Virus record (IMG/VR): IMGVR_UViG_3300031521_000009
Source of the DNA: a virus
Length of the DNA: 64,000 bases
Reading direction: 5' to 3' (one strand)
The notes under the pieces were generated by a model. That model saw nothing but the letters and a program-made list of their open reading frames with translations, was not told the DNA's origin and did not search any database. The translations under genes and the position numbers were made by a program. Below are positions 1 through 64,000 of this stretch, one piece after another. Numbering within the stretch: position 1 is the stretch's first letter; every line of letters begins with the position of its first letter.

Positions 1-1567
1 TATCATCATAGTTTTGGAATTGATTATAAGAAGCCGGTGTTTTACGACCTTTCTTCATTGTTTCAATCCACATGGTTCCAAGCTTACGATAGTACATCCA
101 TTTACCCGAAGTCATGTTATCAGGTTTTTGGCTTTTATCCATTATCATACCTTTTACTCCGGATAAGGCAATTGTAAGTTCTTTCTTATAATTTACAATA
201 TCATAAAGTTCTATCAGTTCTCGTACTCTCCATATAAGAGAATATGGTTTTTCAGACGCTGTGTTGAATGATCTGGCAACAAGTGGCAGTGTAGGAAGTC
301 CAGGCATATCAAGTGGTCTAAAAACGTTCTCTTGTTTACCCATATTGACATGAATAACGTTTCCAATAACAACAACATGATACATATCATAAATGACAGC
401 GCGATTACGTATTTCATCTTTTCTTAGTTTAGCATCTTTTGTTGTGAGATGTACAAAGTATTCTTCCGGACGATATTTGTTTGGTGTTTTTTTCCAAAAT
501 ATTTCGCGAGGTACCAAAAACCAAATACGTGATACTTCAATTGCATTATGTTGATCATTGAAGTTTTCACTATTATCAAAGTAAACACTATTACCAATAT
601 AGTTTTTTAAAGCAGTAGCATCACCAAGACTGTATGCTTGAATAATTAGTTCCTCAGATTTTGTCAATTCAAATTCAGAGAATACTTGACTTTTATTCAT
701 ATACTCTTTTGTAAAACACCACTCACCATTTTGTGTCCAACGGTTATTTCCACCTTTAGAATAAGCTGCAGTATTAGCATCAACTTGTTTGAAAACTACA
801 TTCTTTGTTCTAGGATTGTAGTAAGTAATATAAGTTGGTTTACCGGTTACAATTTTTTCACGAAGTCCTACATTCCAATGTTGTTTTAAATCTTCTGTCT
901 GAATAGCTGATTTTAATGCAGCATTAGCAACTTGTTGCATTATTTCAACATCAGTATTTAGCAAGAAATAATCAATATGTTTTTGCATTTCATTATTATC
1001 CAATGAAACACGAGAAAGATTTCTGATAATTTTCTGCATCTCCAATTGGATCATAGGCATATTCTTTTTCAGTTCTTCCATTTGAACTTGTGCTTGTTCG
1101 TTGTTCGGTTGAACTTCTAATTGCTTTTGCATATCACTCATTCTATCTTGAACTTGTTGAATCTGCTGTTGAACAATAGCATCACGTTCTTTATACATTT
1201 CCAAGCGAGCATTTAGACTAGCTTTAATGCGATTTTCATACTTCAATTGAAGTGTACGTTCATCCATAGCAATTGCTTTGCTTTTGAATGACCTACGAGC
1301 TTGTTTAGACTCTAAGATATTAAGTTTGCTTCTCACAATCTCATTACCTATATTTCTAAACTTGGCCGGATAAGTAAAACCCTCAACCTTTGTTAAGTAT
1401 TCAAACTTTGTATTATCTACAATACCATGGTAAATATTCCAACATTTCCTGTCTTTTACATTATCTTCATGAAAATCAGAAGCACCGGATGATAAAATAT
1501 ATTTGGCAACTTCTTTGAAATAGTTGTCATCTTTATTCTCGTTATTGATTAATTTTTCTGGAAACAT
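1..1567 (-). CDS. Portal protein, crAss-like (3' end truncated by window edge)
   Basis: Absent from the ORF track. Starts ATG TTT CCA GAA AAA TTA ATC at 1567, just after the TerL stop. The same frame reads ...MKKGRKTPASYNQFQNYDD at the window edge, resembling the crAss portal 'NQFQ' segment. Both ends were translated by hand. TerL-portal adjacency is typical of Crassvirales. Confidence 0.8.
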   Translation of the reverse strand, partial: MFPEKLINNENKDDNYFKEVAKYILSSGASDFHEDNVKDRKCWNIYHGIVDNTKFEYLTKVEGFTYPAKFRNIGNEIVRSKLNILESKQARRSFKSKAIAMDERTLQLKYENRIKASLNARLEMYKERDAIVQQQIQQVQDRMSDMQKQLEVQPNNEQAQVQMEELKKNMPMIQLEMQKIIRNLSRVSLDNNEMQKHIDYFLLNTDVEIMQQVANAALKSAIQTEDLKQHWNVGLREKIVTGKPTYITYYNPRTKNVVFKQVDANTAAYSKGGNNRWTQNGEWCFTKEYMNKSQVFSEFELTKSEELIIQAYSLGDATALKNYIGNSVYFDNSENFNDQHNAIEVSRIWFLVPREIFWKKTPNKYRPEEYFVHLTTKDAKLRKDEIRNRAVIYDMYHVVVIGNVIHVNMGKQENVFRPLDMPGLPTLPLVARSFNTASEKPYSLIWRVRELIELYDIVNYKKELTIALSGVKGMIMDKSQKPDNMTSGKWMYYRKLGTMWIETMKKGRKTPASYNQFQNYDD

Positions 1568-1577
1568 AATATTGATT

Positions 1578-3614
1578 TTAAGAAGCGAATTTAATATTTT
1601 GATTATTCTCAGATACATATCCACCATATGTGTCCTCTTCTAGTTCTTCTCCTTCTGAATAGGCTGCGAACTCTTGTGTTTCTAATGCACTGGCAACATT
1701 TAATGCACTGGCAATTGTAATATCACAATTATATTTTGGTGACTTTTTGAATTTGGCAAAAGCTTCAATCTGTCGTATATCAAACATCTTATCAATAATG
1801 GCAAAATCATCTTGCTTCATCTTATCTCTCCAAATATTTAAAGCATGTGGTATAAATGATTGTTCTACTCCATAACGTTGTGCAGCCTTACCATCTTGTA
1901 CATATTGACTAATTACCATTTGTGGGCGTTCTTGTAATAGAAACTCACAACCGGCCCGCTTATAATAATCAAAAATCAATACATTGGAATATTCAATCAA
2001 ATTCTCACACTCACCATAGAGATAACAAAGCTTTATTGAATCTTCATAGAACTGATAATTTCCACCTTCATCTTCTGTTGGTCGTTCTGTCACCCGGGCA
2101 ACCCAATGATCAAATGTATGATGTGAATCAATAGCTCCTTTCCAAATAGAACAACTACCCAATGAGAATGATGTTTCACTTTCTACTTTGTCATAGCTGT
2201 CCGTAGCGGCACTATAAAGATTTTTCCATACTTTCCCATAGCCATCAACTTCCGGTGCCTGTATGATAAGGAAACGACCTAATTCAGATGGTACAAGTTC
2301 TACTCCTTTACCCCAATCAAATGGATCAATCCAATTGATTTCTGCATTGTAAGCAATTTGCTGTTCACGATGGGTAAGAAGATATCGTTTTCTATCATTC
2401 AATTTTTGATTAGCCGTTTCTCCAAGAAAACCACCAGTAGCCACCATAAACATTTGTGATAAATAGAGTGGTTTAGCAGTAAGAGCAATGTAACGCTCAG
2501 AAGAATTTTTACTCGATAATTCTTTTTGAATCGAAACAATACTTTCCTCTATCAAACTATTACCATCTTCATCAATAATTTCAAACTCATAAGCTGGAAC
2601 AAAGGCCGCTACCTTACCAGTCGAAGAGATTTCATCTTCTTCCCATATATTATCAAACTCGAGTAAGTCAAACTTAGCCGGATTGTATGCCATTTCCTCT
2701 ACATCAGCAACAGACTCGTCCATATCACCACCAGTACCAATATACATTTGATAACCGGTTTTGTCACCCTCTGCGAGTAGAGATGGTTTGACAAACTCTG
2801 CAGTTTGCTTAAGCGTGTCTTTTTTCCACTTTCCAATTTCTTCATATAATATCCAAAAAGGTGTAAGTCCTGAAACAGCTTGCGTATTATCTTTTGCAGT
2901 AATACAGTAGACTTCACTACCAAAACCGAGCATAAGCGTTCTTTTCTCTCCGGTTTCTTCATTTATTACTTCTTCACGATATGAAGATTTAATATAGTCA
3001 TTTCTATTTGGTGACCTACGTTTGTAGAACTCACTATCTCCTAGCCAATCCAAACCACGAACTACATTACTCATGGTATGCTCAGCATAGTTTCCTTGAC
3101 CGGCAACAATTACATTTTGTGATCCTGGAATAAAAATGAAGTTGTAACCAATATTACTTGCAGCATATTCAGAGAATCCTTTCTGTCTTGACTTAGGAAA
3201 TAACAAATCTTTTGCATTTAAGAACATAAGTTCTATACACATGAATTTGAAATAATCTAATGATGTAAATTTAGGATGGCGTTTATCCTTTCTCTTTACG
3301 TTATCAAGCTTAGCTAAGATTACCCAAAAATTTAAATAGAAATACATTCGCCCGGGAATCCAAATATCATATCCACGCTTTGTAGCATTTGGAACAATAT
3401 ATCCTTTGACACAACGACGATATTGTTCATGCCACCACGCTTGGTAGTCTGGACTATCTTTATTGGGTTGCATTTCATTCTTGTTATAGATAACAGGACT
3501 GAAACGTTTAGTATCTTTGAAATCTCTTGTTAGACACATGTTATCAATGTCCGGAACAAGTGTTCTATCCATTGCTAAAATATCATCTAAATATGTAAGC
3601 TTAATATCAGCCAT
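1578..3614 (-). CDS. terL: Terminase large subunit
   Basis: 678 aa with crAss-type Walker A KSRQKGFS, Walker B ILYEEIG, GTGG coupling motif, and C-terminal RNase H-like nuclease (ATDSYD...NCDITIA). Confidence 0.93.
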   Translation of the reverse strand: MADIKLTYLDDILAMDRTLVPDIDNMCLTRDFKDTKRFSPVIYNKNEMQPNKDSPDYQAWWHEQYRRCVKGYIVPNATKRGYDIWIPGRMYFYLNFWVILAKLDNVKRKDKRHPKFTSLDYFKFMCIELMFLNAKDLLFPKSRQKGFSEYAASNIGYNFIFIPGSQNVIVAGQGNYAEHTMSNVVRGLDWLGDSEFYKRRSPNRNDYIKSSYREEVINEETGEKRTLMLGFGSEVYCITAKDNTQAVSGLTPFWILYEEIGKWKKDTLKQTAEFVKPSLLAEGDKTGYQMYIGTGGDMDESVADVEEMAYNPAKFDLLEFDNIWEEDEISSTGKVAAFVPAYEFEIIDEDGNSLIEESIVSIQKELSSKNSSERYIALTAKPLYLSQMFMVATGGFLGETANQKLNDRKRYLLTHREQQIAYNAEINWIDPFDWGKGVELVPSELGRFLIIQAPEVDGYGKVWKNLYSAATDSYDKVESETSFSLGSCSIWKGAIDSHHTFDHWVARVTERPTEDEGGNYQFYEDSIKLCYLYGECENLIEYSNVLIFDYYKRAGCEFLLQERPQMVISQYVQDGKAAQRYGVEQSFIPHALNIWRDKMKQDDFAIIDKMFDIRQIEAFAKFKKSPKYNCDITIASALNVASALETQEFAAYSEGEELEEDTYGGYVSENNQNIKFAS

Positions 3615-3617
3615 AAA

Positions 3618-4259
3618 TTATTTTGCTATAAAATATCCACCTATTGCACCGGCGCCTAAATAAAACCAAATATCATTTTTACTCCACCATCCCGTTGAAC
3701 GTTTTAATGCTCCAATCAAATCTTTTTTTTCTTTTTGAAGAACAAGATTTTCATTTTTGGATTGTTCTGTTTCTTCTACTTGTAGAAAGTATTTTTTAGT
3801 TACATCAGTCAGACTTAATTCGGTACTTGCTAATTTTTTCTCAGTACTTTTTATGATGGTATCTTTCTGCTGCAGAGAAATATTTTTTAGTCCTACAAGA
3901 CTGTCACAATTTGCAAGAGTATGCTTAGTAGTATCGGTATTATAATCATTCTCAAACTTACTTATCTTATTTGTAAGAACTGAATTTTTGTTCTTATAAG
4001 TAGTAATCGTTTTAGTTGATTCTAAGCGATCTTTAGCCCTCAAAGTATTCACACTATCGATAGAGTCTTTTAATTGCTTACGATAAGCGCTAGTTGCTGT
4101 ATTATACCCATTACGATATGCAGATGATAGTTCTTGATTTACAATCAAGTTAGATGCTTGTTTTGATTGACATGATTTAAACCAACCGCCAATAAACAAC
4201 AAAAGCGCGATAGAAATTATCGCACTTATTATCCAGTTTTTCTTTATATATTTTATCAT
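3618..4259 (-). CDS. Putative spanin (N-terminal hydrophobic/lipobox-like segment, coiled coil, C-terminal hydrophobic tail)
   Basis: Hydrophobic N-terminus ending FKSC, heptad-rich middle, C-terminal WFYLGAGAIGGYFIAK. Last gene of the lysis cassette. Confidence 0.55.
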   Translation of the reverse strand: MIKYIKKNWIISAIISIALLLFIGGWFKSCQSKQASNLIVNQELSSAYRNGYNTATSAYRKQLKDSIDSVNTLRAKDRLESTKTITTYKNKNSVLTNKISKFENDYNTDTTKHTLANCDSLVGLKNISLQQKDTIIKSTEKKLASTELSLTDVTKKYFLQVEETEQSKNENLVLQKEKKDLIGALKRSTGWWSKNDIWFYLGAGAIGGYFIAK

Positions 4260-4477
4260 TGTTCTCGCGTCCCTCCTGTTACGTCACTATCTTTTGTAAG
4301 AAAAGCAATTATTGCTGCAAGGAATATACTAATAGGAGAAAGGACCGATGCAACATCAAGAAGTGTGCATTTACCGGTATAAACAAGAAATAAACAAATG
4401 AATAAAACAATTATTCCAATAACACCCATTAAAGATGTTTTCCATGATTTGTGCTTATAAGAAGTACGTGGTTTCAT
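4256..4477 (-). CDS. Holin (2 TM)
   Basis: Likely start ATG 4477 (MKPRTSYKHKSWKTSLMGVIG). WKT-LxG motif and two TM helices, next to the endolysin. Confidence 0.7.
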   Translation of the reverse strand: MKPRTSYKHKSWKTSLMGVIGIIVLFICLFLVYTGKCTLLDVASVLSPISIFLAAIIAFLTKDSDVTGGTREQ

Positions 4478-4505
4478 AATTATTAATTTTATGTGTAAAT
4501 ACAAC

Positions 4506-4535
4506 ATTAGGGAATGAACTTAATCACTCCCTAAT
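4506..4535 (-). other. Stem-loop between micropeptide ORF and holin
   Basis: Minus strand ATTAGGGAGTGA-ttaagt-TCATTCCCTAAT, a 12-bp stem with one G-U and no strong U tract. Confidence 0.55.
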
Positions 4536-4547
4536 AGATAATAAATA

Positions 4548-4619
4548 TCAACAAGTTTTCTTGTTTGACATTGGTTTCTTCTTTCCAGAAGAAGCAGGTT
4601 TTTTCTTTGTACCAGCCAT
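4548..4619 (-). CDS. Lys-rich micropeptide MAGTKKKPASSGKKKPMSNKKTC (23 aa)
   Basis: Hand-translated. A-rich leader (aaaactaaacattATG), fills the gap between endolysin and holin. Confidence 0.5.
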   Translation of the reverse strand: MAGTKKKPASSGKKKPMSNKKTC

Positions 4620-4643
4620 AATGTTTAGTTTTAAAAATGAATA

Positions 4644-5132
4644 CTACCGACCAAAGTAAAGTTTTACATCAAGTTTTCTACGCTTAATCAAACCATTGGA
4701 AGGTTTACCTTTCGAATTAATCCATTTATTAAACTCATGTTCAATATTTGGATCGTTGGAATTTGCAAGAACAAGTTTTAAAAGACGACTGTCGCCAAGT
4801 CCTTCTGGTGTAGAATCAATATCAATATCGCTACCAACATTGTAAGCAAAATCTACAAGTGCATCAAATTTACCTTGATTTACTTCAACTGGACCAAGTA
4901 AGTAAATTACATCTTTCTCAAATTGTCTTACATCATATTTTAAAAGTTCGTCAGCTTTACTTTGTGTAATAGCAGGATCTTTCAGACTTACACGAACACC
5001 ATTTGAATATCGAGTACTACCCCAACCAATAGTAGGAATACCAGATTGACATAAATAAGGTTTAAGTTCACACCCTTCACATGATTTTAATACTGCATAT
5101 CCTTTTTCTGAAAATTTTAAATTTGTATTCAT
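4644..5132 (-). CDS. Endolysin, GH24 phage lysozyme
   Basis: EG-x-LKPYLCQSGIPTIGWGST, FDALVDFAYNVG and GLIKRR motifs. Confidence 0.92.
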   Translation of the reverse strand: MNTNLKFSEKGYAVLKSCEGCELKPYLCQSGIPTIGWGSTRYSNGVRVSLKDPAITQSKADELLKYDVRQFEKDVIYLLGPVEVNQGKFDALVDFAYNVGSDIDIDSTPEGLGDSRLLKLVLANSNDPNIEHEFNKWINSKGKPSNGLIKRRKLDVKLYFGR

Positions 5133-5145
5133 AATATGTATTTAT

Positions 5146-5517
5146 TTAATCCGATTTATTTTCAATATCTAAAGCACGCATTTTAATTGCTACTGGACAA
5201 TTATCTGTATTGTCTTTATTATGTTTGCAACTTTTATTAGAACTTACAATCATTCTATATGCTGAGATAAGTCTTTGTGAACGATTATCTTTTTTTAGAA
5301 GTTTTTCAACATCTTGTTCAAGAGTTTCAATTTTCTTCTCAGCTTCTAATTTCCATTTAAGAAGAAGATTTAGTGAAGTCTCCCATGATTGATTTTCTTT
5401 GATAATTGCATTACTTTTTCGAATGCTAATAGAGGATGGAGAAAAATATGAAACAATACTCATTGCTCCACCAGCAGCTCCAATAGCTCCACCTATTAAT
5501 ATTAAAATATTATCCAT
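5146..5517 (-). CDS. Membrane protein with coiled coil (holin/antiholin-like)
   Basis: N-terminal TM plus coiled coil, directly upstream of the endolysin. Confidence 0.5.
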   Translation of the reverse strand: MDNILILIGGAIGAAGGAMSIVSYFSPSSISIRKSNAIIKENQSWETSLNLLLKWKLEAEKKIETLEQDVEKLLKKDNRSQRLISAYRMIVSSNKSCKHNKDNTDNCPVAIKMRALDIENKSD

Positions 5518-5681
5518 CGTTTTCTTTTTATATAAGTTTCGTCAATTTTTTTTGATTCCTCTAGTAGTCGTATTAAATGATCTATTTCATTAGCAGTCAT
5601 ATTATCACAAACTCCATTATCTATTGCTTTTATAACTCTTTTGAAGAGTCGTATGATTGTTTTTTTTAGCGTAGCATCCAT
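5502..5681 (-). CDS. Unannotated 59-aa protein, paralogue of the N-terminal domain of HTH protein 17520..17813
   Basis: Hand translation MDATLKKTIIRLFKRVIKAIDNGVCDNMTANEIDHLIRLLEESKKIDETYIKRKRWIIF. Overlaps both neighbours and aligns ungapped to VLKMIENNECEDLTNEELEQISIL. Confidence 0.75.
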   Translation of the reverse strand: MDATLKKTIIRLFKRVIKAIDNGVCDNMTANEIDHLIRLLEESKKIDETYIKRKRWIIF

Positions 5682-6042
5682 AGTAAAAATATAGAAATAT
5701 TGATAAACTCAAAGATAATAATAAAATAGCACTCAAACAGTAAAATATATATGGCAATTTTATATTAACCTTATATAAATCTACTAAGACTAAAATTAAA
5801 ATATCCGTGTAGATTAATATTCTATGCCAGGAACAAAATCTAAATGTATAAGATAATGCTAACATACCTATATGAAATAAATAACAATGACAAATTATAG
5901 TCGTATGTGAAGTATATGCTGTATAATCAATAAATCCAAAAGCTTCCCCAGTCATACCTATAGCTAAATAAACTGTAAGTATAACTGGGAATAACTTTAC
6001 GAAGTAAAGAGATACATATCTTGATATATGTTCAAGATTCAT
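5617..6042 (-). CDS. Four-TM membrane protein (FRFCSWHR motif)
   Basis: 141 aa with four hydrophobic segments and a His/Cys-containing loop. Confidence 0.7.
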   Translation of the reverse strand: MNLEHISRYVSLYFVKLFPVILTVYLAIGMTGEAFGFIDYTAYTSHTTIICHCYLFHIGMLALSYTFRFCSWHRILIYTDILILVLVDLYKVNIKLPYIFYCLSAILLLSLSLSIFLYFYYGCYAKKNNHTTLQKSYKSNR

Positions 6043-6047
6043 AATTC

Positions 6048-6557
6048 TTATTTGCTAGGTGGGAATGTTGCACCACCTGAGTCCGGGCTTTTTTTATCAT
6101 CAGCTTGATCAGAACTTTCTTTTTTAATTTTCATTTGTTTCCAATTATTTGGTTGTGAAAAAAATTTAAGAGTAATTAAAGAATTCATAGGTATTCCTTT
6201 TGTAGAACGAACTGTTGATTCTTTAATCTCTACTAATGAAATTTTACGTTCAATTTCAAAATCTTTTTGAAGTTTTGCTTGAAGAATTTTATATTCTTTT
6301 TGTTCATCTAATGAAAGTAATAATATACTATCATCATGTTGAGCATTTACTTCTTTCCCTTTTTCTTGAATAATATTTTCTAATTCAATTAAACGTGGAT
6401 TAATTGTTTTTTGAATTTTATTATTTTCTTTTTCAAGAATTTCAAAGTTATCTAAGATAAGACAATTTAATTCAGTATTATCAATACCTTTAGCAGAAAA
6501 AATTGTCATTAAATTACTAATCTCAAAAAACTTTACTCTAATTTCTCCAATTTTCAT
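6048..6557 (-). CDS. Hypothetical protein; last 28 aa (ATG 6134) may be an independent peptide MKIKKESSDQADDKKSPDSGGATFPPSK
   Basis: Helical 140-aa body, then a T7 run, an A-rich leader and an internal ATG before a compositionally distinct tail. Confidence 0.55.
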   Translation of the reverse strand: MKIGEIRVKFFEISNLMTIFSAKGIDNTELNCLILDNFEILEKENNKIQKTINPRLIELENIIQEKGKEVNAQHDDSILLLSLDEQKEYKILQAKLQKDFEIERKISLVEIKESTVRSTKGIPMNSLITLKFFSQPNNWKQMKIKKESSDQADDKKSPDSGGATFPPSK

Positions 6558-6604
6558 GATGGTTTTTTTTTATTTATTGATTTATATATAAGAAATTTTT
6601 ATTA

Positions 6605-7102
6605 TTAAGTTGGTGCAGATACTAAATCAGTACAATAATATGTTACTCCATCTACAACAATATATGTTCTAAAATAATATATTTTATTTGCTATTAAAGG
6701 AGTACTGGTATTAATAGTAAGTGTTTGATATGTTACACTTATATCACTATTTGTACGTGTCCCTATAATATAATCATTATAAGAACGTGTAGGATTAGGA
6801 GCTGAATTCCAACAAATACCATACACTATAGAGCTACTAACTGGTGCTGTAAAAGTCATCCAATAAGCAATAAAAGTAGATAAGTTAGTAACTGTTGCAT
6901 TAGAAATACTTGTATTTATTGTAACAGTTATATGTTTATAGTTTCTAAAATTATATAAACTATTCTTAGAACCAACATATAGAGAATCAAATGTACCAGT
7001 AGCTGCTGTAAACAATTCAGTCAAACTTCTATCACTTGAATCTCCATATATTTCAGTAACAACATCTCTTTGATTAAATGTAGTTATATCAGGAACAGCC
7101 AT
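6605..7102 (-). CDS. Tail-fibre-associated protein with C-terminal Ig/FN3-like domain
   Basis: Follows the fibre gene. Thr/Ser-rich, with a YGICWNSAPNPT...YYFRTY beta-sandwich pattern. Confidence 0.5.
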   Translation of the reverse strand: MAVPDITTFNQRDVVTEIYGDSSDRSLTELFTAATGTFDSLYVGSKNSLYNFRNYKHITVTINTSISNATVTNLSTFIAYWMTFTAPVSSSIVYGICWNSAPNPTRSYNDYIIGTRTNSDISVTYQTLTINTSTPLIANKIYYFRTYIVVDGVTYYCTDLVSAPT

Positions 7103-10100
7103 ACTTATCCTCCAATTGTTTTATTCTTGATTCTGCGTTAGCTAATTTGGCTACCAATAAATCAAAATATTTCACTTTATATTCTCCTTCTATATCTCCG
7201 ACTACAAATTCTTCAAATCCGCTACTTAGCAAATCTTGCGCTATAACACCAAACCTAAGTTCGTCTAAATTATTTTTAAAATTAAACTCGACTAAGTCAA
7301 TAGAGCTATAGTCTTTTAGTATTGGTCTTATGTTAGTCTTTAAGGTTCTATCTGATGATAAATTAAAATTAGTTGCACTTACGTCACCACTAAATGTTCC
7401 TGTAGTCGCTCCAGTAATTGCACCACTAATATTTGCACTACCATTAAAGGATTGTCCCCAAATAGTTCTAGCTGTTTGCAATATAGTAGCAGTACCAGCA
7501 TTACCCGTTATAGTAGTTTGTGTGGCTAACCTTGAATCATTACCTTGACAAAATGTTCCTGCTATTGTACCAAAGGAACCGACTTGTAAGATACCTCCAG
7601 TACCTGTTATAATAGGTAAACTAGCAACAGTTCCTATCAATCCTCCACTAGTTATATTTCCATGAACATGTGTAGTTAATGAATAAGAGCCTGACGCTTG
7701 TTTGTTATTGATCTGACCTTGCAATTTTTCAATCGCTGATTCTAAAGTATCGGTGTTCAAAACAGTGCTATTTGCACCAACCGTAAAGCCTGTAATTACT
7801 TGTGAGAATAGATCGGTAATTCCATAACCGATAACTGTAGTTGGCCGGATACTAATTTCTGACCATGAGTAACTAGGTTTTGTCGCTGATTTAGCCCATG
7901 CAGAAACATCAGATGCTACACGAGCATCTGAAAGTCTTGAATCATTTCCTTGACAAAATGTACCTGCTGTTGTACTGAAGGAACCCGCTTGTAAAATACC
8001 GCCAGTACCAGTTATAATTGGCAAAGATGCTATTGAACCTATATATCCACTATTAGTTATATTACCATGAGAGTGAGTATTCAATGAGTAATTAGAAGGA
8101 ATAAAATTTCCACTAGTCCAAACCGTATTCCATGCACCCGTAGACCTTCTTTGATACATGTTGCCATCGCTACTGAATCCTAATTGATGGAAATATGTGG
8201 AAGTGCCATTATAAGTATCAATAGTCAATACTGCATTAGCATTATCTACTGTAGTAAATTTATTAGTTGATGCTGCACCAAGTCTTGAATATGATAATAA
8301 CTTATCTACATTAAGAGTATTTAAATCCAATGTTGGCATACTTGCAGAGTTGCTTAAAGAGCTATGTGTATGGATAGTTGGTGAATAATAACTTCCATGC
8401 TGTCCATCTAGTAAATCAGCATTAAAATCACTAACCATAGTAGTAGATGCTACAGTTAATGGTGCTGTTCCAGTTGCTATTGTTGATTGAAGTTGAGTAG
8501 CATTGACTGTTGACAAAAAGACTCCCCTACCATCACCATATAATTTTACATTAGGGGTAAATACAGACGAAGATATTATACCCAACTGCCATATATTTGT
8601 TCCCGCTGACCCAATTGAAGTATTTAAAACCTCCCCAGTCATATATCTATTTACCCACCAGTCAGTAATTCCTTGTGTTCTAGGATATATAGCCATATTT
8701 GCAGCATATCCAATATCCCCAGTTATCCTAATATTTGCTGCTTGATTAGAAGTACCTTGATTTTGAATATAATTAGACATACCACTAGGTAAACTAGTTA
8801 ACCCATTACCACTTCCTATAAAATTAGTTGCACTGACTGTAGATGCAAAAGTTGCTGCTCCATCGACTTGTAGATTAGTATTTGTAGATGATATAAATGA
8901 ACCATCTGTATTACATTGTCCTAACCTAATTACCGAGCCACTACCTCCTATTCCCCATATATTAGATGAAGTCCAATTTCCTATAAATGCAGCAGAATTA
9001 TATAGATAAGTTCTATAAACTCCATTTATATAACTATTAGCAGCTTGCGCTGAACTATTTTGATTCTGTATTGCATCTGTAATTCCATAGTTAGATAAAG
9101 TAGTTGGATGATTACCAGTATTCCATGGAGTATAACCTAAAGCAGTAGTAACCATTCCTGAATTGATACCAGTTATCCATCCACCATAGTTACCAAGATT
9201 ATTATTAAATTGACTGAGATTAGTTGGAAAATCACTAACTTGTGACTTAGTAATGCTTATACCAGTAGATTTATTCCATGCCGTAAATACGGGATCTGTC
9301 TCAGTAAAACTAGATAGGTAGTTATGCGTATGAGTAGTTATCAGTCCAGTAAGAACCGATTCTACATTCTCCTTAGTTATTCCACTAATATAACTATTTG
9401 GATTTGATGCCAAGTAATAAGATGAGCTATCATAGCTTATGGTGGTTCCATTAGCCTTTACAAATCCAATTCCATTCAATTGTGGCTGTCCGGCAAGACT
9501 AGATAAAGTTTGGTCGCCAGTATTAGTACCACTTACTGCATTCAATGCTACAATATTTGAATGTATATCACTAGAATATGCAACATTACTTGCTGATGTA
9601 ACTAAACCTTTTCCATTAACCGTTATATTATTAAAAGTACCTACATTAGCATTTACTGTTGCTAAAGTTAGTACAGTAGAACCTATTACATCACCAGTAT
9701 GCGTTGCATTACTTAATTTATTATTGAAAATATTCCAATCAGTAGAAGATAATGCTCCGGTAGTTATTGTAGAAGATAAACCCAATGATATTGCTTGACC
9801 AGATAAAGAAAGACCATTACTTGTTCCTAGAGTAACAGCAACATGTTTATCATAACTTACTTTTTGTAATGCTGTTAATATACTATCAGTTGTTGATATT
9901 GTACCTGATGTTGCTACATAACCAGAAAGTATAGTATTTAATATATCTGTAATTCCATATCCTGCAACTGTTGTTGGATGATTACTTACACTCCATTGTA
10001 ATATGTTAGCAACATTTGAAAGACCTATATCTGACTTATTCAATACAACAGCACCTATGTGACCATTTACAGAAATAACTGCATCTGTATTATCAACTTT

Positions 10101-11129
10101 ACCCCATGTATTTCCATTAGCAATTAACCAGTCACCAACTTGCCATTCACTAACAGAACCCATAGTAGTAGTGCCGGCTACCGAAACTATATAATAATCA
10201 CCATTAGATGTTGGAATAGAAGGTAATGAAGGTGTTCCATTTGATGCATCCCAAAATCCTTTATAATCCACTTGACCAAATAATGATGTCGGAAGTTGAG
10301 ATAAAGGAACTTTTGTATCATTTCCTAATGTAGCTAAACCATTTGCTACGCCCATTAATGATGGAGACAATTTGTTATTAAAAGTAATCCAATCTACATT
10401 ACTTAGTGCACCATTTGAAGTACTAGACGAAAGACCCAATGATAATTGTTGATTATCTAATGAAAGGCCATTAGAAGAACCCAATGTAAGTGGATTATGG
10501 TTTTTATAGCTAAGCTTCTGTATCGCGGTAAGAACAGTATCTGATGGACTTATAGTACCTTCTGTTGCTACATATCCTGAAAGGTTAGTACCAAGAACTC
10601 TATTATATGTAAAATAAAGATTAGCTGCTTCAGTAACTTCGGAAGTAGTATATGATGGTTTAGAAGTAGAAAGAGCCCAAGTTGGAATATCTGTTATTCC
10701 AAAACCTTGGACTGTTGTTGGTTTATTTAATAAACCAGAGAATGTCAATTGGTGTAGATTACCACTAGCTTGTGAATGATCGTAAGCAATCTTACCTAAA
10801 TCACCATAGTAAGCATTTATATGAAGATTGCCAAGAACTAAATTTTCGACTGGAGCAAATAAAACCCATTGTCCATTTCTTCGACAATAGAGTTGTTCGT
10901 CTGGAGCATCACCGATACCGCTAGTAAAAAATGTAGTTGAAGGTTCTACAATATAAGTAACATTTGTATCACTTAGAATAACTTCAAATTGTTCTACGTT
11001 TTCAGTAAATATCACTTCGTAAGTGACAATTACATTATCCAATACCAATTCAAAGATTGCATTTTTAGCGTTTATGTTTTCTTCATTGTTTCCACTTGTT
11101 TCATCTACCGTAATAGAATAGATATCCAT
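7089..11129 (-). CDS. Tail fibre/spike with C-terminal peptidase S74 intramolecular chaperone
   Basis: 1346 aa, Gly/Ser/Thr-rich. PTTxxGYGITD repeats, HxH motifs, NADLLDG, and C-terminal SSDRTLKTNI...FGVIAQD...coiled coil. Confidence 0.88.
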   Translation of the reverse strand: MDIYSITVDETSGNNEENINAKNAIFELVLDNVIVTYEVIFTENVEQFEVILSDTNVTYIVEPSTTFFTSGIGDAPDEQLYCRRNGQWVLFAPVENLVLGNLHINAYYGDLGKIAYDHSQASGNLHQLTFSGLLNKPTTVQGFGITDIPTWALSTSKPSYTTSEVTEAANLYFTYNRVLGTNLSGYVATEGTISPSDTVLTAIQKLSYKNHNPLTLGSSNGLSLDNQQLSLGLSSSTSNGALSNVDWITFNNKLSPSLMGVANGLATLGNDTKVPLSQLPTSLFGQVDYKGFWDASNGTPSLPSIPTSNGDYYIVSVAGTTTMGSVSEWQVGDWLIANGNTWGKVDNTDAVISVNGHIGAVVLNKSDIGLSNVANILQWSVSNHPTTVAGYGITDILNTILSGYVATSGTISTTDSILTALQKVSYDKHVAVTLGTSNGLSLSGQAISLGLSSTITTGALSSTDWNIFNNKLSNATHTGDVIGSTVLTLATVNANVGTFNNITVNGKGLVTSASNVAYSSDIHSNIVALNAVSGTNTGDQTLSSLAGQPQLNGIGFVKANGTTISYDSSSYYLASNPNSYISGITKENVESVLTGLITTHTHNYLSSFTETDPVFTAWNKSTGISITKSQVSDFPTNLSQFNNNLGNYGGWITGINSGMVTTALGYTPWNTGNHPTTLSNYGITDAIQNQNSSAQAANSYINGVYRTYLYNSAAFIGNWTSSNIWGIGGSGSVIRLGQCNTDGSFISSTNTNLQVDGAATFASTVSATNFIGSGNGLTSLPSGMSNYIQNQGTSNQAANIRITGDIGYAANMAIYPRTQGITDWWVNRYMTGEVLNTSIGSAGTNIWQLGIISSSVFTPNVKLYGDGRGVFLSTVNATQLQSTIATGTAPLTVASTTMVSDFNADLLDGQHGSYYSPTIHTHSSLSNSASMPTLDLNTLNVDKLLSYSRLGAASTNKFTTVDNANAVLTIDTYNGTSTYFHQLGFSSDGNMYQRRSTGAWNTVWTSGNFIPSNYSLNTHSHGNITNSGYIGSIASLPIITGTGGILQAGSFSTTAGTFCQGNDSRLSDARVASDVSAWAKSATKPSYSWSEISIRPTTVIGYGITDLFSQVITGFTVGANSTVLNTDTLESAIEKLQGQINNKQASGSYSLTTHVHGNITSGGLIGTVASLPIITGTGGILQVGSFGTIAGTFCQGNDSRLATQTTITGNAGTATILQTARTIWGQSFNGSANISGAITGATTGTFSGDVSATNFNLSSDRTLKTNIRPILKDYSSIDLVEFNFKNNLDELRFGVIAQDLLSSGFEEFVVGDIEGEYKVKYFDLLVAKLANAESRIKQLEDKYGCS
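7527..8075 (-). repeat. 48-aa internal repeat pair in tail fibre (7527-7670 and 7932-8075)
   Basis: HVHGNITSGGLIGTVASLPIITGTGGILQVGSFGTIAGTFCQGNDSRL vs HSHGNITNSGYIGSIASLPIITGTGGILQAGSFSTTAGTFCQGNDSRL. Confidence 0.9.
9711..10580 (-). repeat. 72-aa internal repeat pair in tail fibre (9711-9926 and 10365-10580)
   Basis: SGYVATxGTIS..D..LTA.QK.SY...TLG.SNGLSL..Q..SLGLSS....GALS..DW..FNNKLS occurs twice. Confidence 0.85.
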
Positions 11130-11131
11130 GA

Positions 11132-11488
11132 TTATCTTATTGTACTAATTGGTAATACTTCTCTTCTTCCTGGTGCAAAACCGGTAATCTTTTTTCCACT
11201 AGCAAGAATAATATTAAAATCAAATTCATAATCTGCCGGTTCAGCAGTCATTACATGTTCCGGAATTATAATGAAGTTTGTTGAAACTTCTATTGATCCA
11301 TCTTCTGTAGAATATTGCTTTCCCAATACATTCCCATTCATAAAATTCATAACGACATCAGCGCCTACCATATTAACTGGAGAACGTATCTTTTTAGTAC
11401 TATCTGTCGGATCATCAACAAGTGTATTTATTTCAATTTTATATTCTGGTACTGTGGAACCAAAAAATACTGGGTCAAGGACTATCAT
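11132..11488 (-). CDS. Putative tail fibre adaptor (BppU-N-like beta sandwich)
   Basis: All-beta pattern with YEFDF near the C-terminus, directly upstream of the fibre. Confidence 0.4.
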   Translation of the reverse strand: MIVLDPVFFGSTVPEYKIEINTLVDDPTDSTKKIRSPVNMVGADVVMNFMNGNVLGKQYSTEDGSIEVSTNFIIIPEHVMTAEPADYEFDFNIILASGKKITGFAPGRREVLPISTIR

Positions 11489-11492
11489 AATA

Positions 11493-12164
11493 TTATTCTT
11501 TTGCTCGTGGGAACTCTTCTGTAATCGTTATCTTAGCGACTTCCTTTTGATTCTCAAACATTGTTGCTGAGGACCGTTTCTTAATGGCATCCTTATTTAC
11601 ATTTGCCAATACCTTTACATAATAATCATACAAATCACTTGCTTGCTTTAAAGCATCAAGTCGCTCTTTTGTATTGGGAATATCTATTTCAACTTCATGA
11701 ACCCGGTCTATCATTGTCTGACCATCTTCATCAAGTTCTTTATGTGTAACCTTAATCTTTTTTTTGATCATATGTGGCATCTTCTGTACCACCTCAGAGA
11801 ACATATCAATATCCTCTTTTAATGTATCAAGCAAAATCTCATTCCGGGTCCTGGAATATTTCAAATAACCGTGAATACATTTCTGAACCCATTCGTTTTC
11901 CTCAAAATCACTAATCTTTTTATACGATCCAGTATGGCTTTTTACAGCTTGCATACGACGTTGTGGTAACGGTTGATTATGAAGATAAGAACGTTCTTCT
12001 CCAAAGACTTTATACACGTAGTAGATATAAGCCATAGCCTTATAAAAAAAGACTTTGTTAGTGCTGGTATCATAACGTTTGAAATCTCTGAACTCAGGCA
12101 TCTGCATTGCCATCTCAGTAACTTTCACTACTGAATCCTCAAGATATAGAAAATCTTCTTGCAT
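11493..12164 (-). CDS. Hypothetical protein (possible terminase small subunit)
   Basis: 223-aa helical protein in the late block upstream of TerL. Function inferred from context only. Confidence 0.35.
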   Translation of the reverse strand: MQEDFLYLEDSVVKVTEMAMQMPEFRDFKRYDTSTNKVFFYKAMAYIYYVYKVFGEERSYLHNQPLPQRRMQAVKSHTGSYKKISDFEENEWVQKCIHGYLKYSRTRNEILLDTLKEDIDMFSEVVQKMPHMIKKKIKVTHKELDEDGQTMIDRVHEVEIDIPNTKERLDALKQASDLYDYYVKVLANVNKDAIKKRSSATMFENQKEVAKITITEEFPRAKE

Positions 12165-12167
12165 ATA

Positions 12168-12455
12168 TTAATAGTTTTTATAAATGCCCTCACGATTAAT
12201 AAACATCATAGCTTCTAAAACTCCTTTTAAAGCAACATCCAATGGTATCAACTCTTTTGAATGCATTATGTCAACCTCAGTAGTTTTCTCAGTAACATGC
12301 TTTACTTTGATACCTACCAAACGACTTACTCGTTTTACATTACCACCTTTGTCTTTTATCTCTTTGCTTTTGAATATCGCGTGGTCGACAACAAAGACTT
12401 TTTCTAAATTTGTAATATTCACAACAGGAATACCTGGCTTTATCCAATTTGACAT
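12168..12455 (-). CDS. Hypothetical protein
   Basis: 95-aa ORF in operon, with a TATCTTTG promoter element upstream. Confidence 0.65.
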   Translation of the reverse strand: MSNWIKPGIPVVNITNLEKVFVVDHAIFKSKEIKDKGGNVKRVSRLVGIKVKHVTEKTTEVDIMHSKELIPLDVALKGVLEAMMFINREGIYKNY

Positions 12456-12478
12456 ATTATATGTTTTTAAGTTATGTG

Positions 12479-12486
12479 CAAAGATA
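12479..12486 (-). promoter_or_regulatory. Bacteroidota sigma-ABfr -7 element (TATCTTTG)
   Basis: Matches TAnnTTTG, about 24 nt upstream of the 12455 ATG. Confidence 0.6.
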
Positions 12487-12504
12487 TAAATAGTTTTTGC
12501 AAAG

Positions 12505-12536
12505 AAGAGAAGATAGTATTTAAACTATCCTCTCTT
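12505..12536 (-). terminator. Intrinsic terminator after ssb
   Basis: Minus strand AAGAGAGGATAGT-ttaaat-ACTATCTTCTCTT followed by CTTT. Confidence 0.6.
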
Positions 12537-12592
12537 TAATTTACAATAGTGTTTAATTGACTGTTTTATTTTTGCGGGATTACAGTAAACCC

Positions 12593-13024
12593 TTAATTAA
12601 AAGGCAAATCACTTCCCTCACCACTACCAACAGCTAACCCGCCAGTAACAAATGGCCTTTGTCCGCCAGTATTTGCATCAGGATAAACAACAGCACCGGC
12701 TGGTGGTGTCATACTATCATTGCCAGGAACAGACATGCCAGGAACATCTGCCGGAGCATCCGATTTTTGTATAGAAACAACAGTAAGCTCATTGAAATAT
12801 TTATCTTGCCATGGCTTACCTTTTGTTTCAATCTCACAATCAATATGCAATGTAGGATTAGCCAAGAAATACTCATGAATATCAGTAAAGCATTTTACAC
12901 TGAACTCAACATTATCAATCACACTCTTTACAATCCATGTACCAATTATATAAGGACCGTTCTGGCCGGAACCTTCATAATTAGAAAAATTCTTTACCAA
13001 CGCTATTCTTTGTACTACTTTCAT
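12593..13024 (-). CDS. ssb: Single-stranded DNA-binding protein (DUF3127-like OB fold)
   Basis: OB-like N-terminus, GKPWQDKYFNEL, Pro/Gly linker and C-terminal SDLPF. Confidence 0.75.
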   Translation of the reverse strand: MKVVQRIALVKNFSNYEGSGQNGPYIIGTWIVKSVIDNVEFSVKCFTDIHEYFLANPTLHIDCEIETKGKPWQDKYFNELTVVSIQKSDAPADVPGMSVPGNDSMTPPAGAVVYPDANTGGQRPFVTGGLAVGSGEGSDLPFN

Positions 13025-13746
13025 TTCTTTGTTCTCCTTTTTGTTCTATTTTGAAATACCATTCTCTTCTCTTCATTTTCAACTACTATATTCCATTCCC
13101 AACGGTAACGCATTACTTCATAACCATAGTTTACTGACAGAAGCAAATGGAATAGCCTATAAGCTTCGATAGGAACAGAAACAGTACCATGATTCAATAA
13201 AGTAATCAACCACGTAGGAAGCATGTTTGCATTACTTATCTGACGTTCATTTTCAATATCAACATCACTGACAACTAACACAGGTGCATTTTCCGGAGCA
13301 GATAACAAACCACTAATGATTTCTTCTTTTTCAGACAACTGTTTCGTAATCTCCAAATACATTTTCTGTTGAGTAACAAAACCACTTCTATAATTACTTA
13401 CCAATCCCTCTAATCCACCTAGCAACTTACGTAAATGAATCCTACCAAAATAAATCTCCCCACGAGTAATAGAATCAATAAACTCGTCCAATCCCAAAAC
13501 ATCATTCTTATCACCATAAGAAAAACCAAAACTAAATAAATCATTCTTATCCCGATAAACCAAATGGGAATACTCTTTTACAAAAGGAGCCTCAGCAGAA
13601 CTAAATACTCTACCACACTTTTGACAACTATACAAATATCTCTCATTACCACGAGCATCTACTACACTACCATGGAACAATGAACCTCGCGTATCACAAC
13701 GCCTTACTAAGCACTTTAAAAGTGCACCTAATGAACGATTACTCAT
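13021..13746 (-). CDS. Hypothetical protein with N-terminal Zn-ribbon-like motif
   Basis: C..C and CQKCG motifs. TATCTTTG element at 13773-13780 upstream. Confidence 0.6.
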   Translation of the reverse strand: MSNRSLGALLKCLVRRCDTRGSLFHGSVVDARGNERYLYSCQKCGRVFSSAEAPFVKEYSHLVYRDKNDLFSFGFSYGDKNDVLGLDEFIDSITRGEIYFGRIHLRKLLGGLEGLVSNYRSGFVTQQKMYLEITKQLSEKEEIISGLLSAPENAPVLVVSDVDIENERQISNANMLPTWLITLLNHGTVSVPIEAYRLFHLLLSVNYGYEVMRYRWEWNIVVENEEKRMVFQNRTKRRTKK

Positions 13747-13772
13747 AAATTATTCTCTTTAAAATTATACCC

Positions 13773-13780
13773 CAAAGATA
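13773..13780 (-). promoter_or_regulatory. Bacteroidota -7 promoter element at start of late/minus block
   Basis: GTTATCTTTG on the minus strand, about 27 nt upstream of the 13746 ATG. Confidence 0.55.
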
Positions 13781-13995
13781 ACCAATAAATAAACAACTAC
13801 CTAGTAACAATACTATTATAAAATACCATTAACAACATAACCAATCCAACGAAGAACATACCCTACACTACCATATACAATATACAAGCCCACCGTATAC
13901 CCACTACCAAATTACGAAAGCCCTGGATACTCTCTAGTAACTCCCCCCGGTTAGACGATATAAAAAATTAATTACAAATTAAAAACAAAATTATT

Positions 13996-14358
13996 ATGAG
14001 CAAATTATTGTATGTAGCGACAAAAGCCGCTGAGTTGAAATTCGATCTTACTGACATTGCACCAACAACATTTGAAATCGTTGGACAATTTTATCGTGAC
14101 GGAAGTCAAAAGAATGCAGCAGGTAAGCTGGTGAAAATCGAAGCAGCTGATGCTGACGTATCGAACAAAGACCTTCGTATCTGGTGTAACATGGCTATCG
14201 CCGGAATGACTGACAACTTCTCTCAAGAAGTAACTCGTATGAACTCTTGTGGGTTTGATACAGTCATTGACAAGAAGGAAGCTGCCAAAGGTATCATTAA
14301 GATTAAAGCAGGCGCTAAGATTAGCTGCTTAGGTGGTGTTATCAAATACAGCATGTAA
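13996..14358 (+). CDS. Hypothetical protein, first gene of the plus-strand block
   Basis: Long A-rich leader typical of Bacteroidota translation starts, followed by its own terminator. Confidence 0.75.
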   Translation: MSKLLYVATKAAELKFDLTDIAPTTFEIVGQFYRDGSQKNAAGKLVKIEAADADVSNKDLRIWCNMAIAGMTDNFSQEVTRMNSCGFDTVIDKKEAAKGIIKIKAGAKISCLGGVIKYSM

Positions 14359-14366
14359 GAACAAAC

Positions 14367-14395
14367 AAGGGAGATGTAATGTCTCCCTTTTTTTT
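14367..14395 (+). terminator. Intrinsic terminator
   Basis: AAGGGAGAT-gtaat-GTCTCCCTT followed by a T run. Confidence 0.85.
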
Positions 14396-14505
14396 AATAC
14401 TATTACCTCGAAATACTTGCTTGCTAGAGTTGTTGCGGACTGGCTTGTTTAAGTGATCTCTACGCGCGCGTTCATTATATTATATACACATTAATACTTA
14501 CTCTT

Positions 14506-14682
14506 ATGAAAGCTTCTTTTAAACATATTGCTGAGCATATCATATATGCCTTTATCTTCGGTGTTGCATTTATATTCTTTGCTACTCATACCTATATATA
14601 TGGTAGAGCAATTCTTATTGGTGCACTGTTCTTCTTTGGACTACATGTTCATGAAGCTATTACTCATTATAGAAATAGATAA
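14506..14682 (+). CDS. 58-aa two-TM membrane protein (not in ORF track)
   Basis: MKASFKHIAEHIIYAFIFGVAFIFFATHTYIYGRAILIGALFFFGLHVHEAITHYRNR. Confidence 0.6.
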   Translation: MKASFKHIAEHIIYAFIFGVAFIFFATHTYIYGRAILIGALFFFGLHVHEAITHYRNR

Positions 14683-14686
14683 TACT

Positions 14687-14836
14687 ATGAAACCAAAATA
14701 TAATGACAAAGTTTGGAGATTAATAAATTTCCATTCTCAATTAAATGAGCAGGAACATACAAGACCTATATGGAGAGATACTGCTGTTATCTTTATTCCT
14801 AAAGGTTCGCATAAGCGTCCTAATAAACGCAAATAA
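14687..14836 (+). CDS. Small basic hypothetical protein
   Basis: ATG 4 nt after the previous stop. MKPKYNDKVW...KRPNKRK. Confidence 0.5.
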   Translation: MKPKYNDKVWRLINFHSQLNEQEHTRPIWRDTAVIFIPKGSHKRPNKRK

Positions 14837-14926
14837 TACTACTAATTGGTGGCGTTACTCGTGAGAGTAGATGCATTTGATTCTATTGGTACCTCATTTC
14901 ACCCAACAAGGTGTAGAAGCCATCAA

Positions 14927-15142
14927 TTAAAAATTACCTCTATTCTTTATCCTTTGTATTCCTATTCCGGTCCAGACAATGCATTCCTTTATACGGACTG
15001 GTTCACTCAATAATTTACGACGTATAGTATCATCACTACATCCAACGAACTTGGATAGCATGGTCTTACTTGTACATATAATAATGTCGTGATTCAATAG
15101 ATTGTGTGCTACATAGTACACTTTATCATTCAATTTACTCAT
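14927..15142 (-). CDS. Small HTH-like DNA-binding protein, counter-oriented
   Basis: Start 15142 (MSKLNDKVYY). SKTMLSKFVGCSDDTIRRKL is HTH-like. Own TATCTTTG promoter at 15173-15180. Confidence 0.6.
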   Translation of the reverse strand: MSKLNDKVYYVAHNLLNHDIIICTSKTMLSKFVGCSDDTIRRKLLSEPVRIKECIVWTGIGIQRIKNRGNF

Positions 15143-15209
15143 TTTGCTGGCACTACATGAGAGTAGATGCCGCAAAGATAACACAATATTTACTCTAAAT
15201 TCATATAAA

Positions 15210-15482
15210 ATGAACACAAAACATCTATTCTTATTGTTATTGACTATCGTTGTTATAGTCCTTTCTAGCTGCTCTGAAACAACGCCAGTAAACAATACTG
15301 GACCTCTTATAATGTATCCTTATGCTATTCATAACTCTATTGTAATGAATAAGAAAAGCTCTGATAACAAGCCTTATACATTCCTTATGACCGTGTATAA
15401 CTACAAGGATTCAGCGTTCCATACATACAGCATTCCAGCTTGTTATTACAATGATTTTAAGGCTAAGGATAGTATAAAGTAA
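15210..15482 (+). CDS. Lipoprotein
   Basis: MNTKHLFLLLLTIVVIVLSSC signal with a lipobox. Confidence 0.7.
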   Translation: MNTKHLFLLLLTIVVIVLSSCSETTPVNNTGPLIMYPYAIHNSIVMNKKSSDNKPYTFLMTVYNYKDSAFHTYSIPACYYNDFKAKDSIK

Positions 15483-15966
15483 ACGTTCAAACAGGCTCTG
15501 TACACTCCTACTCTCTATGCTTCTCTCTCTATCTATAAGAATAATATAATACCTATAATGCGTTGAATGCGCTGTTATATGTGGTTGTATGATATGTCTA
15601 GTTATGGTGGTGGTAATGGTGAGTTGGTTGTATTCCTTAAGTATTCATTTCTTGCAATAGAGTATAGTGTGTTGAATCTATTGGTCTACATTATATTAGA
15701 TTATTTGATAGTGGTTGTGATTGGTGTAATCCGGTGTATCAGATGCTATACAATATTGTAAGATTTGATTACTTTTGCGGGCTTGTTTAAGCTACTTTCT
15801 TTTATTGATATGATACATAGTGTCATTCTATTGCTATTCGTTCAACAGTAAGCTTTCTATGCGTTGAAATGACGTGTATGGTCAGTGTAAATGATAGCTC
15901 ATTTCTATTATTGTCTATTTATTCTCGTATATAAACTATTTATTAATCAACAAAACATTTATTATT

Positions 15967-16233
15967 ATGCAAGTAGGTGATTTAATTTATTTGAACAGGT
16001 GTCACAGTACAAATTGTGGAAAAGACTATCCTGTAAATTCCATTGGTATTTTAGTTGTAACTGCAGTCCCTGATCGTGATGATGATTTGCGTGTCCGTTT
16101 CTCAAGACATTCTACTAATGATCGTTCTTATATTCCGGCTTCTAAAATTGTTTTAGTACCAACTGAACGACAAGAAGAAGCAAGAACTAAGTTTGACAAG
16201 GCTAAAGAAGAATACAAAAATGCTGTGCTCTAA
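15967..16233 (+). CDS. Hypothetical protein (SH3-like)
   Basis: MQVGDLIY start, A-rich leader. Confidence 0.6.
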   Translation: MQVGDLIYLNRCHSTNCGKDYPVNSIGILVVTAVPDRDDDLRVRFSRHSTNDRSYIPASKIVLVPTERQEEARTKFDKAKEEYKNAVL

Positions 16234-16582
16234 CGACCCTATCATAATGCTACTGTATCTTCTTATAGGATTTGCAGTAGCTGCTCTTGCTCTTTGCTTT
16301 CAGCATATACAAGAGTTTGGAATGATATTCGACTGGTATCATGACTGGTTATACAAATACGTTCGATATAAGAGACTTTTATCGAAGTATGGTAAGAATA
16401 TACGTTTAGTGTCCTTTATGGCTTATATTGCCAAACCATTGGGCTTGTGTCCCTATTGTAATGGTATATGGATAGCTATCATTACTTACTTGATTGCTTT
16501 TGGATTTCATTGGGATATATTTCTATTCATTGGCATATCATGGTTCTTTATTCGATTTATTCAACAAAACAAAATATTGTAA
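16220..16582 (+). CDS. Membrane protein, DUF1360-like (CPYC motif)
   Basis: TM segments and KPLGLCPYCNGIW. Confidence 0.55.
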   Translation: MLCSNDPIIMLLYLLIGFAVAALALCFQHIQEFGMIFDWYHDWLYKYVRYKRLLSKYGKNIRLVSFMAYIAKPLGLCPYCNGIWIAIITYLIAFGFHWDIFLFIGISWFFIRFIQQNKIL

Positions 16583-16583
16583 T

Positions 16584-16799
16584 ATGATTATTACTAGTGT
16601 AAATCAAGTTTATGATATTGTTGGAAATGAAATAATATTGTCCGGAATGAGTAATAAACAAATAGCTACTAAAGCTGGAGTAACTGAAAGTATGGTTAGT
16701 TCAGTAAGAGGTGGCAGATATATGCAAGTTAGTTTTGAAAAATTCATTACTATTTGTAAAGTTTTAAAAATTGAACTTCAAATTAATATTAAACAATAA
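16584..16799 (+). CDS. XRE/Cro-family HTH regulator
   Basis: GMSNKQIATKAGVTESMVSSVRGG...SFEKFITICKVL. Confidence 0.8.
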   Translation: MIITSVNQVYDIVGNEIILSGMSNKQIATKAGVTESMVSSVRGGRYMQVSFEKFITICKVLKIELQINIKQ

Positions 16800-16803
16800 C
16801 AGT

Positions 16804-17088
16804 ATGGGAACACAAAATTATAGAGCTAAAGGAGATATTATCTTCTTTATGAACAACAACAAGATTGAAAAGAAACCAATCTTAGGTATATCAACATACA
16901 CTGGTGATTGCCAAGTATTAATGAGTAATAATAGAATTGTTCCGGATGGAGAAGTTCTTATGGTGTATCACACTGGTTCATATCATGAAGTAGAATCAAA
17001 AGATGCTTATGATACTCTTGAGGATTTAATGACAAGTCTAACAACACCATTAAACTTACCAGATGGCACACAGAGTAGAGAATCCTAA
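16804..17088 (+). CDS. Hypothetical protein
   Basis: ORF in operon, likely start 16804. Confidence 0.6.
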   Translation: MGTQNYRAKGDIIFFMNNNKIEKKPILGISTYTGDCQVLMSNNRIVPDGEVLMVYHTGSYHEVESKDAYDTLEDLMTSLTTPLNLPDGTQSRES

Positions 17089-17329
17089 AGGGTTCAAAGT
17101 AATAAGCACTACAGCTACTGAATGCCTACAATGGGGTGGATTTGGCGTGTGTGATCATTGTAATCAATCTTCTGATGAAGGTCGATTTATTGCAGTTCTT
17201 AATCATTGGATATGTCCTGAATGCTTTGATAAATGGCTTAAACGTGCTGTTGTCTATGAAGAGGACAAACCTTATGAGACTAAAGTATTTAATCGCTATG
17301 CTAAATTGCTTGGCTTGCCGATTAAGTAG
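17063..17329 (+). CDS. Zn-finger protein (CDHC...CPEC)
   Basis: Two CxxC pairs in 88 aa. Confidence 0.7.
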   Translation: MAHRVENPKGFKVISTTATECLQWGGFGVCDHCNQSSDEGRFIAVLNHWICPECFDKWLKRAVVYEEDKPYETKVFNRYAKLLGLPIK

Positions 17330-17424
17330 TGATTGGAATAGCTTGGATAATTATCTCAATATACTAATGCTGATGTAGAATAATGATAAATAATTATTAG
17401 GTAGCTAACAATTACAAATGGTTC

Positions 17425-17497
17425 GGGAGTGTAGCTCAAAGGTAGAGCACAACATTTTATGTTGAGGGTGATGGTTCGAGTCCATTTGGTCCCACTA
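17425..17497 (+). tRNA. Degenerate tRNA / tRNA-like RNA (5-nt anticodon loop; Lys-TTT-like if the A-U pair opens)
   Basis: GGGAGTG-TA-GCTC AAAGGTA GAGC-A-CAACA TTTTA TGTTG-AGGGT-GATGG TTCGAGT CCATT-TGGTCCC-A-CTA. Confidence 0.7.
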
Positions 17498-17519
17498 ATA
17501 TCAATAAACAATTATTACA

Positions 17520-17813
17520 ATGAGAAATTTAAATAAGATCATTTCTATTGTTTTAAAAATGATAGAGAATAATGAATGCGAAGATTTGACTAATGAAGAA
17601 TTAGAACAAATATCAATACTTATTCATAGACCTACTACAATGGGCCGAGAAGATGCTGCTAAGTTTATGGGAGTATCACTAAATAAGTTCCATGAACTAA
17701 AAGACATGGGTATAATATCAGAACCGCGCAAACGTAAAGGATTCAAAGAGAAAGAATATTATCTATCTGATTTGAAAAAAGCATTAGAATTAAAGAAAAA
17801 ACTAGACCTATAA
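17520..17813 (+). CDS. HTH (excisionase/MerR-like) DNA-binding protein with extra N-terminal domain
   Basis: MGREDAAKFMGVSLNKFHELKDMGII...GFKEKEYYLSDL. Confidence 0.75.
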   Translation: MRNLNKIISIVLKMIENNECEDLTNEELEQISILIHRPTTMGREDAAKFMGVSLNKFHELKDMGIISEPRKRKGFKEKEYYLSDLKKALELKKKLDL

Positions 17814-17819
17814 AATTCA

Positions 17820-17860
17820 TTAGTACTAAGTTAGAGTAGTATATAATTTTGACATGTCAA
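17820..17860 (+). promoter_or_regulatory. Promoter (TAATTTTG 17844-17851) with two perfect palindromes
   Basis: TTAGTACTAA (17820-17829), and TTGACATGTCAA (17849-17860) overlapping the -7 element. Confidence 0.6.
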
Positions 17861-17891
17861 CAATTCAGTTGGCAATTAAAAACTATATATT

Positions 17892-18623
17892 ATGTTGACA
17901 TTAGATGGTACACTACCAACTGGCTCATTAGGCGGTGGTAGTTCAATGGGTTCCGGAGTAGGTCTTGGAGCAGTCGGTGGTGGTGTTGCTGGGTTAGTTC
18001 TCGGTTCACTTCTTGCAAACAATGGTAATGGTTTGTTTGGTGGTGGTAACAATGGCAATGCAAATGTTGCTGAGTTTGGTGCTATCAATAACCAAATACA
18101 ATCATTGGCCGGTCAAATCAGTAATACTGCATTGACTGGTCAAATTCGTGCTGATACTATTGACCTTTCTCAAAGTATTAGTAATGTAGGTACACAAATA
18201 GGACAATTGGCGACTGCTCAAGCTGCAGCTAATTTTACTACTTTGGATTCAATCAATGGATTGGGAAGAGATATTACCGCTTCTCAAAATCAGAATGCTC
18301 TTCAACAATTAAACAGTTTCAATAACCTTACTACAACTACATTGCAAGGCTTCAATAGCTCAGCAATGCAAGTACAAAATGCTACGAATCAAATCATAGC
18401 ACAAGGTACGGCTAATGCAGCTGCTATGGCTCAATGCTGTTGTGAGATTAAGAGTACTATTCTTGCCGATGGTAATGCAACACGCGCACTTATCAATGAC
18501 TTGAATGTTCAAAATTTACGGGATCAACTTTCTGCTGCTAACAACAAAATCAGTAACAATGAACAAAATCAGTATTTGTTGAATACTATTTTGACTCATA
18601 TTACTCCTACAGCAGTAGTTTAA
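17892..18623 (+). CDS. Gly-rich/TM, Gln-Asn coiled-coil protein with CCC motif
   Basis: GxxxG-rich hydrophobic N-terminus and AMAQCCCEIK...TRALI...LRDQL. I recognise this as a recurrent phage family of unknown function. Confidence 0.75.
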   Translation: MLTLDGTLPTGSLGGGSSMGSGVGLGAVGGGVAGLVLGSLLANNGNGLFGGGNNGNANVAEFGAINNQIQSLAGQISNTALTGQIRADTIDLSQSISNVGTQIGQLATAQAAANFTTLDSINGLGRDITASQNQNALQQLNSFNNLTTTTLQGFNSSAMQVQNATNQIIAQGTANAAAMAQCCCEIKSTILADGNATRALINDLNVQNLRDQLSAANNKISNNEQNQYLLNTILTHITPTAVV

Positions 18624-18634
18624 TACTTGCAATT

Positions 18635-18943
18635 ATGGCCAGTCCAGTAATTGTAGGTACTTCGGCTATAGTAGTCGCTCCTATAAATAAGAAAAGAAGT
18701 AACATTCGATTTCAGAATACCAGTACTAATATAATCTATATAAAGAAAATTCCTTTGAGTGGTCCTTATTCGGTTGTATCTGCTACTGATTATGAAATTC
18801 AATTGTTCCCGGCATCATCTTCTCAGGAAGGTGGTGAAGCATTCGAAACTAACTCTATTGCATCTTTTATGGCTATTGCAGCCGGAGCAAGTAGTGCTTT
18901 AGCAGTTTATGAAACTAATAAGGTAACCTCTAAAACTCATTAA
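18635..18943 (+). CDS. Hypothetical beta-sandwich protein
   Basis: R..I.FQNTS.NIIYI pattern, in operon with the CCC protein. Confidence 0.65.
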   Translation: MASPVIVGTSAIVVAPINKKRSNIRFQNTSTNIIYIKKIPLSGPYSVVSATDYEIQLFPASSSQEGGEAFETNSIASFMAIAAGASSALAVYETNKVTSKTH

Positions 18944-18944
18944 G

Positions 18945-19130
18945 ATGGAAGAAATAACATTGCATTTACCTCTTAGTAAGGTAATAGAACTTGTTAGACA
19001 AGAGGAAAGAATGATGATTAAGAAATTTTTAGCTACAAATTTAAATCAACAAACTGCTGATTACATTGATCAGTATGTTCCTGTTGAATCAGAAGTATTG
19101 GCTATGTTTACATGTCCGGGCATCGGATGA
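18945..19130 (+). CDS. Hypothetical protein
   Basis: 61 aa, last gene before the terminator. Confidence 0.6.
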   Translation: MEEITLHLPLSKVIELVRQEERMMIKKFLATNLNQQTADYIDQYVPVESEVLAMFTCPGIG

Positions 19131-19147
19131 ATTTTGTAGTAGTATAT

Positions 19148-19184
19148 AAAAAGAGTTATGATTAATTTTGTAACTCTTTTTTTT
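19148..19184 (+). terminator. Intrinsic terminator
   Basis: AAAAGAGTTAT-loop-GTAACTCTTTT followed by TTTT. Confidence 0.8.
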
Positions 19185-19207
19185 GTTTAATATTTAAATT
19201 AAATCAA

Positions 19208-19516
19208 ATGGAAAATGGTAAAGAACCTAGTGCAGATTTAGGTGTAAAAAAAGTACCTGCTAATGAAGCTATTGATGGTGGTGGACAACCTTTAGCAACT
19301 GCTAAATCAGTGTTGAATTATCCACGTAATGAAGAGCTTGTTATTCAATGTGTGATTAATAGTGAAGCCGAAGGATATGCTCTTTTAAGGGCATTACAAA
19401 TCGTTGTGAATACCTTTGGTGCTACTACATGTACTCAGCTTGTTACTAAGCTTGAGAATAGTCCTAAGCTTGCTGATACTGTAAGAAAGTATATTCCTAT
19501 TGTACTAGAAATGTAA
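19208..19516 (+). CDS. Hypothetical protein
   Basis: A-rich leader, 102 aa. Confidence 0.65.
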   Translation: MENGKEPSADLGVKKVPANEAIDGGGQPLATAKSVLNYPRNEELVIQCVINSEAEGYALLRALQIVVNTFGATTCTQLVTKLENSPKLADTVRKYIPIVLEM

Positions 19517-19525
19517 TAATGGTAT

Positions 19526-19634
19526 GATCTAATGGCGGAATTGGTTATACGCATAGTAATTTAAAGAAAAGTCATACGAACTACGGTGTCAGGCTTATAC
19601 ACTATAATTCTCTGTTCGAATCAGAGTTAGATCA
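19526..19634 (+). ncRNA. tRNA-like RNA with 43-nt expansion of the anticodon loop
   Basis: Perfect acceptor GATCTAA/TTAGATC+A, Leu-type D arm GGCGGAATTGGTTATACGC, ATAGT/ACTAT stem around 43 nt, perfect T arm CTCTG TTCGAAT CAGAG. Confidence 0.8.
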
Positions 19635-19658
19635 CAAATTAATAATCAAATAATAATC

Positions 19659-19940
19659 ATGACTGAAACAACTTATGTACCTTTTAGTGATTTACAATCA
19701 CAACCTGAGCAGTTATCAACAATAACTACTATTGAACCTTATAGTCCGGCTAATGCACAAGCGACTACTCAATGTAATCCTGTTCTTACTCATTGTTATG
19801 TATGTGGCAAAGGATGGGGTTATGGCTACTGGAAACATTGTGGATGCAATACAGTGCCAGTTGGTGATGGAACGTTGCTCTTTGCTATGTTTCTGACAGT
19901 TTATGCGCTATTCAAATACTTTAAAAGAAGAAAGATATGA
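19659..19940 (+). CDS. Small protein with PID-CTERM-like sorting signal
   Basis: Ends VPVGDG + TM + KYFKRRKI. Confidence 0.55.
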   Translation: MTETTYVPFSDLQSQPEQLSTITTIEPYSPANAQATTQCNPVLTHCYVCGKGWGYGYWKHCGCNTVPVGDGTLLFAMFLTVYALFKYFKRRKI

Positions 19941-20089
19941 AACTAAAGCGTAAAAAGACATTCGTGTTCTTATTTTTATTGATGGTATTGATAGGACTTA
20001 TGTTCTTTTCTAGTGCTATCATTGAGATATTTGATATTGAATTAAGTAAACCTGCTCGAGTTTATTATGAACCCGACGAAAACAAATAA
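19937..20089 (+). CDS. 50-aa single-TM protein (not in ORF track)
   Basis: MKLKRKKTFVFLFLLMVLIGLMFFSSAIIEIFDIELSKPARVYYEPDENK. ATGA overlap upstream, 1 nt before the next ATG. Confidence 0.65.
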   Translation: MKLKRKKTFVFLFLLMVLIGLMFFSSAIIEIFDIELSKPARVYYEPDENK

Positions 20090-20090
20090 A

Positions 20091-20672
20091 ATGAAAAAAC
20101 TATTACTTCTATTGTGCTTATTACCCATAATGGCTATAGCGCAAAACTTTCTTTCCTTTGGTGGTGCTATTGTAGCTCCCAAAACAGATACCGGTAATGA
20201 AACTGGTGCCAGTCTATCCGCTTCGTTTAATCATATTATTGGACCAATAGTAATACAACCAGTAATGGCTATTACTATGATGTCCGGGATAGATAATGAA
20301 CGACGTAGAGAACGCCAATACTCATATAATGTAGAGATGGCTTCAATAGGTATTAATCTACTTAGTACTGGTAAGTTCTATGGTGTTCTTGGCTTACATT
20401 ATAATGCTAATACATTAAGCAATCAGTTTAAATTAGTTCCTAATCAATTTGATCGTACCTCACGTAATAATCTATTCTTTTCTGAATATGTTGGCATTGG
20501 TTATCGTACTTCTGTCAATATTGAATTTGGTCTTATGTATGCCAATACAAACTATATGGAAGGATATTGGCCTATAACCTCAAAGCATAACGATATGTAC
20601 TTGCAATTTAAAGTATCGTATGATATTCCTCTTCATAGTAAATGTAATTGCGAACGTAAAAATTATTATTAA
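20091..20672 (+). CDS. Secreted outer-membrane beta-barrel-like protein
   Basis: Signal peptide MKKLLLLLCLLPIMAIAQ, alternating amphipathic strands, terminal strand YLQFKVSY. Confidence 0.65.
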   Translation: MKKLLLLLCLLPIMAIAQNFLSFGGAIVAPKTDTGNETGASLSASFNHIIGPIVIQPVMAITMMSGIDNERRRERQYSYNVEMASIGINLLSTGKFYGVLGLHYNANTLSNQFKLVPNQFDRTSRNNLFFSEYVGIGYRTSVNIEFGLMYANTNYMEGYWPITSKHNDMYLQFKVSYDIPLHSKCNCERKNYY

Positions 20673-20682
20673 ATATAGCATA

Positions 20683-20955
20683 ATGGAAAATACATTTTTT
20701 GTAATAACTAGAGGTATTAATGAATATGATCAAGATGGTGAATATTTTCATGCTGTATTTATTACAAAACCAACTAGAGAAGAACTGAGGTTATTATTTT
20801 ATGGTAAAAAACATGCTCGTATTATTGGACCATCTAATGAAGAAAAATTCATTACTCATTTATTAAATGGTGGTGGTAGACAAGAATATGAAAATGAATG
20901 GTATTATCTAACTGAAATAAAATCAGGTGAATTATATAAACATTATAGTAAATAA
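20683..20955 (+). CDS. Hypothetical protein
   Basis: Likely start 20683 (MENTFFVITR). Confidence 0.65.
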   Translation: MENTFFVITRGINEYDQDGEYFHAVFITKPTREELRLLFYGKKHARIIGPSNEEKFITHLLNGGGRQEYENEWYYLTEIKSGELYKHYSK

Positions 20956-20979
20956 AATTATTACTAAAACTCAAATAAA

Positions 20980-21309
20980 ATGAAAAAAGAAAAAGTATGT
21001 GTAGGTGATACTATCGTAGTTGATGTGTGTCAACCGAAGTTCGGCCGCTTTCCGATAGGTCGCCATCAAGGTATGATATGTAAGCTTACCTATCCGGATG
21101 GTCTGAAAAGATTAGAATACGGATGTGTGATAACAGCAACAGTACTTGTCATTAAAGATAAGTCGTTATCTGTTCTTGTGGAAGAAGTGACTAAGAGTGC
21201 TGCTGCAGCTAATGCTGAATTAAGCGTTTCAATTAGTTCCCTTGCTACTTTATGGGGTAAACAAAACAATCATACCAAGAAAGATAAATCTATCATTAGA
21301 ACGCTTTAA
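20980..21309 (+). CDS. Hypothetical protein (OB/TRAM-like)
   Basis: Beta-rich VGDTIVVDV...PIGR pattern. Confidence 0.55.
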   Translation: MKKEKVCVGDTIVVDVCQPKFGRFPIGRHQGMICKLTYPDGLKRLEYGCVITATVLVIKDKSLSVLVEEVTKSAAAANAELSVSISSLATLWGKQNNHTKKDKSIIRTL

Positions 21310-21319
21310 AATCGATATT

Positions 21320-22288
21320 ATGGACTTAGAAAAAAACATAGAAATAGCTGCAGAAGTATATTCTACTAATGGTTTTGGTAAACCTGATGATTCTATGTCA
21401 GATCAAGATGGAATGTTTTTTGATTATTCAAAAGATTCATTTATTGATGGTGCTAAATCACAAGCTGCAAAAGATTATTGGTATAATGAGTTTAAAGCTG
21501 AAAAAACGCAAGAACCAAAACCAATGCATAATTTAATGGAAATGTTTAAAACTGCAGAAGGAATACTTATAGTAAAACCACCAAAACATATAGATTTTGA
21601 TAAACTTGTTGAATTGATAAAAGGTATCAGTAAGAAACCTACATTTGTTCAAGAAGATGAATCTGGTCTTGGTTTACATGGTATGCCTTTTAAAGTTGAG
21701 TTTCCAAAAGACTATCCTTGGAATGAACCGGTTATTATGACTGGTTGGAAAGAATACAAAGAGTATATGCGCGATTGTCCTGATCCATCTTTTACTTTTG
21801 AAGATTGGAAAAATATGATGACTAAATACAATCAAGTAACACGTAAAATTACTGATGAAATATCAGAAAGTGTTTTTGGTGTAGCTGGACATCCTATTGA
21901 AATTGTTCTTTCTGAAAAATGGTATCAACCAAATATATTTGATAAAACAGATTTATATGATGTTGAAGGAAAATCGAAAGGAATTATTATTGGTGTAGGA
22001 CCAGGCAAATCATGTATGCAAGAATCTCATATACTAAGAGAATATGCTAAAAATGGTGGAGTTATCATTGGTGTTGCTAATATACCTAATATTGGAAAAG
22101 GATTAAGAATGGATCCAATTACTTTCAAAGAAATGTCTATTGGTATTACTGAACAAATAAAAGAAGTTCCTATATTTGATTATACTGCTATAAGTAGAGA
22201 TTATTTAGCAAATACTATTATAGAAGATAAGCCATGGGATACTAAAAAGCAAAAGCGTAACAATTACAAAAAGAAAAGAAGAAAGTAG
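21320..22288 (+). CDS. Hypothetical protein
   Basis: Likely start 21320, basic C-terminal tail. Confidence 0.65.
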   Translation: MDLEKNIEIAAEVYSTNGFGKPDDSMSDQDGMFFDYSKDSFIDGAKSQAAKDYWYNEFKAEKTQEPKPMHNLMEMFKTAEGILIVKPPKHIDFDKLVELIKGISKKPTFVQEDESGLGLHGMPFKVEFPKDYPWNEPVIMTGWKEYKEYMRDCPDPSFTFEDWKNMMTKYNQVTRKITDEISESVFGVAGHPIEIVLSEKWYQPNIFDKTDLYDVEGKSKGIIIGVGPGKSCMQESHILREYAKNGGVIIGVANIPNIGKGLRMDPITFKEMSIGITEQIKEVPIFDYTAISRDYLANTIIEDKPWDTKKQKRNNYKKKRRK

Positions 22289-22307
22289 TTTTATTCAAAT
22301 AATTTTA

Positions 22308-22570
22308 TACATTTGCAGTCATGATACAATCAATAATTCATCCCATCACCAGCCAGACGTTTGCATTATGCAGCGACACACAACAACACGTGATTACGGT
22401 TATTATTAGATTTGTTTCGGATATCAATCAAACTTTAAAGAAAGCCTATTGCAAAGCAACACTTGAACTATCTAGTTCGTATGGTTAGATGCAAACAGGT
22501 GTCAGTAAAATAATAGATTGATATAAATTAAACGTCCAGGTACTTTATTGTATCTGGACGTTTTCGTTTC
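22308..22570 (+). promoter_or_regulatory. Promoter + leaderless 55-aa ORF (22321-22488) + terminator (attenuator-like leader)
   Basis: TACATTTG at 22308-22315, ATG 5 nt after it, terminator AAACGTCCAGGTAC/GTATCTGGACGTTT at 22530-22563. Confidence 0.6.
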
Positions 22571-22588
22571 AAATTAAAAACTAATAAA

Positions 22589-22864
22589 ATGCATACAGTA
22601 AAAATGTTGTTCGTAAAAGAACCGGTTGCTATTGTACCAACTGTTGAGTTACGTAGATACTCTTACGATACACAAGAAGAACTTAAAGTTGGTGAAGTAT
22701 ATTCTTCTCCATCTTATCCAAAGAACTTCTTACAAGTAGATTCTATTGAGCCAAAAGACGAAAGTGTAGTATTACCATACAAGATCAAAGAACTTGTTAT
22801 TGGTGAACCGTCGGCGATTGCAGTAAGTAACACAAACTTAGTATATCTCAAAAAAGTAAATTAA
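22589..22864 (+). CDS. Hypothetical protein
   Basis: A-rich leader, 91 aa. Confidence 0.65.
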   Translation: MHTVKMLFVKEPVAIVPTVELRRYSYDTQEELKVGEVYSSPSYPKNFLQVDSIEPKDESVVLPYKIKELVIGEPSAIAVSNTNLVYLKKVN

Positions 22865-22865
22865 G

Positions 22866-23267
22866 ATGAAAAATCTCATTTATAGCATATTGTCGATAAT
22901 GCTGTTTGTCGGCATGTTCTTAGGTCTTGAATATGATTTCCGGACAAACAACAATCATGTTCTTGGACTATTCTCACCTATTCAATGGATGGCAGTACTA
23001 TTCCTATTTTGGATAACTATTGTACTTCTGAATATATGCCTTGCTTATGCACTTAAACGTGTACATATAGCTTCAAGCCTATTATTCTATATTGAATCCG
23101 ATGATGAATGTCAGTTATACGTTATACCTTTCATGCAAGTCATTGTGCTTTTAAATAATTTCTTTTGTTGGCTTGCTATTATTAATGGTCGTATTAATGA
23201 CGAGGAAAGAATGCAGAAAGAATTTGATGAAGAATTTCAAAAGAATACTATTGGTTCAAAGAATTAG
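22866..23267 (+). CDS. Membrane protein
   Basis: Three hydrophobic segments. Confidence 0.6.
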   Translation: MKNLIYSILSIMLFVGMFLGLEYDFRTNNNHVLGLFSPIQWMAVLFLFWITIVLLNICLAYALKRVHIASSLLFYIESDDECQLYVIPFMQVIVLLNNFFCWLAIINGRINDEERMQKEFDEEFQKNTIGSKN

Positions 23268-23565
23268 CTCTCTCTTTAATAGCTTTTGTTATTATCATAT
23301 TACGCCTTATACAACGTTCAAGAAACACTTTGTAGATTATTTTTCTTTCAATTGGAGCTATTCGTATGCACCGGTTGAATTTGTGTGTCTTGTACACTGA
23401 TAACGTAAGAAAACCTCCACGTTTAATGATATGGGAAATTACTTGACCATAATAGTTTAGTAGTCTTTCTATATCGTTACGCGTGACAGATTTAAAATTT
23501 ACTGGATCCTGTTCTTTTACTTTGGCCAGGACTCTTTTACTTATCTCTTTATTTGTAAATAGCAT
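23248..23565 (-). CDS. HU/IHF-like DNA-binding protein, counter-oriented
   Basis: TNKEISKRV...VTRNDIERLLNYYGQVISHIIKRGGFLTL resembles the HU/IHF N-terminal helices. Own TATCTTTG promoter at 23627-23634. Confidence 0.55.
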   Translation of the reverse strand: MLFTNKEISKRVLAKVKEQDPVNFKSVTRNDIERLLNYYGQVISHIIKRGGFLTLSVYKTHKFNRCIRIAPIERKIIYKVFLERCIRRNMIITKAIKERANSLNQ

Positions 23566-23658
23566 AATGTTGTTTATATCAATTTCTACTATTGTAGATT
23601 AAATAGCATATCATAATGATTTGCGACAAAGATAACACTTTCATAAAACATAACGTAA

Positions 23659-24024
23659 ATGAAAACAAAATTAGTAAAACCGAATTTAAGCTCTTTTGAG
23701 CTAGCTAAATTGAATTTCTATGCTGACTACTTAGGTTACATATTTAAGTTCAACAGAGAGAAGAACAGTGCCCTTTTCGAAACAATAGAAAAGGAAATTG
23801 CATACATACAAATGGATGAATACAATCATCTCTTTCTTGTGTGGAAAAATGACGAACGTATAGAATTTATTGATGAAAAGATAAATATCTGTATCAAGCT
23901 CCATAAGATTAATATCCTTCCTGAGATATTCTCAACTATTTCATTAATCATTGGTATGCACGTCATGTGTGGTGAAACAGTTTCTAAACAAAAATATAAA
24001 AAGCTATGTCTACACACTTTGTAA
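23659..24024 (+). CDS. Hypothetical protein
   Basis: First ORF of the replication operon. Confidence 0.6.
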   Translation: MKTKLVKPNLSSFELAKLNFYADYLGYIFKFNREKNSALFETIEKEIAYIQMDEYNHLFLVWKNDERIEFIDEKINICIKLHKINILPEIFSTISLIIGMHVMCGETVSKQKYKKLCLHTL

Positions 24025-24341
24025 TTACAACTTATGATGAGTTCTTAGAAAAGCTTTATGTCTTATGTCCTATTGGTAATGCTGAGGTAATATACCAAGT
24101 TATGCTTACCATATTGAATAAACCACTTCCTACTAAAGAACTACTGACATTTGAATTACTATGCAAGCGATTCAAAGATTATCAGAACTTCATTAAGCCG
24201 TTCAATGCCGGTGAGAAACAGTTTATCAAAAAAGACAAAGAAGAGAAAGAACTTGGAGCGTATATTCAATTGGAAATGTACAAGAACGATTATAGCAAAC
24301 AACACAATGATCCTAATGACTTTTATTTATTTGGAGTATGA
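24006..24341 (+). CDS. Hypothetical protein (possible replication initiator C-terminal-like domain)
   Basis: YDEFLEKLYVLCP loosely resembles the FxxFWxxYP motif. Weak. Confidence 0.35.
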   Translation: MSTHFVITTYDEFLEKLYVLCPIGNAEVIYQVMLTILNKPLPTKELLTFELLCKRFKDYQNFIKPFNAGEKQFIKKDKEEKELGAYIQLEMYKNDYSKQHNDPNDFYLFGV

Positions 24342-24580
24342 AAGAAAATGAAAATAAAGATGTAATTACTCTTAATCCAGTAACTGCATTTAAGACCACA
24401 GATGGTCAGTTGTACGAAAATGATATTGATGCATTAGAACATCAAAAAGAATTGAATTTCGAGTCTGATATCATTGAATTTTCAGAAAATTATATTCCTT
24501 ATGAATCTGACAAAAGTGATTTTGTTAGATATGTAATGGAAAATAAAGATTTATTGAAAGAAATATTTGATAGATTATGA
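24338..24580 (+). CDS. Hypothetical protein
   Basis: AFKTTDGQLYE motif, overlapping starts and stops. Confidence 0.65.
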   Translation: MKENENKDVITLNPVTAFKTTDGQLYENDIDALEHQKELNFESDIIEFSENYIPYESDKSDFVRYVMENKDLLKEIFDRL

Positions 24581-25974
24581 AAAAAGATAAAGCTGTTGAT
24601 TTATTCAACCAACCTAAAGTAGTAAAACCGAAGAAAGAAAAGAAACCAAAGAAGTCAGCCGACCGGGACCCTAATGTTACTCTCAATGAAGAACAAGAAG
24701 AAGCCATTCAGCTATTACGTGCTTTTTTGAAATCTGATACTGACTTTGATTTTACTATTGAAGGTAAAGGAGGAACCGGCAAATCCTTTCTGATTCAAGA
24801 GTTATTCAAACGTAAAAAACAGAACTATGATGAATGGTATGTACCAAATACTGTAATTGGTGTATGCGTTACTCACATGGCACGTATCAATCTTATGAAG
24901 TCAATACCGAATACTACTACCTATGCTTCTGCAGCTAATCTTACAGTAATGTATGATCCTAATGGGACATTGTATTTTGTAGAGAAGTATGGTGGTAGTC
25001 AGTTCTCAGAACTTATGGGATATAAATACATCGTAGTAGATGAATGCTCTATGTTCTCAAAAGGTATGATTGCTATGCTTCGTAAGTGTTGCTCTAAAAC
25101 AGCTAAGATTATATGGCTTGGTGATTCTAATCAGTTGCCACCAATTGAAGCTGATGGAGATAATGATAGTCCTACTTTTGATTTCAAGAATAAGTATCAA
25201 CTTACCATTAAAATGCGTCAAAAGAATGAAGATCATATTGCTATTCTCGGTGATAAAATTTGTGAACATATTGCCGGTGACAAAGATATTTCTTTTCTTT
25301 CTACTATGACTCAGCAATGGGATGCAGCTAAAGGTAAAGGATATTCAATTACAACCATGGACAAGGCCATAGAAAGCTATGTAAAGAACTTTCAGGCTGG
25401 AATGGATATTCGTATCACTGCATACAGAAACAAACGTATAATCGAACACAATAAAGTAATTCGGAATATGCTTTGGGTGGAGAACTCAAATGAAATGTAT
25501 GTACCCGGCGAACTTATTGTCATGAATGAACAGTATGCACCACACATGAATATTATTGCGTACAATGGCCAATCATTCCGTATTCAAAGTCTGCATGTAG
25601 AAATGGTAGAGTTTGTTGAATGCTTTGTCATATCAGTTCCGAAAGTTGGAAGAAAACCAAAATCAAAAGAAACAGTGCAATTGCTTGTTCCTACTGAGAA
25701 TGGTTATCCTCTTTACAAAAATCATTTGGATAAGCTGAAACGTACTGCAATAAAAACGCATGAGTGGTCCGAACACCAAGCTTTCAAAGGAAAGTTTGCC
25801 AATATCTCGTATGGCTATGCTATGAATAACTATAAGATACAAGGTAGTACCATAAAGGGATGCTATGTAGATTTAAGTGATATCATGAGTGTAAAGCCTA
25901 TCTCAAATAAACGTAAGTTACAAGCCTTTTATGTAGGAGTATCGCGCGCTACTCACTTTTTAGCAATATTTTAA
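24577..25974 (+). CDS. SF1B helicase (Dda/RecD-like)
   Basis: GKGGTGKS, VVDECSM, LGDSNQLPPI, MRQ, YKIQGST, FYVGVSRA. Confidence 0.9.
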   Translation: MKKDKAVDLFNQPKVVKPKKEKKPKKSADRDPNVTLNEEQEEAIQLLRAFLKSDTDFDFTIEGKGGTGKSFLIQELFKRKKQNYDEWYVPNTVIGVCVTHMARINLMKSIPNTTTYASAANLTVMYDPNGTLYFVEKYGGSQFSELMGYKYIVVDECSMFSKGMIAMLRKCCSKTAKIIWLGDSNQLPPIEADGDNDSPTFDFKNKYQLTIKMRQKNEDHIAILGDKICEHIAGDKDISFLSTMTQQWDAAKGKGYSITTMDKAIESYVKNFQAGMDIRITAYRNKRIIEHNKVIRNMLWVENSNEMYVPGELIVMNEQYAPHMNIIAYNGQSFRIQSLHVEMVEFVECFVISVPKVGRKPKSKETVQLLVPTENGYPLYKNHLDKLKRTAIKTHEWSEHQAFKGKFANISYGYAMNNYKIQGSTIKGCYVDLSDIMSVKPISNKRKLQAFYVGVSRATHFLAIF

Positions 25975-25975
25975 T

Positions 25976-27084
25976 ATGATACTAACAACAATTGAGCAAA
26001 ATAAATATGATATTCTGGTAGATATTCAAAAGAACTTTCCAGCACTTACTTTTCAACATGTCGGTTATGATTATATTGATAAAAGTAAACTCACTGAAGC
26101 AGATAAACAAGCCTGGAAAGAAGTTGAAACTTTATTGCGTAAAGCTATCAAAGGATTTGATTGTTTCAAAAACTTCTGTCATACTAAAAAAGGAATATTA
26201 CAAATCCGATTTGATTATGGTTGGGGCTGGGAACTTGAAAATGGTATTGCTGTACATAGAGGAATATCATTTACCGGTGTTGGTTATTTAGAGTTACAAG
26301 AGTTACTTAATGGATTTAATGAAAACAAAGTATGATTATAGCGATATATGATTTTAAAATAAAAGGGTTTCCTGAAATAATTGAAGAAGTAATCTGTAGA
26401 AAAAGAACACCAATTCATTTTTCTGAAAAAAGGTTTCCTATGTCAGATATTACTCTTGAATTTATTTACGTAGGGTTTTAATTAATAATATCATGGCAGA
26501 ATATAGTGATAAAATGTATTACGAAGATCAACTGAAAAAACTCAAAGACACAAAGACTATAAATGTCTGTTTTGTTGATTATCGTGGTGAACGTACCAGT
26601 TGGATAATGCTGAATAATGACAGCATAGAAGTATTAATCGAGTTCTTAGAATCTCAAAAAACAAAAACATAAATGATTAAAATTGGACTAAAAGCAAATG
26701 CTCAATGGTCTTTTGAAGCAATGAATGGCAATACGCTTGGTGGTGAAACTGATACTTCTAAAAATTTTCGAAGTATTATGCATCTTAGCCCAGAACAGTT
26801 CTTTGATTATAAAGAGCTTCTTGACAAACATGGATGTGATAATATAAAATCACTAACCGAGCTTACAGAGAATCAAAAAATTGAGTATAAATGTGACTAT
26901 ATATGTTACATAATTAATAAGTAAAATGAAAAGAACAATAGTTATCATAACCATTGAACACCATACAGAAGGTGAGTTTCAAACAAAGTTTTCTAATGCT
27001 GCAGATTTAATATCTCAAGGGTTTAAAAATGCTGAATATTCCAATGATGAAGATGAAGTAACAATGGAGTTTAAACGATCATAA
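25976..27084 (+). CDS. Run of five small hypothetical genes (25976-26335, 26332-26481, 26493-26672, 26673-26924, 26926-27084)
   Basis: Contiguous ORFs. Three are under 60 aa and were hand-translated. Confidence 0.6.
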
Positions 27085-27095
27085 ACAGAAGCATA

Positions 27096-27593
27096 ATGGC
27101 AAAAATTTGTAAACACGAAACATGTACCATGCCCGTTTTTTCTCACCAATTCTGCAAAAACCATCAGTATTTACGTACTGATGATAAAGCACAGAAAGTA
27201 AGAACAGCAATAACTATTTCAATCAATACGAAGAGTAAAGCTGTAAAACCTAAGTTTCGGCAGCCGACTGGTGAACTTTCAATTTTTAAAGAAGTATGGA
27301 ATGAACGCCCACATGTTTCAGAACTAAGTGGTGATAAACTATATTTCTTTGATATCAATAATTTTCATCATTTGCTTACTAAGAAAACATATAAGAAATT
27401 TCGGTTGTACAAACCAAATATCATTCTTCTTACAAAGAGTGAACACTTTCAGATACATAATGTAGCTCAAAGTGTGCTTGTATCACAAGATAGCAGATGG
27501 CAGAAAGTATTTGATAAATATCAACAACTAAAAGAGAATTACAACTATGGCCGAGAAACGGAATTACAACAGAAAACCACCATTACCGGCTAA
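27096..27593 (+). CDS. NinG/HNH-like nuclease
   Basis: N-terminal C..C...C..H and WNERPHVSELSG...FHHLLTK...NIILLT..EH. Confidence 0.6.
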   Translation: MAKICKHETCTMPVFSHQFCKNHQYLRTDDKAQKVRTAITISINTKSKAVKPKFRQPTGELSIFKEVWNERPHVSELSGDKLYFFDINNFHHLLTKKTYKKFRLYKPNIILLTKSEHFQIHNVAQSVLVSQDSRWQKVFDKYQQLKENYNYGRETELQQKTTITG

Positions 27594-29052
27594 TGATTTT
27601 GGTAAGCTCCCACCGCAAGATATTGAATTTGAAAAAGCAATTCTTTCAACAGTCATTAATTATCCTGATAATTTGGGTTTTGTGCTTTCTATCATTAAAC
27701 CTCAATGTCTTTATAAAGTAACGCATCAAAATATACTAGAAACATTAATGGGAATGTCTGAACAAGAGATTCCCATTGATAATACTACTCTTGTGCATGC
27801 TTTACGTAAAAATGAAATGATTGATGATGTAGGTGGTCCATATGCAATAATAATACTTGCTGGTGAACCTCATTCACAACAGAACCTGGAATACTATTGC
27901 TATGTGATATTTGAAATGTATGTTCGACGTACTATGATTGAACTGTTCTCAAATGAAATCAATAACTTATATAAATACGATATAGATATTAAAGAAATCT
28001 ATGAACGTGTTTACGAAGAGTTAGAGAAGATATTTGAGAACTTCAATGATAAACAGATTAAGCACATGAAGAACTCGGTTGATAAGGCTATTAATGAAAT
28101 TCAGAACTACTCTAGTGGTAAAGATATTTCATACCTAAGAACTGGGTTTAAATTGCTTGATGAACATGTATATCTTGCTCCTAAGTTTATCCTTGGTATT
28201 GCAGCATCGCGTGGTGCCGGTAAAACCAGATTCCTTATTGAACTTATGCGTTCGATATTTGAAATCAATCCGGAAGATGTAGCTGCTCTATGGTATTCAA
28301 TGGAAGATAGCGATACAAAGATTATTAGACTGTTCGCTGCAAAGAAAACAGGACTCACTGAGGCACAAATGCAAGGTAAAGGGTACAAACTATCCAATGA
28401 CGAATTAAAGTCCGTTACAGGAGAGATAAACAAGTTTTCTAAGTATGATATAGATTTTGTAAATGAGCAAGAAACAATGTCAACCATATCGCGAACTTTC
28501 AATCGATTCATAAAGAAAAGAGAAAAGAAAGTGTGTTTTCTGATTATTGACAATATCATGCTTATTGATGATTTGTATAACAGCCCAGCCGGTTCCAACC
28601 AGATTCAAATTGAAGATAAAGTTGCGGCCAGTATTCGTGCTATCGTAAACAATGCCGATAAGAAAGGACATAAAGCTATTGTGATATTCTTGCACCACAT
28701 GACAAAAGAAATGGAGAGTAAGAACAATTTCGAAGAAGCATATCGTCCTAAGCTTAGTCATATGAAAGGAACCACTCGTTTTGCAGATGTTGCTAATGGT
28801 ATTATTCTATTGAATAATCCGGGCATGCATAAAGACCTTATAAAAAAGCATTCTTCTCTTCCGGATATCAACTGTATCAATTCAAATGGTACTTCTATGT
28901 TCGTAAAAAGAGAAAAGCTTTTAAAGAATATGCTTATTGCTGAGGTGGCAAAGAATAGAGATGGTGATATGTCTGACGACTCTAAAGCTGTCCAACGATG
29001 GATAGTTGATTTCGGTACTATGAAGTTTAATGAATTAAATACTCAAAAATAA
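27547..29052 (+). CDS. dnaB: Replicative DNA helicase DnaB
   Basis: Bacteroidota-like N-terminus GKLPPQDIEFEKAIL, Walker A ASRGAGKT, SMED, IIDN, RPKLSHMKGT, VAKNRDG. Confidence 0.88.
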   Translation: MAEKRNYNRKPPLPANDFGKLPPQDIEFEKAILSTVINYPDNLGFVLSIIKPQCLYKVTHQNILETLMGMSEQEIPIDNTTLVHALRKNEMIDDVGGPYAIIILAGEPHSQQNLEYYCYVIFEMYVRRTMIELFSNEINNLYKYDIDIKEIYERVYEELEKIFENFNDKQIKHMKNSVDKAINEIQNYSSGKDISYLRTGFKLLDEHVYLAPKFILGIAASRGAGKTRFLIELMRSIFEINPEDVAALWYSMEDSDTKIIRLFAAKKTGLTEAQMQGKGYKLSNDELKSVTGEINKFSKYDIDFVNEQETMSTISRTFNRFIKKREKKVCFLIIDNIMLIDDLYNSPAGSNQIQIEDKVAASIRAIVNNADKKGHKAIVIFLHHMTKEMESKNNFEEAYRPKLSHMKGTTRFADVANGIILLNNPGMHKDLIKKHSSLPDINCINSNGTSMFVKREKLLKNMLIAEVAKNRDGDMSDDSKAVQRWIVDFGTMKFNELNTQK

Positions 29053-30458
29053 TGGGAAAATATAAAGTTGAAATAGCATATACATTTTTGTGTGAATTTG
29101 AAATTGAGGCTGATACTAAAATTGAAGCTAAAGAATTTGGATTAAAACATTGTGGTGCTGTTCGTCCAGATTATCAATCTACAATTACAAGTGAATGGTG
29201 TGGTAATAATCATCCAAATACTGAAGTTGTAAAATCAATAAAAAAGATATAATGAGTAAGATTGATGGTAATGTACCAAAACGTTTTCCTAACACTAAAA
29301 AGGATTACGTAAAGTATCTGAATGAGCTTGGTGAATCTCTTGGTGATGATGAATTTATCATTGCTGGCATAATGCGTAAAAGAAGAGATAACTATGGACA
29401 ACTAATTAAAGACAATGATCCGACAGCTTTCAATCTTAGTTACAATGAATGGAAATTAAATCAAAAATAAATGGAAAAAATAATTTATTTGAAAAATGGT
29501 GAACGTGCAATACTTCATCAAGAATTGGCAATTAATGAATTTGTTGTCGAAAAACTTTATCTATATAATGATCGTCATGATGAAGATGGTAGTGGGGAAC
29601 CGTACGAAGAACCATCAGGAATGAAAATTATTGTAGATAAGATATTTGATACAGCACCAATTCAATCTATTGATAAGTTGTATGCTGATAAGTATAAAGC
29701 TTTTGAAAAATTGAGTGTATCTGTAAGAACACTTACATCCGAGTTGCAAACTTTACGAAATGATGTTTATAAAGAAAAAGTTATTCAAACTAACTTATCT
29801 AAGTTGATTTTTAATAAATCACAATTAAAAACAGCTAAAACAATTCATTATTTTATTGATGATAAAATCATGCCTGAACTTATGACTGATTATGCCAAAC
29901 AAAGCATGAAAATGACATTAGAAGTATCTGTGTATTCTGATTCAATACGTGCATGGAGTTATAGACTTTATGTAAATGATAATTCATGGGGTTCATCAGA
30001 TAAAGTTGATGATACGTATGGTTTTTTATTTGATCTTACAGATGAAGAATTAGATAAGGCAATTATTGAACGTGTAAAGACAAAGCAAGCAAAAGATTTT
30101 TATGCTGGTTATTTATCTCAAATTGATAATAAATATCTTACTGATGAACTTATTCAAATTAAAGATAAATTCAAATCAGACCAAGTAGAAAAACAAATTG
30201 CTGAATGTCGAAAAACTATTGAATTAAAAACAACTGAATTAAATCTTTTATTAGATAAATAAAGAAATGGAAAACGCGTATAAAATTGTAGTAAGCAAAG
30301 TGTATTACATTACTCACGAAGAAGCACGTCAACGCAAAAACAATAGCGAAACAGAACGTGAATGTGCAAAACGTCTTGCTCTACGTAATATGGAAGAAGA
30401 TGGCCGTAATGGGTTCCTAGAACCTTATGAAGATAACTTTAAAGTAGAACTAACATAA
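29052..30458 (+). CDS. Four hypothetical genes (29052-29252, 29252-29470, 29471-30262, 30267-30458)
   Basis: Tightly coupled ORFs with no recognisable motifs. Confidence 0.65.
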
Positions 30459-30469
30459 TAACACAAAGT

Positions 30470-31360
30470 ATGAAAACTTTCGATTTCAAATCAAACAATG
30501 TTCAAGAAATGGAACTTGATGTTCTAAAACAAACTTACCATGAAAAAAACTTCGATGGTAAACCCTCTTTCAATGGTATCTATCACTATGAGCTTATTGA
30601 ACGTATTGGTGCTATAATAGCAAAAAACAATATGGATTTCAATATTGAATCAATCTTTGCCGCTAACAATAAAAAGGCCGGTCGTGATGGTGTATCAGTA
30701 TCAAAAGAATTAGAAGCTCAGTATGGAGATAATTCTATTCAAGCGCATGTTCTTCGTCGCGTATTTACTACGATCCGAATTAATGATTTGGAAGATGATG
30801 AAACGAACACCGGTCTTGTCGTTGCATTCCACCAAGATGGCATTCAAATAGCTATTGGTCCTAACGTAAAGATTTGTCATAACCAATGTATTTTGGCAGC
30901 CGACAGAATGATTTCTACCTATGGTGGAGATGGTAAGATTAAAGACCTGGATAAAGTATTTCAAATCATTGATGATTGGATGCAGAACTTCACTGAGCAA
31001 CGTTCACATGACCAAAAGATAATATCACGTATGAAAGCTATTGAAGTTACGTACAATAATACTATGGCGCTTATTGGCCGGTTGAATACCATACGTGTTG
31101 TAAAGGATTCTTCTGAAAAGTCATTGAAGAAACTTGAAGCAAATGTGGGTAGAAACTACCCTCTCAATCAAACACAGATTTCTACATTTGTTGAGAACTA
31201 TCTATTGGAATGTATCAAGCGTGATTCTACCAATATGAGTTTGTGGGATATCTACAATATCTCTACTGAATTGTATAAGCCAGGTCAAACTGACTTTAGC
31301 AATATAATTGGGCAAAACATCGCCTGGAGTGAGTTTTTATCAAAAGAATACAATTTGTAG
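30470..31360 (+). CDS. DUF932/DUF3871-like protein
   Basis: IQIAIGPNVKICHNQCI and SLWDIYN..TELYK motifs. Confidence 0.5.
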   Translation: MKTFDFKSNNVQEMELDVLKQTYHEKNFDGKPSFNGIYHYELIERIGAIIAKNNMDFNIESIFAANNKKAGRDGVSVSKELEAQYGDNSIQAHVLRRVFTTIRINDLEDDETNTGLVVAFHQDGIQIAIGPNVKICHNQCILAADRMISTYGGDGKIKDLDKVFQIIDDWMQNFTEQRSHDQKIISRMKAIEVTYNNTMALIGRLNTIRVVKDSSEKSLKKLEANVGRNYPLNQTQISTFVENYLLECIKRDSTNMSLWDIYNISTELYKPGQTDFSNIIGQNIAWSEFLSKEYNL

Positions 31361-31361
31361 C

Positions 31362-31967
31362 ATGAAAGACGTAAATATTGAAAATGCTTTTATAGTATTG
31401 AAAGGTGATCATATGTCAAATGACATTGAGCTTGGTACTATTTTTCTTGAATGCAAATGTGATCGATACAAATTGAATGTTCTTTCTTATGAACGTAAAT
31501 TCAAAGATGGAAATACTATTTTTGAATTAGATGTTGAAAATCCAAATGATTTTGTAGCTGATGTATTTAGAAACAATGAAGTATCAGTTAGTTATTGGAC
31601 TAAGAATGCAACCGGCCCATTTATTATCGGTATGATGCCAGTTATTTTATTTGATGGAACTATTCATTATCTTCCATTCAATCAATTTGCAGAAGAGAAG
31701 CTATATATGGCTCCCGGCAATCATTTATGGATGGCATTGACAATAGTAAAATACAAAAGCTGTACTGCTACTTTTGGTGAAGGACCTGGTTGGGCGACTA
31801 TCTACAGTATCGATAGCTATCAAGAAGGACAAGGACATGCTCAGGAGCTACTTATTCAAGCAAAAGCATATTACTCCTTACTTGAGAAAGAAATGGCTTC
31901 TACAGTAGCTTTAAACTCTACTATGGAACATATCTTGGAAAAACTTTCTATTAAAGAGTACAAATAA
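31362..31967 (+). CDS. Protein with C-terminal GNAT acetyltransferase-like domain
   Basis: Likely start 31362. IYSIDSYQEGQGHAQELL resembles the acetyl-CoA-binding motif A. Confidence 0.55.
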   Translation: MKDVNIENAFIVLKGDHMSNDIELGTIFLECKCDRYKLNVLSYERKFKDGNTIFELDVENPNDFVADVFRNNEVSVSYWTKNATGPFIIGMMPVILFDGTIHYLPFNQFAEEKLYMAPGNHLWMALTIVKYKSCTATFGEGPGWATIYSIDSYQEGQGHAQELLIQAKAYYSLLEKEMASTVALNSTMEHILEKLSIKEYK

Positions 31968-32014
31968 TTAGCGAATTGTTTGGTAAACTTATAGAATTGT
32001 CTTTTCTTTGTATC

Positions 32015-32400
32015 GTTATTAATGGTAGATACAAGGACATATAAAAGAAATTAAGGCTATTCTCGGCTATGCTGAAAGCCTTTGAAACCTCTGACATCGT
32101 ATCTACCAGGATTTGTCAGGGGTTTCTCTTTTATAGTCTATCGGTGTATAATGTACGTTTGGCTATAATCGTAAATCTTCTAAAAGGAAATGGTGTGCGA
32201 TAAGAAGAATGGAGCCAGATTAATCCATGTACCAGTGATACAACACTGAAAGTAATCAAAGTAGAGCATTTGTATTATTACTCTGCCCTGAAAGCGAACG
32301 ACCGACTGCCGGACTGCCTACGCTTAGAAAGGATAACCCTTTCACAACATTTTAATATGGTTGTGGGTAAGGGGTACTTATATCCTTTCTTCTCACTCCC
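32015..32400 (+). ncRNA. Large structured non-coding RNA candidate
   Basis: ORF-free gap of about 520 nt, downstream of a TTTG-N20-TTTCTTTG promoter-like site. Contains many long stems and a 10-bp pseudoknot. Confidence 0.65.
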
Positions 32401-32485
32401 TCCTTTAAAACTGTCTAATTATATACTTATTTAATATATAATATATCTATAAGTATAAGTTTATAATAATATATAATAGTATACG

Positions 32486-33151
32486 TTGAAAACTTTTTAT
32501 TTCTTTACTGATGGTGCATCAGAACCTACAAATCCAGGGCCTTCCGCTAGTGCTTTTTGTGAACTCTCCGATTATCACGATAACCGTGAATTATATTCTG
32601 AATCTATTTTTCTTGGATATGCTACAAATAATATTGCTGAATTAAAAGCAATAGATATTTTATTTGATTATATCATTCTCAATTCTAATAAATATCTTTC
32701 TTTAGAAAATATCATTTATGTTTATGCTGACAGTCAATATGCACTTGATTGTATTCGTAAATGGTATCCTGAATGGGTAAGAAAGAATAAATTGAAAGAT
32801 AAAAAGAATTTAGAACTAATTAAAAGCATATACATAAAATATATTCAGATAACTGCATTATCAAACATAAAACTTGATTGGGTAAAAGCTCATAATGGTC
32901 ATTGGGGTAATGAAAGAGCTGATGAGTTATGCGTAAAACAGTGTTTAGACAATGCAGGAAAGATTATTGTATCTAAAACTATGCAATCACCTACTGAACA
33001 ATTTAATGCTCTTATACGTGAATCAAATATGCTTAATCAATCTATCAATAATAATATAAAGACATTAAAATCTTTGTATGAAGAAATTGTTGGTGTAAAT
33101 ATAGATGAATACTTAATTCTATCAATGATAAAAGAAAAGAATATATTATGA
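32486..33151 (+). CDS. rnhA: Ribonuclease HI
   Basis: FTDGA..NPGP, TNNIAEL, ADSQY, WVKAHNGHWGNERADEL. TTG start. Confidence 0.93.
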   Translation: MKTFYFFTDGASEPTNPGPSASAFCELSDYHDNRELYSESIFLGYATNNIAELKAIDILFDYIILNSNKYLSLENIIYVYADSQYALDCIRKWYPEWVRKNKLKDKKNLELIKSIYIKYIQITALSNIKLDWVKAHNGHWGNERADELCVKQCLDNAGKIIVSKTMQSPTEQFNALIRESNMLNQSINNNIKTLKSLYEEIVGVNIDEYLILSMIKEKNIL

Positions 33152-34791
33152 ATGAAATTTCTAAAATTTATTTATCAAAAATTATTGCTTCCAATTTAAA
33201 TCCTAGGAAAGTAATAGATCAAAACTCTATAATTGAGTTAGCACAAAGTATTAAATCAGTAGGATTATTGCAACCTATTACTGTACGACTTCTTACAGAA
33301 GATAATCATTATGAAATTATAATGGGATATCGTCGATTTTGTGCATGTAAATATCTTGAAATGGAAACAATGCCATGTATCATTGTAGAAATGAATGATG
33401 AAGAAGCACTGGATGCAATGATCATTGAGAACTTACAACGCCAGAATATCGAACCTATGGATGAAGCGCGGGCATTTGCTGACCTAAATAACAAAGGTTG
33501 GACATTTGCTGATATTGCTGTAAAAGTTGGTAAGCCGGTTCAATTTGTAATGCATAGAATACGTTTACTTGAGCTTATTGCTGAGTTTGTAAAAATGTTT
33601 GATGAAAATGAATTATCTATTTCTCATGCTTATGAATTATGTAAGCTTGACAAAGATGTTCAGTTAGATATTTTCAAAACTCGTTACAGTGAAACAGCTG
33701 GTGATTACTATCGGTGGAATGACCTTAATCTAAAAGATTTGAAATCGAAAATACAAAATCTTGCAAAGAACTTAGACAATGCTTCTTTTAGCTTAGCTGA
33801 GTGTATTACTTGTCAGTTTTGTACTTCTAGTCATGGTTCTTTATTCCCGGACTACAAAATCAATTCTTGTACTAATGGCTTCTGTTATGATGAAAAAAGC
33901 TTTGAACATGGTATGAACAATATCATTCTTGCACATGAAGAAGATACTACTATTATGATTCGTTCATTAGGTACAAGTAATCGAGTTCTTGATAAGCTGA
34001 AAGAATTGAATATACCAGTTGTAGTGTTCAGTACCGATGAATACGATTTTGAGCATGATAATAGCGATGATCTATCCTTTCATGATAAAATGGTCAAGAA
34101 AGGATTTGAACTCGTGTATGGGCTTGATATATGGTCTGGTGGTGATAAGATATTCTATGTAAAAGCAAAGATTACCAAAAAAGATATCGCTGCTGCAGGA
34201 ACAGTTCATCCGGAACTTGTAAAGCTTGACAAAGACCTTGTTCGTAAAGAGGAAATCAAAGAGGAAAAGATTAATGCTGATCTTAGAAGTCTTATTTCCA
34301 GTAGTGATTATCGTGAGATAAGTACACCACTTCTTCCTATCGAAGAAACTGCTTTTATGGCTGTAGTATTCTATATGGCTTCCAATAGTAAATTAAAAGA
34401 GATAAGAGCAAAATTCAAGAAAGATTTGTCTTACATGGAAAACATACAAAACATGTTGCCCGAGGATATTATTACATTGAAACGGTGCTTTATAAAACAA
34501 TGTATTGTTGGAACAGAAGTAACTCATGATGCCGATGTTCAGAATATCCTTTCATCTATTTCGAATGTATTCTATTCAGATAAGTTTGGGGAGATTGTCA
34601 AAGAACATACGGCCACATGTAACAAACGTAAAGATCGTATTGCTATTCGTAAACAAGTTATTCTTGATGAAATTAATCCGGTAAAGAAAGAAGTTGTTGA
34701 GAAAGAAAAGAAAGTACCTACAAAAGAAAAAGAAGTGCCGGTTGTAGTAGAAGAAAATGAATATGTCAAATTTGGTAACATAGGAGAATAA
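33148..34791 (+). CDS. parB: ParB/RepB/Spo0J family protein
   Basis: NPRK..ELAQSIKSVGLLQPITVR..GYRRFCA..IIENLQR, plus an HTH. Confidence 0.88.
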   Translation: MNEISKIYLSKIIASNLNPRKVIDQNSIIELAQSIKSVGLLQPITVRLLTEDNHYEIIMGYRRFCACKYLEMETMPCIIVEMNDEEALDAMIIENLQRQNIEPMDEARAFADLNNKGWTFADIAVKVGKPVQFVMHRIRLLELIAEFVKMFDENELSISHAYELCKLDKDVQLDIFKTRYSETAGDYYRWNDLNLKDLKSKIQNLAKNLDNASFSLAECITCQFCTSSHGSLFPDYKINSCTNGFCYDEKSFEHGMNNIILAHEEDTTIMIRSLGTSNRVLDKLKELNIPVVVFSTDEYDFEHDNSDDLSFHDKMVKKGFELVYGLDIWSGGDKIFYVKAKITKKDIAAAGTVHPELVKLDKDLVRKEEIKEEKINADLRSLISSSDYREISTPLLPIEETAFMAVVFYMASNSKLKEIRAKFKKDLSYMENIQNMLPEDIITLKRCFIKQCIVGTEVTHDADVQNILSSISNVFYSDKFGEIVKEHTATCNKRKDRIAIRKQVILDEINPVKKEVVEKEKKVPTKEKEVPVVVEENEYVKFGNIGE

Positions 34792-35522
34792 TGTCAAAAC
34801 AAAGAATTTTATCAGAATGTACAGTAGTACAAAATCGCGTATATCTACCGGAAGAACAAATCGACCGTAAGCTTTATATGGAAGTTGCAAAAGCTTTAGA
34901 ACTTATCGGTGGTAAATGGACTGGTGGTAAAGTAAAGGCTTTTGTATTTGCTGAGGATCCAACAGATTTATTGGCAGAGATAGCCAGTGGTGAAAAACGG
35001 AACCTAAAGAAAGAACATCAATTCTTTGGTACTCCACCGGAACTTGCTGACAGACTTGTAGAGCTTGCTCAATTAAACAACTATGACCGTGTTCTAGAGC
35101 CTAGTGCCGGACAAGGTGCTATCGTTGAAGCAATGCAACGCAAATGGCATAATATCGTGCCTACATGTGTTGAGAATATGGGACTCAATTCTATTATTCT
35201 TACAAAGAAACAGATTACTCATTTCTTTCAAGACTTTCTTACTTCAGAATGTAATAGACCATTTGATAAGGTAATCGCTAATCCACCATTCACAAAGAAT
35301 CAGGATATTGATCATATCTATAAAATGGTTGAAGTCTGTAAGCCCGGTGGAATAGTAGTATCATGTGTTTCTAATCATTGGAGAGAATCAAATAATAAGA
35401 AAGAAACTGAGTTCAGAGCTTTTCTTGATGGTATGGGTGCTGTTATTGAAGAAATACCAGCTGGTACCTTTAAAGAAAGTGGAACTATGATTGCAGCATG
35501 TATCGCAATCATTCATGTATGA
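34791..35522 (+). CDS. N6-adenine DNA methyltransferase (class I SAM)
   Basis: FFGTP, VLEPSAGQG, IANPPF. Confidence 0.85.
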   Translation: MSKQRILSECTVVQNRVYLPEEQIDRKLYMEVAKALELIGGKWTGGKVKAFVFAEDPTDLLAEIASGEKRNLKKEHQFFGTPPELADRLVELAQLNNYDRVLEPSAGQGAIVEAMQRKWHNIVPTCVENMGLNSIILTKKQITHFFQDFLTSECNRPFDKVIANPPFTKNQDIDHIYKMVEVCKPGGIVVSCVSNHWRESNNKKETEFRAFLDGMGAVIEEIPAGTFKESGTMIAACIAIIHV

Positions 35523-36056
35523 CAAACGATAGTACCTTGAATAATGACCTATTTGCTATGTTTCAAGAGCAAGATGCCCTTGAATTTAGTAGATGGGTCA
35601 ATTCAGTAGAGAAGCATGTAAGTAAGATTAAAACGAAGCTATGCAAGTCATGCAACAAAAACAAATTAGAAGTAGTAAACATGCATAAAGCAGAATGTAC
35701 AAATTGTCAAACATTAAACTCATTTTAAAATGTCAGAAGAGAAATTTGATTTATGGTGTATGGTTGAATTATTCGGCCATAATAAGATTGCTGGTAAATG
35801 TACTGAGCAAAATATAGCAGGAACTAATATGCTTCGTGTAGATGTTCCAGAAACAACAAAACAACCGGCCTTTACTAAGTTCTATAATGGAACAGCTATT
35901 TATGCAATTAATCCAATTACTGAAGAAGTAGCTACTGATTTAGCAAATAGATTTGAAAGCACACCAGTATCAGTTTATGAAGTAAAAAATATGATTAAAC
36001 GTAATATATTAGAATTAGAAGAAAAAGAACCTTTACCATGGGAGGATGAAAAATGA
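35519..36056 (+). CDS. Two hypothetical genes (35519-35728 Zn ribbon; 35730-36056)
   Basis: CKSC/CTNC in the first. The second has a WCMVELFGH...MLRVDVP phage-type motif. Confidence 0.65.
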
Positions 36057-36315
36057 ACAAAGAAAATATTAAACGTGCAAATGAACTTGAAAAAGAAATA
36101 AAAGACCTTGAAGTATTAATTCCATACATTGATGCTTGTTTAAACAAATCAGAAGATGGATTTAATGGAATACAAATTGTTCTTTCATCATCTGGTTATG
36201 AAAAAAGCATATACAAAAATTCGTTCCTCAATTAATGCCGGTAATTGCTATAATAGCAAAAGATGAAATCAGAAAACAAATCACAGAAAAAGAAGCTGAA
36301 ATTGCAACACTTTAA
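36053..36315 (+). pseudogene. Frameshifted hypothetical gene
   Basis: Frame 0 stops at 36235. The -1 frame from the A6 run at 36201 continues KHIQKFVPQLMPVIAIIAKDEIRKQITEKEAEIATL to TAA 36315. Confidence 0.5.
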
Positions 36316-36325
36316 ATAACACAAC

Positions 36326-37804
36326 ATGTCACAAGAAATTAAAATTCATATCAAAAATTACAAACTTCTCAAAGAGGGAGAATGGGATTTATCAAATGGT
36401 ACTATCTTCTTCGCACAAGGCGGAAACAAAAAAGGTAAAACTTCTTTCTTGAATCTTATCCAAGCACTCATGGAAGTAAAAGATACTACTGTCAATCCAG
36501 TAACCTTTGGTGAGAAAGAAGGATTTGCTACCGGTACAATACCTGGCGCTGATGGTTTACAATACCAATTCCGTTATGACTTCAATATTGATGGAAAGAA
36601 CAAATTTCAGTTCATTGCTCCAGACAATAAAGTTGTCAAAGGAATTACTGAAATGCGCGCTATCTTCAACTATACTCACTTCACATTGGAAGAGTTCTTT
36701 GAATGGAGTAAAACAGAACCGGGCCGTGCTAAACAACGTGCTATCTTCATGAACTTACTTTCTGAGAAAGACCGTGAAGAGATTTTGAAAATTGATGCTC
36801 AGGTTCATCCAACCAAAGGTACAATGATTGACTCGCGCAAAGTATTGAATGCATCTGTTGACTTCTTGAAAAAGAGTATTGACAATATCGTATTCAATCC
36901 GGAACAACAAAAGCTTATTACTGATGCGCCGGCGATTCAAACTTTGTTTACTGAACTTACTGCTCGTAAAGAAGTAATTGATGAAACAATCAAAGGATTC
37001 GATACTTATCAAGTGAAGTTGGATGCAGAAAATGCAAAACTGGATCCATTAAAAAAATCGCATGATAAACAAGTGGAAAGTCTTACTAATTCTATTCGTT
37101 TTGCCAAAGAGGAAATTGAACGCCTTACCAAAGAGTTGGCAGCTGATGAAAAGAAATTGGAAACTGAGAATGCTGAGTACGAAACTTCTGAAAAAGCAAT
37201 CACTGCAGCAATCACTGAATTGAATACTAAGTTCGATGTAAAAGTACTTGAAGCTGCAAAATTGGAATTAGATGGTGATGGTACTGAAAAGAATATCGGT
37301 CTTGCTAAACGATTAGAGATTGGCCAAACAAAAATCAATCAGTATAATCAATTGGATGTATTGGTAAAACAAAAAGCAAAGAATGAAGAAGATTATAAGA
37401 AGAAGGAAAGTGAAGTTAGTGAGTTGGACGAGAAGATTACGACTCTCCGCACCAAGAAGAAGGAAATCATCAAAAACAGCCAGAACATGCCGGTTGGTTG
37501 GTCGATTGATGATGATTATGTTACTATCGATAATATTCCTTTTCTGGAAACTGATATTTGTAAGTCGGAAGCGACTGCTGCGATTGCTCAATTGATGATG
37601 CGCGTCAATAAGGCTCCATTGATGCTTATGGGCGATGCTGAGGCCTTGGGATATGAAGTACTCAATAAGCTTGAGGAAACAGCTAAAAGTCTTGGTAAGG
37701 TAATGCTATTCGCTGAACATGTTCGTTCTGCTGATGAAATGCAATTGGTTTGCTACGATGAAGTTGATCATGAAGTAAAGAAAGAAGAGAAAGAATTGTT
37801 TTAA
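36326..37804 (+). CDS. SMC/RecN-like ATPase with long coiled coil
   Basis: IKNYK, GGNKKGKTS Walker A, central coiled coil, C-terminal LMLMGDAEAL Walker B-like motif. Confidence 0.75.
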   Translation: MSQEIKIHIKNYKLLKEGEWDLSNGTIFFAQGGNKKGKTSFLNLIQALMEVKDTTVNPVTFGEKEGFATGTIPGADGLQYQFRYDFNIDGKNKFQFIAPDNKVVKGITEMRAIFNYTHFTLEEFFEWSKTEPGRAKQRAIFMNLLSEKDREEILKIDAQVHPTKGTMIDSRKVLNASVDFLKKSIDNIVFNPEQQKLITDAPAIQTLFTELTARKEVIDETIKGFDTYQVKLDAENAKLDPLKKSHDKQVESLTNSIRFAKEEIERLTKELAADEKKLETENAEYETSEKAITAAITELNTKFDVKVLEAAKLELDGDGTEKNIGLAKRLEIGQTKINQYNQLDVLVKQKAKNEEDYKKKESEVSELDEKITTLRTKKKEIIKNSQNMPVGWSIDDDYVTIDNIPFLETDICKSEATAAIAQLMMRVNKAPLMLMGDAEALGYEVLNKLEETAKSLGKVMLFAEHVRSADEMQLVCYDEVDHEVKKEEKELF

Positions 37805-37845
37805 TAACTAAAACCTAGTGCGGTATAGGTAAGCCAATAATAATT

Positions 37846-38187
37846 ATGGATTTTAATCATGCAATTAAAACTTATCCAATGATTCAAAGAATTGGATGGA
37901 ATGGTAAAGGACTATTTGTATTTCAACAAGTACCTTCTGAGATACCAATAGCTGTTGTTCCGAAAATGCAATCATTACCTGAAGCAGTAAAATGTGAATT
38001 TACTCGTCGCTATGATTTAGCTAGTGATAATGGGAATAAAATGATGCAAAATAATAGCCCATTTTTGACTATTCGTTACAACTATCAATTAGCAATAGTT
38101 GATAAAGAAAACAACATCAATGGATGGGCGCCTTCTGTTTCTGATGCATTGGCCGAAGATTGGATTGAATATATACCGGAGGTTTAA
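37846..38187 (+). CDS. DUF2829 / Tad2-like signal-sponge protein
   Basis: MDF..AI...RIGWNGKGLFV...GWAPSVSDALAEDW. Confidence 0.8.
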   Translation: MDFNHAIKTYPMIQRIGWNGKGLFVFQQVPSEIPIAVVPKMQSLPEAVKCEFTRRYDLASDNGNKMMQNNSPFLTIRYNYQLAIVDKENNINGWAPSVSDALAEDWIEYIPEV

Positions 38188-38188
38188 A

Positions 38189-38554
38189 ATGGGAAAAGTA
38201 TCAACAATTGATACCAAACGCAATCTTTGTGGTAGTTACAAAAGCAGCTACCCTGATTGCACTGGTCAGCCGGAGTTTGGAGATAATGTCGGAAATGATA
38301 ATGTTATCCGATGTAATAAGTATACAAAGAAAAAAACGAATGTCATTCGCGTAGCAGTAGGTGAAGAGTATTTTGTTTATGTTCTGAAAGATCAAAATGT
38401 TTCTATGAATGATTTCATTTCAAGAAAACGTGTAGAAACAAACAACACTACAGATAATCTGTATTATGAAGTTGGAAACTATTTTCTAACAGAGGGAGAT
38501 TGTAATGAAGAGATTGAACGAGTAACAAAATTGAAGAAAAATGGCACAAGGTAA
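38189..38554 (+). CDS. Hypothetical protein
   Basis: Likely start 38189. Confidence 0.6.
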   Translation: MGKVSTIDTKRNLCGSYKSSYPDCTGQPEFGDNVGNDNVIRCNKYTKKKTNVIRVAVGEEYFVYVLKDQNVSMNDFISRKRVETNNTTDNLYYEVGNYFLTEGDCNEEIERVTKLKKNGTR

Positions 38555-39164
38555 ATTAATCAGTTTCGTACCACTGATGAAAAATGGCGTACAAGATACA
38601 TATAGTGGAAGTAATGGTATGCTTTATAAGTTTACTGTTACTCTTGATAATGCCGGTACACAAGTAACCGGAACAGCTAACAGCAGCAAACAACAACCAT
38701 CATGGAAGATTGGTGAAGAATATACTTATGAAGTAGCGGTACAAGGAAACTATACTAATATCAAAAACATGAAGTCTATCAATCAAGCTGGTGGTTTTGG
38801 TGGCAGTGGTGCACGCGTTCCTAATCCTAGCTTTGTAGTACAGAAATGTCTTGAAGCTTCATTGGAATGTACTTTCAAATTCTTTGAACTTAATCCAGAA
38901 GTTTATAAGAACCAAGCTGCAGAAGATGCTGTATTGAATTTGTTCTATACATTCACATTAAAAGGTGATGAACAACAACGCTGGATGAATATTGCCGGAC
39001 TACGCTTTGCTCTACAAAAGATGCAAGCGAATGGTATGTTTGATAAAGTAGAAGGAGTAACACTTACTGCATGGACTATTGAAAAGGCTAAGACCATTGC
39101 CGCTTCTATGTCCTCAGTAGTAAAAGCTCAAGTAGAATTTGAAAAGACTAATCCACCTAAATAA
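38541..39164 (+). CDS. Putative ssDNA-binding/recombination protein (OB-fold N-terminus)
   Basis: OB-like N-domain and Gly linker, adjacent to the exonuclease. Confidence 0.5.
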   Translation: MAQGKLISFVPLMKNGVQDTYSGSNGMLYKFTVTLDNAGTQVTGTANSSKQQPSWKIGEEYTYEVAVQGNYTNIKNMKSINQAGGFGGSGARVPNPSFVVQKCLEASLECTFKFFELNPEVYKNQAAEDAVLNLFYTFTLKGDEQQRWMNIAGLRFALQKMQANGMFDKVEGVTLTAWTIEKAKTIAASMSSVVKAQVEFEKTNPPK

Positions 39165-40096
39165 TGAGTAAAACATATATCAATCAATCATTGATAAAAA
39201 AGTTCTTCTACAAAGGAGAGAAACGTGATTATTGTGCTATGGCCATAAAGGCTAATACTATTGATAAAACAGTTAGCCGGGAGTCGCTATCAATGACATG
39301 TGGTAACTATTTTGAAACACAATGTCTGGGCGCTTCTATTGGTGGAAAGAAAACACTTGACTTACCAAGAAAGAAACTTACTGCTAAGCAAATTCTTGCT
39401 GGTCAAACAATAGGTGATAAAAAGATTGATCAGATACGTATCGACCAACAAGTGATGATGTTCAATAAACTAAAAACTGAATATCAAATACCAATAGAGA
39501 AAGAGATGAACACCCAAGTCGGTGTAAAAAAAATATGGAGTAAGAATGACAATATTATCTTACAAGGTGAGATTGATATATTCCCTGCTTCTATTGCATT
39601 ACCGACACGTGGATTACGACTTTGTGCTATTGATTTAAAGCTTACTGGTACATTCTCTAATTATGGAGAGTTCTGTTGGGGTTCTCCATCCAATTTAGAT
39701 GGCATACAAGGCAAGATGTACCATGAGTTGATACGTGACATTGATTTGGACTTTAATATGCTTGAAAACCCTGAAAGTACCATTCATCAAGTTTTTACTC
39801 CAACGGTAAGAAACATATTAAAGAACAACGATCCTTTATTCTTCTTTTGGGTATTTAATTACAAAGAAGCAATAAGCAATAAATTCATAGAAGTTCAATA
39901 TGATAAGTTAGCTCAGGCAGAACTTCATGAATCTATTCGTAGAACTGTAGAAGAGTTGAATAAGAATGAACGCGATAATTGGCAAGGTATGGTATCAAAT
40001 ATTGATAACTGCAGTCAGTGTGCATTATTATCTTGTCCTTCGCGAACAGAGAGAAGAAAAGAAGCAGAAGAACAACAAAATTTCGAAGTCATTTAA
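39164..40096 (+). CDS. PD-(D/E)xK (Cas4-like) exonuclease
   Basis: GEIDI...IDLKLT...Q..MY and C-terminal CSQC...C. Confidence 0.75.
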   Translation: MSKTYINQSLIKKFFYKGEKRDYCAMAIKANTIDKTVSRESLSMTCGNYFETQCLGASIGGKKTLDLPRKKLTAKQILAGQTIGDKKIDQIRIDQQVMMFNKLKTEYQIPIEKEMNTQVGVKKIWSKNDNIILQGEIDIFPASIALPTRGLRLCAIDLKLTGTFSNYGEFCWGSPSNLDGIQGKMYHELIRDIDLDFNMLENPESTIHQVFTPTVRNILKNNDPLFFFWVFNYKEAISNKFIEVQYDKLAQAELHESIRRTVEELNKNERDNWQGMVSNIDNCSQCALLSCPSRTERRKEAEEQQNFEVI

Positions 40097-40284
40097 TGAG
40101 TAACGAAAATATCAAATCAGTTATGAATACCTACAATAATGCAATGTTGCTGCGTAGGTATTTGTTGTCTGATTATATGAACTCTAAGATAAACACAAGC
40201 GAACTTATAAGGGGTATTCAAATGTGTCAAATAATTATTATTACAAACGCTTTTATAATAAACAGAGATGGCCGGATGGACTAA
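40096..40284 (+). CDS. Hypothetical protein
   Basis: Likely start 40096, overlapping the upstream stop. Confidence 0.5.
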   Translation: MSNENIKSVMNTYNNAMLLRRYLLSDYMNSKINTSELIRGIQMCQIIIITNAFIINRDGRMD

Positions 40285-40981
40285 AGCAGATCGAAAAGCA
40301 TTTCTTGAAAGATGTGATTCAAGAAAGAATATAATGCCCCAAGAAGTAATATCAACACAAGGTAGCCTTTTTGATGATGTCATTGAAACAGACAGTGTAA
40401 ATCCCAGATATCAGAAATTACGATTAGTATTACTTTATCCAGAACTTGATACAAATGAAAAAGGTAATCCTATTCCTAAGCAGTCAGCACGTTTTATGGT
40501 TACTCGCTATAGTAATGGTCCAAAGAAAGGAGAGATTCTTATGTACACAAATAAGCATACTGGAAAGCCTGATGTACTTATCAAATCATATCAAGATGCT
40601 CGTATCACTAATACAGTAAAAGCATTGCAATTACAAGTCCTGAAACAACTTGGTGAAATATCATTTACAAAATTCCGTGGTGCTATATTCGTTACCCGTC
40701 TTGAATTTATATTTAAAGTATCTGATTCGGCACCTAAGTATATGAAAGATGATCTTACCGCCGGCACTAAGATTTACTTTAAAGATACGGCTCCCGATTT
40801 AGATAACCTTGAAAAGATGATATGGGATGCTATGCAAGCTGAAAAGGCTGAGAAAGATGTAAAGAATGCCCTTGTAGGTCTTGTGTATGATAATGATGCA
40901 CAGATAGTATCTAAGAATGGTATTTTTAAACGTTGGGGTTTACGCCCGGGTGTAATAATTGAATTAGAAGGACCTATTTAA
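40268..40981 (+). CDS. rusA: RusA-like Holliday junction resolvase
   Basis: PIPKQSAR, PDLDNLEKMIWDAM, YDNDAQIV. Confidence 0.82.
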   Translation: MAGWTKADRKAFLERCDSRKNIMPQEVISTQGSLFDDVIETDSVNPRYQKLRLVLLYPELDTNEKGNPIPKQSARFMVTRYSNGPKKGEILMYTNKHTGKPDVLIKSYQDARITNTVKALQLQVLKQLGEISFTKFRGAIFVTRLEFIFKVSDSAPKYMKDDLTAGTKIYFKDTAPDLDNLEKMIWDAMQAEKAEKDVKNALVGLVYDNDAQIVSKNGIFKRWGLRPGVIIELEGPI

Positions 40982-40989
40982 TTTAGAAT

Positions 40990-41529
40990 ATGATAAAAAG
41001 AAAAGAGCTTACTGCTTATGCTAATTCCATAATGGAACAGTCGATGAATGTTGATGGATTTTTTACTAATGAGCATAATACTCTATTTGCAATGAAAAGT
41101 CTTTGTGATTGTACTATTGCAATAGATAAAGATAAAAAAGCAAATATAAAATCCTTTGAATTAGTAAACAATACCATTGAACAACATTACGATTATAATT
41201 TTGAGGTATTCATGAAAGACAGTATTGAATATCATCTTGCAATGGCTTATATTGACCTTATTGAGTATTGCCAGATGAATGGGTTCAAACCAAATTTTGA
41301 ACGCTGTAAAACGATTGATTTCGTCAAATATAATTATTATGACTGTCTTACTATTATTATTTCAGAGCATCAGTTTTATGAACATCCAAAAATGGAAAAG
41401 ATAGTCAATCAAATGCTTTTTCTTATTGAGCTTGTTTGTCGTCAATGGAAAATTGATTTGCATTCTATGGTAGACTATACAATCAAATATCTTATACTAG
41501 GTAATAAATACAAAACATTCGAATTATGA
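40990..41529 (+). CDS. Degenerate MazG/NTP-PPase-like protein
   Basis: KDSIEYHLAMAYIDL parallels the DTVEDELAD..IRL motif but lacks its acidic residues. Confidence 0.4.
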   Translation: MIKRKELTAYANSIMEQSMNVDGFFTNEHNTLFAMKSLCDCTIAIDKDKKANIKSFELVNNTIEQHYDYNFEVFMKDSIEYHLAMAYIDLIEYCQMNGFKPNFERCKTIDFVKYNYYDCLTIIISEHQFYEHPKMEKIVNQMLFLIELVCRQWKIDLHSMVDYTIKYLILGNKYKTFEL

Positions 41530-42212
41530 AAACAATTGAAGAAGCCGTAAAAGAGTATTGTAGTATAAAAGACGAAGATTCAAAATGGGCGTTCGAACAT
41601 GGTGTTGAATTTGCACAGCGTTGGATACCTATCAAAGAAGATTTACCTAAAATAGAATCAGGAGAACCTTATTCTGATAGATTTTTATTGAAGTGTAAAA
41701 TATTCAAATCTATAAAAACATTTTTATGTGTTAGAACTGTCTATGGTGAATTTGTTGTAGAAGGAATGAAAAATGAAATACTTGATCAACATTATCAACC
41801 AATAGAATGGCGACCTATTGAATTAAAATAAAAGAATATGATATCAACAAAAATTTATACTAAAGCAGAAATAGCTGAGAAAGAAGCAAGAGTAGAAGCA
41901 TTGATATATCTTGTTCATCAGCTTGCTGACATACAAGAAGGATATATTCTTGATGCAATGGAAATACTAAAAGATGTAGGTGATTACCGGTTTCGTATAA
42001 AACAGGATATCGATAAGATTAAACATCTTACCGGAACACTTCGTGAAGAAGTATGGAAACGTAACAAAGACAATATACCGGCAGTAGTATTGTTCGGAGA
42101 AGAAAGTGAATCACTTAGAAATGTAATTGAGAATTTCTTTTTTAATATTGACCTTAATGAAATGGTTCCGGCTTGTACTGACACAAATGACATTTACACT
42201 CAAAATCCATAA
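41526..42212 (+). CDS. Two hypothetical genes (41526-41831 DUF551-like; 41838-42212)
   Basis: EFAQRWIPIKEDLP...EWRPI in the first. Confidence 0.6.
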
Positions 42213-42214
42213 TC

Positions 42215-42622
42215 ATGGCTAAAGGATCAAATGCTTTTAAAGAAACGATATTGAATTATGTATGTGCTCTTGCTGATAAAGATGAACTCTTTGCAGCAAA
42301 GTACGCTAATTCAAAAAAGAACATTGATGATTGTGTTACCTACATTCTCAATTATGTACAAACAAGTGGTGAAACTGGATTTACTGATGCTGAGATATTC
42401 GGACAAGCAGTACACTACTATGAAGAAGAAAATATCAATGTTGGAAAACCAGTCAATACTCGTGTAGTAATCAATCATAAAGTTGAACTTACACCGGAAG
42501 AACTTGAAAAAGCTAAAGCAGCTGCAAAAGAAAGAGTATATACTGAAACAGCTAGTTCTATGAAAAAATCTGTAAGAAAAATAGCTACACCAGTTATTCA
42601 ACAACCTACTTTATTTGATTAA
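42215..42622 (+). CDS. pcfK: PcfK-like / AcrIIA9-family protein
   Basis: FKETI..Y....A.KDELFA..Y....KNIDDCVTYILNYVQ.SG..GFTD.EIFGQAVHYYEE, ending QPTLFD. Confidence 0.85.
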   Translation: MAKGSNAFKETILNYVCALADKDELFAAKYANSKKNIDDCVTYILNYVQTSGETGFTDAEIFGQAVHYYEEENINVGKPVNTRVVINHKVELTPEELEKAKAAAKERVYTETASSMKKSVRKIATPVIQQPTLFD

Positions 42623-43869
42623 TGAAACCACGTACCAAACTTCAACTTCGGATAGTAAATGATATATCCAGCAAGTTGAAACCTATTACTAAGAAACAAA
42701 TTAATTGGGCCATAAAGACCGGATTTCCTTGTGAGGGTTATCGTACTAAAACAAAAGGGACAACATGTATGGAATGCGCTACTGTGTTCCATACAGACAA
42801 AGAGAAGTGTACTTGCCCGGAATGTGGTAAGAAATTGAATATCGTTGATACTAAAAAGAAGTTAGCACAAAATCAAGTAACTATTTCCATAATAGAAACA
42901 GTTGAAGAGTTTCAGATAATGCGTTATTTCTCTTTTATTCGATATTATAGTAAAGGTGATAAAGTAAAATATGCACATATTGAAGGATGCCGAAATTTTC
43001 TTGATGATAACAATAAGCTTACAACAATGTCCAGACTTATATATGCCGGTTATGGTTATTCTATTGATGGATATATGTGGAGTTCTGCATTAGAACTAAG
43101 AAACTTTGTTTTTAATCATCATGATATTTATGCTGATTATGTTTATCTAAATCCTACTATTCGACCAATATATAAACAACGAGGACTTGATTCTGATTTC
43201 TTTGATATACGTCCATTGTTTATGTTTCGTTCTTTACTTACTAATAATAAGATTGAGACATTACTAAAGACCGGTCAAACAAGTTTAATTGAGTTTCAGT
43301 GTTACAAGAATGATATTGATTTTAAATTATTATGGCCAACTATCCGTATTTGTATGCGTAATAACTACATTATCAAAGATGCAAATATGTGGATGGATTA
43401 TATCAATTTCTTGATGAAGTTCAAGAAAGACATTCTCAATCCAAAGTATGTTTGCCCTGTTGATTTAAAGTTAGAACATGATATTTACATGAATAGAAAC
43501 TTCATGATTGTAAATGGACCTGGATTAAAGATATTGGCAAAGAAATCAGTTGTTTATTCCGACTTACTTATCACTGATGGTAAAATAGAAGTTGTTCCTT
43601 TAAAGACATTAGAGGAATACAAAGAGGAAGGAATTGGATTGAAGCATTGTGTGTTCAAGAGCAGTTATTATGATAGACCCAAATCACTTATTCTAAGCGC
43701 GCGTATTGACTCCAAACGTATTGAGACAGTAGAAGTATCACTTGAAACATTTAAAGTCGTACAGTGCCATGGTTGGAACAATCAAAACAGTAAGTATCAT
43801 GACAAGATTGTTCAATTGGTAAATGAGAATGGAAATGTCATTCGAAAACTAACAAAAAAGGCTATATGA
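42622..43869 (+). CDS. pcfJ: PcfJ-like protein
   Basis: CMEC/CPEC, W.DYI..L...KD..NPKYVCP.DL..EHD, EG..LKHCVF...RIETVEV..VQCHG. Confidence 0.85.
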   Translation: MKPRTKLQLRIVNDISSKLKPITKKQINWAIKTGFPCEGYRTKTKGTTCMECATVFHTDKEKCTCPECGKKLNIVDTKKKLAQNQVTISIIETVEEFQIMRYFSFIRYYSKGDKVKYAHIEGCRNFLDDNNKLTTMSRLIYAGYGYSIDGYMWSSALELRNFVFNHHDIYADYVYLNPTIRPIYKQRGLDSDFFDIRPLFMFRSLLTNNKIETLLKTGQTSLIEFQCYKNDIDFKLLWPTIRICMRNNYIIKDANMWMDYINFLMKFKKDILNPKYVCPVDLKLEHDIYMNRNFMIVNGPGLKILAKKSVVYSDLLITDGKIEVVPLKTLEEYKEEGIGLKHCVFKSSYYDRPKSLILSARIDSKRIETVEVSLETFKVVQCHGWNNQNSKYHDKIVQLVNENGNVIRKLTKKAI

Positions 43870-44431
43870 AAAACGTAACTAATCTAGCAAAGCAATATGC
43901 TCTTTCATTATTTAGTAATCCAGTTCAAGTTACTATTCGTAAAATAATTGAAGATGCATACATCAAAGGATTTCAAAAATGCGATGAATTTATTGATATG
44001 ACATTATTAAAGCATCCAATGAATACTGATATCATAGTAAGAACCCATAAAGGGAGTACTTACTTTGGTAAGTTTAAAGTAGTAGGACATGATGTTGTAT
44101 TCCGGCCAGACCTCACAGATGGTGAGGAAGATTTGAAATATGAAATAATTAAAGAATGGAAAAACGTGATTAATAAATAAGTAATATGATAATAGACGAA
44201 TCAAATAATTGGATAATAATGACAACTGAGAATGTTGTCCTGCATCAAGACACTCAAGAAAGAATACAAATGACTTGGGACTGTAATACTCGTACATTAG
44301 AGGATTTACAAAGTGAGTATCGACATACACATACTATGGAAGATATGGCAAGGGTTTATCAAGAAGAACAGATTGATTACAAAGGAGAATTATTATTAAT
44401 GGAAATACATAACAGCTTAGTCAATGATTAA
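43866..44431 (+). CDS. Two hypothetical genes (43866-44180, 44186-44431)
   Basis: Coupled ORFs. Confidence 0.6.
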
Positions 44432-44825
44432 AGTAAGAGATATTACCGAAGCAAAAGCAATTGATTTGTTTACTTCTCAGTTTGGAACTGATATAGAAAT
44501 CCGTTATGAAAAATTTGTAGAAGAAACTACAGAACTTCATGAAGCTATGTCTACATATATTGGTAATAAGTCACCAGAAGCATTAGAACACCTACGTGAC
44601 GAGTTTTCTGATGTTCAAGGTACGTTTACTCATTTAGCTAGTTTATTTAGCTTATATCAACAAGAAATGCTTCATAACTGTATAGACAAAGTAACAGGTC
44701 GAATGATTGATCCAAACTATAAACGATTTACAAGTGGAAGAGAAATGTTTGAAGTTGGAAAAGTAGTTCCAGGATTTGTAGAACATAGTTCTGTTCTAAA
44801 TGTAAAGCAAGATATAAAGAAATAA
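44424..44825 (+). CDS. MazG-like nucleotide pyrophosphohydrolase
   Basis: KFVEETTELHEA...HLRDEFSDV (EExxE...ExxD). Confidence 0.65.
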   Translation: MIKVRDITEAKAIDLFTSQFGTDIEIRYEKFVEETTELHEAMSTYIGNKSPEALEHLRDEFSDVQGTFTHLASLFSLYQQEMLHNCIDKVTGRMIDPNYKRFTSGREMFEVGKVVPGFVEHSSVLNVKQDIKK

Positions 44826-44840
44826 ATAAAAAGAAATAGT

Positions 44841-44954
44841 ATGGGAAAAATTAAATGTATAACCTTTGATAAAGATGCACAAGACTCACTTCCACAACAT
44901 ATCAAAGATAAAATGAAAGCTGATAGAGATGCGGCAAGAAATAATAAAGAATAA
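44841..44954 (+). CDS. 37-aa hypothetical protein (not in ORF track)
   Basis: MGKIKCITFDKDAQDSLPQHIKDKMKADRDAARNNKE. Confidence 0.5.
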   Translation: MGKIKCITFDKDAQDSLPQHIKDKMKADRDAARNNKE

Positions 44955-44955
44955 T

Positions 44956-45309
44956 ATGGAACATAAAACAAATGGTAGAGCTGTATTTTATACAGTTCTA
45001 TGGGAAGATTTTAGAAAAGCAGCTTTAGAACTTGGATGGGCTTTAGCTTTACATGGTTCAATGGCTTCTGATATGGATATTATGGCAATGCCTTGGACGG
45101 AAGAAGCTAAACCAACAGAAGAACTTATAAAAGCTATTTCAGATAGAATAGGACAAACAGTTTGGAGTAATACACATTATAAACCACACTTTGATAAACC
45201 ACATGGAAGAATAGTTTATACATTATGTATATCTACTGATTGGTATATTGATTTAAGTATAATTTGTCCTACTTCACTCGTTTCTATTTATAACGAAAAC
45301 AATAAATAG
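44956..45309 (+). CDS. Minimal nucleotidyltransferase-like protein
   Basis: Likely start 44956. LHGSMASDMDI (hGS...DhD) plus a third acidic residue in YIDLS. Confidence 0.5.
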   Translation: MEHKTNGRAVFYTVLWEDFRKAALELGWALALHGSMASDMDIMAMPWTEEAKPTEELIKAISDRIGQTVWSNTHYKPHFDKPHGRIVYTLCISTDWYIDLSIICPTSLVSIYNENNK

Positions 45310-45310
45310 T

Positions 45311-45685
45311 ATGAATAAAGTAAAAATACATCAATTTGATCCAGTAATCTATCCGTATAAAATATGGGTAGTCGTAAATAATATACCGGATATTATTTCT
45401 GAACAATTTTATCAATTCGATAGCAAAGAAATTGAATCTTTTGATAACTGTTCAAACTTAGATGCTTTTACAATGCCGGTAAGAAATAAAGTAAATTCAA
45501 AGTATGGTTGTATATTGTTCTTTTCATCAAAAGAAAGTATGACATACAACATTGTTGCTCATGAAGCATGTCATGCAGCTAAGAACTTATTTGAATACAT
45601 TGATGCTGATATGAAACATCATGAACCATTTGAATATGTTGTTGGATGGATTGCCGAATGTTGTGAAACAGTAAAAAACATTTGA
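45311..45685 (+). CDS. Zincin-like metallopeptidase
   Basis: VAHEACH...EPFEY (HExxH plus downstream E). Confidence 0.6.
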   Translation: MNKVKIHQFDPVIYPYKIWVVVNNIPDIISEQFYQFDSKEIESFDNCSNLDAFTMPVRNKVNSKYGCILFFSSKESMTYNIVAHEACHAAKNLFEYIDADMKHHEPFEYVVGWIAECCETVKNI

Positions 45686-45686
45686 T

Positions 45687-46202
45687 ATGGGATTAAAGAA
45701 AAAAAAAGAAGTATCTATTCTTTCAGCAAATTCTATTATACAAGGATTTATTGACAGAGTAATGATAAACAAACCTCAGAACAAAATAATACCGAATGTA
45801 TTTTTAGGCCATTGGGAATGTGATTTGCTTGAAATAACAAAATCTGATTATTTGTATGAATATGAAGTAAAGATATCTCGTTCTGATTTTAAAGCAGATG
45901 CTGAAAAAGAGAAACGTTATTTCAAAAAAGAAAATATTAAAAAGCATGATCATATAGTTCAAGGTAAAAGGACTAACTACTTTTATTATATTGTTCCTGT
46001 AAATATGATTACAGTTAGTGAGGTTCCTGAATTTGCTGGTCTTATTTATTGCGAAAACTACAATGGATATTTTTCTTTCAATGTAGTAAAGTCAGCACCT
46101 AAAATACATTCAATAAAAGCAACAGCTGAACAAAAATATAAAATCTTAGAAAGCTGTTATTATCGTTTTCATTCTCTTCGAAAGAAGAATGATAAAATAT
46201 AA
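45687..46202 (+). CDS. MmcB-like PD-(D/E)xK nuclease
   Basis: ECDLL...EYEVKISRSDFKAD...FYYIVP...EVPEFAGL. Confidence 0.75.
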   Translation: MGLKKKKEVSILSANSIIQGFIDRVMINKPQNKIIPNVFLGHWECDLLEITKSDYLYEYEVKISRSDFKADAEKEKRYFKKENIKKHDHIVQGKRTNYFYYIVPVNMITVSEVPEFAGLIYCENYNGYFSFNVVKSAPKIHSIKATAEQKYKILESCYYRFHSLRKKNDKI

Positions 46203-46336
46203 ATTTGTAGATTGTAATCCTATCTTTTTATTTACATTTGTACGTGTTATATAAAAAGTGAGATTTTTGCAATTTTAGTTAGTTTTTTATACGTTAAAGA
46301 GACAGAATGCTGTGAAGTATGTAAAGCTCAAAAAGA

Positions 46337-46377
46337 AAGCCATCTTTCCTATTCGTAGGTTAGATGGCTTATTTTTT
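46337..46377. terminator. Probable bidirectional terminator between convergent blocks
   Basis: AAGCCATCT..CCTA-TTCG-TAGG..AGATGGCTT, flanked by an A-rich run and a T run. Confidence 0.8.
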
Positions 46378-49300
46378 ACTTCTTACTTTCAAGATCGTCA
46401 ACTTTTTTCTGTAATCGCTTTGCTCGTTTATCAGCAACTTCCTGATAGTGTTCTTTCAGTTCCTGAGCATTCATATCGTTTATTTTCTTACGTGCTGTCC
46501 AGTCTTGAAGCATATTGTCATTATCTCCTAACAATTCCATAAACCATATAGCATCATATACCGGTCCAGTATAAGCAAATAAACGTGTCCACTTCTTCTG
46601 TCCTGTCATAAGCCCCATAATATTGTCTATAAGACCTGACATTGGAACGATATTGCTCTTTATGGAGTCATAGTTCGAATAAGCCATAAGCTCGCTGTAA
46701 AGCCATGAAAGCTTATCCTTATCTCTATCACTCATTCCATTTGCTGCAAGCATGTTTATACCTACAAGAATAGAAGTAAAGAAAGTAGCACTAATCATTG
46801 ACCGGGCAAGATTATATTTTGTCATGGGGTCCATCTCTTCCAAATCAGAAAACTTCATATCTTTAGTACGAACAACTTTTACCACATCAGAAAGATAGTT
46901 CCACATAGAAGCAAGTGTTCCCTCTATCATAATCTGTTTTTTGATAGTTTCCCATTCATTGTTTTCATTCAGTTCTGCAGTAACATCAGCACCATACGAT
47001 GTCATTCTTCTACTACCAACTAAATTGAATATCTTTCCTGGCAAGAAAGTACGGAACTGAGTAAAGATACGACCCGAGAATGTATTCCCTAAAAGCATCT
47101 TCTGATATTCATCCATAGCACCAATAATGTACTTATCAGCATACCATTTGAAACGAGTGTTTACTTCTTCAAAATCATAACCCACTTCCATATTGTCAGT
47201 ATCTTTTATAATACCTTGGTCAATCATCTGTTTTGTCTTTCTGTCCCAGATAGCTTGTTCTTTACCACTGATTATCTTACCCTCTTTATCGAAGTAACGA
47301 GTATCTTTCAACTTATCATATTTCAATGTATCAGTTTCCTTATCATAGGTATGAGCTTCATAAGAACCATCATGTATCATAAATCCAACCATGGTAGTTA
47401 GTCGAGCCGCGATATCTGAGTAATAGTTACCAATATGTGCCAGCTGTGATTGAAAAACGTTCTTATCAATGTTTGTTGTAAAGAACGATTCAATAGCTTC
47501 CATCTCACTACCATTCACTAAACCAAACTTCTTACCTAGCGCCATAACTTTTTTATGGTTCATAGCAAGTTCAAGATTTGCTTTAGTCATATCTTCCGGA
47601 GTAGGAAAGTTCAATCGTTTATTTTCATCAGTAAACATATTGGCCGCTTTAGTAGACAATGCTTCTATGATTTGTGACTGAGTATTGAAATAAGCAGAAC
47701 GTACCCATACAAGTGGACGATAACCAAGAGCCATGAAAGAATAGGCATTAGTGATATTCTTTACAAAAGCTGCAGTCTTATCAGTAGGATCATCTTGTGA
47801 TTTTCCTTTGATAATTCTATCAGAATATTCTTTTAAAAATTCATTGGTATATTTTGTTTGGATATTATACTCTTCTTTCAATATTTGATTCCATTGAATA
47901 GCTTTATTCATAGCCGGGATCATCCTATTCTCAATCTCAATAGTACGAATGCTATCATCCACAAACATGCTAAATACATATTCTAAGTTCATAGTCTTTT
48001 TACCATAGAATTTTAAATCACCTTTGTATCTGTTAGGTGTAGTACTATCTGTTGGCATAAGTCCCATTCGTATCATCTGTTGCTGTATAGACTGCTGAGA
48101 TCGAAACCGTGAGTTCATATGTTGATAATCATCTGAAATCAAATCATTGTCAATAGTCACATCTTCTATTCCGGCCATAAACTCAGAAATAGCTATTTGA
48201 TCCCATCCTTTACGAACCATCTCTTTATACTTCTTATCACGGAATAACTCTTGTTTAGTCTTTTCCAAAACAGGAATATGACCAGGAACCATTTTACTCA
48301 ATAACTCATTACGCAACTCTTCTTCTTTCTTTGGTGTTGACCGGCGCGAGTTATCATGCATTGCATTGGCAAGATAGCGTTCTTTTACTGTTTCAAGTAT
48401 AAGGTCGGCCAGAGCAATATCCTCAGTAGTAAGTCCTGCTTTTTTAGCTTCATCGACATTGTAAGACCCATACAATTGATTGTTTAGAATAATAGGAACA
48501 ATATCACCTTTCTTATTCTTATCACTATCCTCAGTAAGCAATAACTCTCCTTTTTTAAATAAGTGACCAAATACTTTCTCGGGTTGATTGCCAAGAATGT
48601 TTAATGACATACCACGTGATTCAAGTGATTTAGTCAGTGCATCATTAAACTTCGCTTTGTAGTCATTCAGCTGATTGACAATAATAGATTTTGTTGCTTC
48701 GGCTTCTACTGAATAGTATTGAAGGATATCAGATTTGATATTGTGGATATTGGTAAACTTCAACCAAGTCTTATTGATATCTTTTACTTGTCCGTTATTG
48801 ATACCTACACCTTGTTTGAACCATACAAGATACTGAGTAATCAATTTGTGTTCTGGATTGTTTATCCAATTCTTATCTTTTATTTCTATTGCCCGGGCGC
48901 GGTCACTGAGTAATTTGAAATGTTCATAACTGTTGAAGTTTTCAGTCATAGCATCACGTTGTACTTCATCCATATTCAATGATTGATAGTAAGCAGCATA
49001 ATACGTTTCTAGCTTATCTCTCCAACTCTGGTATATACTATCTTCATTCCATGCCTTATCATCGCTTAGAAGTTCTTGAAACCATTTATACGATAATGAT
49101 TTTTCATCCATGACAGCTTGTATTGATGGAAGAGTAAACAAATCTCTACCATTGGCCATAGCTTGATGAAGAGTAGAAAGCATTCGCGGTTGAATAGAAG
49201 TACCATTGAAACCAATAACACCATAGCGACGTAAGGTAAGTTTCTTGTTATTCTCCTGAGCAAGTTTATTCATGCCGGCAATAGTTACCCCAAGTAATAC

Positions 49301-51061
49301 TTGTCGTATATCTCCCTGGCTATTGCTCATATTGAACTTACGACCTTTTTCTGATTTTTCATGGCCAAGATTAGCAGCAAGTGATTTCTTATGTGAGTCC
49401 ATAAGATTGTCTTGAAAACCAAGAACGGATCCAGTCAAATCAATAAGTGATACATCAACTTTACTGTCTGACATGGTATGTACTATTACGATAGGATTAA
49501 AACCAACAATAGCATCATTGTATAATGGTGCCAGCGCTTGTACGTTTGTCATATCCCGATAGTTCATAACAGTAGTCATAGGTTCGTTTATACCAAGCAA
49601 TTTGATAGACCGAACAATGTTTTCAACTACAGTATCAGAGAAACCATATTCAGAAAAAGTATCTTGAATAAGTGTTTCAAGAGGAACAGAAGTATCTGAT
49701 ATATGCTTATTAAGTATTTCGACAATATTGTTATTGAATGAGTTCATCATTTGCTGACGACGTACTAGCATTTCATTCTTTATACTAGCCATAACTTCAT
49801 TGTCCGGCATACTATTAGGAAAGCTATACATCTTACCATAGTCAACATAGATACGATCTTTATCTCTTTGCCAAAGATTCGCGAATATGTTTTCTACCAT
49901 TTTTTCTTTTGCTTCCGGATTTTCAAAGTTGAGTTGTCCGTACTCTTCATTATTGATAAGAAATGGTACTACCTCAGCGACATTCTCAATAGGTTTGAAT
50001 CCCATATCAGCTTCATAAAAACCATCACTGTAATAGTTCTTCAATAACTGTTCTACCTCTACCGGACCAAAGTCAATAATCTTTCTACCATTAAGAATAT
50101 CTTCTGTCAATGCATTAAAAATATCATTCAATGTACCTTTTTCAAAGTTTACATTGTCGAGTGCTGAGTTAGCAGTTATCTTACTAGATACTAGATTACC
50201 TATTGAAGAGAAAAGACTGCTAACAATATCATATACTTTTCTGAATATATCTTTTGATCGAGTAGAAGATACATAACGATTGTTACGAGCAAGGAACTTG
50301 TTTACTTCTTTCTGTGAAGTCATACCACTTACTGCAGCAGCATATTCATATAGTTGGTGAACTTCGTCAAGCTTCCAATACTTTTTACGTATCGAATCCA
50401 TGATTTCTTTATTGTCAGCAATTGAATCACGTACTTTACTCATGAACTGATTATACTTAAATCCATCAGTCATTTCAAGAGCATGAATCCATACGTGTGT
50501 AAGCTCATGAATAGGAGTATCAACATTCATTGATTGAGTATTCAAGTGTATTCCGGTAGCATCTACCCACGCGCGATCAGTAGCATGTTCAGTATTACGT
50601 GTTGTTTCAAAACTTTCAACTTGTATTTTAAATCCCGGGACCGCTTTCTCTAATGCATGAATGAATGAATTAGTCTTTTCTGCTGTTGCAATAAACTCTT
50701 TACGCAGCTTATAGTCTTTAATACCTTCCGTTTCTGCCACTTTCTCCCCTATCTGAATAGATTTACCCGACTTAGTTATAATGTTGTCATTTTCGTCAAG
50801 TGAGAGCTTTGTATGTTCGGTTGAAGTAACACCACTTAGAACAGCAAACTTTTCAGTAAACATATTTGCGCGATACTTTACTGCTTTATCTATACCATAG
50901 CGTTCCACTAACTGCTGGTATATTAAAGATGGATTCCCATCAGCCGTTAAGCTGACAGGATTACCATTGTTCTTTGCATAGATAGTATGTGCTTTACCAT
51001 CTCCGACGACTGCTGATAAGGCTTTGTATTCCTTATCATTTTTGTTAGGACATTTACTCAT
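46376..51061 (-). CDS. Large virion/ejection protein with zincin-like HExxH motif
   Basis: 1561 aa. MSKCPNKN..EYK.L start like crAss giant proteins, TPIHELTHVW, downstream of the RNAP gene. Confidence 0.75.
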   Translation of the reverse strand: MSKCPNKNDKEYKALSAVVGDGKAHTIYAKNNGNPVSLTADGNPSLIYQQLVERYGIDKAVKYRANMFTEKFAVLSGVTSTEHTKLSLDENDNIITKSGKSIQIGEKVAETEGIKDYKLRKEFIATAEKTNSFIHALEKAVPGFKIQVESFETTRNTEHATDRAWVDATGIHLNTQSMNVDTPIHELTHVWIHALEMTDGFKYNQFMSKVRDSIADNKEIMDSIRKKYWKLDEVHQLYEYAAAVSGMTSQKEVNKFLARNNRYVSSTRSKDIFRKVYDIVSSLFSSIGNLVSSKITANSALDNVNFEKGTLNDIFNALTEDILNGRKIIDFGPVEVEQLLKNYYSDGFYEADMGFKPIENVAEVVPFLINNEEYGQLNFENPEAKEKMVENIFANLWQRDKDRIYVDYGKMYSFPNSMPDNEVMASIKNEMLVRRQQMMNSFNNNIVEILNKHISDTSVPLETLIQDTFSEYGFSDTVVENIVRSIKLLGINEPMTTVMNYRDMTNVQALAPLYNDAIVGFNPIVIVHTMSDSKVDVSLIDLTGSVLGFQDNLMDSHKKSLAANLGHEKSEKGRKFNMSNSQGDIRQVLLGVTIAGMNKLAQENNKKLTLRRYGVIGFNGTSIQPRMLSTLHQAMANGRDLFTLPSIQAVMDEKSLSYKWFQELLSDDKAWNEDSIYQSWRDKLETYYAAYYQSLNMDEVQRDAMTENFNSYEHFKLLSDRARAIEIKDKNWINNPEHKLITQYLVWFKQGVGINNGQVKDINKTWLKFTNIHNIKSDILQYYSVEAEATKSIIVNQLNDYKAKFNDALTKSLESRGMSLNILGNQPEKVFGHLFKKGELLLTEDSDKNKKGDIVPIILNNQLYGSYNVDEAKKAGLTTEDIALADLILETVKERYLANAMHDNSRRSTPKKEEELRNELLSKMVPGHIPVLEKTKQELFRDKKYKEMVRKGWDQIAISEFMAGIEDVTIDNDLISDDYQHMNSRFRSQQSIQQQMIRMGLMPTDSTTPNRYKGDLKFYGKKTMNLEYVFSMFVDDSIRTIEIENRMIPAMNKAIQWNQILKEEYNIQTKYTNEFLKEYSDRIIKGKSQDDPTDKTAAFVKNITNAYSFMALGYRPLVWVRSAYFNTQSQIIEALSTKAANMFTDENKRLNFPTPEDMTKANLELAMNHKKVMALGKKFGLVNGSEMEAIESFFTTNIDKNVFQSQLAHIGNYYSDIAARLTTMVGFMIHDGSYEAHTYDKETDTLKYDKLKDTRYFDKEGKIISGKEQAIWDRKTKQMIDQGIIKDTDNMEVGYDFEEVNTRFKWYADKYIIGAMDEYQKMLLGNTFSGRIFTQFRTFLPGKIFNLVGSRRMTSYGADVTAELNENNEWETIKKQIMIEGTLASMWNYLSDVVKVVRTKDMKFSDLEEMDPMTKYNLARSMISATFFTSILVGINMLAANGMSDRDKDKLSWLYSELMAYSNYDSIKSNIVPMSGLIDNIMGLMTGQKKWTRLFAYTGPVYDAIWFMELLGDNDNMLQDWTARKKINDMNAQELKEHYQEVADKRAKRLQKKVDDLESKK

Positions 51062-51069
51062 AGAATTGA

Positions 51070-54000
51070 TTATTTACATTTATTTTTTTCATCATTATTA
51101 TCTGACTCATTATCTTGTGCCGAAATACCAATAGCGGGTTCACCATTTGCAACTTCTTTCTTACTATCTTTCTTTGCTATCTCAGTATCGAATAGTTCAA
51201 GTGATCCTTCCAATGTATTCAACATTTCAGAACGTTTACTTTCTGTTCCTTTCATTTCAGAACGTACTGCCGGATTAATCATTTCAACAATAGCACTACG
51301 AGAAACTTTTCCATAAGTAGTAATCCCTACTGACATATCTTCGACTTCTTTATTGAAAGTAGTTTTCTGATTAGCTAAGAAATCAGTTGATGAAATCTTA
51401 TTAGTAAGTTGTTCTACCATGTTCTTTCCCTGACTACTGATATAAGCCAATGCACGTGCTTGTACCAATGCTTTTACTATCAATGATTGTTTGAAATTGA
51501 GTTGTGCCATAGCAATCTTTATTTGCTTAATCTCATTGGCATTCTTCTCAGTTTCCACAACTTGAACATCATCAACTAAATTACGAATGTATTTATTGAT
51601 TTTGTTTCTTCTGTGTTCCTTACTTTGATAGTTCTTTAAGTCCCAAGGAAAGTTCTTTGTCTTTTCTCCGATAGTACTTAATACTTTGTATTTATAAGCA
51701 TCAAGAACTTCATTGATAGAATTGAACTTATTCTTGTTATCAAAGATTGATATACGTGTTTCAACACCATCATTGGTAAGAGTATTTATGTTTAATTGAC
51801 TTAAGAACATATTTCCTTTTACTTTGTATTCCATTGGTTTTGTAACATCATTCTCAGTAAGAGAAATAGCGTTTGGATCAAAGATAGAATGTTGTAAAGT
51901 TCCTTCTTTTAGTTGAATCCTATTGTTTCTTCTTTGAGTATCTATTTCCTTTTGTTCCATACGATAAGTTATATCTGAATCGTTAGCAAGACGATATTCA
52001 AAATTAGTTCCTTTTACTTTAATAACACGTACTAATTTTCCACTTCTTGTATATAGAAATTGTCCTTCCGATACCCATGCACGAGAACCTTGATGCAATA
52101 TCAAATCATTGTTATCCCGATTAGCAAGACTAAGATTGTATTCTTCTTCCGGTGTAGTCTGAAATGAACGTAATTCAGAAGTCATATTCTCGCCGGCCAT
52201 AGTAGACATACCTAAAGAAGTAATGTTTCTAAATACTTCATAAGCATTGTTCTCATTCAGCTTCAAATTTATTCTATGCCCGGTGTTTACTTTCTCACCA
52301 TCTATAGTTTTTGTTTCAAACTGATAAGCATACTTAGGACTATTTTCATTAACTACTGATTTTGGACTTAGATACTGTGCAAACTCAGGTTGTAATCCAA
52401 GATAGTCATAGATACGTTCACGAATGTCTGAATTGAATGTAACGGACTTTCTGTACTTGTTTGGTACAAGACTATCAAGACCTAGAGAAGAGCGCAATTC
52501 AGCGTATGTATCGTTATACACTTTGCTTATTGGTCCTTTGTAGAAATCAACACCTATTACTTGAAGTAAACTACCTTGACGATATGACATTCTATTGGCA
52601 ATAATCTCATAGTTGATAAGCATTTCTTTGTATTCTTTTGGAAGAGAATTAAAGTAGTCTTTCAACTGAGCGACGCGCTGTTCTGTCATTTCTTTAGTAT
52701 TGACATCAAGTAATAACTTCACATCAAACTTACCACCAATAGTAAATAACTTGATAAGAGGATTCGATGCAAATCTTATCCACTCTTCTGCCGGCAACTC
52801 ACTTTGTACTGTCTTATTCAAATAATCAATGTTATCAGAATGCTCAACAATATCCATCATGAATTGTGGGAAGTTCTTTACAAATGATTGTCTATCAAAA
52901 AGACTTGATAAATCTAAGTTTTGTGATGGGTTTTCATAAGTATTACCAACGGCTTGATAGATATACTGACCTTTCATAATAGCACTTTCTCCAATAGTAG
53001 CATAGTACTTGTCAAGCATGATATCGTTTATCGCGGTACTTACTGCAGCGACTTCACCACCGAAGTTCAATGTTGTTCTATTCTGTTTTTTCAAGAATGA
53101 TTTTACAATATCTTTTTCAATAGCATCATTATCGGCCATAAATGACTGCTTAGTGATAAGTTCCTGACGATACAGTTCTTGCAAGATATAATCAATCTGA
53201 GGTAAGTTCTTGATAAGTTTACCCATATTGATTTCATTCGCTACCAATTGCTCTTGAGAGAACATAAAAGCTTTTTTCTTTTCGTCTTGCTCTTTATTGT
53301 AAGCATCATTATTCATAGTATAGTAAGCCATGTGCTTAGCGACATTCATATCACTTGCTGGATTAGAATTGTATTCTTGCAATGACATACCAATTGTTTG
53401 TTGTACGGTATTAATCATTGTTCTGAAATCCTTATCCAATGAAGGAATACCATTACGCATTCCCATGATAGTAGAAAGACGATACAAAGCATCTGCAGTA
53501 ACGCTGAGCTTAGGAACCATTTTCATATATCGTAAACCTTGTATGTCAGTCCGGGCAATGTTTATGTTTGCACGAGAACGTACCATTAGTTTAAGTTCAG
53601 AAGCAGCTTCCGGAGAAAGATTATCCAACTCTTTAATATCAAAAGTTGAAGCATCAGTTTTGTCAAAAACAACTTTATTGTTCTTGTAACTAAATAGATT
53701 TTCATCATCAAACCCATTGTCTTTTTTCCACTGCTCAAGTGATTGTTCTTTTTCCGATCCAGTAAAGTCATAAGGACTGTTTTTAAAGGCTTCTTTGTTG
53801 TTTTTGTAATAAGAACTTAGTTCTTTCATTAGAATATCATCAACTGACTGTTGCAATAACGCGTCGGTTGTTTCCAGTTCCATTGAATACTTTTCAGTAT
53901 CGTGAACATTGCTTTTCCATGATAGACCTTTTGATTCTAACCACTCAGATACATTACTATTATTGAAATGCTCAATACGAGAAGCTATCTTTTCTACTTC

Positions 54001-57000
54001 TGTTGAGGCCATCTTCCAAAGGTTGAAGTCAGCACTCTTAGTCATGATAGAAGTCTTTCCAGAATAAGCATGGAAGAGATTACGTATGTTTTTATTATTG
54101 AAGAAATCATACACTTCACTATTGTTCATACCATTCAATTTTAGCACTGCAAGAATGTTGATACCAACCGGACTAATTGCGTAGTTCGCGAATGTATTGT
54201 TCTTAGCATTATCTAATGCACCTTGACCCCATGTTCCTAACTCAATAACAAATCCATTCAGACCGGTCTTGATTCTACCTTTAGGTGCATTCTCATTGAT
54301 AAAATTTTGTATTCCAGAATGGGTACCAGTTTCTACAAACTTATTTACTGAGCTTGAAATAATGATAGACGATACTGTCAATGAATTGGCAAGAATACCA
54401 ATAGCATCAGCACCGGCTTTATTTCTTGAATATGATTCATAGATAGAACGAATAGAGTTATTCTGTAGGTTGTCTACCAATTTCTCTTTTTGTTTCATCA
54501 CTTCATTAATCTTATCCAATGAAGAGGTAAGGAATAATGACTCTTGATTGCCACTATGAAGCGTAATAGCGTTACGTAATGCATTCATTTTGTTTCTATG
54601 ACCATCTGCACCTTTTTGAACAATGTGTCCTTTAGAATCAAGAGAATTAGAATACATTGTCAATGCATCAATATCATAATCGGAGTCATTACGCAAAGTC
54701 ATACCCGTTGGGATATAAACCACGTTACCACCATTATGGAACATTGCTGTTTTGAATACACCACCCGATCCTAAAAACGTAGCCGGAACACGTGATAAGA
54801 ATGAAGTATTTGATTCTTCAAAATCTTTCAACAACTGTTGTGCTTCGGTAAGAACTTGTTCAAGTATTTCGCCACTACCCATTAGTGCAGCAATTACTTT
54901 GTCCGGATTAGCCAGGTCAGTAGATTGCAGTTCCATTGAATTGATAGCTTCTAAGATTGATTCATTAGTAGCATTTACTTCTGATTGTAATTCATCAGTA
55001 GTCATTTCTCTGTTACTATCAATCAAGTTAGCAATACGTTTACTGATAAAACGCTTTCCATCATTATCAACAGAAGGATTTAGAAGTTCATCAACATACG
55101 TTTCTATCTTCAAGTTTTTGATAGCTTTACGTATCATTGGTGAGTCTACAAATGCACTCCATTGGTTTAATGACATATCAGCATCATCAGATAGACCGGC
55201 CATTAATTTATTATACAAATTAGAACTGTCTAATGCAATTCTTTCAGTACCCAAATTGATATGTTGAATATCAATAAGTGATTCAGAACTTCTATGACCA
55301 TACACCTTAGCATATATGTTTGGCATGGAGATATGACCAACAGTAGTTTTACCATCAACGATATTCATATCTTGTAATCGTTGCATAGTAAATCCTGCAG
55401 CAGCGAGTTCTTGATTCATAGCATCACTATGATATTCATCAAATGAATAGTCACGATAATTGGTACCAGGTCTTAATTCATTGATAGCATCATTACGAGA
55501 ATATATCTTACCATCGCGTACAAATTCCTCTAAGTACTCACCAACAGTCTGTGTAAGACGAATACCTTTTGTTCTTGCCTGAATAGATTGATTGGCCATG
55601 TTACGGTATGACTGCAATACTTTAGAACGCATCATAGGCAACTGCATAGAAACATCCATATCACTGAATAATTCAATGAATGCCATATCTTGTCCGGAAG
55701 TACGTAAGCTGTTTACTACTCGGTCGCGCATAAAGTCCATCAATTGTTTTATCGCTGGATCGATTTCTGATTTTTGTTGTTCGGTAAGTGTAGCAACATC
55801 ATATTTGAACCAATCAATATTTTTGAACTGTTTTGCAGCTTCTACATTACCATACTTAGATATTGATTCTTCAAGTTCTTTACGCAATGCTGTTTGAAGT
55901 CCTTGTTTGTTCTCCATATAAGCACTGTAAAGACTTGATATCTCAGAATTATTACTAACACCTAAACCGGTAGCATCTTGTTGTGATGGCGCCGCCTGTA
56001 GTTTTGCATTGATATCAGTATCTTGTGATGGATTCATGACTATTTTAGTTTTGGTATTATCCACTACATCCATGTTTAATGGTTGACTGTAATCAAAGTC
56101 ATTTAAGGCATCGTAAGTATTCACTGAGGTAATTGAACCTTTCTGTGTAGATATTGGCGCCATGAAAGCCACAATGCTATTGTACATGTGTCCGGCACGT
56201 TCTATACCATCAGGATTGATAGTAATTCTATCTTGATAGTATTGTTGGTTATCTATCCAACCCATCATATCTACAATAATTTCATCAAAGTCTTTTCTAT
56301 TATTGACATCATCATACAATTCTTTGAACTTATCAGTAAAGGATAGTTTGTTCTCAACAAATGATTCTTCTCCAACCCGAGCAACTAACTGACGATCTGT
56401 TTCAGTAAGCATACGCATAAACATGTTCCGATAGTAGGTATGTTGCATATCAAAACCAGTGATAACCTTATCTCCACGCTTAATCTGTGAATAAGTACCA
56501 TCAGCTCTACGGAAATTGGTAAGACCTTTATACATGGAAGCATTACCAATGACAGTCTTAGTACCACCAATAGAGTTTAATGTCTGCAAGTAATGGAATG
56601 GATTAATAGTTATCTGACCATTCTCAGGTTCTATTTCATTTCCATCAGTACTAAAGACTTTTTCACCATTAATCATCTGCCATGTATTACCACCATTGAT
56701 CATATTGTCACGATAGAATACAATAGGACTTTCTGCAGTCAATGTTGGAGTATGTAGTTGGTACTTGACATTATTCTGTATAACTTCTTTCGTTCCTTGG
56801 GTAAGTACGCTTTGTGCCGGTGTATGAATAGGGCCGTTACGTTTTACCTTATCAAGATAGTTCTTGAAAGAGAATGGGTTCAATGAAAAATCATCAATAT
56901 GATTATTGGCAAATAGAGTAGCCATATAGAAACCGAACATAGGCTGATTGAAACGTATCTCTGACTTTTCAAGTTGTTGATAATACGGATTCTTATCAGT

Positions 57001-60000
57001 AGTGTTTGTTGGGTTCTTATCACCAATGGTATTCTTGGTAAGATTATTCATTGATTGAACCGGCTTGAAACCATAGTTAGCAATCATATCAGTAAACTTA
57101 GCAAAGTCGTTCTCGAATAAACGCATGATAGCTCTTTCCAATTTAGGTAAGCTTTCCACTTTCCCGCTTTTGACATCGTTGGTAAGATTTCTGATTTTTT
57201 CAATTGCATTGGTTTTATTAATCATAGCAAAATGATCAATCTTTCCGGTTACTGCATTACCTGGCACAATGACTTCAACACCATCAACTTTTTCATAAGA
57301 AAGTTCATAGTTTCCTTTACCACTTAAATCTTTGGTAAGAGAAGTCGCATCAAACATATTACGCAATTGGTCAAACGTGCCATTTGCTTGTGCTTCTTTG
57401 GAAACATCAATCATCTGTTTACGTAATCCTTTGGTAAAATGAGCTTCATTATTCTCTGCCGGTGCATTCAAGAACTTCGTTTTGGTAGATAATGATTTGT
57501 TTATCTCCATAAGTGCGTTGTTCAAGTTCAAACGCGATGTATTGATACGTTTTTTAATCTTATCATATTCACGTAATACTTCTGTTCCGGCAACAGAATA
57601 ATCAATATTGAAACCATTATCAGTACTGATAAGTGTTGACTCTACTTTAGCAAAGATTATCTTACCGGTATCTGATACTGTTGTAGTAGGAACATAGATA
57701 ACCGGCCTAGCTTTTGATTTTACCATTTCTTGCATAAACATGTTGATACTTGTGTCAATGAAGTCAGATGTATCAATTTTTGTTTTTCCAATAGAAGTAA
57801 ATCCAAGTGAACGGTTCTCTCCGATACTTTCAATGAAGCCAGTAACCTTAGTTGTATCTGTAGGGTCTTGTTTAAAGGCATCAAACTCTTCATTGAGTGT
57901 AGTCTTTAAAGCAACTGAATAAGTGGCTGTACCCTTAGCTGTGTAACGATGGGTGTCATTTGTTTGACCACCGAGCTTCTGCTGCATAGATGCAATCATA
58001 TTTGACGATACGAACATATCTTCCGGAGTAACATATCTTATAGAAGATACATCATTTGCTATTTCTTCATTCTCTACAATGTCAGGTTGTACTTCAAAAG
58101 TAATAAGGTTCTTTGGTGTAGTTCTATTTAGGAACCCAAGAACTATATCACTTCCGACAATACTTTGAATGCGTGTCAATGGTGACAAGCTTTCTTTTGT
58201 ATTGTAACGAATATGATTTAATAGGTTACGTTGGATGATAACTTTCTTAGCCGGTTGATTAATATCTTCATTGGCTTTGAATGTTTCTTCTACATAATTC
58301 TTAGAATACTGATTGTACAAAGTAATCACAGCACCCATGTAATCAGCCATAAAATCAGATGGTGTAGCATAGTTAGCTTGTATTTCGGAATTGAAATTGC
58401 TTACATAGCCAATCTTATTAATGGTTTTCATATTATCGGTTACTTCTGACCAACTATTAGCTACCATCATGCTTTTAAACATAGCCGGGCTAATGCCTTT
58501 TAATGCAAACTGTCCTTTTATACGATTGAAGATATCTACAATATGCGCGTATTCTCCTTTGGTATTAAGCATATCAGTAGAGAAAGGTGACATAGTAGTA
58601 TTACCAAACTTTTTAGATGTAGCAATAACACCCTCTTTATTGGCAAATTTGAATCTACCATTTTCGTATTTCAAGAAATTAGTTTTATTGGTAGCATTGT
58701 TGTAACGACTAACCTTGATATCAGTATAATCAATAGACATATTTTCTTTGAAGAATGATATTGAATTTGTATTCAACTCACCATTCAAAATCTTATATCC
58801 TTGAATACGTTTAATCTCTTCGGCAGTACCTCTCCAAAAGTCTTTATAGTAATGAGTAGACTTCATTGTATCGTCATAATAAGTAAACTTAACCTGGTCC
58901 TTTACATTGAAAGAAGTATATACGCTTACCAATGAATTTAAAAGGTCTTTAGCTTGTTCTATCTTACGTTTCTGATCTTCTTGTCGAATATCCCATGACC
59001 ATGTAGCACCAGAGTTCTGTGCACCTACTTCTTGTTTCCATTCTTGTTCATTTTGATAAGCACGTTCAAGAAGTCCTTTATAACGACCATCATAGTTTTC
59101 TTCTGAAATATAGTGATTAGAATAGTCAAGTGAGAAATCGGAACCTTTACCTTTAGCTTCAAACATGTAGTTGTACATGCTATGAATTGCTTCTGCTGCC
59201 GGATTTAAATATCTGTTTGATTCATCAATCTCAGAATTTTCAATAAATCCTTCCATGATAGATTTTAAAGCTGCTACCTTGTCAGTAACACCTTCCATTT
59301 GACTTACTCGCATACCGAGGTCTATCATCAATGAATGAACTTGTTTTTGATCCAGGAACTTTACTTTTACCCGAGCATCTAAAACAGCACTACCATTTGT
59401 ATTAATAAGTGGTATAGAACTAAGATATAGTTTTTGAATATCGGAAACATTCTGTTCAGAAGAATAACCATCCCAATCAAAGCGTTCACCAGCGCCTACT
59501 TCTTTTTCAAATGAGTCATTCATCATATCGTACGATGGGAGCATAGTCTGCACAATCATTCGAACATTTTTGTCAGAATAGATTTTGTATGCATCAATAC
59601 TGTTCCGGCCATTGATATCAGAAAGTTTAATATTCAATGGTTGTCCGCTTTCAACAATATCTTTTACTGACATTTGGTTTTCTTCAAGTTCTCCTTGTTC
59701 GTTCTGAGTTATGACAGTAGCCATCGTTTCACCGTATAGTTCTTGATACTCTTTTGCTTCTTCAACAATAGAGTTTATACTTTCAGACAATGAATTAATA
59801 TTGCTGTTTTTTGTATTTGAGAAAACAGAATTTTGAATGATAGACATTTTTAGTCCGGACTTAGCAAGTACTAATGATTCAGTATTGTAAAGTTCTTTCT
59901 TTAATGCTTCTTCCATCTGACTGGCAATAAGTAATCGCTTATTTGAACTTTCATTTGTAGACATTACTGTTTCCTCAGAAGTAGTACTATCTTCATACGA

Positions 60001-63000
60001 TTCAAAAGCAATATCAGACTTGTCAGTATTCATTTCTGATACACGATTGGCAAATTCACCATTATTGATTTGATTGTATAGGTTCTTCAACTGTTTGTTT
60101 GAACCATATACACCACGAAGTCCCATAACAATATCTTTCAAGAAACTCTTGAATTGATTGTATAAACGCAAAGCAATATTTACATTCTTGTCTTTGGTAG
60201 TCACGCGCTTTTGTTTTGCATAATCTCTAGCAATCCATTCTTCAAGTTCTTTATCACCATTGATAGGTGTTCCTTGTTCATACTTGTTGATTACTTGGGC
60301 CGCTTGTAATAGCATTGCTTTAGCATCAGCATTTATGAAGTTACGATAGACAACATGTAGTATTTCATGATCAGCTGTAGAACGTGGCATCATACCATTC
60401 TCTGCAGCTAATGTCATGATAGTATTGTTTTGTACCATACCGCTTGCAGAAATACCATTCAAACGTATCTTTCCCTCTTGTGTAAGGAATAGTTCAGATT
60501 CAGTATAAGACTGTCCTAAACCTAAAGCAACACGCTCAATAGATTGTTGTACCGGTTCCATATCAGGAGAAGAGAATTGCGTTTCTTCAAGTCCGATATT
60601 TGGAAGCTTTTTCTTTCCAGGTTTATTAGCCGGTGGTGTTGGTGGAGTTATTGGTGCTACCTTATCAAGACCTACATAGAATGATTTATTGTTTATGCCC
60701 GAAGCTTGTACATTAAGCATATCAATAGTTTCTTTACCATTGACATGAGTAGTATAAGTTTCATTGTTTAATGTCAAAAAATCATATAGTCCGGACATAG
60801 CAAGATTATCCTTTTTCGAAAGGAAATCACTTAATGCTTTATACTGTGAATCAAAACCACTATTACGATCTTTATCAGTCTTGAATGAATCAAGATTAAT
60901 ATCTAAGAACGTTTTACTTTTTTGCTGGATTTTAATAAATGAAAAGATTGCTTTATCAGTTGCCTGAGTAGAGTTCTTTAGATTAGAAAGGTTTGCACGA
61001 AGTAATTTATAAATAGTAGTTTTTGAGAATGCTGTTTGTTTAGCTTTCCATTTTTCTTCATCAGAAAGAATTGTTTCAGATAATATTTCTTGAGAGATAA
61101 AATCCTCTTCTGCTTTGATACGTTCAATAACAGAATCCATAGAAGCATTTGCGCGCTGTTTAATGGTTTCATTCTTGCTAGTAATAGACTGACTGAACTT
61201 AGGCATTTGTACTACTAAGCGAATACTTTCATTGCTATTTAATTGAACATTTAATCGTAGTCGCCCATCAATGTACAATGGAGTAATATCAGTTTGTGCG
61301 CCAGGGAAGTCTTTCAACAAATCAGTTACTGTTGTCAAATCACTTTCATTGTTTGAATATTCTATTTTACGAATACCCATATCATGAAAATCAACATTTA
61401 CCTTATTAGTAATACTTGCATGAGTATCATAGATAGACATGTTCATATCACGTTGTTTAATCAATTCTGATTGAACCGGTGCAAAAATAGGATTATTGAT
61501 AACAGCATTCCATGAATCTACTAACCGTTGTTTTTCATTTTTTTGTTTTTCAAGTTCTGTTTCCTTTACATCAAATGAAGTATAAGAAATCTTGCCACTA
61601 CCATCAATACTGATAACTGATGGTAATGTCATAGAACCAATAGCACTAGAGAACTTTCCATTGTTTAATCCCGGCATAGTAAATATATCATTGATGATAG
61701 AATACACAGGTATATCCATTGCTTTTATAGATGTACCACTAGGATTTGTTGAATGCTTTTTGATAATGGCATTTACATAATCTTCAGCAATGGTTCCCAT
61801 AAAAATATCTTTGATTGCTTGCAACTGCTCTCCTACAAATCCTTTGTTAGTTGGATCAAATGAAAGAACAATCATATCGTATTTTGCAGTCTTGTTATCC
61901 TTATCCCATCCGGTAGTATTTTGTTTCTCCGCTTTTAATTGAAACAAGTGTTTATACTGTGATAGGTTCGATATAAAGGCATCATTTATTGCACGACGTA
62001 ACTTACCATTCTTTTGACTTAAACTATCACTAGCGCCAACTAAAGTAGCACTGGTCGCCCAAAAGATATGTGACTTACCTTTGTTCTTATCGAATATAGC
62101 TGTAGAGTTGTTCAAGAAGCGTTCACGTGATAACTGACTTACTTCATTTGGAACAATTGGTTTTACTTCTTCAATGATTGAAGTAGGTACCGAGAAATCC
62201 TCGTTATCTGATAATACTGTTGATACTGTTTGATTATCGTCAGGATATATGCCGGTTATCTCATATTGAGTAGAACCATCAGAGAATACAGATTCTTTGA
62301 TAGAAAGCAATTGGAACATATCTTTCTCATTATTATCAAAATATGATTCTCCAACCTTTAATGCTATTCCTTTATGTTGATAATCTTCAACAGAATTTTC
62401 TTCTACCAAAGTAACTGGTTCATTTGTTTCTGCAGTAGTACGAAGTGTACTTTCAAAACCAGTAATATGTTTGATAAGATTATCTTTAATAGAAATATTT
62501 GGATCAATAGTATTATTGAATTTTGTTTGACCATTCCAACTGATAGAAAGAACATTACGATTACCAACTTTCTTTATTTCCCAATTAGCATCTACTATTG
62601 CAGTATCTACTAAATCACCATTAGCATCAAAATAATTAATCTTTAATCCTACTTCTTTACCCGAAGTCTGATTTTGATTTCCATTACTAGGATTCGGAGT
62701 GGTCACTGTAGGCTTAGAAATGGGTGCTGTTGGCACTTTCTGAGCTTCCATGCTCATACTATTCATATCAGTATTCAGACCTTGTAAACGCAATGTTTCA
62801 ATAGCTATGAATTTCTCCTTTTGTTGCAGCTGAATAGCATTCATTGCTTCTTCCGGTAAACCAGTAGATGCAGCAAGAGAACGGTCAACATTCAAAGAAG
62901 TATCTCCTACCATACCATACCAAGAACTAGAACGACCAATAGCAGTATAAAGTGCTGATGCCATTAAACTTGTAGTAATAGGTTTTGCTATCTGACTACT

Positions 63001-64000
63001 ATCAGACTGTCTGAATACTACATAGATTTCTTTCTGACGTAATCCTTGCAATAGTTTGTTGTCATTGACACCACGACGTAAAGCAAAATAGATTTTATCC
63101 TTATTTGCTTCTACTTGTTTTTTAAGCGTATCGTTGTCTTTAGTAAATGCATCAAGTGCATCCTGATCCAAGAATATAGCTGCTCTATCCGGATTGGTAG
63201 TAAGACCATCCATAAATGAGTTCCATACATCCATATGACTAGCAAAGAAACGAGCTCCAAGCTTAGTCTTACCACTAATATCTTCTGTTACCTTATCAAA
63301 CTTTACTATTCTACCAATGGCACCAATCGCCGGGCGACAAGCTTCTGCAAGTTGACGAAGTAATGGTGAAGTAGCACTGAATTGCTCAGTAAGCATATGA
63401 GTAGTCATAGTCTGCAACATCATCAAAGGATAATGACCTACAGAACCGGCATCACGCATTTGAAATACATCACCCATGAATATCAATTTGGCTTTTGTAT
63501 TTACAAAATGTTCTTTGATAGCTTTCATTTCATTTTCAGAAACAAGAGAAGCTTCATCAATAACATAAGTATTCCCTTCTGCAGTACTTAAACTCTTTAA
63601 TCCTTTGATAAAATCAGTATATGATATCACTGTTGGATTCTCAGCACCAAAAGATTGTTTATGTACTTTAGAAAGCTCTTCCGTAATACTTACTACTGTC
63701 AGTTTACCTACTGATGATTTTTTATCAGTACTATATCCATCAAGCCCGCGAAGTATTCTAAATGCTCTTCCTACAGTGAACTGTGTCTTGCCAGTACCAT
63801 AGTCACCACCAATAGTCAATGCATTGCTTAGATAGTTTTCTATGAAGTGATGGCCACCCTTTTCAGTAGCTACTGAATGCATAGGTAAAAAGTAATTTGC
63901 AAATAACGACAAAGGACTTGTAAGCGTTTTATTGCTTAAAAGTCCAACTATTGAATTGATTGCAGCTTCTTGTTCTCCCGTTTCTAATGGTGTATTTGAC
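51070..64000 (-). CDS. Giant virion RNA polymerase polyprotein (SF1 helicase-like + zincin + double-psi beta-barrel RNAP), 5' truncated
   Basis: Frame stays open to the window edge (SNTPLETGEQEAAINSI...). Helicase motifs GDYGTGKT, IDEAS, GDVFQ, LYTAIGR; ADHEILH; catalytic-type SRVP...NDSDYDIDAL (~54665-54795). Confidence 0.85.
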   Translation of the reverse strand, partial: SNTPLETGEQEAAINSIVGLLSNKTLTSPLSLFANYFLPMHSVATEKGGHHFIENYLSNALTIGGDYGTGKTQFTVGRAFRILRGLDGYSTDKKSSVGKLTVVSITEELSKVHKQSFGAENPTVISYTDFIKGLKSLSTAEGNTYVIDEASLVSENEMKAIKEHFVNTKAKLIFMGDVFQMRDAGSVGHYPLMMLQTMTTHMLTEQFSATSPLLRQLAEACRPAIGAIGRIVKFDKVTEDISGKTKLGARFFASHMDVWNSFMDGLTTNPDRAAIFLDQDALDAFTKDNDTLKKQVEANKDKIYFALRRGVNDNKLLQGLRQKEIYVVFRQSDSSQIAKPITTSLMASALYTAIGRSSSWYGMVGDTSLNVDRSLAASTGLPEEAMNAIQLQQKEKFIAIETLRLQGLNTDMNSMSMEAQKVPTAPISKPTVTTPNPSNGNQNQTSGKEVGLKINYFDANGDLVDTAIVDANWEIKKVGNRNVLSISWNGQTKFNNTIDPNISIKDNLIKHITGFESTLRTTAETNEPVTLVEENSVEDYQHKGIALKVGESYFDNNEKDMFQLLSIKESVFSDGSTQYEITGIYPDDNQTVSTVLSDNEDFSVPTSIIEEVKPIVPNEVSQLSRERFLNNSTAIFDKNKGKSHIFWATSATLVGASDSLSQKNGKLRRAINDAFISNLSQYKHLFQLKAEKQNTTGWDKDNKTAKYDMIVLSFDPTNKGFVGEQLQAIKDIFMGTIAEDYVNAIIKKHSTNPSGTSIKAMDIPVYSIINDIFTMPGLNNGKFSSAIGSMTLPSVISIDGSGKISYTSFDVKETELEKQKNEKQRLVDSWNAVINNPIFAPVQSELIKQRDMNMSIYDTHASITNKVNVDFHDMGIRKIEYSNNESDLTTVTDLLKDFPGAQTDITPLYIDGRLRLNVQLNSNESIRLVVQMPKFSQSITSKNETIKQRANASMDSVIERIKAEEDFISQEILSETILSDEEKWKAKQTAFSKTTIYKLLRANLSNLKNSTQATDKAIFSFIKIQQKSKTFLDINLDSFKTDKDRNSGFDSQYKALSDFLSKKDNLAMSGLYDFLTLNNETYTTHVNGKETIDMLNVQASGINNKSFYVGLDKVAPITPPTPPANKPGKKKLPNIGLEETQFSSPDMEPVQQSIERVALGLGQSYTESELFLTQEGKIRLNGISASGMVQNNTIMTLAAENGMMPRSTADHEILHVVYRNFINADAKAMLLQAAQVINKYEQGTPINGDKELEEWIARDYAKQKRVTTKDKNVNIALRLYNQFKSFLKDIVMGLRGVYGSNKQLKNLYNQINNGEFANRVSEMNTDKSDIAFESYEDSTTSEETVMSTNESSNKRLLIASQMEEALKKELYNTESLVLAKSGLKMSIIQNSVFSNTKNSNINSLSESINSIVEEAKEYQELYGETMATVITQNEQGELEENQMSVKDIVESGQPLNIKLSDINGRNSIDAYKIYSDKNVRMIVQTMLPSYDMMNDSFEKEVGAGERFDWDGYSSEQNVSDIQKLYLSSIPLINTNGSAVLDARVKVKFLDQKQVHSLMIDLGMRVSQMEGVTDKVAALKSIMEGFIENSEIDESNRYLNPAAEAIHSMYNYMFEAKGKGSDFSLDYSNHYISEENYDGRYKGLLERAYQNEQEWKQEVGAQNSGATWSWDIRQEDQKRKIEQAKDLLNSLVSVYTSFNVKDQVKFTYYDDTMKSTHYYKDFWRGTAEEIKRIQGYKILNGELNTNSISFFKENMSIDYTDIKVSRYNNATNKTNFLKYENGRFKFANKEGVIATSKKFGNTTMSPFSTDMLNTKGEYAHIVDIFNRIKGQFALKGISPAMFKSMMVANSWSEVTDNMKTINKIGYVSNFNSEIQANYATPSDFMADYMGAVITLYNQYSKNYVEETFKANEDINQPAKKVIIQRNLLNHIRYNTKESLSPLTRIQSIVGSDIVLGFLNRTTPKNLITFEVQPDIVENEEIANDVSSIRYVTPEDMFVSSNMIASMQQKLGGQTNDTHRYTAKGTATYSVALKTTLNEEFDAFKQDPTDTTKVTGFIESIGENRSLGFTSIGKTKIDTSDFIDTSINMFMQEMVKSKARPVIYVPTTTVSDTGKIIFAKVESTLISTDNGFNIDYSVAGTEVLREYDKIKKRINTSRLNLNNALMEINKSLSTKTKFLNAPAENNEAHFTKGLRKQMIDVSKEAQANGTFDQLRNMFDATSLTKDLSGKGNYELSYEKVDGVEVIVPGNAVTGKIDHFAMINKTNAIEKIRNLTNDVKSGKVESLPKLERAIMRLFENDFAKFTDMIANYGFKPVQSMNNLTKNTIGDKNPTNTTDKNPYYQQLEKSEIRFNQPMFGFYMATLFANNHIDDFSLNPFSFKNYLDKVKRNGPIHTPAQSVLTQGTKEVIQNNVKYQLHTPTLTAESPIVFYRDNMINGGNTWQMINGEKVFSTDGNEIEPENGQITINPFHYLQTLNSIGGTKTVIGNASMYKGLTNFRRADGTYSQIKRGDKVITGFDMQHTYYRNMFMRMLTETDRQLVARVGEESFVENKLSFTDKFKELYDDVNNRKDFDEIIVDMMGWIDNQQYYQDRITINPDGIERAGHMYNSIVAFMAPISTQKGSITSVNTYDALNDFDYSQPLNMDVVDNTKTKIVMNPSQDTDINAKLQAAPSQQDATGLGVSNNSEISSLYSAYMENKQGLQTALRKELEESISKYGNVEAAKQFKNIDWFKYDVATLTEQQKSEIDPAIKQLMDFMRDRVVNSLRTSGQDMAFIELFSDMDVSMQLPMMRSKVLQSYRNMANQSIQARTKGIRLTQTVGEYLEEFVRDGKIYSRNDAINELRPGTNYRDYSFDEYHSDAMNQELAAAGFTMQRLQDMNIVDGKTTVGHISMPNIYAKVYGHRSSESLIDIQHINLGTERIALDSSNLYNKLMAGLSDDADMSLNQWSAFVDSPMIRKAIKNLKIETYVDELLNPSVDNDGKRFISKRIANLIDSNREMTTDELQSEVNATNESILEAINSMELQSTDLANPDKVIAALMGSGEILEQVLTEAQQLLKDFEESNTSFLSRVPATFLGSGGVFKTAMFHNGGNVVYIPTGMTLRNDSDYDIDALTMYSNSLDSKGHIVQKGADGHRNKMNALRNAITLHSGNQESLFLTSSLDKINEVMKQKEKLVDNLQNNSIRSIYESYSRNKAGADAIGILANSLTVSSIIISSSVNKFVETGTHSGIQNFINENAPKGRIKTGLNGFVIELGTWGQGALDNAKNNTFANYAISPVGINILAVLKLNGMNNSEVYDFFNNKNIRNLFHAYSGKTSIMTKSADFNLWKMASTEVEKIASRIEHFNNSNVSEWLESKGLSWKSNVHDTEKYSMELETTDALLQQSVDDILMKELSSYYKNNKEAFKNSPYDFTGSEKEQSLEQWKKDNGFDDENLFSYKNNKVVFDKTDASTFDIKELDNLSPEAASELKLMVRSRANINIARTDIQGLRYMKMVPKLSVTADALYRLSTIMGMRNGIPSLDKDFRTMINTVQQTIGMSLQEYNSNPASDMNVAKHMAYYTMNNDAYNKEQDEKKKAFMFSQEQLVANEINMGKLIKNLPQIDYILQELYRQELITKQSFMADNDAIEKDIVKSFLKKQNRTTLNFGGEVAAVSTAINDIMLDKYYATIGESAIMKGQYIYQAVGNTYENPSQNLDLSSLFDRQSFVKNFPQFMMDIVEHSDNIDYLNKTVQSELPAEEWIRFASNPLIKLFTIGGKFDVKLLLDVNTKEMTEQRVAQLKDYFNSLPKEYKEMLINYEIIANRMSYRQGSLLQVIGVDFYKGPISKVYNDTYAELRSSLGLDSLVPNKYRKSVTFNSDIRERIYDYLGLQPEFAQYLSPKSVVNENSPKYAYQFETKTIDGEKVNTGHRINLKLNENNAYEVFRNITSLGMSTMAGENMTSELRSFQTTPEEEYNLSLANRDNNDLILHQGSRAWVSEGQFLYTRSGKLVRVIKVKGTNFEYRLANDSDITYRMEQKEIDTQRRNNRIQLKEGTLQHSIFDPNAISLTENDVTKPMEYKVKGNMFLSQLNINTLTNDGVETRISIFDNKNKFNSINEVLDAYKYKVLSTIGEKTKNFPWDLKNYQSKEHRRNKINKYIRNLVDDVQVVETEKNANEIKQIKIAMAQLNFKQSLIVKALVQARALAYISSQGKNMVEQLTNKISSTDFLANQKTTFNKEVEDMSVGITTYGKVSRSAIVEMINPAVRSEMKGTESKRSEMLNTLEGSLELFDTEIAKKDSKKEVANGEPAIGISAQDNESDNNDEKNKCK

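Follow-up and report, generated by a model that had tools for sequence, protein, structure and literature searches.

The window analysed here, a 64,000-nt stretch of viral DNA (IMG/VR record IMGVR_UViG_3300031521_000009), carries three unannotated, interlocked genes on the minus strand, 5′ of the lysis genes of a crAss-like phage. They are real and conserved, and the sequence data suggest that they probably serve lysis timing. The first is a peptide-coding tail (6048..6134), the last 28 codons (MKIKKESSDQADDKKSPDSGGATFPPSK) of a 169-aa ORF (6048..6557). Its TAA stop (6050-6048) precedes, by 5 nt, the ATG of the second, a 141-aa membrane protein with four transmembrane helices (4-TM; 5617..6042), defined by phmmer clusters, alignments and an AF2 model. 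The third is a 59-aa ORF that carries an N-domain (ND) but no helix-turn-helix (HTH; 5502..5681). Read in the +1 frame, it shares 65 nt with the 4-TM gene, and it shares a further 16 nt with the gene that follows. In overlapping pairs of this kind, gene callers often miss one member. The following gene (5146..5517) encodes a 123-aa single-pass membrane protein, with a Gly-rich N-terminal transmembrane segment, a coiled coil and a C-terminal C-x(n)-C-P element. Then come, on the same strand, the endolysin, a GH24 phage lysozyme (4644..5132; Pfam PF00959, 1.6e-29; phrog_7, 3.4e-38); an 83-aa two-TM protein, a holin-like candidate 3′ of a terminator-like hairpin (4256..4507); and a 213-aa spanin-like protein (3618..4259) with a hydrophobic segment at both termini and a coiled coil, which matches the Rz-like spanin family phrog_1152 at 3e-4. 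Far from this block, on the plus strand, lie a 97-aa protein (P0001; 17520..17813) in which a two-helix N-domain precedes an excisionase/MerR-type winged HTH, and an operon (17892..18943) encoding a 243-aa glycine-zipper, N,Q-rich, CCC protein and a 102-aa partner.

An earlier note, made from the letters alone, had described three packed elements 5′ of the lysis genes. Every one of its statements about the sequence was verified, including the 28 codons from ATG 6134 in frame with the 169-aa ORF across a T7 run, and the elements form a conserved, coupled unit in relatives. Sequencing error at the T7 run or at an A8 run was considered and rejected: the frames are the same in many contigs that are independent of one another. 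A scan for sigma-70 promoters gave nothing above shuffles.

Two scans of IMG/VR located 178 and 215 4-TM loci, and a metagenome scan one extra locus; representatives form 29 clusters at 50% identity (phmmer). The samples carrying the module are of gut and wetland origin, and the window phage itself occurs in samples from wetland. A nucleotide search of deposited phages with the region gave no match, and the sole deposited phage with a detectable 4-TM homologue is csAssE-Sib (OR575929.1; tblastn 6e-5, pairwise 1e-12), where the CDS WOZ57278-WOZ57280 are all annotated as hypothetical proteins. This phage has the same arrangement: a 40-aa Lys-rich micro-ORF, a 138-aa 4-TM protein with FRFCIWHR, and an overlapping +1 ORF with the N-domain. 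It differs in three ways: the downstream ORF is a long form (129-131 aa) that joins ND to a winged HTH, 62 nt with a strong hairpin (z -4.2) separate micro-ORF and 4-TM gene, and the cassette sits among structural rather than lysis genes.

The motif FRFCSWHR, which the earlier note had picked out, occupies residues 67-74 of the window's 4-TM protein, and the AF2 model (pLDDT 82, pTM 0.72) contains the four TM helices that had been proposed. Across the family, conservation is concentrated in K-x-Y-P in TM1, the loop F-x-F-C-x-W-H-R (67-74) and Gly122-Cys123 at the end of TM4; S64, C70, W72, H73 and G122 are invariant. The predicted topology is N-in/C-in, with the Cys/His loop and the Gly-Cys facing the cytoplasm, as the K+R counts per loop support: loops 1 and 3 average 0.7 and 0.2, while the N-terminus and loop 2 average 1.7 each and the C-terminus 4.4. 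Four TM helices, a charged C-terminus and the vicinity of an endolysin are what a holin would present; none of the described holin models in Pfam, PHROG and NCBIfam matches 4-TM, and family and fold searches linked it neither to a holin family nor to a fold of solved structure. Pfam returned nothing for the window's 4-TM protein at E 0.1, and Pfam, PHROG, NCBIfam and PADLOC together nothing for 4-TM, ND, the peptide or the 169-aa ORF. Searches with the 4-TM model recovered generic helical bundles from the PDB with Foldseek (best E 2.1) and with VIA-align wide (best Z 8.5); the ESM Atlas gave TM scores of 0.44 or lower, and a feature search nothing above 0.88. A word-based protein search with 4-TM found just one close relative, and a literature search on the motif, csAssE and crAss lysis cassettes found nothing relevant.

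The 59-aa ORF, proposed earlier as an overlooked gene, proves to be a genuine one. Compared with the related locus L083, codon changes in its own frame are 11 synonymous to 2 non-synonymous, whereas the other frames give 2 to 11 and 1 to 12; the frame is under purifying selection. An ND ORF is present in the +1 frame in 23 of 25 distinct types. Its start ATG-GAT-GCT overlies the 4-TM codons TAT-GGA-TGC, which specify the conserved x-Gly-Cys, and the ATG is preserved through NAT codons (Tyr, His, Asn or Asp in 4-TM) in 21 of 23 clusters. ND ORFs begin MDA(T/S)LKK and have no hydrophobic signal, lipobox or TM segment. The predicted structure is a helix, a G-x-C-D loop and a second helix, a two-helix unit of about 35 residues. 

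Such an overlap might also be read as a means of making one tethered protein: 4-TM and ND would be joined by +1 frameshifting or slippage in an A-run (A8 here), and the free 59-aa product would be minor or absent. The +1 relation of the two frames holds in all 20 tabulated overlaps, 10 of these contain an A-run of 6-8, and in one natural case (L009) a 1-nt deletion yields exactly such a fusion, of 4-TM to the HTH-bearing form of ND. But L009 is one of about 115 csAssE-type loci and possibly an assembly error; A-runs of 6 or more are missing from half of the family; in L121 the ND-HTH gene starts after the 4-TM stop, with no overlap; and the dual-coding constraint on the ND start would be unexpected. 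We regard such tethering as very unlikely. What does fit is a candidate partnership in which the N-domain works together with the membrane protein, since the genes overlap (L121 excepted), a Cys/His loop and Gly-Cys are predicted on the cytoplasmic side, and natural fusions occur, the one in L009 and another in L102, where the start of ND is fused to the TM-coiled-coil protein.

The N-domain also occurs in a second place. The resemblance between the 59-aa ORF and the protein at 17520-17813 had been noted as an ungapped 24-residue match with 8 identities; pairwise BLASTP scores it at E 3e-4, and comparison of profiles for the short and the HTH-bearing families (hhalign) gives 95.1% probability and E 3e-8 over 35 columns, confirming homology. 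With an HTH-family profile built without the 59-aa ORF, searched against 1181 six-frame segments of the window, that ORF was the sole other match (E 1e-5, next best 2.8); tblastn with the 59-aa ORF gave no match. In the AF2 model of P0001 (pTM 0.57), residues 40-94 form the winged HTH with pLDDT above 90 and ND stands at about 68, so that ND is not confidently packed on the winged HTH in the model. Foldseek also finds a winged-helix fold, with matches to RdfS, RacA, GlnR, NmlR and SoxR (MerR family; probability 0.93-0.98, E 0.04-0.2). In Pfam, P0001 itself matches nothing at E 0.1 or better; the homologue P0046 reaches 8.8e-6 against HTH_17 (PF12728), with 26.3 bits for a cut-off of 27, and the same family is precomputed for three P0001 homologues. 

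The ND-HTH form occupies the 4-TM-overlapping slot in L085, L100, L127, L183 and csAssE-Sib. Moreover, homologues of the glycine-zipper/CCC proteins lie in the 4-TM/ND-HTH locus of L085, L121 and L183, directly 3′ of ND-HTH in the last two and one gene further in L085; the synteny of peptide, TM protein, HTH and CCC that had been predicted is therefore found in these relatives. No annotated family was found for the proteins of 17892..18943. The glycine-zipper protein was also considered as a possible relative of the 123-aa coiled-coil protein, and homology was rejected: BLASTP made no alignment, and the two have the architecture alone in common. The suggestion that the short ND is an adaptor or dominant-negative of the HTH protein fails as a general role, as two phages, one complete (38.7 kb) and one 92% complete (63.5 kb), carry the HTH-less ND only, with no HTH paralogue.

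The motif of the peptide is family-wide: P-[RQD]-[TSDN]-G-G followed by a Pro/Lys-rich stretch, present either as the tail of a longer ORF or as a micro-ORF. The upstream ORF varies from 16 to 173 aa, its C-terminal 10-20 residues being conserved regardless, and the peptide can end unrelated ORFs of 94-173 aa. Codon changes in the last 14 residues within the window's lineage number 4 synonymous and 0 non-synonymous; the N-terminal half varies. Conservation is at the level of amino acids: Arg in the motif is written AGA, CGC or AGG, and third positions are free. The earlier note had the peptide in frame with the upstream ORF across the T7 run; this fusion is no homopolymer error, as the same 169-aa ORF recurs in at least eight samples, on contigs independent of one another. 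L083 and L097 have the alternative layout: the homologue of the 169-aa ORF ends at KNWKK, and the 33-aa ORF that comes next, overlapping it through ATGA, is separate. As far as about 6146, this region and L083 are 85-90% identical in nucleotides; beyond that point identity falls to about 45%.

One way to understand these properties is to suppose that the peptide itself does nothing once made: it would be a translated leader whose termination brings ribosomes to the 4-TM start, with poly-proline and EF-P as possible means of tuning, and 4-TM and ND would be the working unit. In the manner of a leader peptide, the stop of the upstream ORF lies between -9 and +11 nt from the 4-TM ATG in 24 of 25 types, mostly as ATGA (the sole exception, the csAssE type, has it at -65 nt), and conservation is limited to the C-terminal residues, whatever precedes them. 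About 15 of 23 types have a peptide with PP or PPP in its final 12 residues. In L087 and L091 the peptide is reduced to its last 8 residues and the core motif is lost, beside the same 4-TM allele, and the full peptide is thus dispensable at least there. Other observations speak against this account. The most conserved element, P-R-T-G-G-G, lies upstream of the prolines, at a variable distance from the stop, and is maintained through synonymous codon changes, for which a pure coupling device would have no need; and PP is missing altogether in L085, L104, L105 and L121. The distance from Gly-Gly to stop, 3 to 16 residues, also argues against a classical arrest peptide of the SecM, TnaC or MgtL type, in which it would be fixed. 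A leader and nothing more is a rather unlikely account. An RNA hairpin in place of the peptide was considered as well, because codons for Gly (GGN) can pair with those for Pro (CCN), and was rejected: the 80 nt 5′ of the 4-TM ATG, folded for 21 diverged loci, gave z of about 0, apart from the non-coding csAssE hairpin.

A second perspective, that of the earlier note, makes the peptide a signal. In an Agr-like form, the peptide would be processed, and exported with the aid of 4-TM as a Cys/His membrane peptidase or receptor, and the signal would reach the ND regulators. Certain features favour this: a conserved peptide always stands beside a membrane protein with invariant Cys and His; the partner domain is carried by an HTH protein; cleavage after Gly-Gly would release Pro-rich peptides of 4-15 residues; and peptide and 4-TM are replaced jointly between close relatives as a single cassette (nucleotide identity about 45%, against 85-95% in the flanks). 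The exchange is not specific, however, since the neighbouring endolysin is swapped between relatives in the same way. Twenty-four upstream peptides were inspected; they are charged and Gly/Pro/Lys-rich, with no conserved Cys, signal sequence or hydrophobic segment. Two more points speak against a diffusible signal: the peptide's occurrence as the tail of unrelated ORFs and its reduction in L087 and L091. No sensor kinase or TPR receptor is nearby, and most family members, including the complete 38.7-kb phage, lack the HTH.

The AgrD precursor starts with an amphipathic leader and forms its thiolactone through a conserved Cys; the window's peptide has neither feature. The likeness to AgrB/AgrD consists of a polytopic membrane protein with Cys/His near its cytoplasmic face, a small peptide gene and a link to an HTH protein, but 4-TM packs four TM helices into about 125 aa, Pfam AgrB (PF04647) matches none of 18 diverse members at E up to 5, the peptide gene comes first, and AgrC and AgrA are absent. 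Arbitrium (AimP/AimR) employs a secreted pre-pro-peptide with a signal sequence and an intracellular TPR-type receptor; our peptides have no signal-like stretch, and the cassette encodes no TPR protein. Communication by the peptide is accordingly judged highly improbable, and a coupled leader or small cytoplasmic subunit is more likely than a secreted signal.

The company that the module keeps points to lysis. Most relatives have the order peptide, 4-TM, N-domain ORF, single-pass coiled-coil protein, endolysin. Of the loci with the short ND, 16 reach far enough to show what follows the coiled-coil protein; in 14 of them it is a cell-wall hydrolase, and a two-TM protein and a spanin-like gene lie 3′ of the hydrolase. 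Seven hydrolase families fill the slot (GH24, GH108, GH19, PF11860, the PG_binding_1 type, DUF5675 and M15); close relatives have GH108 in place of the window's GH24. The 123-aa coiled-coil protein, always between ND ORF and endolysin, is a candidate holin, antiholin or i-spanin-like lysis protein: its own PHROG matches are weak (phrog_18116/23256), and those of its relatives, also weak, are to Rz-like spanin, holin and XhlA-like families (E 1e-3 to 1e-2). The actual holin could be the small two-TM protein after the endolysin, instead of 4-TM; relatives have conserved two-TM ORFs of 66-83 aa at the same site. 

A role in lysis is not obligatory, as seven cluster types carry the module apart from lysis genes. 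This is one reason to consider that 4-TM might be a membrane accessory apart from lysis timing, such as a superinfection exclusion protein or modifier of the host envelope, with ND as its cytoplasmic partner or regulator; it would lie at the boundary of tail-fibre and lysis genes because that boundary is a recombination hot spot. The cassette does directly follow the tail-fibre genes, its left junction has recombined with fibre-like ORFs in L087 and L091, and 4-TM alleles of near-identical phages are highly divergent, with 29-37% amino-acid identity. But the order 4-TM, ND, coiled coil, endolysin is kept through all seven endolysin families, in phages of 38 kb to about 170 kb; the overlaps imply co-translation with a lysis membrane protein; and L102 fuses the ND start to that protein. 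An accessory role of this sort seems unlikely.

The reading we prefer, to which we give roughly an even chance, takes the front half of the lysis cassette to be a lysis-control module coupled through translation, with ND acting at the cytoplasmic Cys/His face of 4-TM. That is, ribosomes ending the peptide would re-initiate on the 4-TM gene, and the chain of overlaps would yield the products together; 4-TM would sit N-in/C-in, with its Cys-x-Trp-His loop and C-terminal Gly-Cys on the cytoplasmic side; the two-helix ND, with its conserved Cys, would act at that face, beside the N-terminus of the coiled-coil protein; and the three proteins would jointly determine, or hold back, the moment at which the membrane is permeabilised and the endolysin acts. 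Such a layout would be holin/antiholin-like, ND taking the place of a cytoplasmic antiholin such as T4 RIII. In other phages ND is fused to the excisionase-type winged HTH, and there 4-TM may hold or release a small DNA-binding protein. The window phage has both, ND alone beside 4-TM and the ND-HTH protein before the glycine-zipper operon; in this phage, then, lysis control and that operon could engage in cross-talk, which is not a general property of the family.

A bolder version supposes a three-part membrane switch of peptide, 4-TM and ND, in which the cytoplasmic Cys/His site captures or releases whichever ND-bearing protein is present, lysis subunit or transcription factor, possibly through a metal or thiol link from that site to the ND cysteine. 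We think it doubtful. If it were true, one membrane sensor would couple the state of the cell envelope or its redox condition to lysis timing and gene expression, and the window phage would do both at once by means of two ND paralogues.

To our knowledge, how crAss-like phages and others of the Bacteroidota type control lysis has hardly been studied; these phages are difficult to culture. Three previously undescribed protein families are defined here, together with a fixed gene grammar (coupled micro-ORF, 4-TM, +1 ND, coiled-coil membrane protein) that can mark the start of a lysis cassette. The small ND alternates between two contexts, a protein of the lysis cassette and one that binds DNA, and is still encoded on the membrane-protein gene; it offers a handle on how phages might link membrane events with transcription. 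If the 4-TM/ND pair does time lysis, it would represent a new type of holin regulator.

Holins are small membrane proteins with at least one TM domain, a charged cytoplasmic C-terminus and a gene beside the endolysin, and cytoplasmic antiholins are small soluble proteins that bind the cytoplasmic part of the holin and delay lysis. T4 T, with cytoplasmic RIII and periplasmic RI, and lambda S105/S107 are examples of holin/antiholin control. The window module resembles these in placing small membrane proteins before an interchangeable endolysin, with a small soluble protein, predicted to be cytoplasmic, alongside; in its tight, translationally coupled packing; and in the basic C-terminus of 4-TM, predicted to be cytoplasmic. 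ND is like RIII in being small and free of TM segment and signal, and is encoded on the 4-TM gene. The differences are that searches found no relation of sequence or fold, that the dual-start motif is absent, that the invariant Cys-x-Trp-His loop is unusual for holins, and that the partner domain is also fused to a DNA-binding domain. 

Rz/Rz1 offers another parallel: there too, the end of a gene for a membrane protein contains a second lysis gene in the +1 frame, and selection acts on both frames. The embedded Rz1 is a lipoprotein, with a signal peptide and a lipobox Cys; ND has neither, is predicted to be cytoplasmic, and shares with an embedded o-spanin the +1 frame alone. Its overlap is confined to its 5′ part (23-131 nt), and distinct spanin-like genes come after the endolysin. 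Over its last 55 residues P0001 resembles the winged HTH of excisionase and MerR proteins (HTH_17; RdfS, BldC, RacA, GlnR), and it differs in its additional N-terminal two-helix domain, which also stands alone on the membrane-protein gene. Finally, transcription factors are sequestered at membranes in the case of Mlc-PtsG and of anti-sigma factors; the likeness is one of analogy, not of homology, and lies in the proposal that ND-HTH is held at a membrane protein encoded just upstream.

A short peptide, a four-helix membrane protein (4-TM) and a small N-domain (ND) would together form a translationally coupled lysis-control unit. The window that encodes them is part of a large phage, a distant relative of Crassvirales. 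TerL (1578-3614) is 27-28% identical to crAss-like terminases; a tail fibre of 1346 aa is present, as is an ORF longer than 4280 aa; contigs sharing the window's proteins reach 172 kb. All the elements described in the earlier note are found in the sequence. The minus strand runs from the tail fibre through a 165-aa ORF, a 169-aa ORF (6048-6557), 4-TM (5617-6042), a 59-aa ORF (5502-5681) carrying ND without a helix-turn-helix (ND-short), and a 123-aa single-pass coiled-coil protein (5146-5517) to a GH24 endolysin (4644-5132; PF00959, 1.6e-29); a terminator-like hairpin, an 83-aa 2-TM protein, a 213-aa spanin-like protein and TerL follow. Between the endolysin and the hairpin (4505-4536) lies a Lys-rich micro-ORF of 23 aa (4549-4620, minus strand; MAGTKKKPASSGKKKPMSNKKTC). 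The endolysin slot holds GH24 in the window, as against GH108 with PG_binding_3 in four near-identical relatives (L002, L083, L087 and L089); in L083, a 429-aa pentapeptide-repeat gene is inserted 3' of the endolysin.

Homologues of 4-TM form 29 clusters at E <=1e-3 (phmmer, 1.84 billion representatives), and two scans of IMG/VR confirmed 178 and 215 loci; those fetched were sorted into 23 clusters at 70% identity, with L102, L110, L112 and L183 added. Residues K16, P19, S64, C70, W72, H73 and G122 are invariant. The AF2 model is a four-helix membrane bundle (pLDDT 82, pTM 0.72), and the topology predicted from K+R counts places both termini and the F-x-F-C-x-W-H-R loop on the cytoplasmic side. 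There is no family match in Pfam, PHROG, NCBIfam or PADLOC, and fold searches gave no outstanding match among solved or predicted folds. No paper on the cassette was found in the literature; among deposited phages it occurs only in csAssE-Sib (GenBank OR575929.1), annotated there as hypothetical proteins.

Two arrangements of these loci can be distinguished. Class A, with about 16 types and the window among them, comprises peptide, 4-TM, ND-short and a single-pass protein with a Gly-rich TM, a coiled coil and C-x(n)-C-P; a cell-wall hydrolase comes next in 14 of 16 loci of sufficient length, then a 2-TM protein and spanin-like genes. The hydrolases belong to seven families: GH24, GH108, GH19, PF11860 muramidase, PG_binding_1 type, DUF5675 and M15. 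A constant membrane block combined with an exchangeable enzyme has the look of a lysis-control module. In Class B (7 types), a winged HTH is attached to ND (ND-HTH). Three of these (L085, L121 and L183) carry a glycine-zipper/CCC protein and a small partner next; therefore, the predicted TM-HTH-CCC synteny exists, with its two halves apart in the window phage, where the counterpart operon occupies 17520-19130. In the 168-kb relative L183 (3379-4182), the glycine-zipper/CCC gene is split into ORFs of 51 aa (N-terminal) and 108 aa (C-terminal) about 320 nt apart, and a 57-aa ORF runs the other way within the gap. Possible explanations are an insertion, an intron-like element or disruption of the gene.

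The 59-aa ORF is a genuine overlapping gene, read in the +1 frame and sharing 65 nt with the 4-TM gene. In 23 of 25 types, such an ORF begins close to where the 4-TM gene ends, with ATG-G in 18 of 20 tabulated overlaps, usually ATG-GAT-GC; these nucleotides coincide with the 4-TM codons x-Gly-Cys. In 21 of 23 clusters, the invariant 4-TM Gly is preceded by a residue with an NAT codon (Tyr, His, Asn or Asp), which keeps the ND ATG intact. Codon changes between the window and L083 in the non-overlapping part are 11 synonymous to 2 non-synonymous when read in the ND frame, and 2/11 and 1/12 in the other two frames. The predicted secondary structure is helix, G-x-C-D loop, helix. A 4-TM/ND frameshift fusion is not a family-wide feature; it may occur where there are A-runs (10 of the 20 overlaps). 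In public gene calls the pair is systematically half-annotated: contigs identical to the window (L088, L090, L094 and L096) keep the 59-aa ORF and drop the 141-aa 4-TM gene; other contigs show the reverse.

The peptide had been proposed as one part of a communication or lysis-timing circuit. Nothing supports secretion; the peptides have neither signal nor hydrophobic segment. In the window the peptide forms the C-terminal end of the 169-aa ORF, in frame; since this ORF recurs on independent contigs of several samples, the arrangement is no error. In L083/L097 it is a separate ORF of 33 aa, and in L085, L101, L106 and L111 unrelated ORFs end in it. Whether as an ORF of its own or as the end of a longer one, the peptide frame stops -9 to +11 nt from the 4-TM ATG, mostly as ATGA, in 24 of 25 types; the single exception is the csAssE type. 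The last 10-25 residues have a basic or acidic start, P-[RQD]-[TSDN]-G-G-[GA]-[TSA] and a Pro/Lys-rich end (PDSGGATFPPSK in the window; elsewhere, for example, PRTGGGTVNPPPKQDV, PRSGGGTGTPPIKPKR and PQTGGAAPPPPGK). Conservation is at the amino-acid level: Arg codons in the motif are AGA, CGC and AGG, third positions vary, and the last 14 residues show 4 synonymous and 0 non-synonymous changes in the window lineage, while the N-terminal half varies. The alternative, that an RNA hairpin is the conserved element, failed when folding was tested.

Identity between the window and L083 is 85-95% on both flanks and about 45% between about 6145, where the peptide starts, and about 5667, where ND starts; peptide and 4-TM were thus swapped as a single cassette. 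The endolysin is swapped between relatives in the same manner; the exchange is thus ordinary module swapping and no evidence for pherotypes. In L087/L091 (1682-2134), a 150-aa fibre-like ORF rich in Gly has entered the peptide region by recombination and runs out through its last 8 codons, leaving only GATFPPSK ahead of the same 4-TM allele; the tail-fibre/lysis boundary is a recombination junction.

The profiles of the two forms of ND match: ND-short (A6) against ND-HTH (A7) gives 95.1% probability and E 3e-8. Within the window, each profile picks the other's protein as its top non-self match, and the ND-HTH profile also detects ND-short ORFs in three further phages. The window's ND-HTH protein, P0001 (17520-17813, plus strand), ends in an excisionase/MerR-type winged HTH; its ND is modelled with lower confidence and is not packed against the HTH. 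ND-short without ND-HTH is found in a complete DTR phage of 38.7 kb and in a 63.5-kb phage that is 92% complete; therefore, ND-short is not there merely to antagonise its HTH paralogue, as had been suggested. ND would be a portable 4-TM-associated domain, which some phages joined to a DNA-binding domain. Two fusions, each a single case, point to ND lying physically near membrane proteins. In L009, of the csAssE group, a 1-nt deletion fuses 4-TM with ND-HTH. In L102 (511-807), the product of the +1 ORF that begins on the x-Gly codons of 4-TM is 98 aa long. In it, a short ND-like start (ITCDMSE) is fused to a TM helix and coiled coil, with an amidase-like gene next; its coiled coil should be periplasmic if its ND part is cytoplasmic. 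4-TM and ND would act jointly at the cytoplasmic membrane face, beside the single-pass lysis protein.

In csAssE-Sib, a 40-aa Lys-rich ORF and hairpin 5' of the 4-TM gene resemble the window's 23-aa micro-ORF and hairpin in composition and layout. The single-pass coiled-coil proteins have in common the motif C-x(5-8)-C-P at the C-terminus, frequently accompanied by His (SCKHNKDNTDNCP in the window's 5146-5517 protein); it could form a disulfide or bind metal, in the manner of i-spanins or the periplasmic domain of the T4 holin.

Follow-up and report, generated by a model that had tools for sequence, protein, structure and literature searches.

What is a gene that keeps the acceptor stem, the D arm and the T arm of a transfer RNA and holds 43 nt in the place of the anticodon loop? 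The question is raised by positions 19526-19634 of a 64,000-nt stretch of viral DNA (IMG/VR record IMGVR_UViG_3300031521_000009; "the window" below means this whole stretch). All of the coordinates and pairings that an initial annotation gave for the element are correct on direct reading (Table 1), with the ATAGT/ACTAT stem enclosing exactly the 43 nt at 19558-19600, and with no encoded CCA, A19634 being directly followed by CAA.

Table 1. Features of the tRNA-like element, its neighbouring genes and the intron call discussed in the text (positions in the window)
Feature	Positions	Strand	Basis or remark
Upstream 102-aa ORF	19208-19516	+	ends 10 nt before the element; query for orthologous loci
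Acceptor stem, 5' strand GATCTAA	19526-19532	+	7/7 Watson-Crick with 19627-19633; R1 alignment
Connector U8, G9	19533-19534	+	direct reading; U8 in 94/94 family members listed
Leu-type D arm GCGGAATTGGTTATACGC	19535-19552	+	3-bp stem GCG/CGC; A14, A15 and G18G19 in loop
Closing stem of insert arm, 5' strand ATAGT	19553-19557	+	pairs with 19601-19605; anticodon-stem position
43-nt insert (cargo)	19558-19600	+	weak hairpin from fold; ARAGORN -i
Putative intron of the ARAGORN call	19558-19593	+	directly after the anticodon-stem 5' strand
Putative anticodon loop CTTATAC of the ARAGORN call	19594-19600	+	ARAGORN -i
Closing stem of insert arm, 3' strand ACTAT	19601-19605	+	pairs with ATAGT
Variable-loop-like connector AATT, 4 nt	19606-19609	+	last U in the position-48 place
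T arm CTCTG-TTCGAAT-CAGAG	19610-19626	+	direct reading; R1 alignment
Acceptor stem, 3' strand TTAGATC, and discriminator A73	19627-19634	+	direct reading
Downstream 93-aa ORF	19659-19940	+	starts 25 nt after the element

The element within its phage genome

The window, with a G+C content of about 33%, is assigned by its sequence to a crAss-like phage. Its large terminase is about 27-28% identical to crAss-like phage terminases, and it also encodes Dda- and DnaB-like helicases, a tail protein and ORFs of 1561 and 4280 aa. Neither near and distant DNA searches of a phage collection with the window nor a helicase-based locus search of IMG/VR returned a relative. Scans of the window for sigma-70 promoters and for the Bacteroidota -7 motif TANNTTTG gave no enrichment. 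Just upstream of the 102-aa gene we observe a terminator-like hairpin (19113-19129) followed by TAATTTTG (19163-19170), a motif that is not enriched in the window; the segment 19113-19170 may be the start of the transcript that carries the tRNA-like element.

Within the element, a U lies at position -1, directly 5' of G1 (G19526), and the middle is 57 nt long. Closing stems of at least 5 bp in a cloverleaf-compatible register arise in 0.7-3.4% of shuffled middles, and a clean 5-bp stem at the anticodon-stem place, accompanied here by a 4-nt variable loop, is rare in the family described below (2 of 97 members). The shell is beyond chance. The initial annotation had suggested a covariance-model search across phage genomes, and a model of the shell only (R1), built from 48 IMG/VR look-alikes of uncultured phages with the window sequence excluded, matches the element at 61.2 bits (E = 9e-15).

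A weak R1 match at 12505-12618 on the minus strand was rejected as a tRNA-like element, being a spurious match to a terminator hairpin. This intergenic segment (12500-12625, minus strand) contains a 13-bp hairpin with a U-rich tail and a second upstream hairpin (-33.5 kcal/mol, z = -3.6), and is probably a terminator between two minus-strand genes.

The standard finders pass the element over. ARAGORN with standard settings makes a single call in the window, the tRNA-Lys at 17425-17495, and Rfam at gathering thresholds likewise finds only the tRNA at 17425-17495. At a loose threshold, the Rfam tRNA model (RF00005) gives the element 13 bits against a 29-bit cut-off, in a partial and misaligned match. 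The initial annotation had set aside a tmRNA, and both ARAGORN -m and Rfam find none in the element; it had also called the insert too short for a self-splicing intron, and 36-43 nt is indeed below group I size.

The insert had further been described as structured, and here only a part of the description holds. The inner pairings that had been pointed out, AAGTC/GGCTT (19569-19573/19592-19596) and ATAC/GTGT (19574-19577/19586-19589), are the minimum-free-energy fold of the insert, but this fold (-5.7 kcal/mol, z = -1.0) does not go beyond shuffled sequence, with 30 of 200 shuffles folding equally well. Structure in the window's own 43 nt is unproven. We found no diverged copy of the insert in IMG/VR, in the metagenome scans or among 135 loci. 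In the comparison of the 57-nt middle with these 135 loci, blastn-short returned chance 12-13-mers only, and exact 21-24-mers of the insert or its junction had no match in IMG/VR, where the lineage is poorly represented. Two metagenome scans with the insert core and the first 20 nt of the shell returned nothing; the scanned collection evidently does not hold such contigs, because one of the related contigs described below (L124) derives from a JGI sample and yet the scans were empty. As for antisense targets within the window, complementary 10- and 11-mers are no commoner than for shuffled inserts, and the lone complementary 11-mer, at 22473, is within expectation.

A family of RNAs with a leucine-tRNA shell

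A search of IMG/VR for a Leu-type D arm and a T loop lying 50-75 nt apart, which is too distant for a normal tRNA-Leu, returned at least 117 loci. The loci listed have the shape of tRNA genes: the acceptor stem is paired, the D arm is the same, a T arm is present and the middles are unrelated, with 94-98 distinct middles of 46-137 nt among the matches listed. The diagnostic arms of the type are a D arm of the form GCGG-AAUUGGU..-CGC and a T arm with the loop UUCGAAU, both found in the window element. In a set of 94 listed members (50 distinct acceptor stems, 44 perfectly paired), we observe U8 in 94/94, U48 in 93/94, A73 in 77/94 and U at -1 in 74/94, with a trailer that starts with C in most members and reads CAA in 36/94. 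The window element has all of these shell features (U8, U48, A73, U at -1 and the CAA trailer), and its exact D-arm 19-mer recurs in six other IMG/VR phage elements of the same design. None of the 94 listed members is called as a tRNA by standard ARAGORN, and several members of the family reach the Rfam tRNA cut-off, but solely when taken as tRNAs that hold a large insertion. Where phages with such chassis RNAs have decoding tRNA-Leu genes, the shells of the two differ.

Two side observations concern the surroundings and the limits of this family. In IMG/VR phages, GOLLD, tmRNA, freshwater-1 and DUF2693-FD RNAs are found near Leu-frame RNAs (L098:11836-12243, 13561-13958 and 3348-3409; L005:2697-2745; L002:5468-5866), and DUF2693-FD has a tRNA-like fold according to a 2026 preprint on bacterial tRNA mimics. 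At L091:7025-7105, ARAGORN calls a tRNA-Leu(taa) whose acceptor and T arm are those common in the family (AGTCAGG ... ACAGGTTCGAATCCTGTCCTGACTA) and whose D region is not of Leu type; the same outer shell is thus combined with D arms of more than one kind.

In the literature we found no description of an RNA family with a constant frame and an exchangeable insert (chassis and cargo). The mimics treated in the 2026 preprint are other RNAs (skipping-rope, DUF2693-FD and salivarius-1), and tRNA-like candidates come up in general terms only in a 2023 catalogue of structured RNAs from viruses.

Among known RNAs, T5 RNA1 is the closest to the window element. It is recorded as a misc_RNA, "tRNA-like stable RNA with unknown functions" (NC_005859, 30501-30644), and shares with the window element a Leu-type D arm (CCGGAATTGGTAGACGG), a canonical T arm, a paired acceptor and a long non-anticodon middle. 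With R1, both T5 RNA1 (48.2 bits, E = 4e-12) and the window element score above the tRNA-Leu of T5 (34.8 bits, E = 2.4e-8); the canonical tRNAs tested range from 10 to 35 bits, with the tRNA-Lys of T5 at 27.7 bits (E = 2.5e-6) and that of the window at 10 bits (E = 2.9). T5 RNA1 lies in the tRNA gene cluster of a T5-like coliphage, whereas the window element is solitary, flanked by protein genes in a crAss-like phage, and the T5 RNA1 middle is longer and unrelated, whereas that of the window is one short arm with a 5-bp closing stem. The kind is already known as an object (T5 RNA1 type), and the window element is a further member of it.

Other known systems share parts of this design. T4 rnaC (species 1) and rnaD (species 2), small stable RNAs encoded beside phage tRNAs (NC_000866, 70908-71171), have a tRNA-like 3' part with the T arm CCGGG-TTCGAAT-CCCGG; unlike the window element, rnaC has no Leu-type D arm and matches R1 weakly (24.9 bits, E = 1.6e-5), and rnaD does not match it. 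With class II tRNA-Leu (RF00005), the window element has in common the acceptor, a 3-bp D stem with an AAUUGG loop, the T arm, U8, A14, A15, G18G19, U48 and A73. Unlike class II tRNA-Leu, it has neither an anticodon arm with a 7-nt loop nor a separate long variable arm. The upper half of a tRNA as a processing, stability or charging handle on a non-tRNA module is a likeness to tmRNA and to the "tRNA scaffold" RNAs that Ponchon and Dardel reportedly engineered by swapping the anticodon arm for a cargo RNA. Here the differences are that tmRNA has no such D arm, is alanine-specific, and carries an ORF and pseudoknots, and that scaffold RNAs are man-made. Finally, tRNA introns have been reported from the Lak megaphages of Prevotella (Devoto et al. 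2019, PMC6784885). These "enigmatic" introns are also extra sequence in phage tRNA-shaped genes, in Bacteroidota-type hosts, with an unexplained splicing mechanism; in Lak, however, insert-bearing and insert-free alleles can be aligned and a normal tRNA is left, whereas at the window locus no insert-free allele was found, the relatives carrying other inserts or no element.

The orthologous locus in related phages

Contigs with homologues of the two flanking proteins (44-97% identity) show four states of the locus. The exact upstream protein is recorded in 71 collection blocks (24 contigs read), and the sole locus shown among these blocks, on contig L138 from another sample, has an identical copy of the element.

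Two further contigs, L124 and L126, have a left gene that is 85-88% identical to that of the window at the nucleotide level, and the first 20 nt of their element (GATCTAATGGCGGAATTGGT) are the same as in the window, with which they share the acceptor stem and the Leu-type D arm. The acceptor 3' strand of L124 is also that of the window. The T stem is re-paired in both contigs: L124 has CCTGG/CCGGG where the window has CTCTG/CAGAG, with two pairs changed on both sides and a further one to a wobble, and the stem is still paired. The middle of these elements is 172 nt long and unrelated to the window insert. L124 and L126 differ from each other at 14 of 224 positions, with four predicted pairs changed on both sides and the pairing kept, and with two more compatible one-sided changes; because of the four compensatory pairs, we conclude from this comparison that the 172-nt sister insert is under structural selection as RNA. 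The initial annotation had named conservation in homologues, of the insert or of the stems, as decisive, and the two part company here: the shell stems are kept with compensatory changes, and the insert is not kept. What is kept at the orthologous locus, the sequences indicate, is the frame, and the insert is swapped as a whole.

In L126 (3319-3542), the acceptor 3' strand reads TTAGATA in place of TTAGATC, so that the stem ends in a G1.A72 mismatch.

Behind the Leu frame, L124 and L126 carry a second tRNA-like element of another kind. In four other contigs (L128-131), with a left gene that is 93% identical, the Leu frame is absent and there is only a compact (about 70-nt) mini tRNA-like element. 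The mini element (L128:470-543, also in L129-131; L124:3600-3790; L126:3590-3770) occupies the same intergenic spot throughout, alone in L128-131 and, in L124 and L126, after the Leu frame and with an internal insertion. Its acceptor reads AGTCTAT/ATAGACT or, with a G.U pair, GGTCTAT/ATAGATC; the D arm is reduced and lacks GG, the T loop is TTTGATT, and the acceptor stem is compensated between L124 and L126. The remaining state, with no element at the locus, is found in L125 and L132-137. The window-type element is thus dispensable, being absent from these contigs and with another element in its stead in L128-131.

More distant relatives have odd tRNA-shaped elements of their own (L142:1645-1731 and 4163-4242; L127:1937-2017), two of which have no Leu D arm and give weak R1 matches of 24.4 and 14.8 bits, and one of which is called by ARAGORN as "tRNA-???" with a 2-nt anticodon.

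A comparable pattern is observed at the tRNA-Lys locus. The tRNA-Lys(UUU) of the window (17377-17494, plus strand) has a short anticodon arm, with either a 5-bp stem and a 5-nt loop or 4 bp and 7 nt. In the relatives' elements at this locus (L124:1119-1316, L126:1082-1310 and L127:1845-2046), the shell is of class I, with compensation in the acceptor and T stems, and the anticodon regions are quite different, one form having a 12-nt loop and another a 26-nt loop on an 8-bp stem; ARAGORN finds no normal tRNA among them. We interpret the tRNA-Lys locus as a second tRNA-like locus with a constant frame and a variable middle in this phage lineage.

A proposed non-decoding RNA and its alternatives

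The reading that we favour, with moderate confidence, is that the element encodes a processed, stable, non-decoding RNA of tRNA-Leu shape, of the T5 RNA1 type, with an exchangeable arm module. It is suggested by the full upper body, the lack of a usable anticodon arm, the fit to R1 and the exchange of the insert at the locus. The "tRNA mimic" of the initial annotation stands as to its kind, that of a family with a tRNA-Leu shell and no decoding arm, but not as a decoy for anticodon nucleases, since there is no loop to mimic.

Such an RNA would share a transcript with the 102-aa gene that precedes it. Host RNase P would cut before G19526, as G1 and the U at -1 suggest, the 3' end would be trimmed at or just after A19634, and CCA would be added, giving a stable L-shaped RNA of about 109-112 nt whose excision would separate the upstream from the downstream message. 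As there is no anticodon arm, the product would not decode. The shell would provide for processing, stability and docking to tRNA-binding proteins, and the arm at the anticodon position would be a lineage-specific specificity module, exchanged between relatives; that this arm is a functional module is a proposal by analogy with the sister locus and the family.

Leucylation without codon reading is also conceivable. E. coli LeuRS uses A73, A15:U48, G18G19, A20a and D/T-loop contacts, and it still charges variants that have lost the anticodon and variable arms (PMC9976931). The window element keeps A73, an A15:U48-type pair, G18G19, U8:A14 and an intact T loop (A20a cannot be placed, the numbering of the D loop being ambiguous); with most of the LeuRS determinants kept, and the anticodon and variable arms dispensable, leucylation may therefore occur. 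Processing, CCA addition and leucylation are extrapolated here from sequence and from E. coli biochemistry. That the Leu shell has been kept because the host LeuRS charges or docks the RNA, the arm aiming a non-decoding RNA at a lineage-specific partner, is an extension that we regard as unlikely.

The intron-containing tRNA of the initial annotation would be a split decoding tRNA, from which a protein-dependent cut-and-ligate step removes the 36 nt at 19558-19593 to leave a 74-nt tRNA(UAU) with the loop CUUAUAC. It would read AUA, which should be a frequent codon at 33% G+C. Exactly this molecule, a tRNA-Ile(UAU) of 74 nt with a 36-nt intron, is called by ARAGORN at its default threshold when introns are allowed, and C32, U33 and A37 are present in the 7 nt that remain once it is removed. 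The closing stem pairs perfectly and keeps the cloverleaf register, and with this clean 5-bp stem in the anticodon-stem place and the 4-nt variable loop an intron-type reading stays alive; phage tRNA introns, moreover, have been reported for the Lak megaphages (PMC6784885). The call, however, is unstable: with short flanks the same sequence becomes a tRNA-Arg(ACG) with a 17-nt intron, and intron-tRNA calls are also obtained for 211 of 1000 shuffled inserts (21%) in the same shell and for 61 of the 94 listed family members, spread over 21 tRNA types. The intron model needs a mismatched D stem, because the perfect GCG/CGC leaves no nucleotide 26, and in our own comparison with published E. coli IleRS determinants the shell is of Leu rather than Ile type (G12-C23 against U12-A23, A29-U41 against C29-G41, C38 against A38). 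By inspection of the fold, the predicted 3' junction falls within the AAGTC/GGCTT helix, the only helix of the insert, and not in a bulge, and no bulge-helix-bulge motif was seen. There is no Rfam match to an intron or ribozyme, even at a loose threshold, and no RNA ligase or splicing endonuclease is found among 40 ORFs of the window. The 21-mer of the spliced form is absent from IMG/VR, in which the lineage is poorly represented, and the orthologous chassis of L124 and L126 is without any anticodon arm. On balance, we consider a split tRNA at this locus improbable.

A different alternative is that the shell alone matters, as a processing or punctuation signal or as a decaying tRNA-Leu gene kept for RNase P/Z cutting, with the insert as filler. 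An RNase P/Z signal had been proposed in the initial annotation, and it is plausible given the intact shell, the U at -1, the missing CCA and the place between two genes of the same strand, with gaps of 10 nt to the preceding stop codon and 25 nt to the following start; a cut here would part the 102-aa gene from genes for small membrane proteins downstream. For the insert we found neither a significant fold nor a homologue, the element sits where the gene content of the relatives diverges, and a second odd tRNA-like element is found 2 kb upstream (17425-17494). Neutral filler should nevertheless drift by point changes, and the middle is instead replaced wholesale; nor would a signal explain the structured inserts of the relatives, with four compensatory pairs kept between L124 and L126. 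The family also keeps U48 and A73, which goes beyond the needs of RNase P, and by its record T5 RNA1 is a stable RNA that accumulates. A shell-only function is for these reasons rather unlikely in our view. More improbable still would be a role as decoy or sponge, the RNA titrating or distracting, during infection, an elbow- or acceptor-binding host protein such as LeuRS, a tRNA-targeting defence nuclease or a tRNA-modifying enzyme. The RNA has most of the LeuRS determinants of the E. coli type and no decoding arm, the rapid turnover of inserts between relatives resembles an arms race, and phage tRNAs are reported to counter tRNA-cleaving defences (PMC10264068, PMC11464382). On the other hand, this RNA lacks the anticodon loop that known anticodon nucleases recognise, a variable structured insert would be needless in a pure decoy, and no defence or anti-defence gene was identified beside the element.

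Two other decoding readings were tried and rejected. A tRNA-Leu(UAA), with UUUAAAG at 19560-19566, has no contiguous 3' stem strand and would need two separate excisions. An ochre suppressor with the loop AUUUAA+A, the anticodon UUA and the insert at 37/38 would have an A.C mismatch at 31-39, and the long open frames under the standard code do not indicate recoding of UAA.

Phage tRNA genes are usually explained by codon supply and, lately, by escape from tRNA-cleaving defences. A constant, non-decoding leucine-tRNA frame with exchangeable RNA modules, as we propose, would be a third use of the tRNA shape, found here singly in a crAss-like phage and outside any tRNA array. The same frame with a different, structurally selected insert at the orthologous locus is direct evidence of cassette exchange. 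Since T5 RNA1, from a culturable and genetically tractable phage, fits R1, the function of the family is open to experiment. If charging by or docking to LeuRS should prove true, these RNAs would be modular, aminoacylated tRNA-shaped effectors, with cassettes exchanged by recombination at the constant ends of the shell, and could serve counter-defence or the control of host translation; charged or LeuRS-binding, they would form a new class of natural tRNA mimic.

Follow-up and report, generated by a model that had tools for sequence, protein, structure and literature searches.

Fast-evolving complementary loops on a conserved scaffold are a known feature of plasmid control RNAs, both in the countertranscript attenuation of pT181, pIP501 and pAMbeta1 and in the loop specificity of ColE1 RNA I and RNA II. 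In phages, IsrK is a small RNA that is made together with its target from one promoter and whose terminator is partly read through, and the P4 CI RNA is summarised likewise, as a small RNA sharing a single promoter with its target (PMC4825925). The element described here lies on the plus strand of a phage-like metagenomic sequence with a GC content of about 33% (IMG/VR record IMGVR_UViG_3300031521_000009), and "the window" refers to the whole 64,000-nt stretch that was analysed. The predicted RNA matches no catalogued family, and what is new about it, as read from the sequences, is a 5′ end paired to the loop of a terminator-like hairpin by way of a replaceable address sequence. To our knowledge, RNA-based regulation is almost undescribed for phages of the Bacteroidota.

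The locus sits in the replication/partition region of a large, uncultivated phage, between the helicase genes and the genes for RNase H and ParB. Upstream are genes for a Dda-like helicase (24577-25974) and a DnaB helicase (27547-29052), the latter followed by several genes with no assigned function. The last of these (31362-31967, plus strand) encodes a 201-aa protein that had no Pfam or PHROG match, and 518 nt separate its end at 31967 from the start of the RNase HI gene (32486-33151, plus strand), which uses a TTG start codon. A ParB-like gene (33148-34791, plus strand) comes next and is the constant downstream gene in all arrangements, with a methylase-like gene after it. Directly before the RNase H start codon lies an AT-rich tract (32413-32485, plus strand), which is most simply taken as the unstructured region where translation of a Bacteroidota-type gene begins. 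TAnnTTTG motifs also precede other genes in the window, such as TACATTTG after 22289. TTTG/TAnnTTTG is the promoter consensus of Bacteroides and Flavobacterium, and these motifs point to a host that is probably a member of the Bacteroidota. Proteins identical to those of the window occur on contigs of up to 172 kb, and no DNA-level similarity to 31900-32500 was found among GenBank phages by blastn. Elsewhere in the window, the minus strand has a pair of very large open reading frames (4280 aa, 51070-63912, and 1561 aa, 46376-51061). A gene for a Tad2-like protein (PF11195) is kept downstream of the locus in the window (37846-38187) and in the related loci L028 (8714-9055) and L029 (9321-9647), the last of which additionally encodes RyR-domain and YunG-like proteins; all three kinds of gene are possible anti-defence cargo.

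Shortly after the 201-aa gene is a predicted Bacteroidota-type promoter (31979-32010, plus strand), consisting of a -33 TTTG (31979-31982), a 20-nt spacer, and the -7-like box TTTCTTTG (32003-32010). All relatives of the locus, which fall into the types A to D described below, share the same order: the end of a gene, TTTGG, a spacer, and then TTTCTTTG. Across types A, B, C, and D, neither the two boxes nor the distance between them changes. The 19-20-nt spacer differs from one close relative to another, and in the distant relative L055 it has been replaced entirely. Invariant boxes and spacing around a replaced spacer are the pattern expected of a promoter and not of a transcribed structure, so that the promoter-proximal placement proposed in the first-pass annotation, made from the sequence of this DNA by itself, is supported by the relatives. 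Transcription would start at about 32015-32019, and the 5′ strand of the pseudoknot begins 12-13 nt past the -7 box in four of four types. A second candidate promoter at TACGTTTG (32156-32163) was not adopted, as L055 has a different base at the first position of the box (AACGTTTG) and the stretch lies within predicted helices.

Downstream of the promoter, the predicted RNA begins with the leader strand of a pseudoknot, TGGTAGATAC (32023-32032), followed by the 5′ strand of an outer stem, P1 (32035-32048), made of GGAC (32035-32038), a bulged A (32039), and the A-rich TATAAAAGA (32040-32048). P1 encloses two hairpins. The first (P2, 32053-32082) has a conserved outer stem, AAGGC/GCCTT, within AAGGCT (32053-32058) and AGCCTT (32077-32082), and a hypervariable inner stem-loop, which in the window reads TCGGC-tat-GCTGA (32063-32075). 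The second (P3, 32084-32126) pairs GAAACCTCTGACA (32084-32096) with TGTCAGGGGTTTC (32114-32126) in 13 bp, one of them U.G, with a stability of -20.7 kcal/mol. Its loop of 17 nt (32097-32113) carries GTATCTACCA (32099-32108), the exact reverse complement of the leader TGGTAGATAC. A U-rich tract directly after hairpin 2, TCTTTTATA (32127-32135), together with GTCT (32136-32139), forms the 3′ strand of P1 (32127-32139). All of these features are on the plus strand.

Minimum free energy folding reproduces the outer stem and both hairpins, at -41.8 kcal/mol (z -4.65) and, for the sequence 32011-32145, at -43.8 kcal/mol (z -4.81); 0 of 200 shuffled sequences folded equally well. The plus strand folds 10-12 kcal/mol more stably than the minus strand and, together with the conserved U.G and G.U pairs, this identifies the plus strand as the folded one. 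One fold contained an alternative pairing of the leader with GTCTATC, which is not preserved in type B. When the loop was shuffled 20,000 times, a complement to the leader as long as the 10 nt of type A arose only 4-6 times. Among 204 T-tailed hairpins screened on both strands of the window, no other had a long stem and a loop complementary to its own upstream leader; the other 10-nt match of that screen, at 53779, is a low-complexity sequence on a 7-bp stem within a gene. Thus, every pairing drawn in the first-pass annotation exists, with a fold z-score of about -4.7 and a leader/loop complement rarer than chance. Of the three-way junction that it described, P1 and both hairpins appear in the minimum free energy fold, while P1 is invariant and therefore neither supported nor contradicted by covariation. 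In all, the element is very probably a real structure, a predicted three-way junction of P1, hairpin 1, and hairpin 2 with a pseudoknot between the leader and the loop of hairpin 2.

No catalogued RNA family accounts for this structure. Across the whole window, Rfam 15 cmscan at the gathering score returned only a tRNA at 17425-17494. Relaxing the threshold to E ≤ 10 on 31800-32600 gave nothing but noise, as did E ≤ 1 on five related loci, and ARAGORN placed no tRNA or tmRNA gene in 31900-32500. The IsrK, P4 CI, and P1-P7 C4 families had no Rfam match at either the gathering score or E ≤ 10, and neither did the known self-cleaving ribozymes (hammerhead, twister, twister-sister, pistol, hatchet, and HDV-like) at E ≤ 10 on 31800-32600. 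The proposal of a new cis-regulatory or catalytic motif, for which an Rfam search had been named as a check, therefore stands insofar as no family matched even at E ≤ 10, but nothing points to catalysis.

In order to compare the element across phages, related loci were gathered by way of the upstream 201-aa protein, one metagenome scan, and ParB homologues. Seven distinct versions of the sequence after the promoter were present among close relatives, and an eighth came from the more distant phage L055, whose ParB and RNase H proteins are 39% and 71% identical to those of the window. Four types of leader/loop pair stand behind the one promoter. Type A (the window, which equals L005, with L001, L002, which equals L003, and L023, which equals L025) pairs TGGTAGATAC with GTATCTACCA over 10 bp. 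Type B, represented by 11 identical loci such as L011, pairs GGCAAAGAG with CTCTTTGCC over 9 bp; type C (L004, L024, and L028-L031) pairs GGAGTGAC with GTCACTCC over 8 bp; and type D (L055 and L056) pairs GGAGAGATAC(A) with (T)GTATCTCTCC over 10-11 bp. In loop shuffles (n = 20,000), the observed complement was reached 5 times for type D, 14-21 times for type B, and 48 times for type C. In type A, 2 loop residues lie 5′ and 5 lie 3′ of the pseudoknot strand, compared with 4 and 8 in type B and about 3-5 and 0-2 in type C. A full intramolecular pseudoknot may be strained in type C, given how few residues remain on the 3′ side.

The pseudoknot changes between types while its pairing is kept, as expected of an H-type (a-b-a′-b′) pseudoknot. 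Between types A and D, three leader/loop pairs differ by in-register compensatory change (U-A to G-C, G-C to A-U, and U-A to G-C), and in type B every position is replaced relative to type A, yet the two strands form a perfect 9-bp complement. Over the same comparison of A with B, P1 has no changes and hairpin 2 has a single changed pair. In alignment A12, which holds 41 pairs, every cell (100%) is paired, and sliding the partners lowers this to 41-52%. Compensatory change is seen in 3 of the 10 pseudoknot pairs and in 1 pair of hairpin 2, and all of the pseudoknot variation comes from the four types. This is the covariation for which the first-pass annotation had proposed looking. Hairpin 2 changes from G-C to A-U in type B and from C-G to A-U in type D, and each of the six sequences that have the scaffold, the sixth being L055, has its own version of the inner stem of hairpin 1, which pairs in every case. 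In these six sequences the 9-bp core of P1 is invariant, with only one-sided, pairing-keeping changes in L055 (A to G, giving U.G, and G.U to A-U) and a single A to G in its 3′ strand, so P1 is plausible and unproven by covariation. The leaders of types C and D share TTTCTTTGCAGTGT followed by GGAG, and their loops read AATGT...CTCC. This visible homology makes type C a diverged relative and not an unrelated element, and it escapes the covariance model built here (R1). Replacement, and not stepwise change, could be the origin of types B and C.

Searches further afield added little to this group. Scans of IMG/VR with the RNase H query and with a first hairpin pattern found nothing, and scans with the scaffold pattern found only three type B contigs. 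Eleven further loci from an 18-mer scaffold scan were set aside as chance hits because none matched the covariance model. At 23 distant IMG/VR ParB loci, neither a screen for leader/loop pairs nor model R1 found such an element. A 19-mer from the invariant linker downstream of P1 matched three Flavobacteriaceae genomes, two of them (L057 and L059) in apparent coding regions; three matches is about the number expected by chance, and Rfam found nothing in the three loci, so they give no evidence for a homologue in the host. The RNA family is so far known from a small group of uncultivated phages only.

The 5′ element is the first module of a conserved structured region of about 400 nt upstream of the RNase H and ParB genes. 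The remainder, a 3′ structured domain (32140-32412, plus strand), contains an invariant linker (32140-32175), covarying hairpins, and a pyrimidine tract. Of the 86 pairs predicted for the whole 402-nt RNA, 17 show compensatory changes, with 15 of the 17 in the 3′ domain. For example, one hairpin at about 32243-32258 changes from CAGTG/CACTG to AGATG/CATCT, and another at about 32271-32296 from GTAGAG/CTCTGC to GTAGTAT/ATGCTAC and GTAATAC/GTATTGC; a long hairpin at about 32326-32390 is also among those that covary. Small open reading frames were rejected as a reading of this region. By eye, a candidate ATG at 32069 falls within the variable portion of hairpin 1 and is missing in relatives, and the short frames in the 3′ domain differ in both frame and length between types. 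In the window, the element of the first-pass annotation is the 5′ part of a larger structured region and not free-standing.

The modules of this region have been shuffled. Between the window and L055, DNA identity is 89% over the RNA region, 91% over the 3′ domain, 78% over RNase H, and 65% over ParB, while comparing the window with L011 gives 91% for ParB, 77% for the 3′ domain, and 69% for RNase H. A type A 5′ module is joined to a type A 3′ domain in the window and L001 and to a type B 3′ domain in L002 and L023, and L011 has both modules of type B. The 3′ domain is co-inherited with RNase H, the two travelling as a cassette, and L001 is without RNase H. Genes for GIY-YIG (NUMOD) homing endonucleases flank the locus in L004 (584-1303), L023 (2180-2995), L025 (436-1212), and L055 (1768-2481 and 7771-8418). 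These flanking genes, together with the cassette-like shuffling of promoter, leader, 3′ domain, and RNase H, suggest that the locus is likely a recombination hot spot.

Type C phages, which are common and have contigs that reach 172 kb, have just the promoter and about 100 nt of RNA module, with no 3′ domain, AT tract, or RNase H. Here the leader pairs with the loop of a canonical terminator that takes the place of hairpin 2, with a GC-rich 13-bp stem followed by TTTTTT. At most 26 nt after this terminator begins a gene for a 259-261-aa protein, followed by a 106-aa gene and then ParB. The 259-aa gene of L028 (2826-3605) gave only sub-threshold hints of PCI and HTH_36 domains, and its 106-aa gene (3650-3970) only sub-threshold hints of DUF559 and HNH-like domains. 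Another type C locus, L024, has a different non-coding stretch of about 490 nt (2880-3368) after the leader terminator, ending in its own terminator-like hairpin (CCCAACCGG...CTGGTTGGGATTTTTT) just before ParB, and this stretch had no Rfam match.

We prefer, tentatively, to read the module as a leader or attenuator RNA close to its promoter, with the rapidly evolving leader/loop pair serving as a specificity code. Plus-strand RNA would be made from the promoter at 31979-32010, with 32011-32143 as its first module, and hairpin 2 together with the U-rich 3′ strand of P1 would serve as a conditional intrinsic terminator. In one outcome, polymerase would stop and release an RNA of about 115 nt with its 5′ end held by the pseudoknot and its 3′ end by P1; in the other, it would continue into the 3′ structured domain and the genes for RNase H, ParB, and the methylase. 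A type-specific address would be provided by the leader/loop pair, with the loop of the finished short RNA pairing in trans with nascent leaders of the same type and so setting the ratio of stopping to read-through. Of these steps, we infer the termination, the short isoform, and the action in trans.

Several observations argue for this reading. The homologous hairpin of type C is a textbook terminator, which suggests that hairpin 2 and its U tract are a conditional one, and the type C gene that begins so soon after it has no space for a separate promoter, so that read-through must occur there. The A-tract and U-tract of P1 are frozen while other helices change, suggesting a constraint beyond pairing, and the pseudoknot turns over far faster than the near-invariant scaffold, which is why we read it as a type-specific address. 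Against an attenuator, the loop of hairpin 2 is 17-21 nt in types A, B, and D, atypical for a terminator, and the terminator scan, whose definition leaves out a 17-nt loop, did not list the window's 13-bp stem of -20.7 kcal/mol with its following TCTTTTATA. Furthermore, P1 extends beyond the U tract through GTCT (32136-32139) and the strand of the next helix begins 1 nt later, features no less compatible with an RNA that continues than with one that ends there. Neither arm of hairpin 2 is a partner of the leader, which pairs with the loop, so there is no classical antiterminator logic, and a search for an antiterminator pairing that competes with the terminator stem found none. No conserved third complementary site, comparable to seqC of P4, was found downstream of the leader and loop.

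One extension of the attenuator reading is that the leader/loop pair is an intermolecular recognition code, the loop of one RNA, be it a short leader RNA or a whole transcript, pairing only with leaders of co-infecting genomes of the same type. We consider this unlikely. If true, it would amount to sense-strand RNA incompatibility, immunity, or dosage counting in large Bacteroidota phages or, alternatively, could lead to head-to-tail RNA multimers, and the types would be expected to diversify under pressure to escape cross-talk.

The main rival to an attenuator or address function, which we regard as a real possibility while doubting it, is that the element has a purely architectural role as the 5′ domain of a single long RNA, extending for about 400 nt from 32015 to about 32410 and either non-coding or a long 5′ untranslated region of RNase H-ParB. 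Such an RNA might act as a protein scaffold, in RNA stability, or in the regulation of RNase H. Hairpin 2 would then be a plain helix, P3, with no terminator, and the pseudoknot a tertiary clamp. The many covarying helices of the 3′ region, contiguous with P1, are what such an RNA would have, as is an RNA region more conserved between the window and L055 than RNase H or ParB. The large loop of hairpin 2 is unusual for a terminator, and in the window there is no U-run terminator after the 3′ domain. Yet type C has the 5′ module and lacks the 3′ domain, its equivalent hairpin being unmistakably a terminator, and the module recombines independently, as seen in L002 and L023 with their type A 5′ and type B 3′ modules. 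The architectural role also leaves unexplained why a hypervariable pseudoknot lies beside a frozen P1 and P3.

That the module is instead a stand-alone small RNA of about 115 nt ending at hairpin 2, which acts on phage or host mRNAs while the leader/loop pairing protects it or masks its seed, appears unlikely. It has its own promoter, a terminator-like end, a compact form, and both ends paired, and matches to TGGTAGATAC with at most one mismatch are in excess in the window, at 12 against a shuffle mean of 3.7, with 0 of 100 shuffles reaching 12. These near-matches (among them 26016, 38230, and 57483), however, have no consistent position or strand relative to genes, their excess may be an effect of codon usage, and no target is known. 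The close spacing of the type C downstream gene, without room for its own promoter, also means that read-through must matter.

Another way to explain the setting is an RNA-primed origin of the ColE1-like or T4-like kind, in which the promoter transcript is processed at the AT-rich tract by the adjacent RNase H and primes DNA synthesis. The locus does sit in the replication module between the helicases and RNase H/ParB, and it combines a long structured RNA, an AT-rich tract, and an RNase HI gene, with the 3′ domain and RNase H inherited together. This explanation is weakened by close type C relatives (ParB 85-87% identical), which keep the leader module and lack the 3′ domain, the AT tract, and RNase H. 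RNase H is absent from L001 as well, the locus has no skew inflection, and the AT tract, as noted above, has a simpler explanation in translation initiation. We therefore consider such an origin improbable.

The inverted repeats could also be thought to act as DNA, either as paired protein-binding sites or as single-stranded hairpins that vary together with the specificity of a protein, since repeats that change jointly are also expected of dimeric DNA binders and a ParB-like gene is close by. This is very improbable: the 3′ copy always falls exactly in the loop of a covarying hairpin, the conserved G.U pairs would be A.C mismatches on the other strand, where the fold is also much poorer, and types A, B, and C share ParB at 86-89% identity, its N-terminal/HTH region being largely invariant, whereas their repeats differ completely. 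A new class of self-cleaving ribozyme, which a compact three-way junction with a pseudoknot and invariant junction nucleotides in a phage might be taken to suggest, is scarcely credible, as no Rfam ribozyme family matched even at E ≤ 10, type C retains the leader/loop pairing and not the junction, and no mark of a cleavage site is visible in the sequence.

Whichever function holds, this is a covariation-supported structured RNA family that is absent from the catalogues and ties the 5′ end of its transcript to a terminator-like loop. If the attenuator reading is correct and the module sets the balance of termination and read-through, it would represent a new attenuator logic in which a pseudoknot to the terminator loop takes the place of competing stems. 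If it acts in trans, it would parallel plasmid and P4-type RNA immunity while being encoded on the sense strand. With a length of about 120 nt and natural allelic variants, the system is well suited to in-vitro transcription and probing.

Compared with described systems, the element shares a stable stem (-20.7 kcal/mol) with Rho-independent terminators, as well as a U-rich tail that pairs with an upstream A-rich run, and in type C the terminator is canonical. Unlike an ordinary one, it has a 17-21-nt loop paired to the 5′ leader and a hairpin (hairpin 1) inserted between the A-tract and the stem, and hairpin 2 lies about 110 nt after the promoter and not at the end of a gene. The ZTP, fluoride, and preQ1 riboswitches likewise occupy a 5′ leader, and in them 5′ sequence forms a long-range pseudoknot close to an expression-platform hairpin. 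Their ligand pockets are conserved, whereas here the pseudoknot sequence is unconserved and lies in the loop of the terminator, without competing with its stem. The element differs from a ColE1-like origin in that the primer-transcript region, AT tract, and RNase H are not conserved together, as type C and L001 show.

The closer parallels are with RNA regulators of plasmids and phages. A promoter-proximal leader with a terminator, upstream of replication and partition genes and with the pattern of an incompatibility determinant, is also what plasmid countertranscript systems have, although both partners here are on the sense strand. No CAAAnnTA, the minus-strand form of TAnnTTTG, occurs within the element in types A-D, a consensus-only and hence weak test for an antisense promoter, and a generic sigma-70 scan gave one minus-strand match, at 32492-32463, outside the element. 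The P4 CI RNA, with its seqA, seqB, and seqC, and IsrK of Gifsy-1 resemble the element in having regulator and target in the same leader under one promoter in a phage, with complementary segments on one strand, and partial read-through of a terminator is a feature of IsrK. Unlike in these two systems, the complementary partner here is the loop of the terminator-like hairpin itself, no processing signal is known, and the host is probably a member of the Bacteroidota and not an enterobacterium. Unlike in P4 CI, no second, downstream target site was found, and a single leader/loop pair is present in all types. By analogy, the element possibly acts in trans as IsrK and the P4 CI RNA do, and overall it would appear to work most like the leader attenuators and the same-transcript riboregulators of phages.
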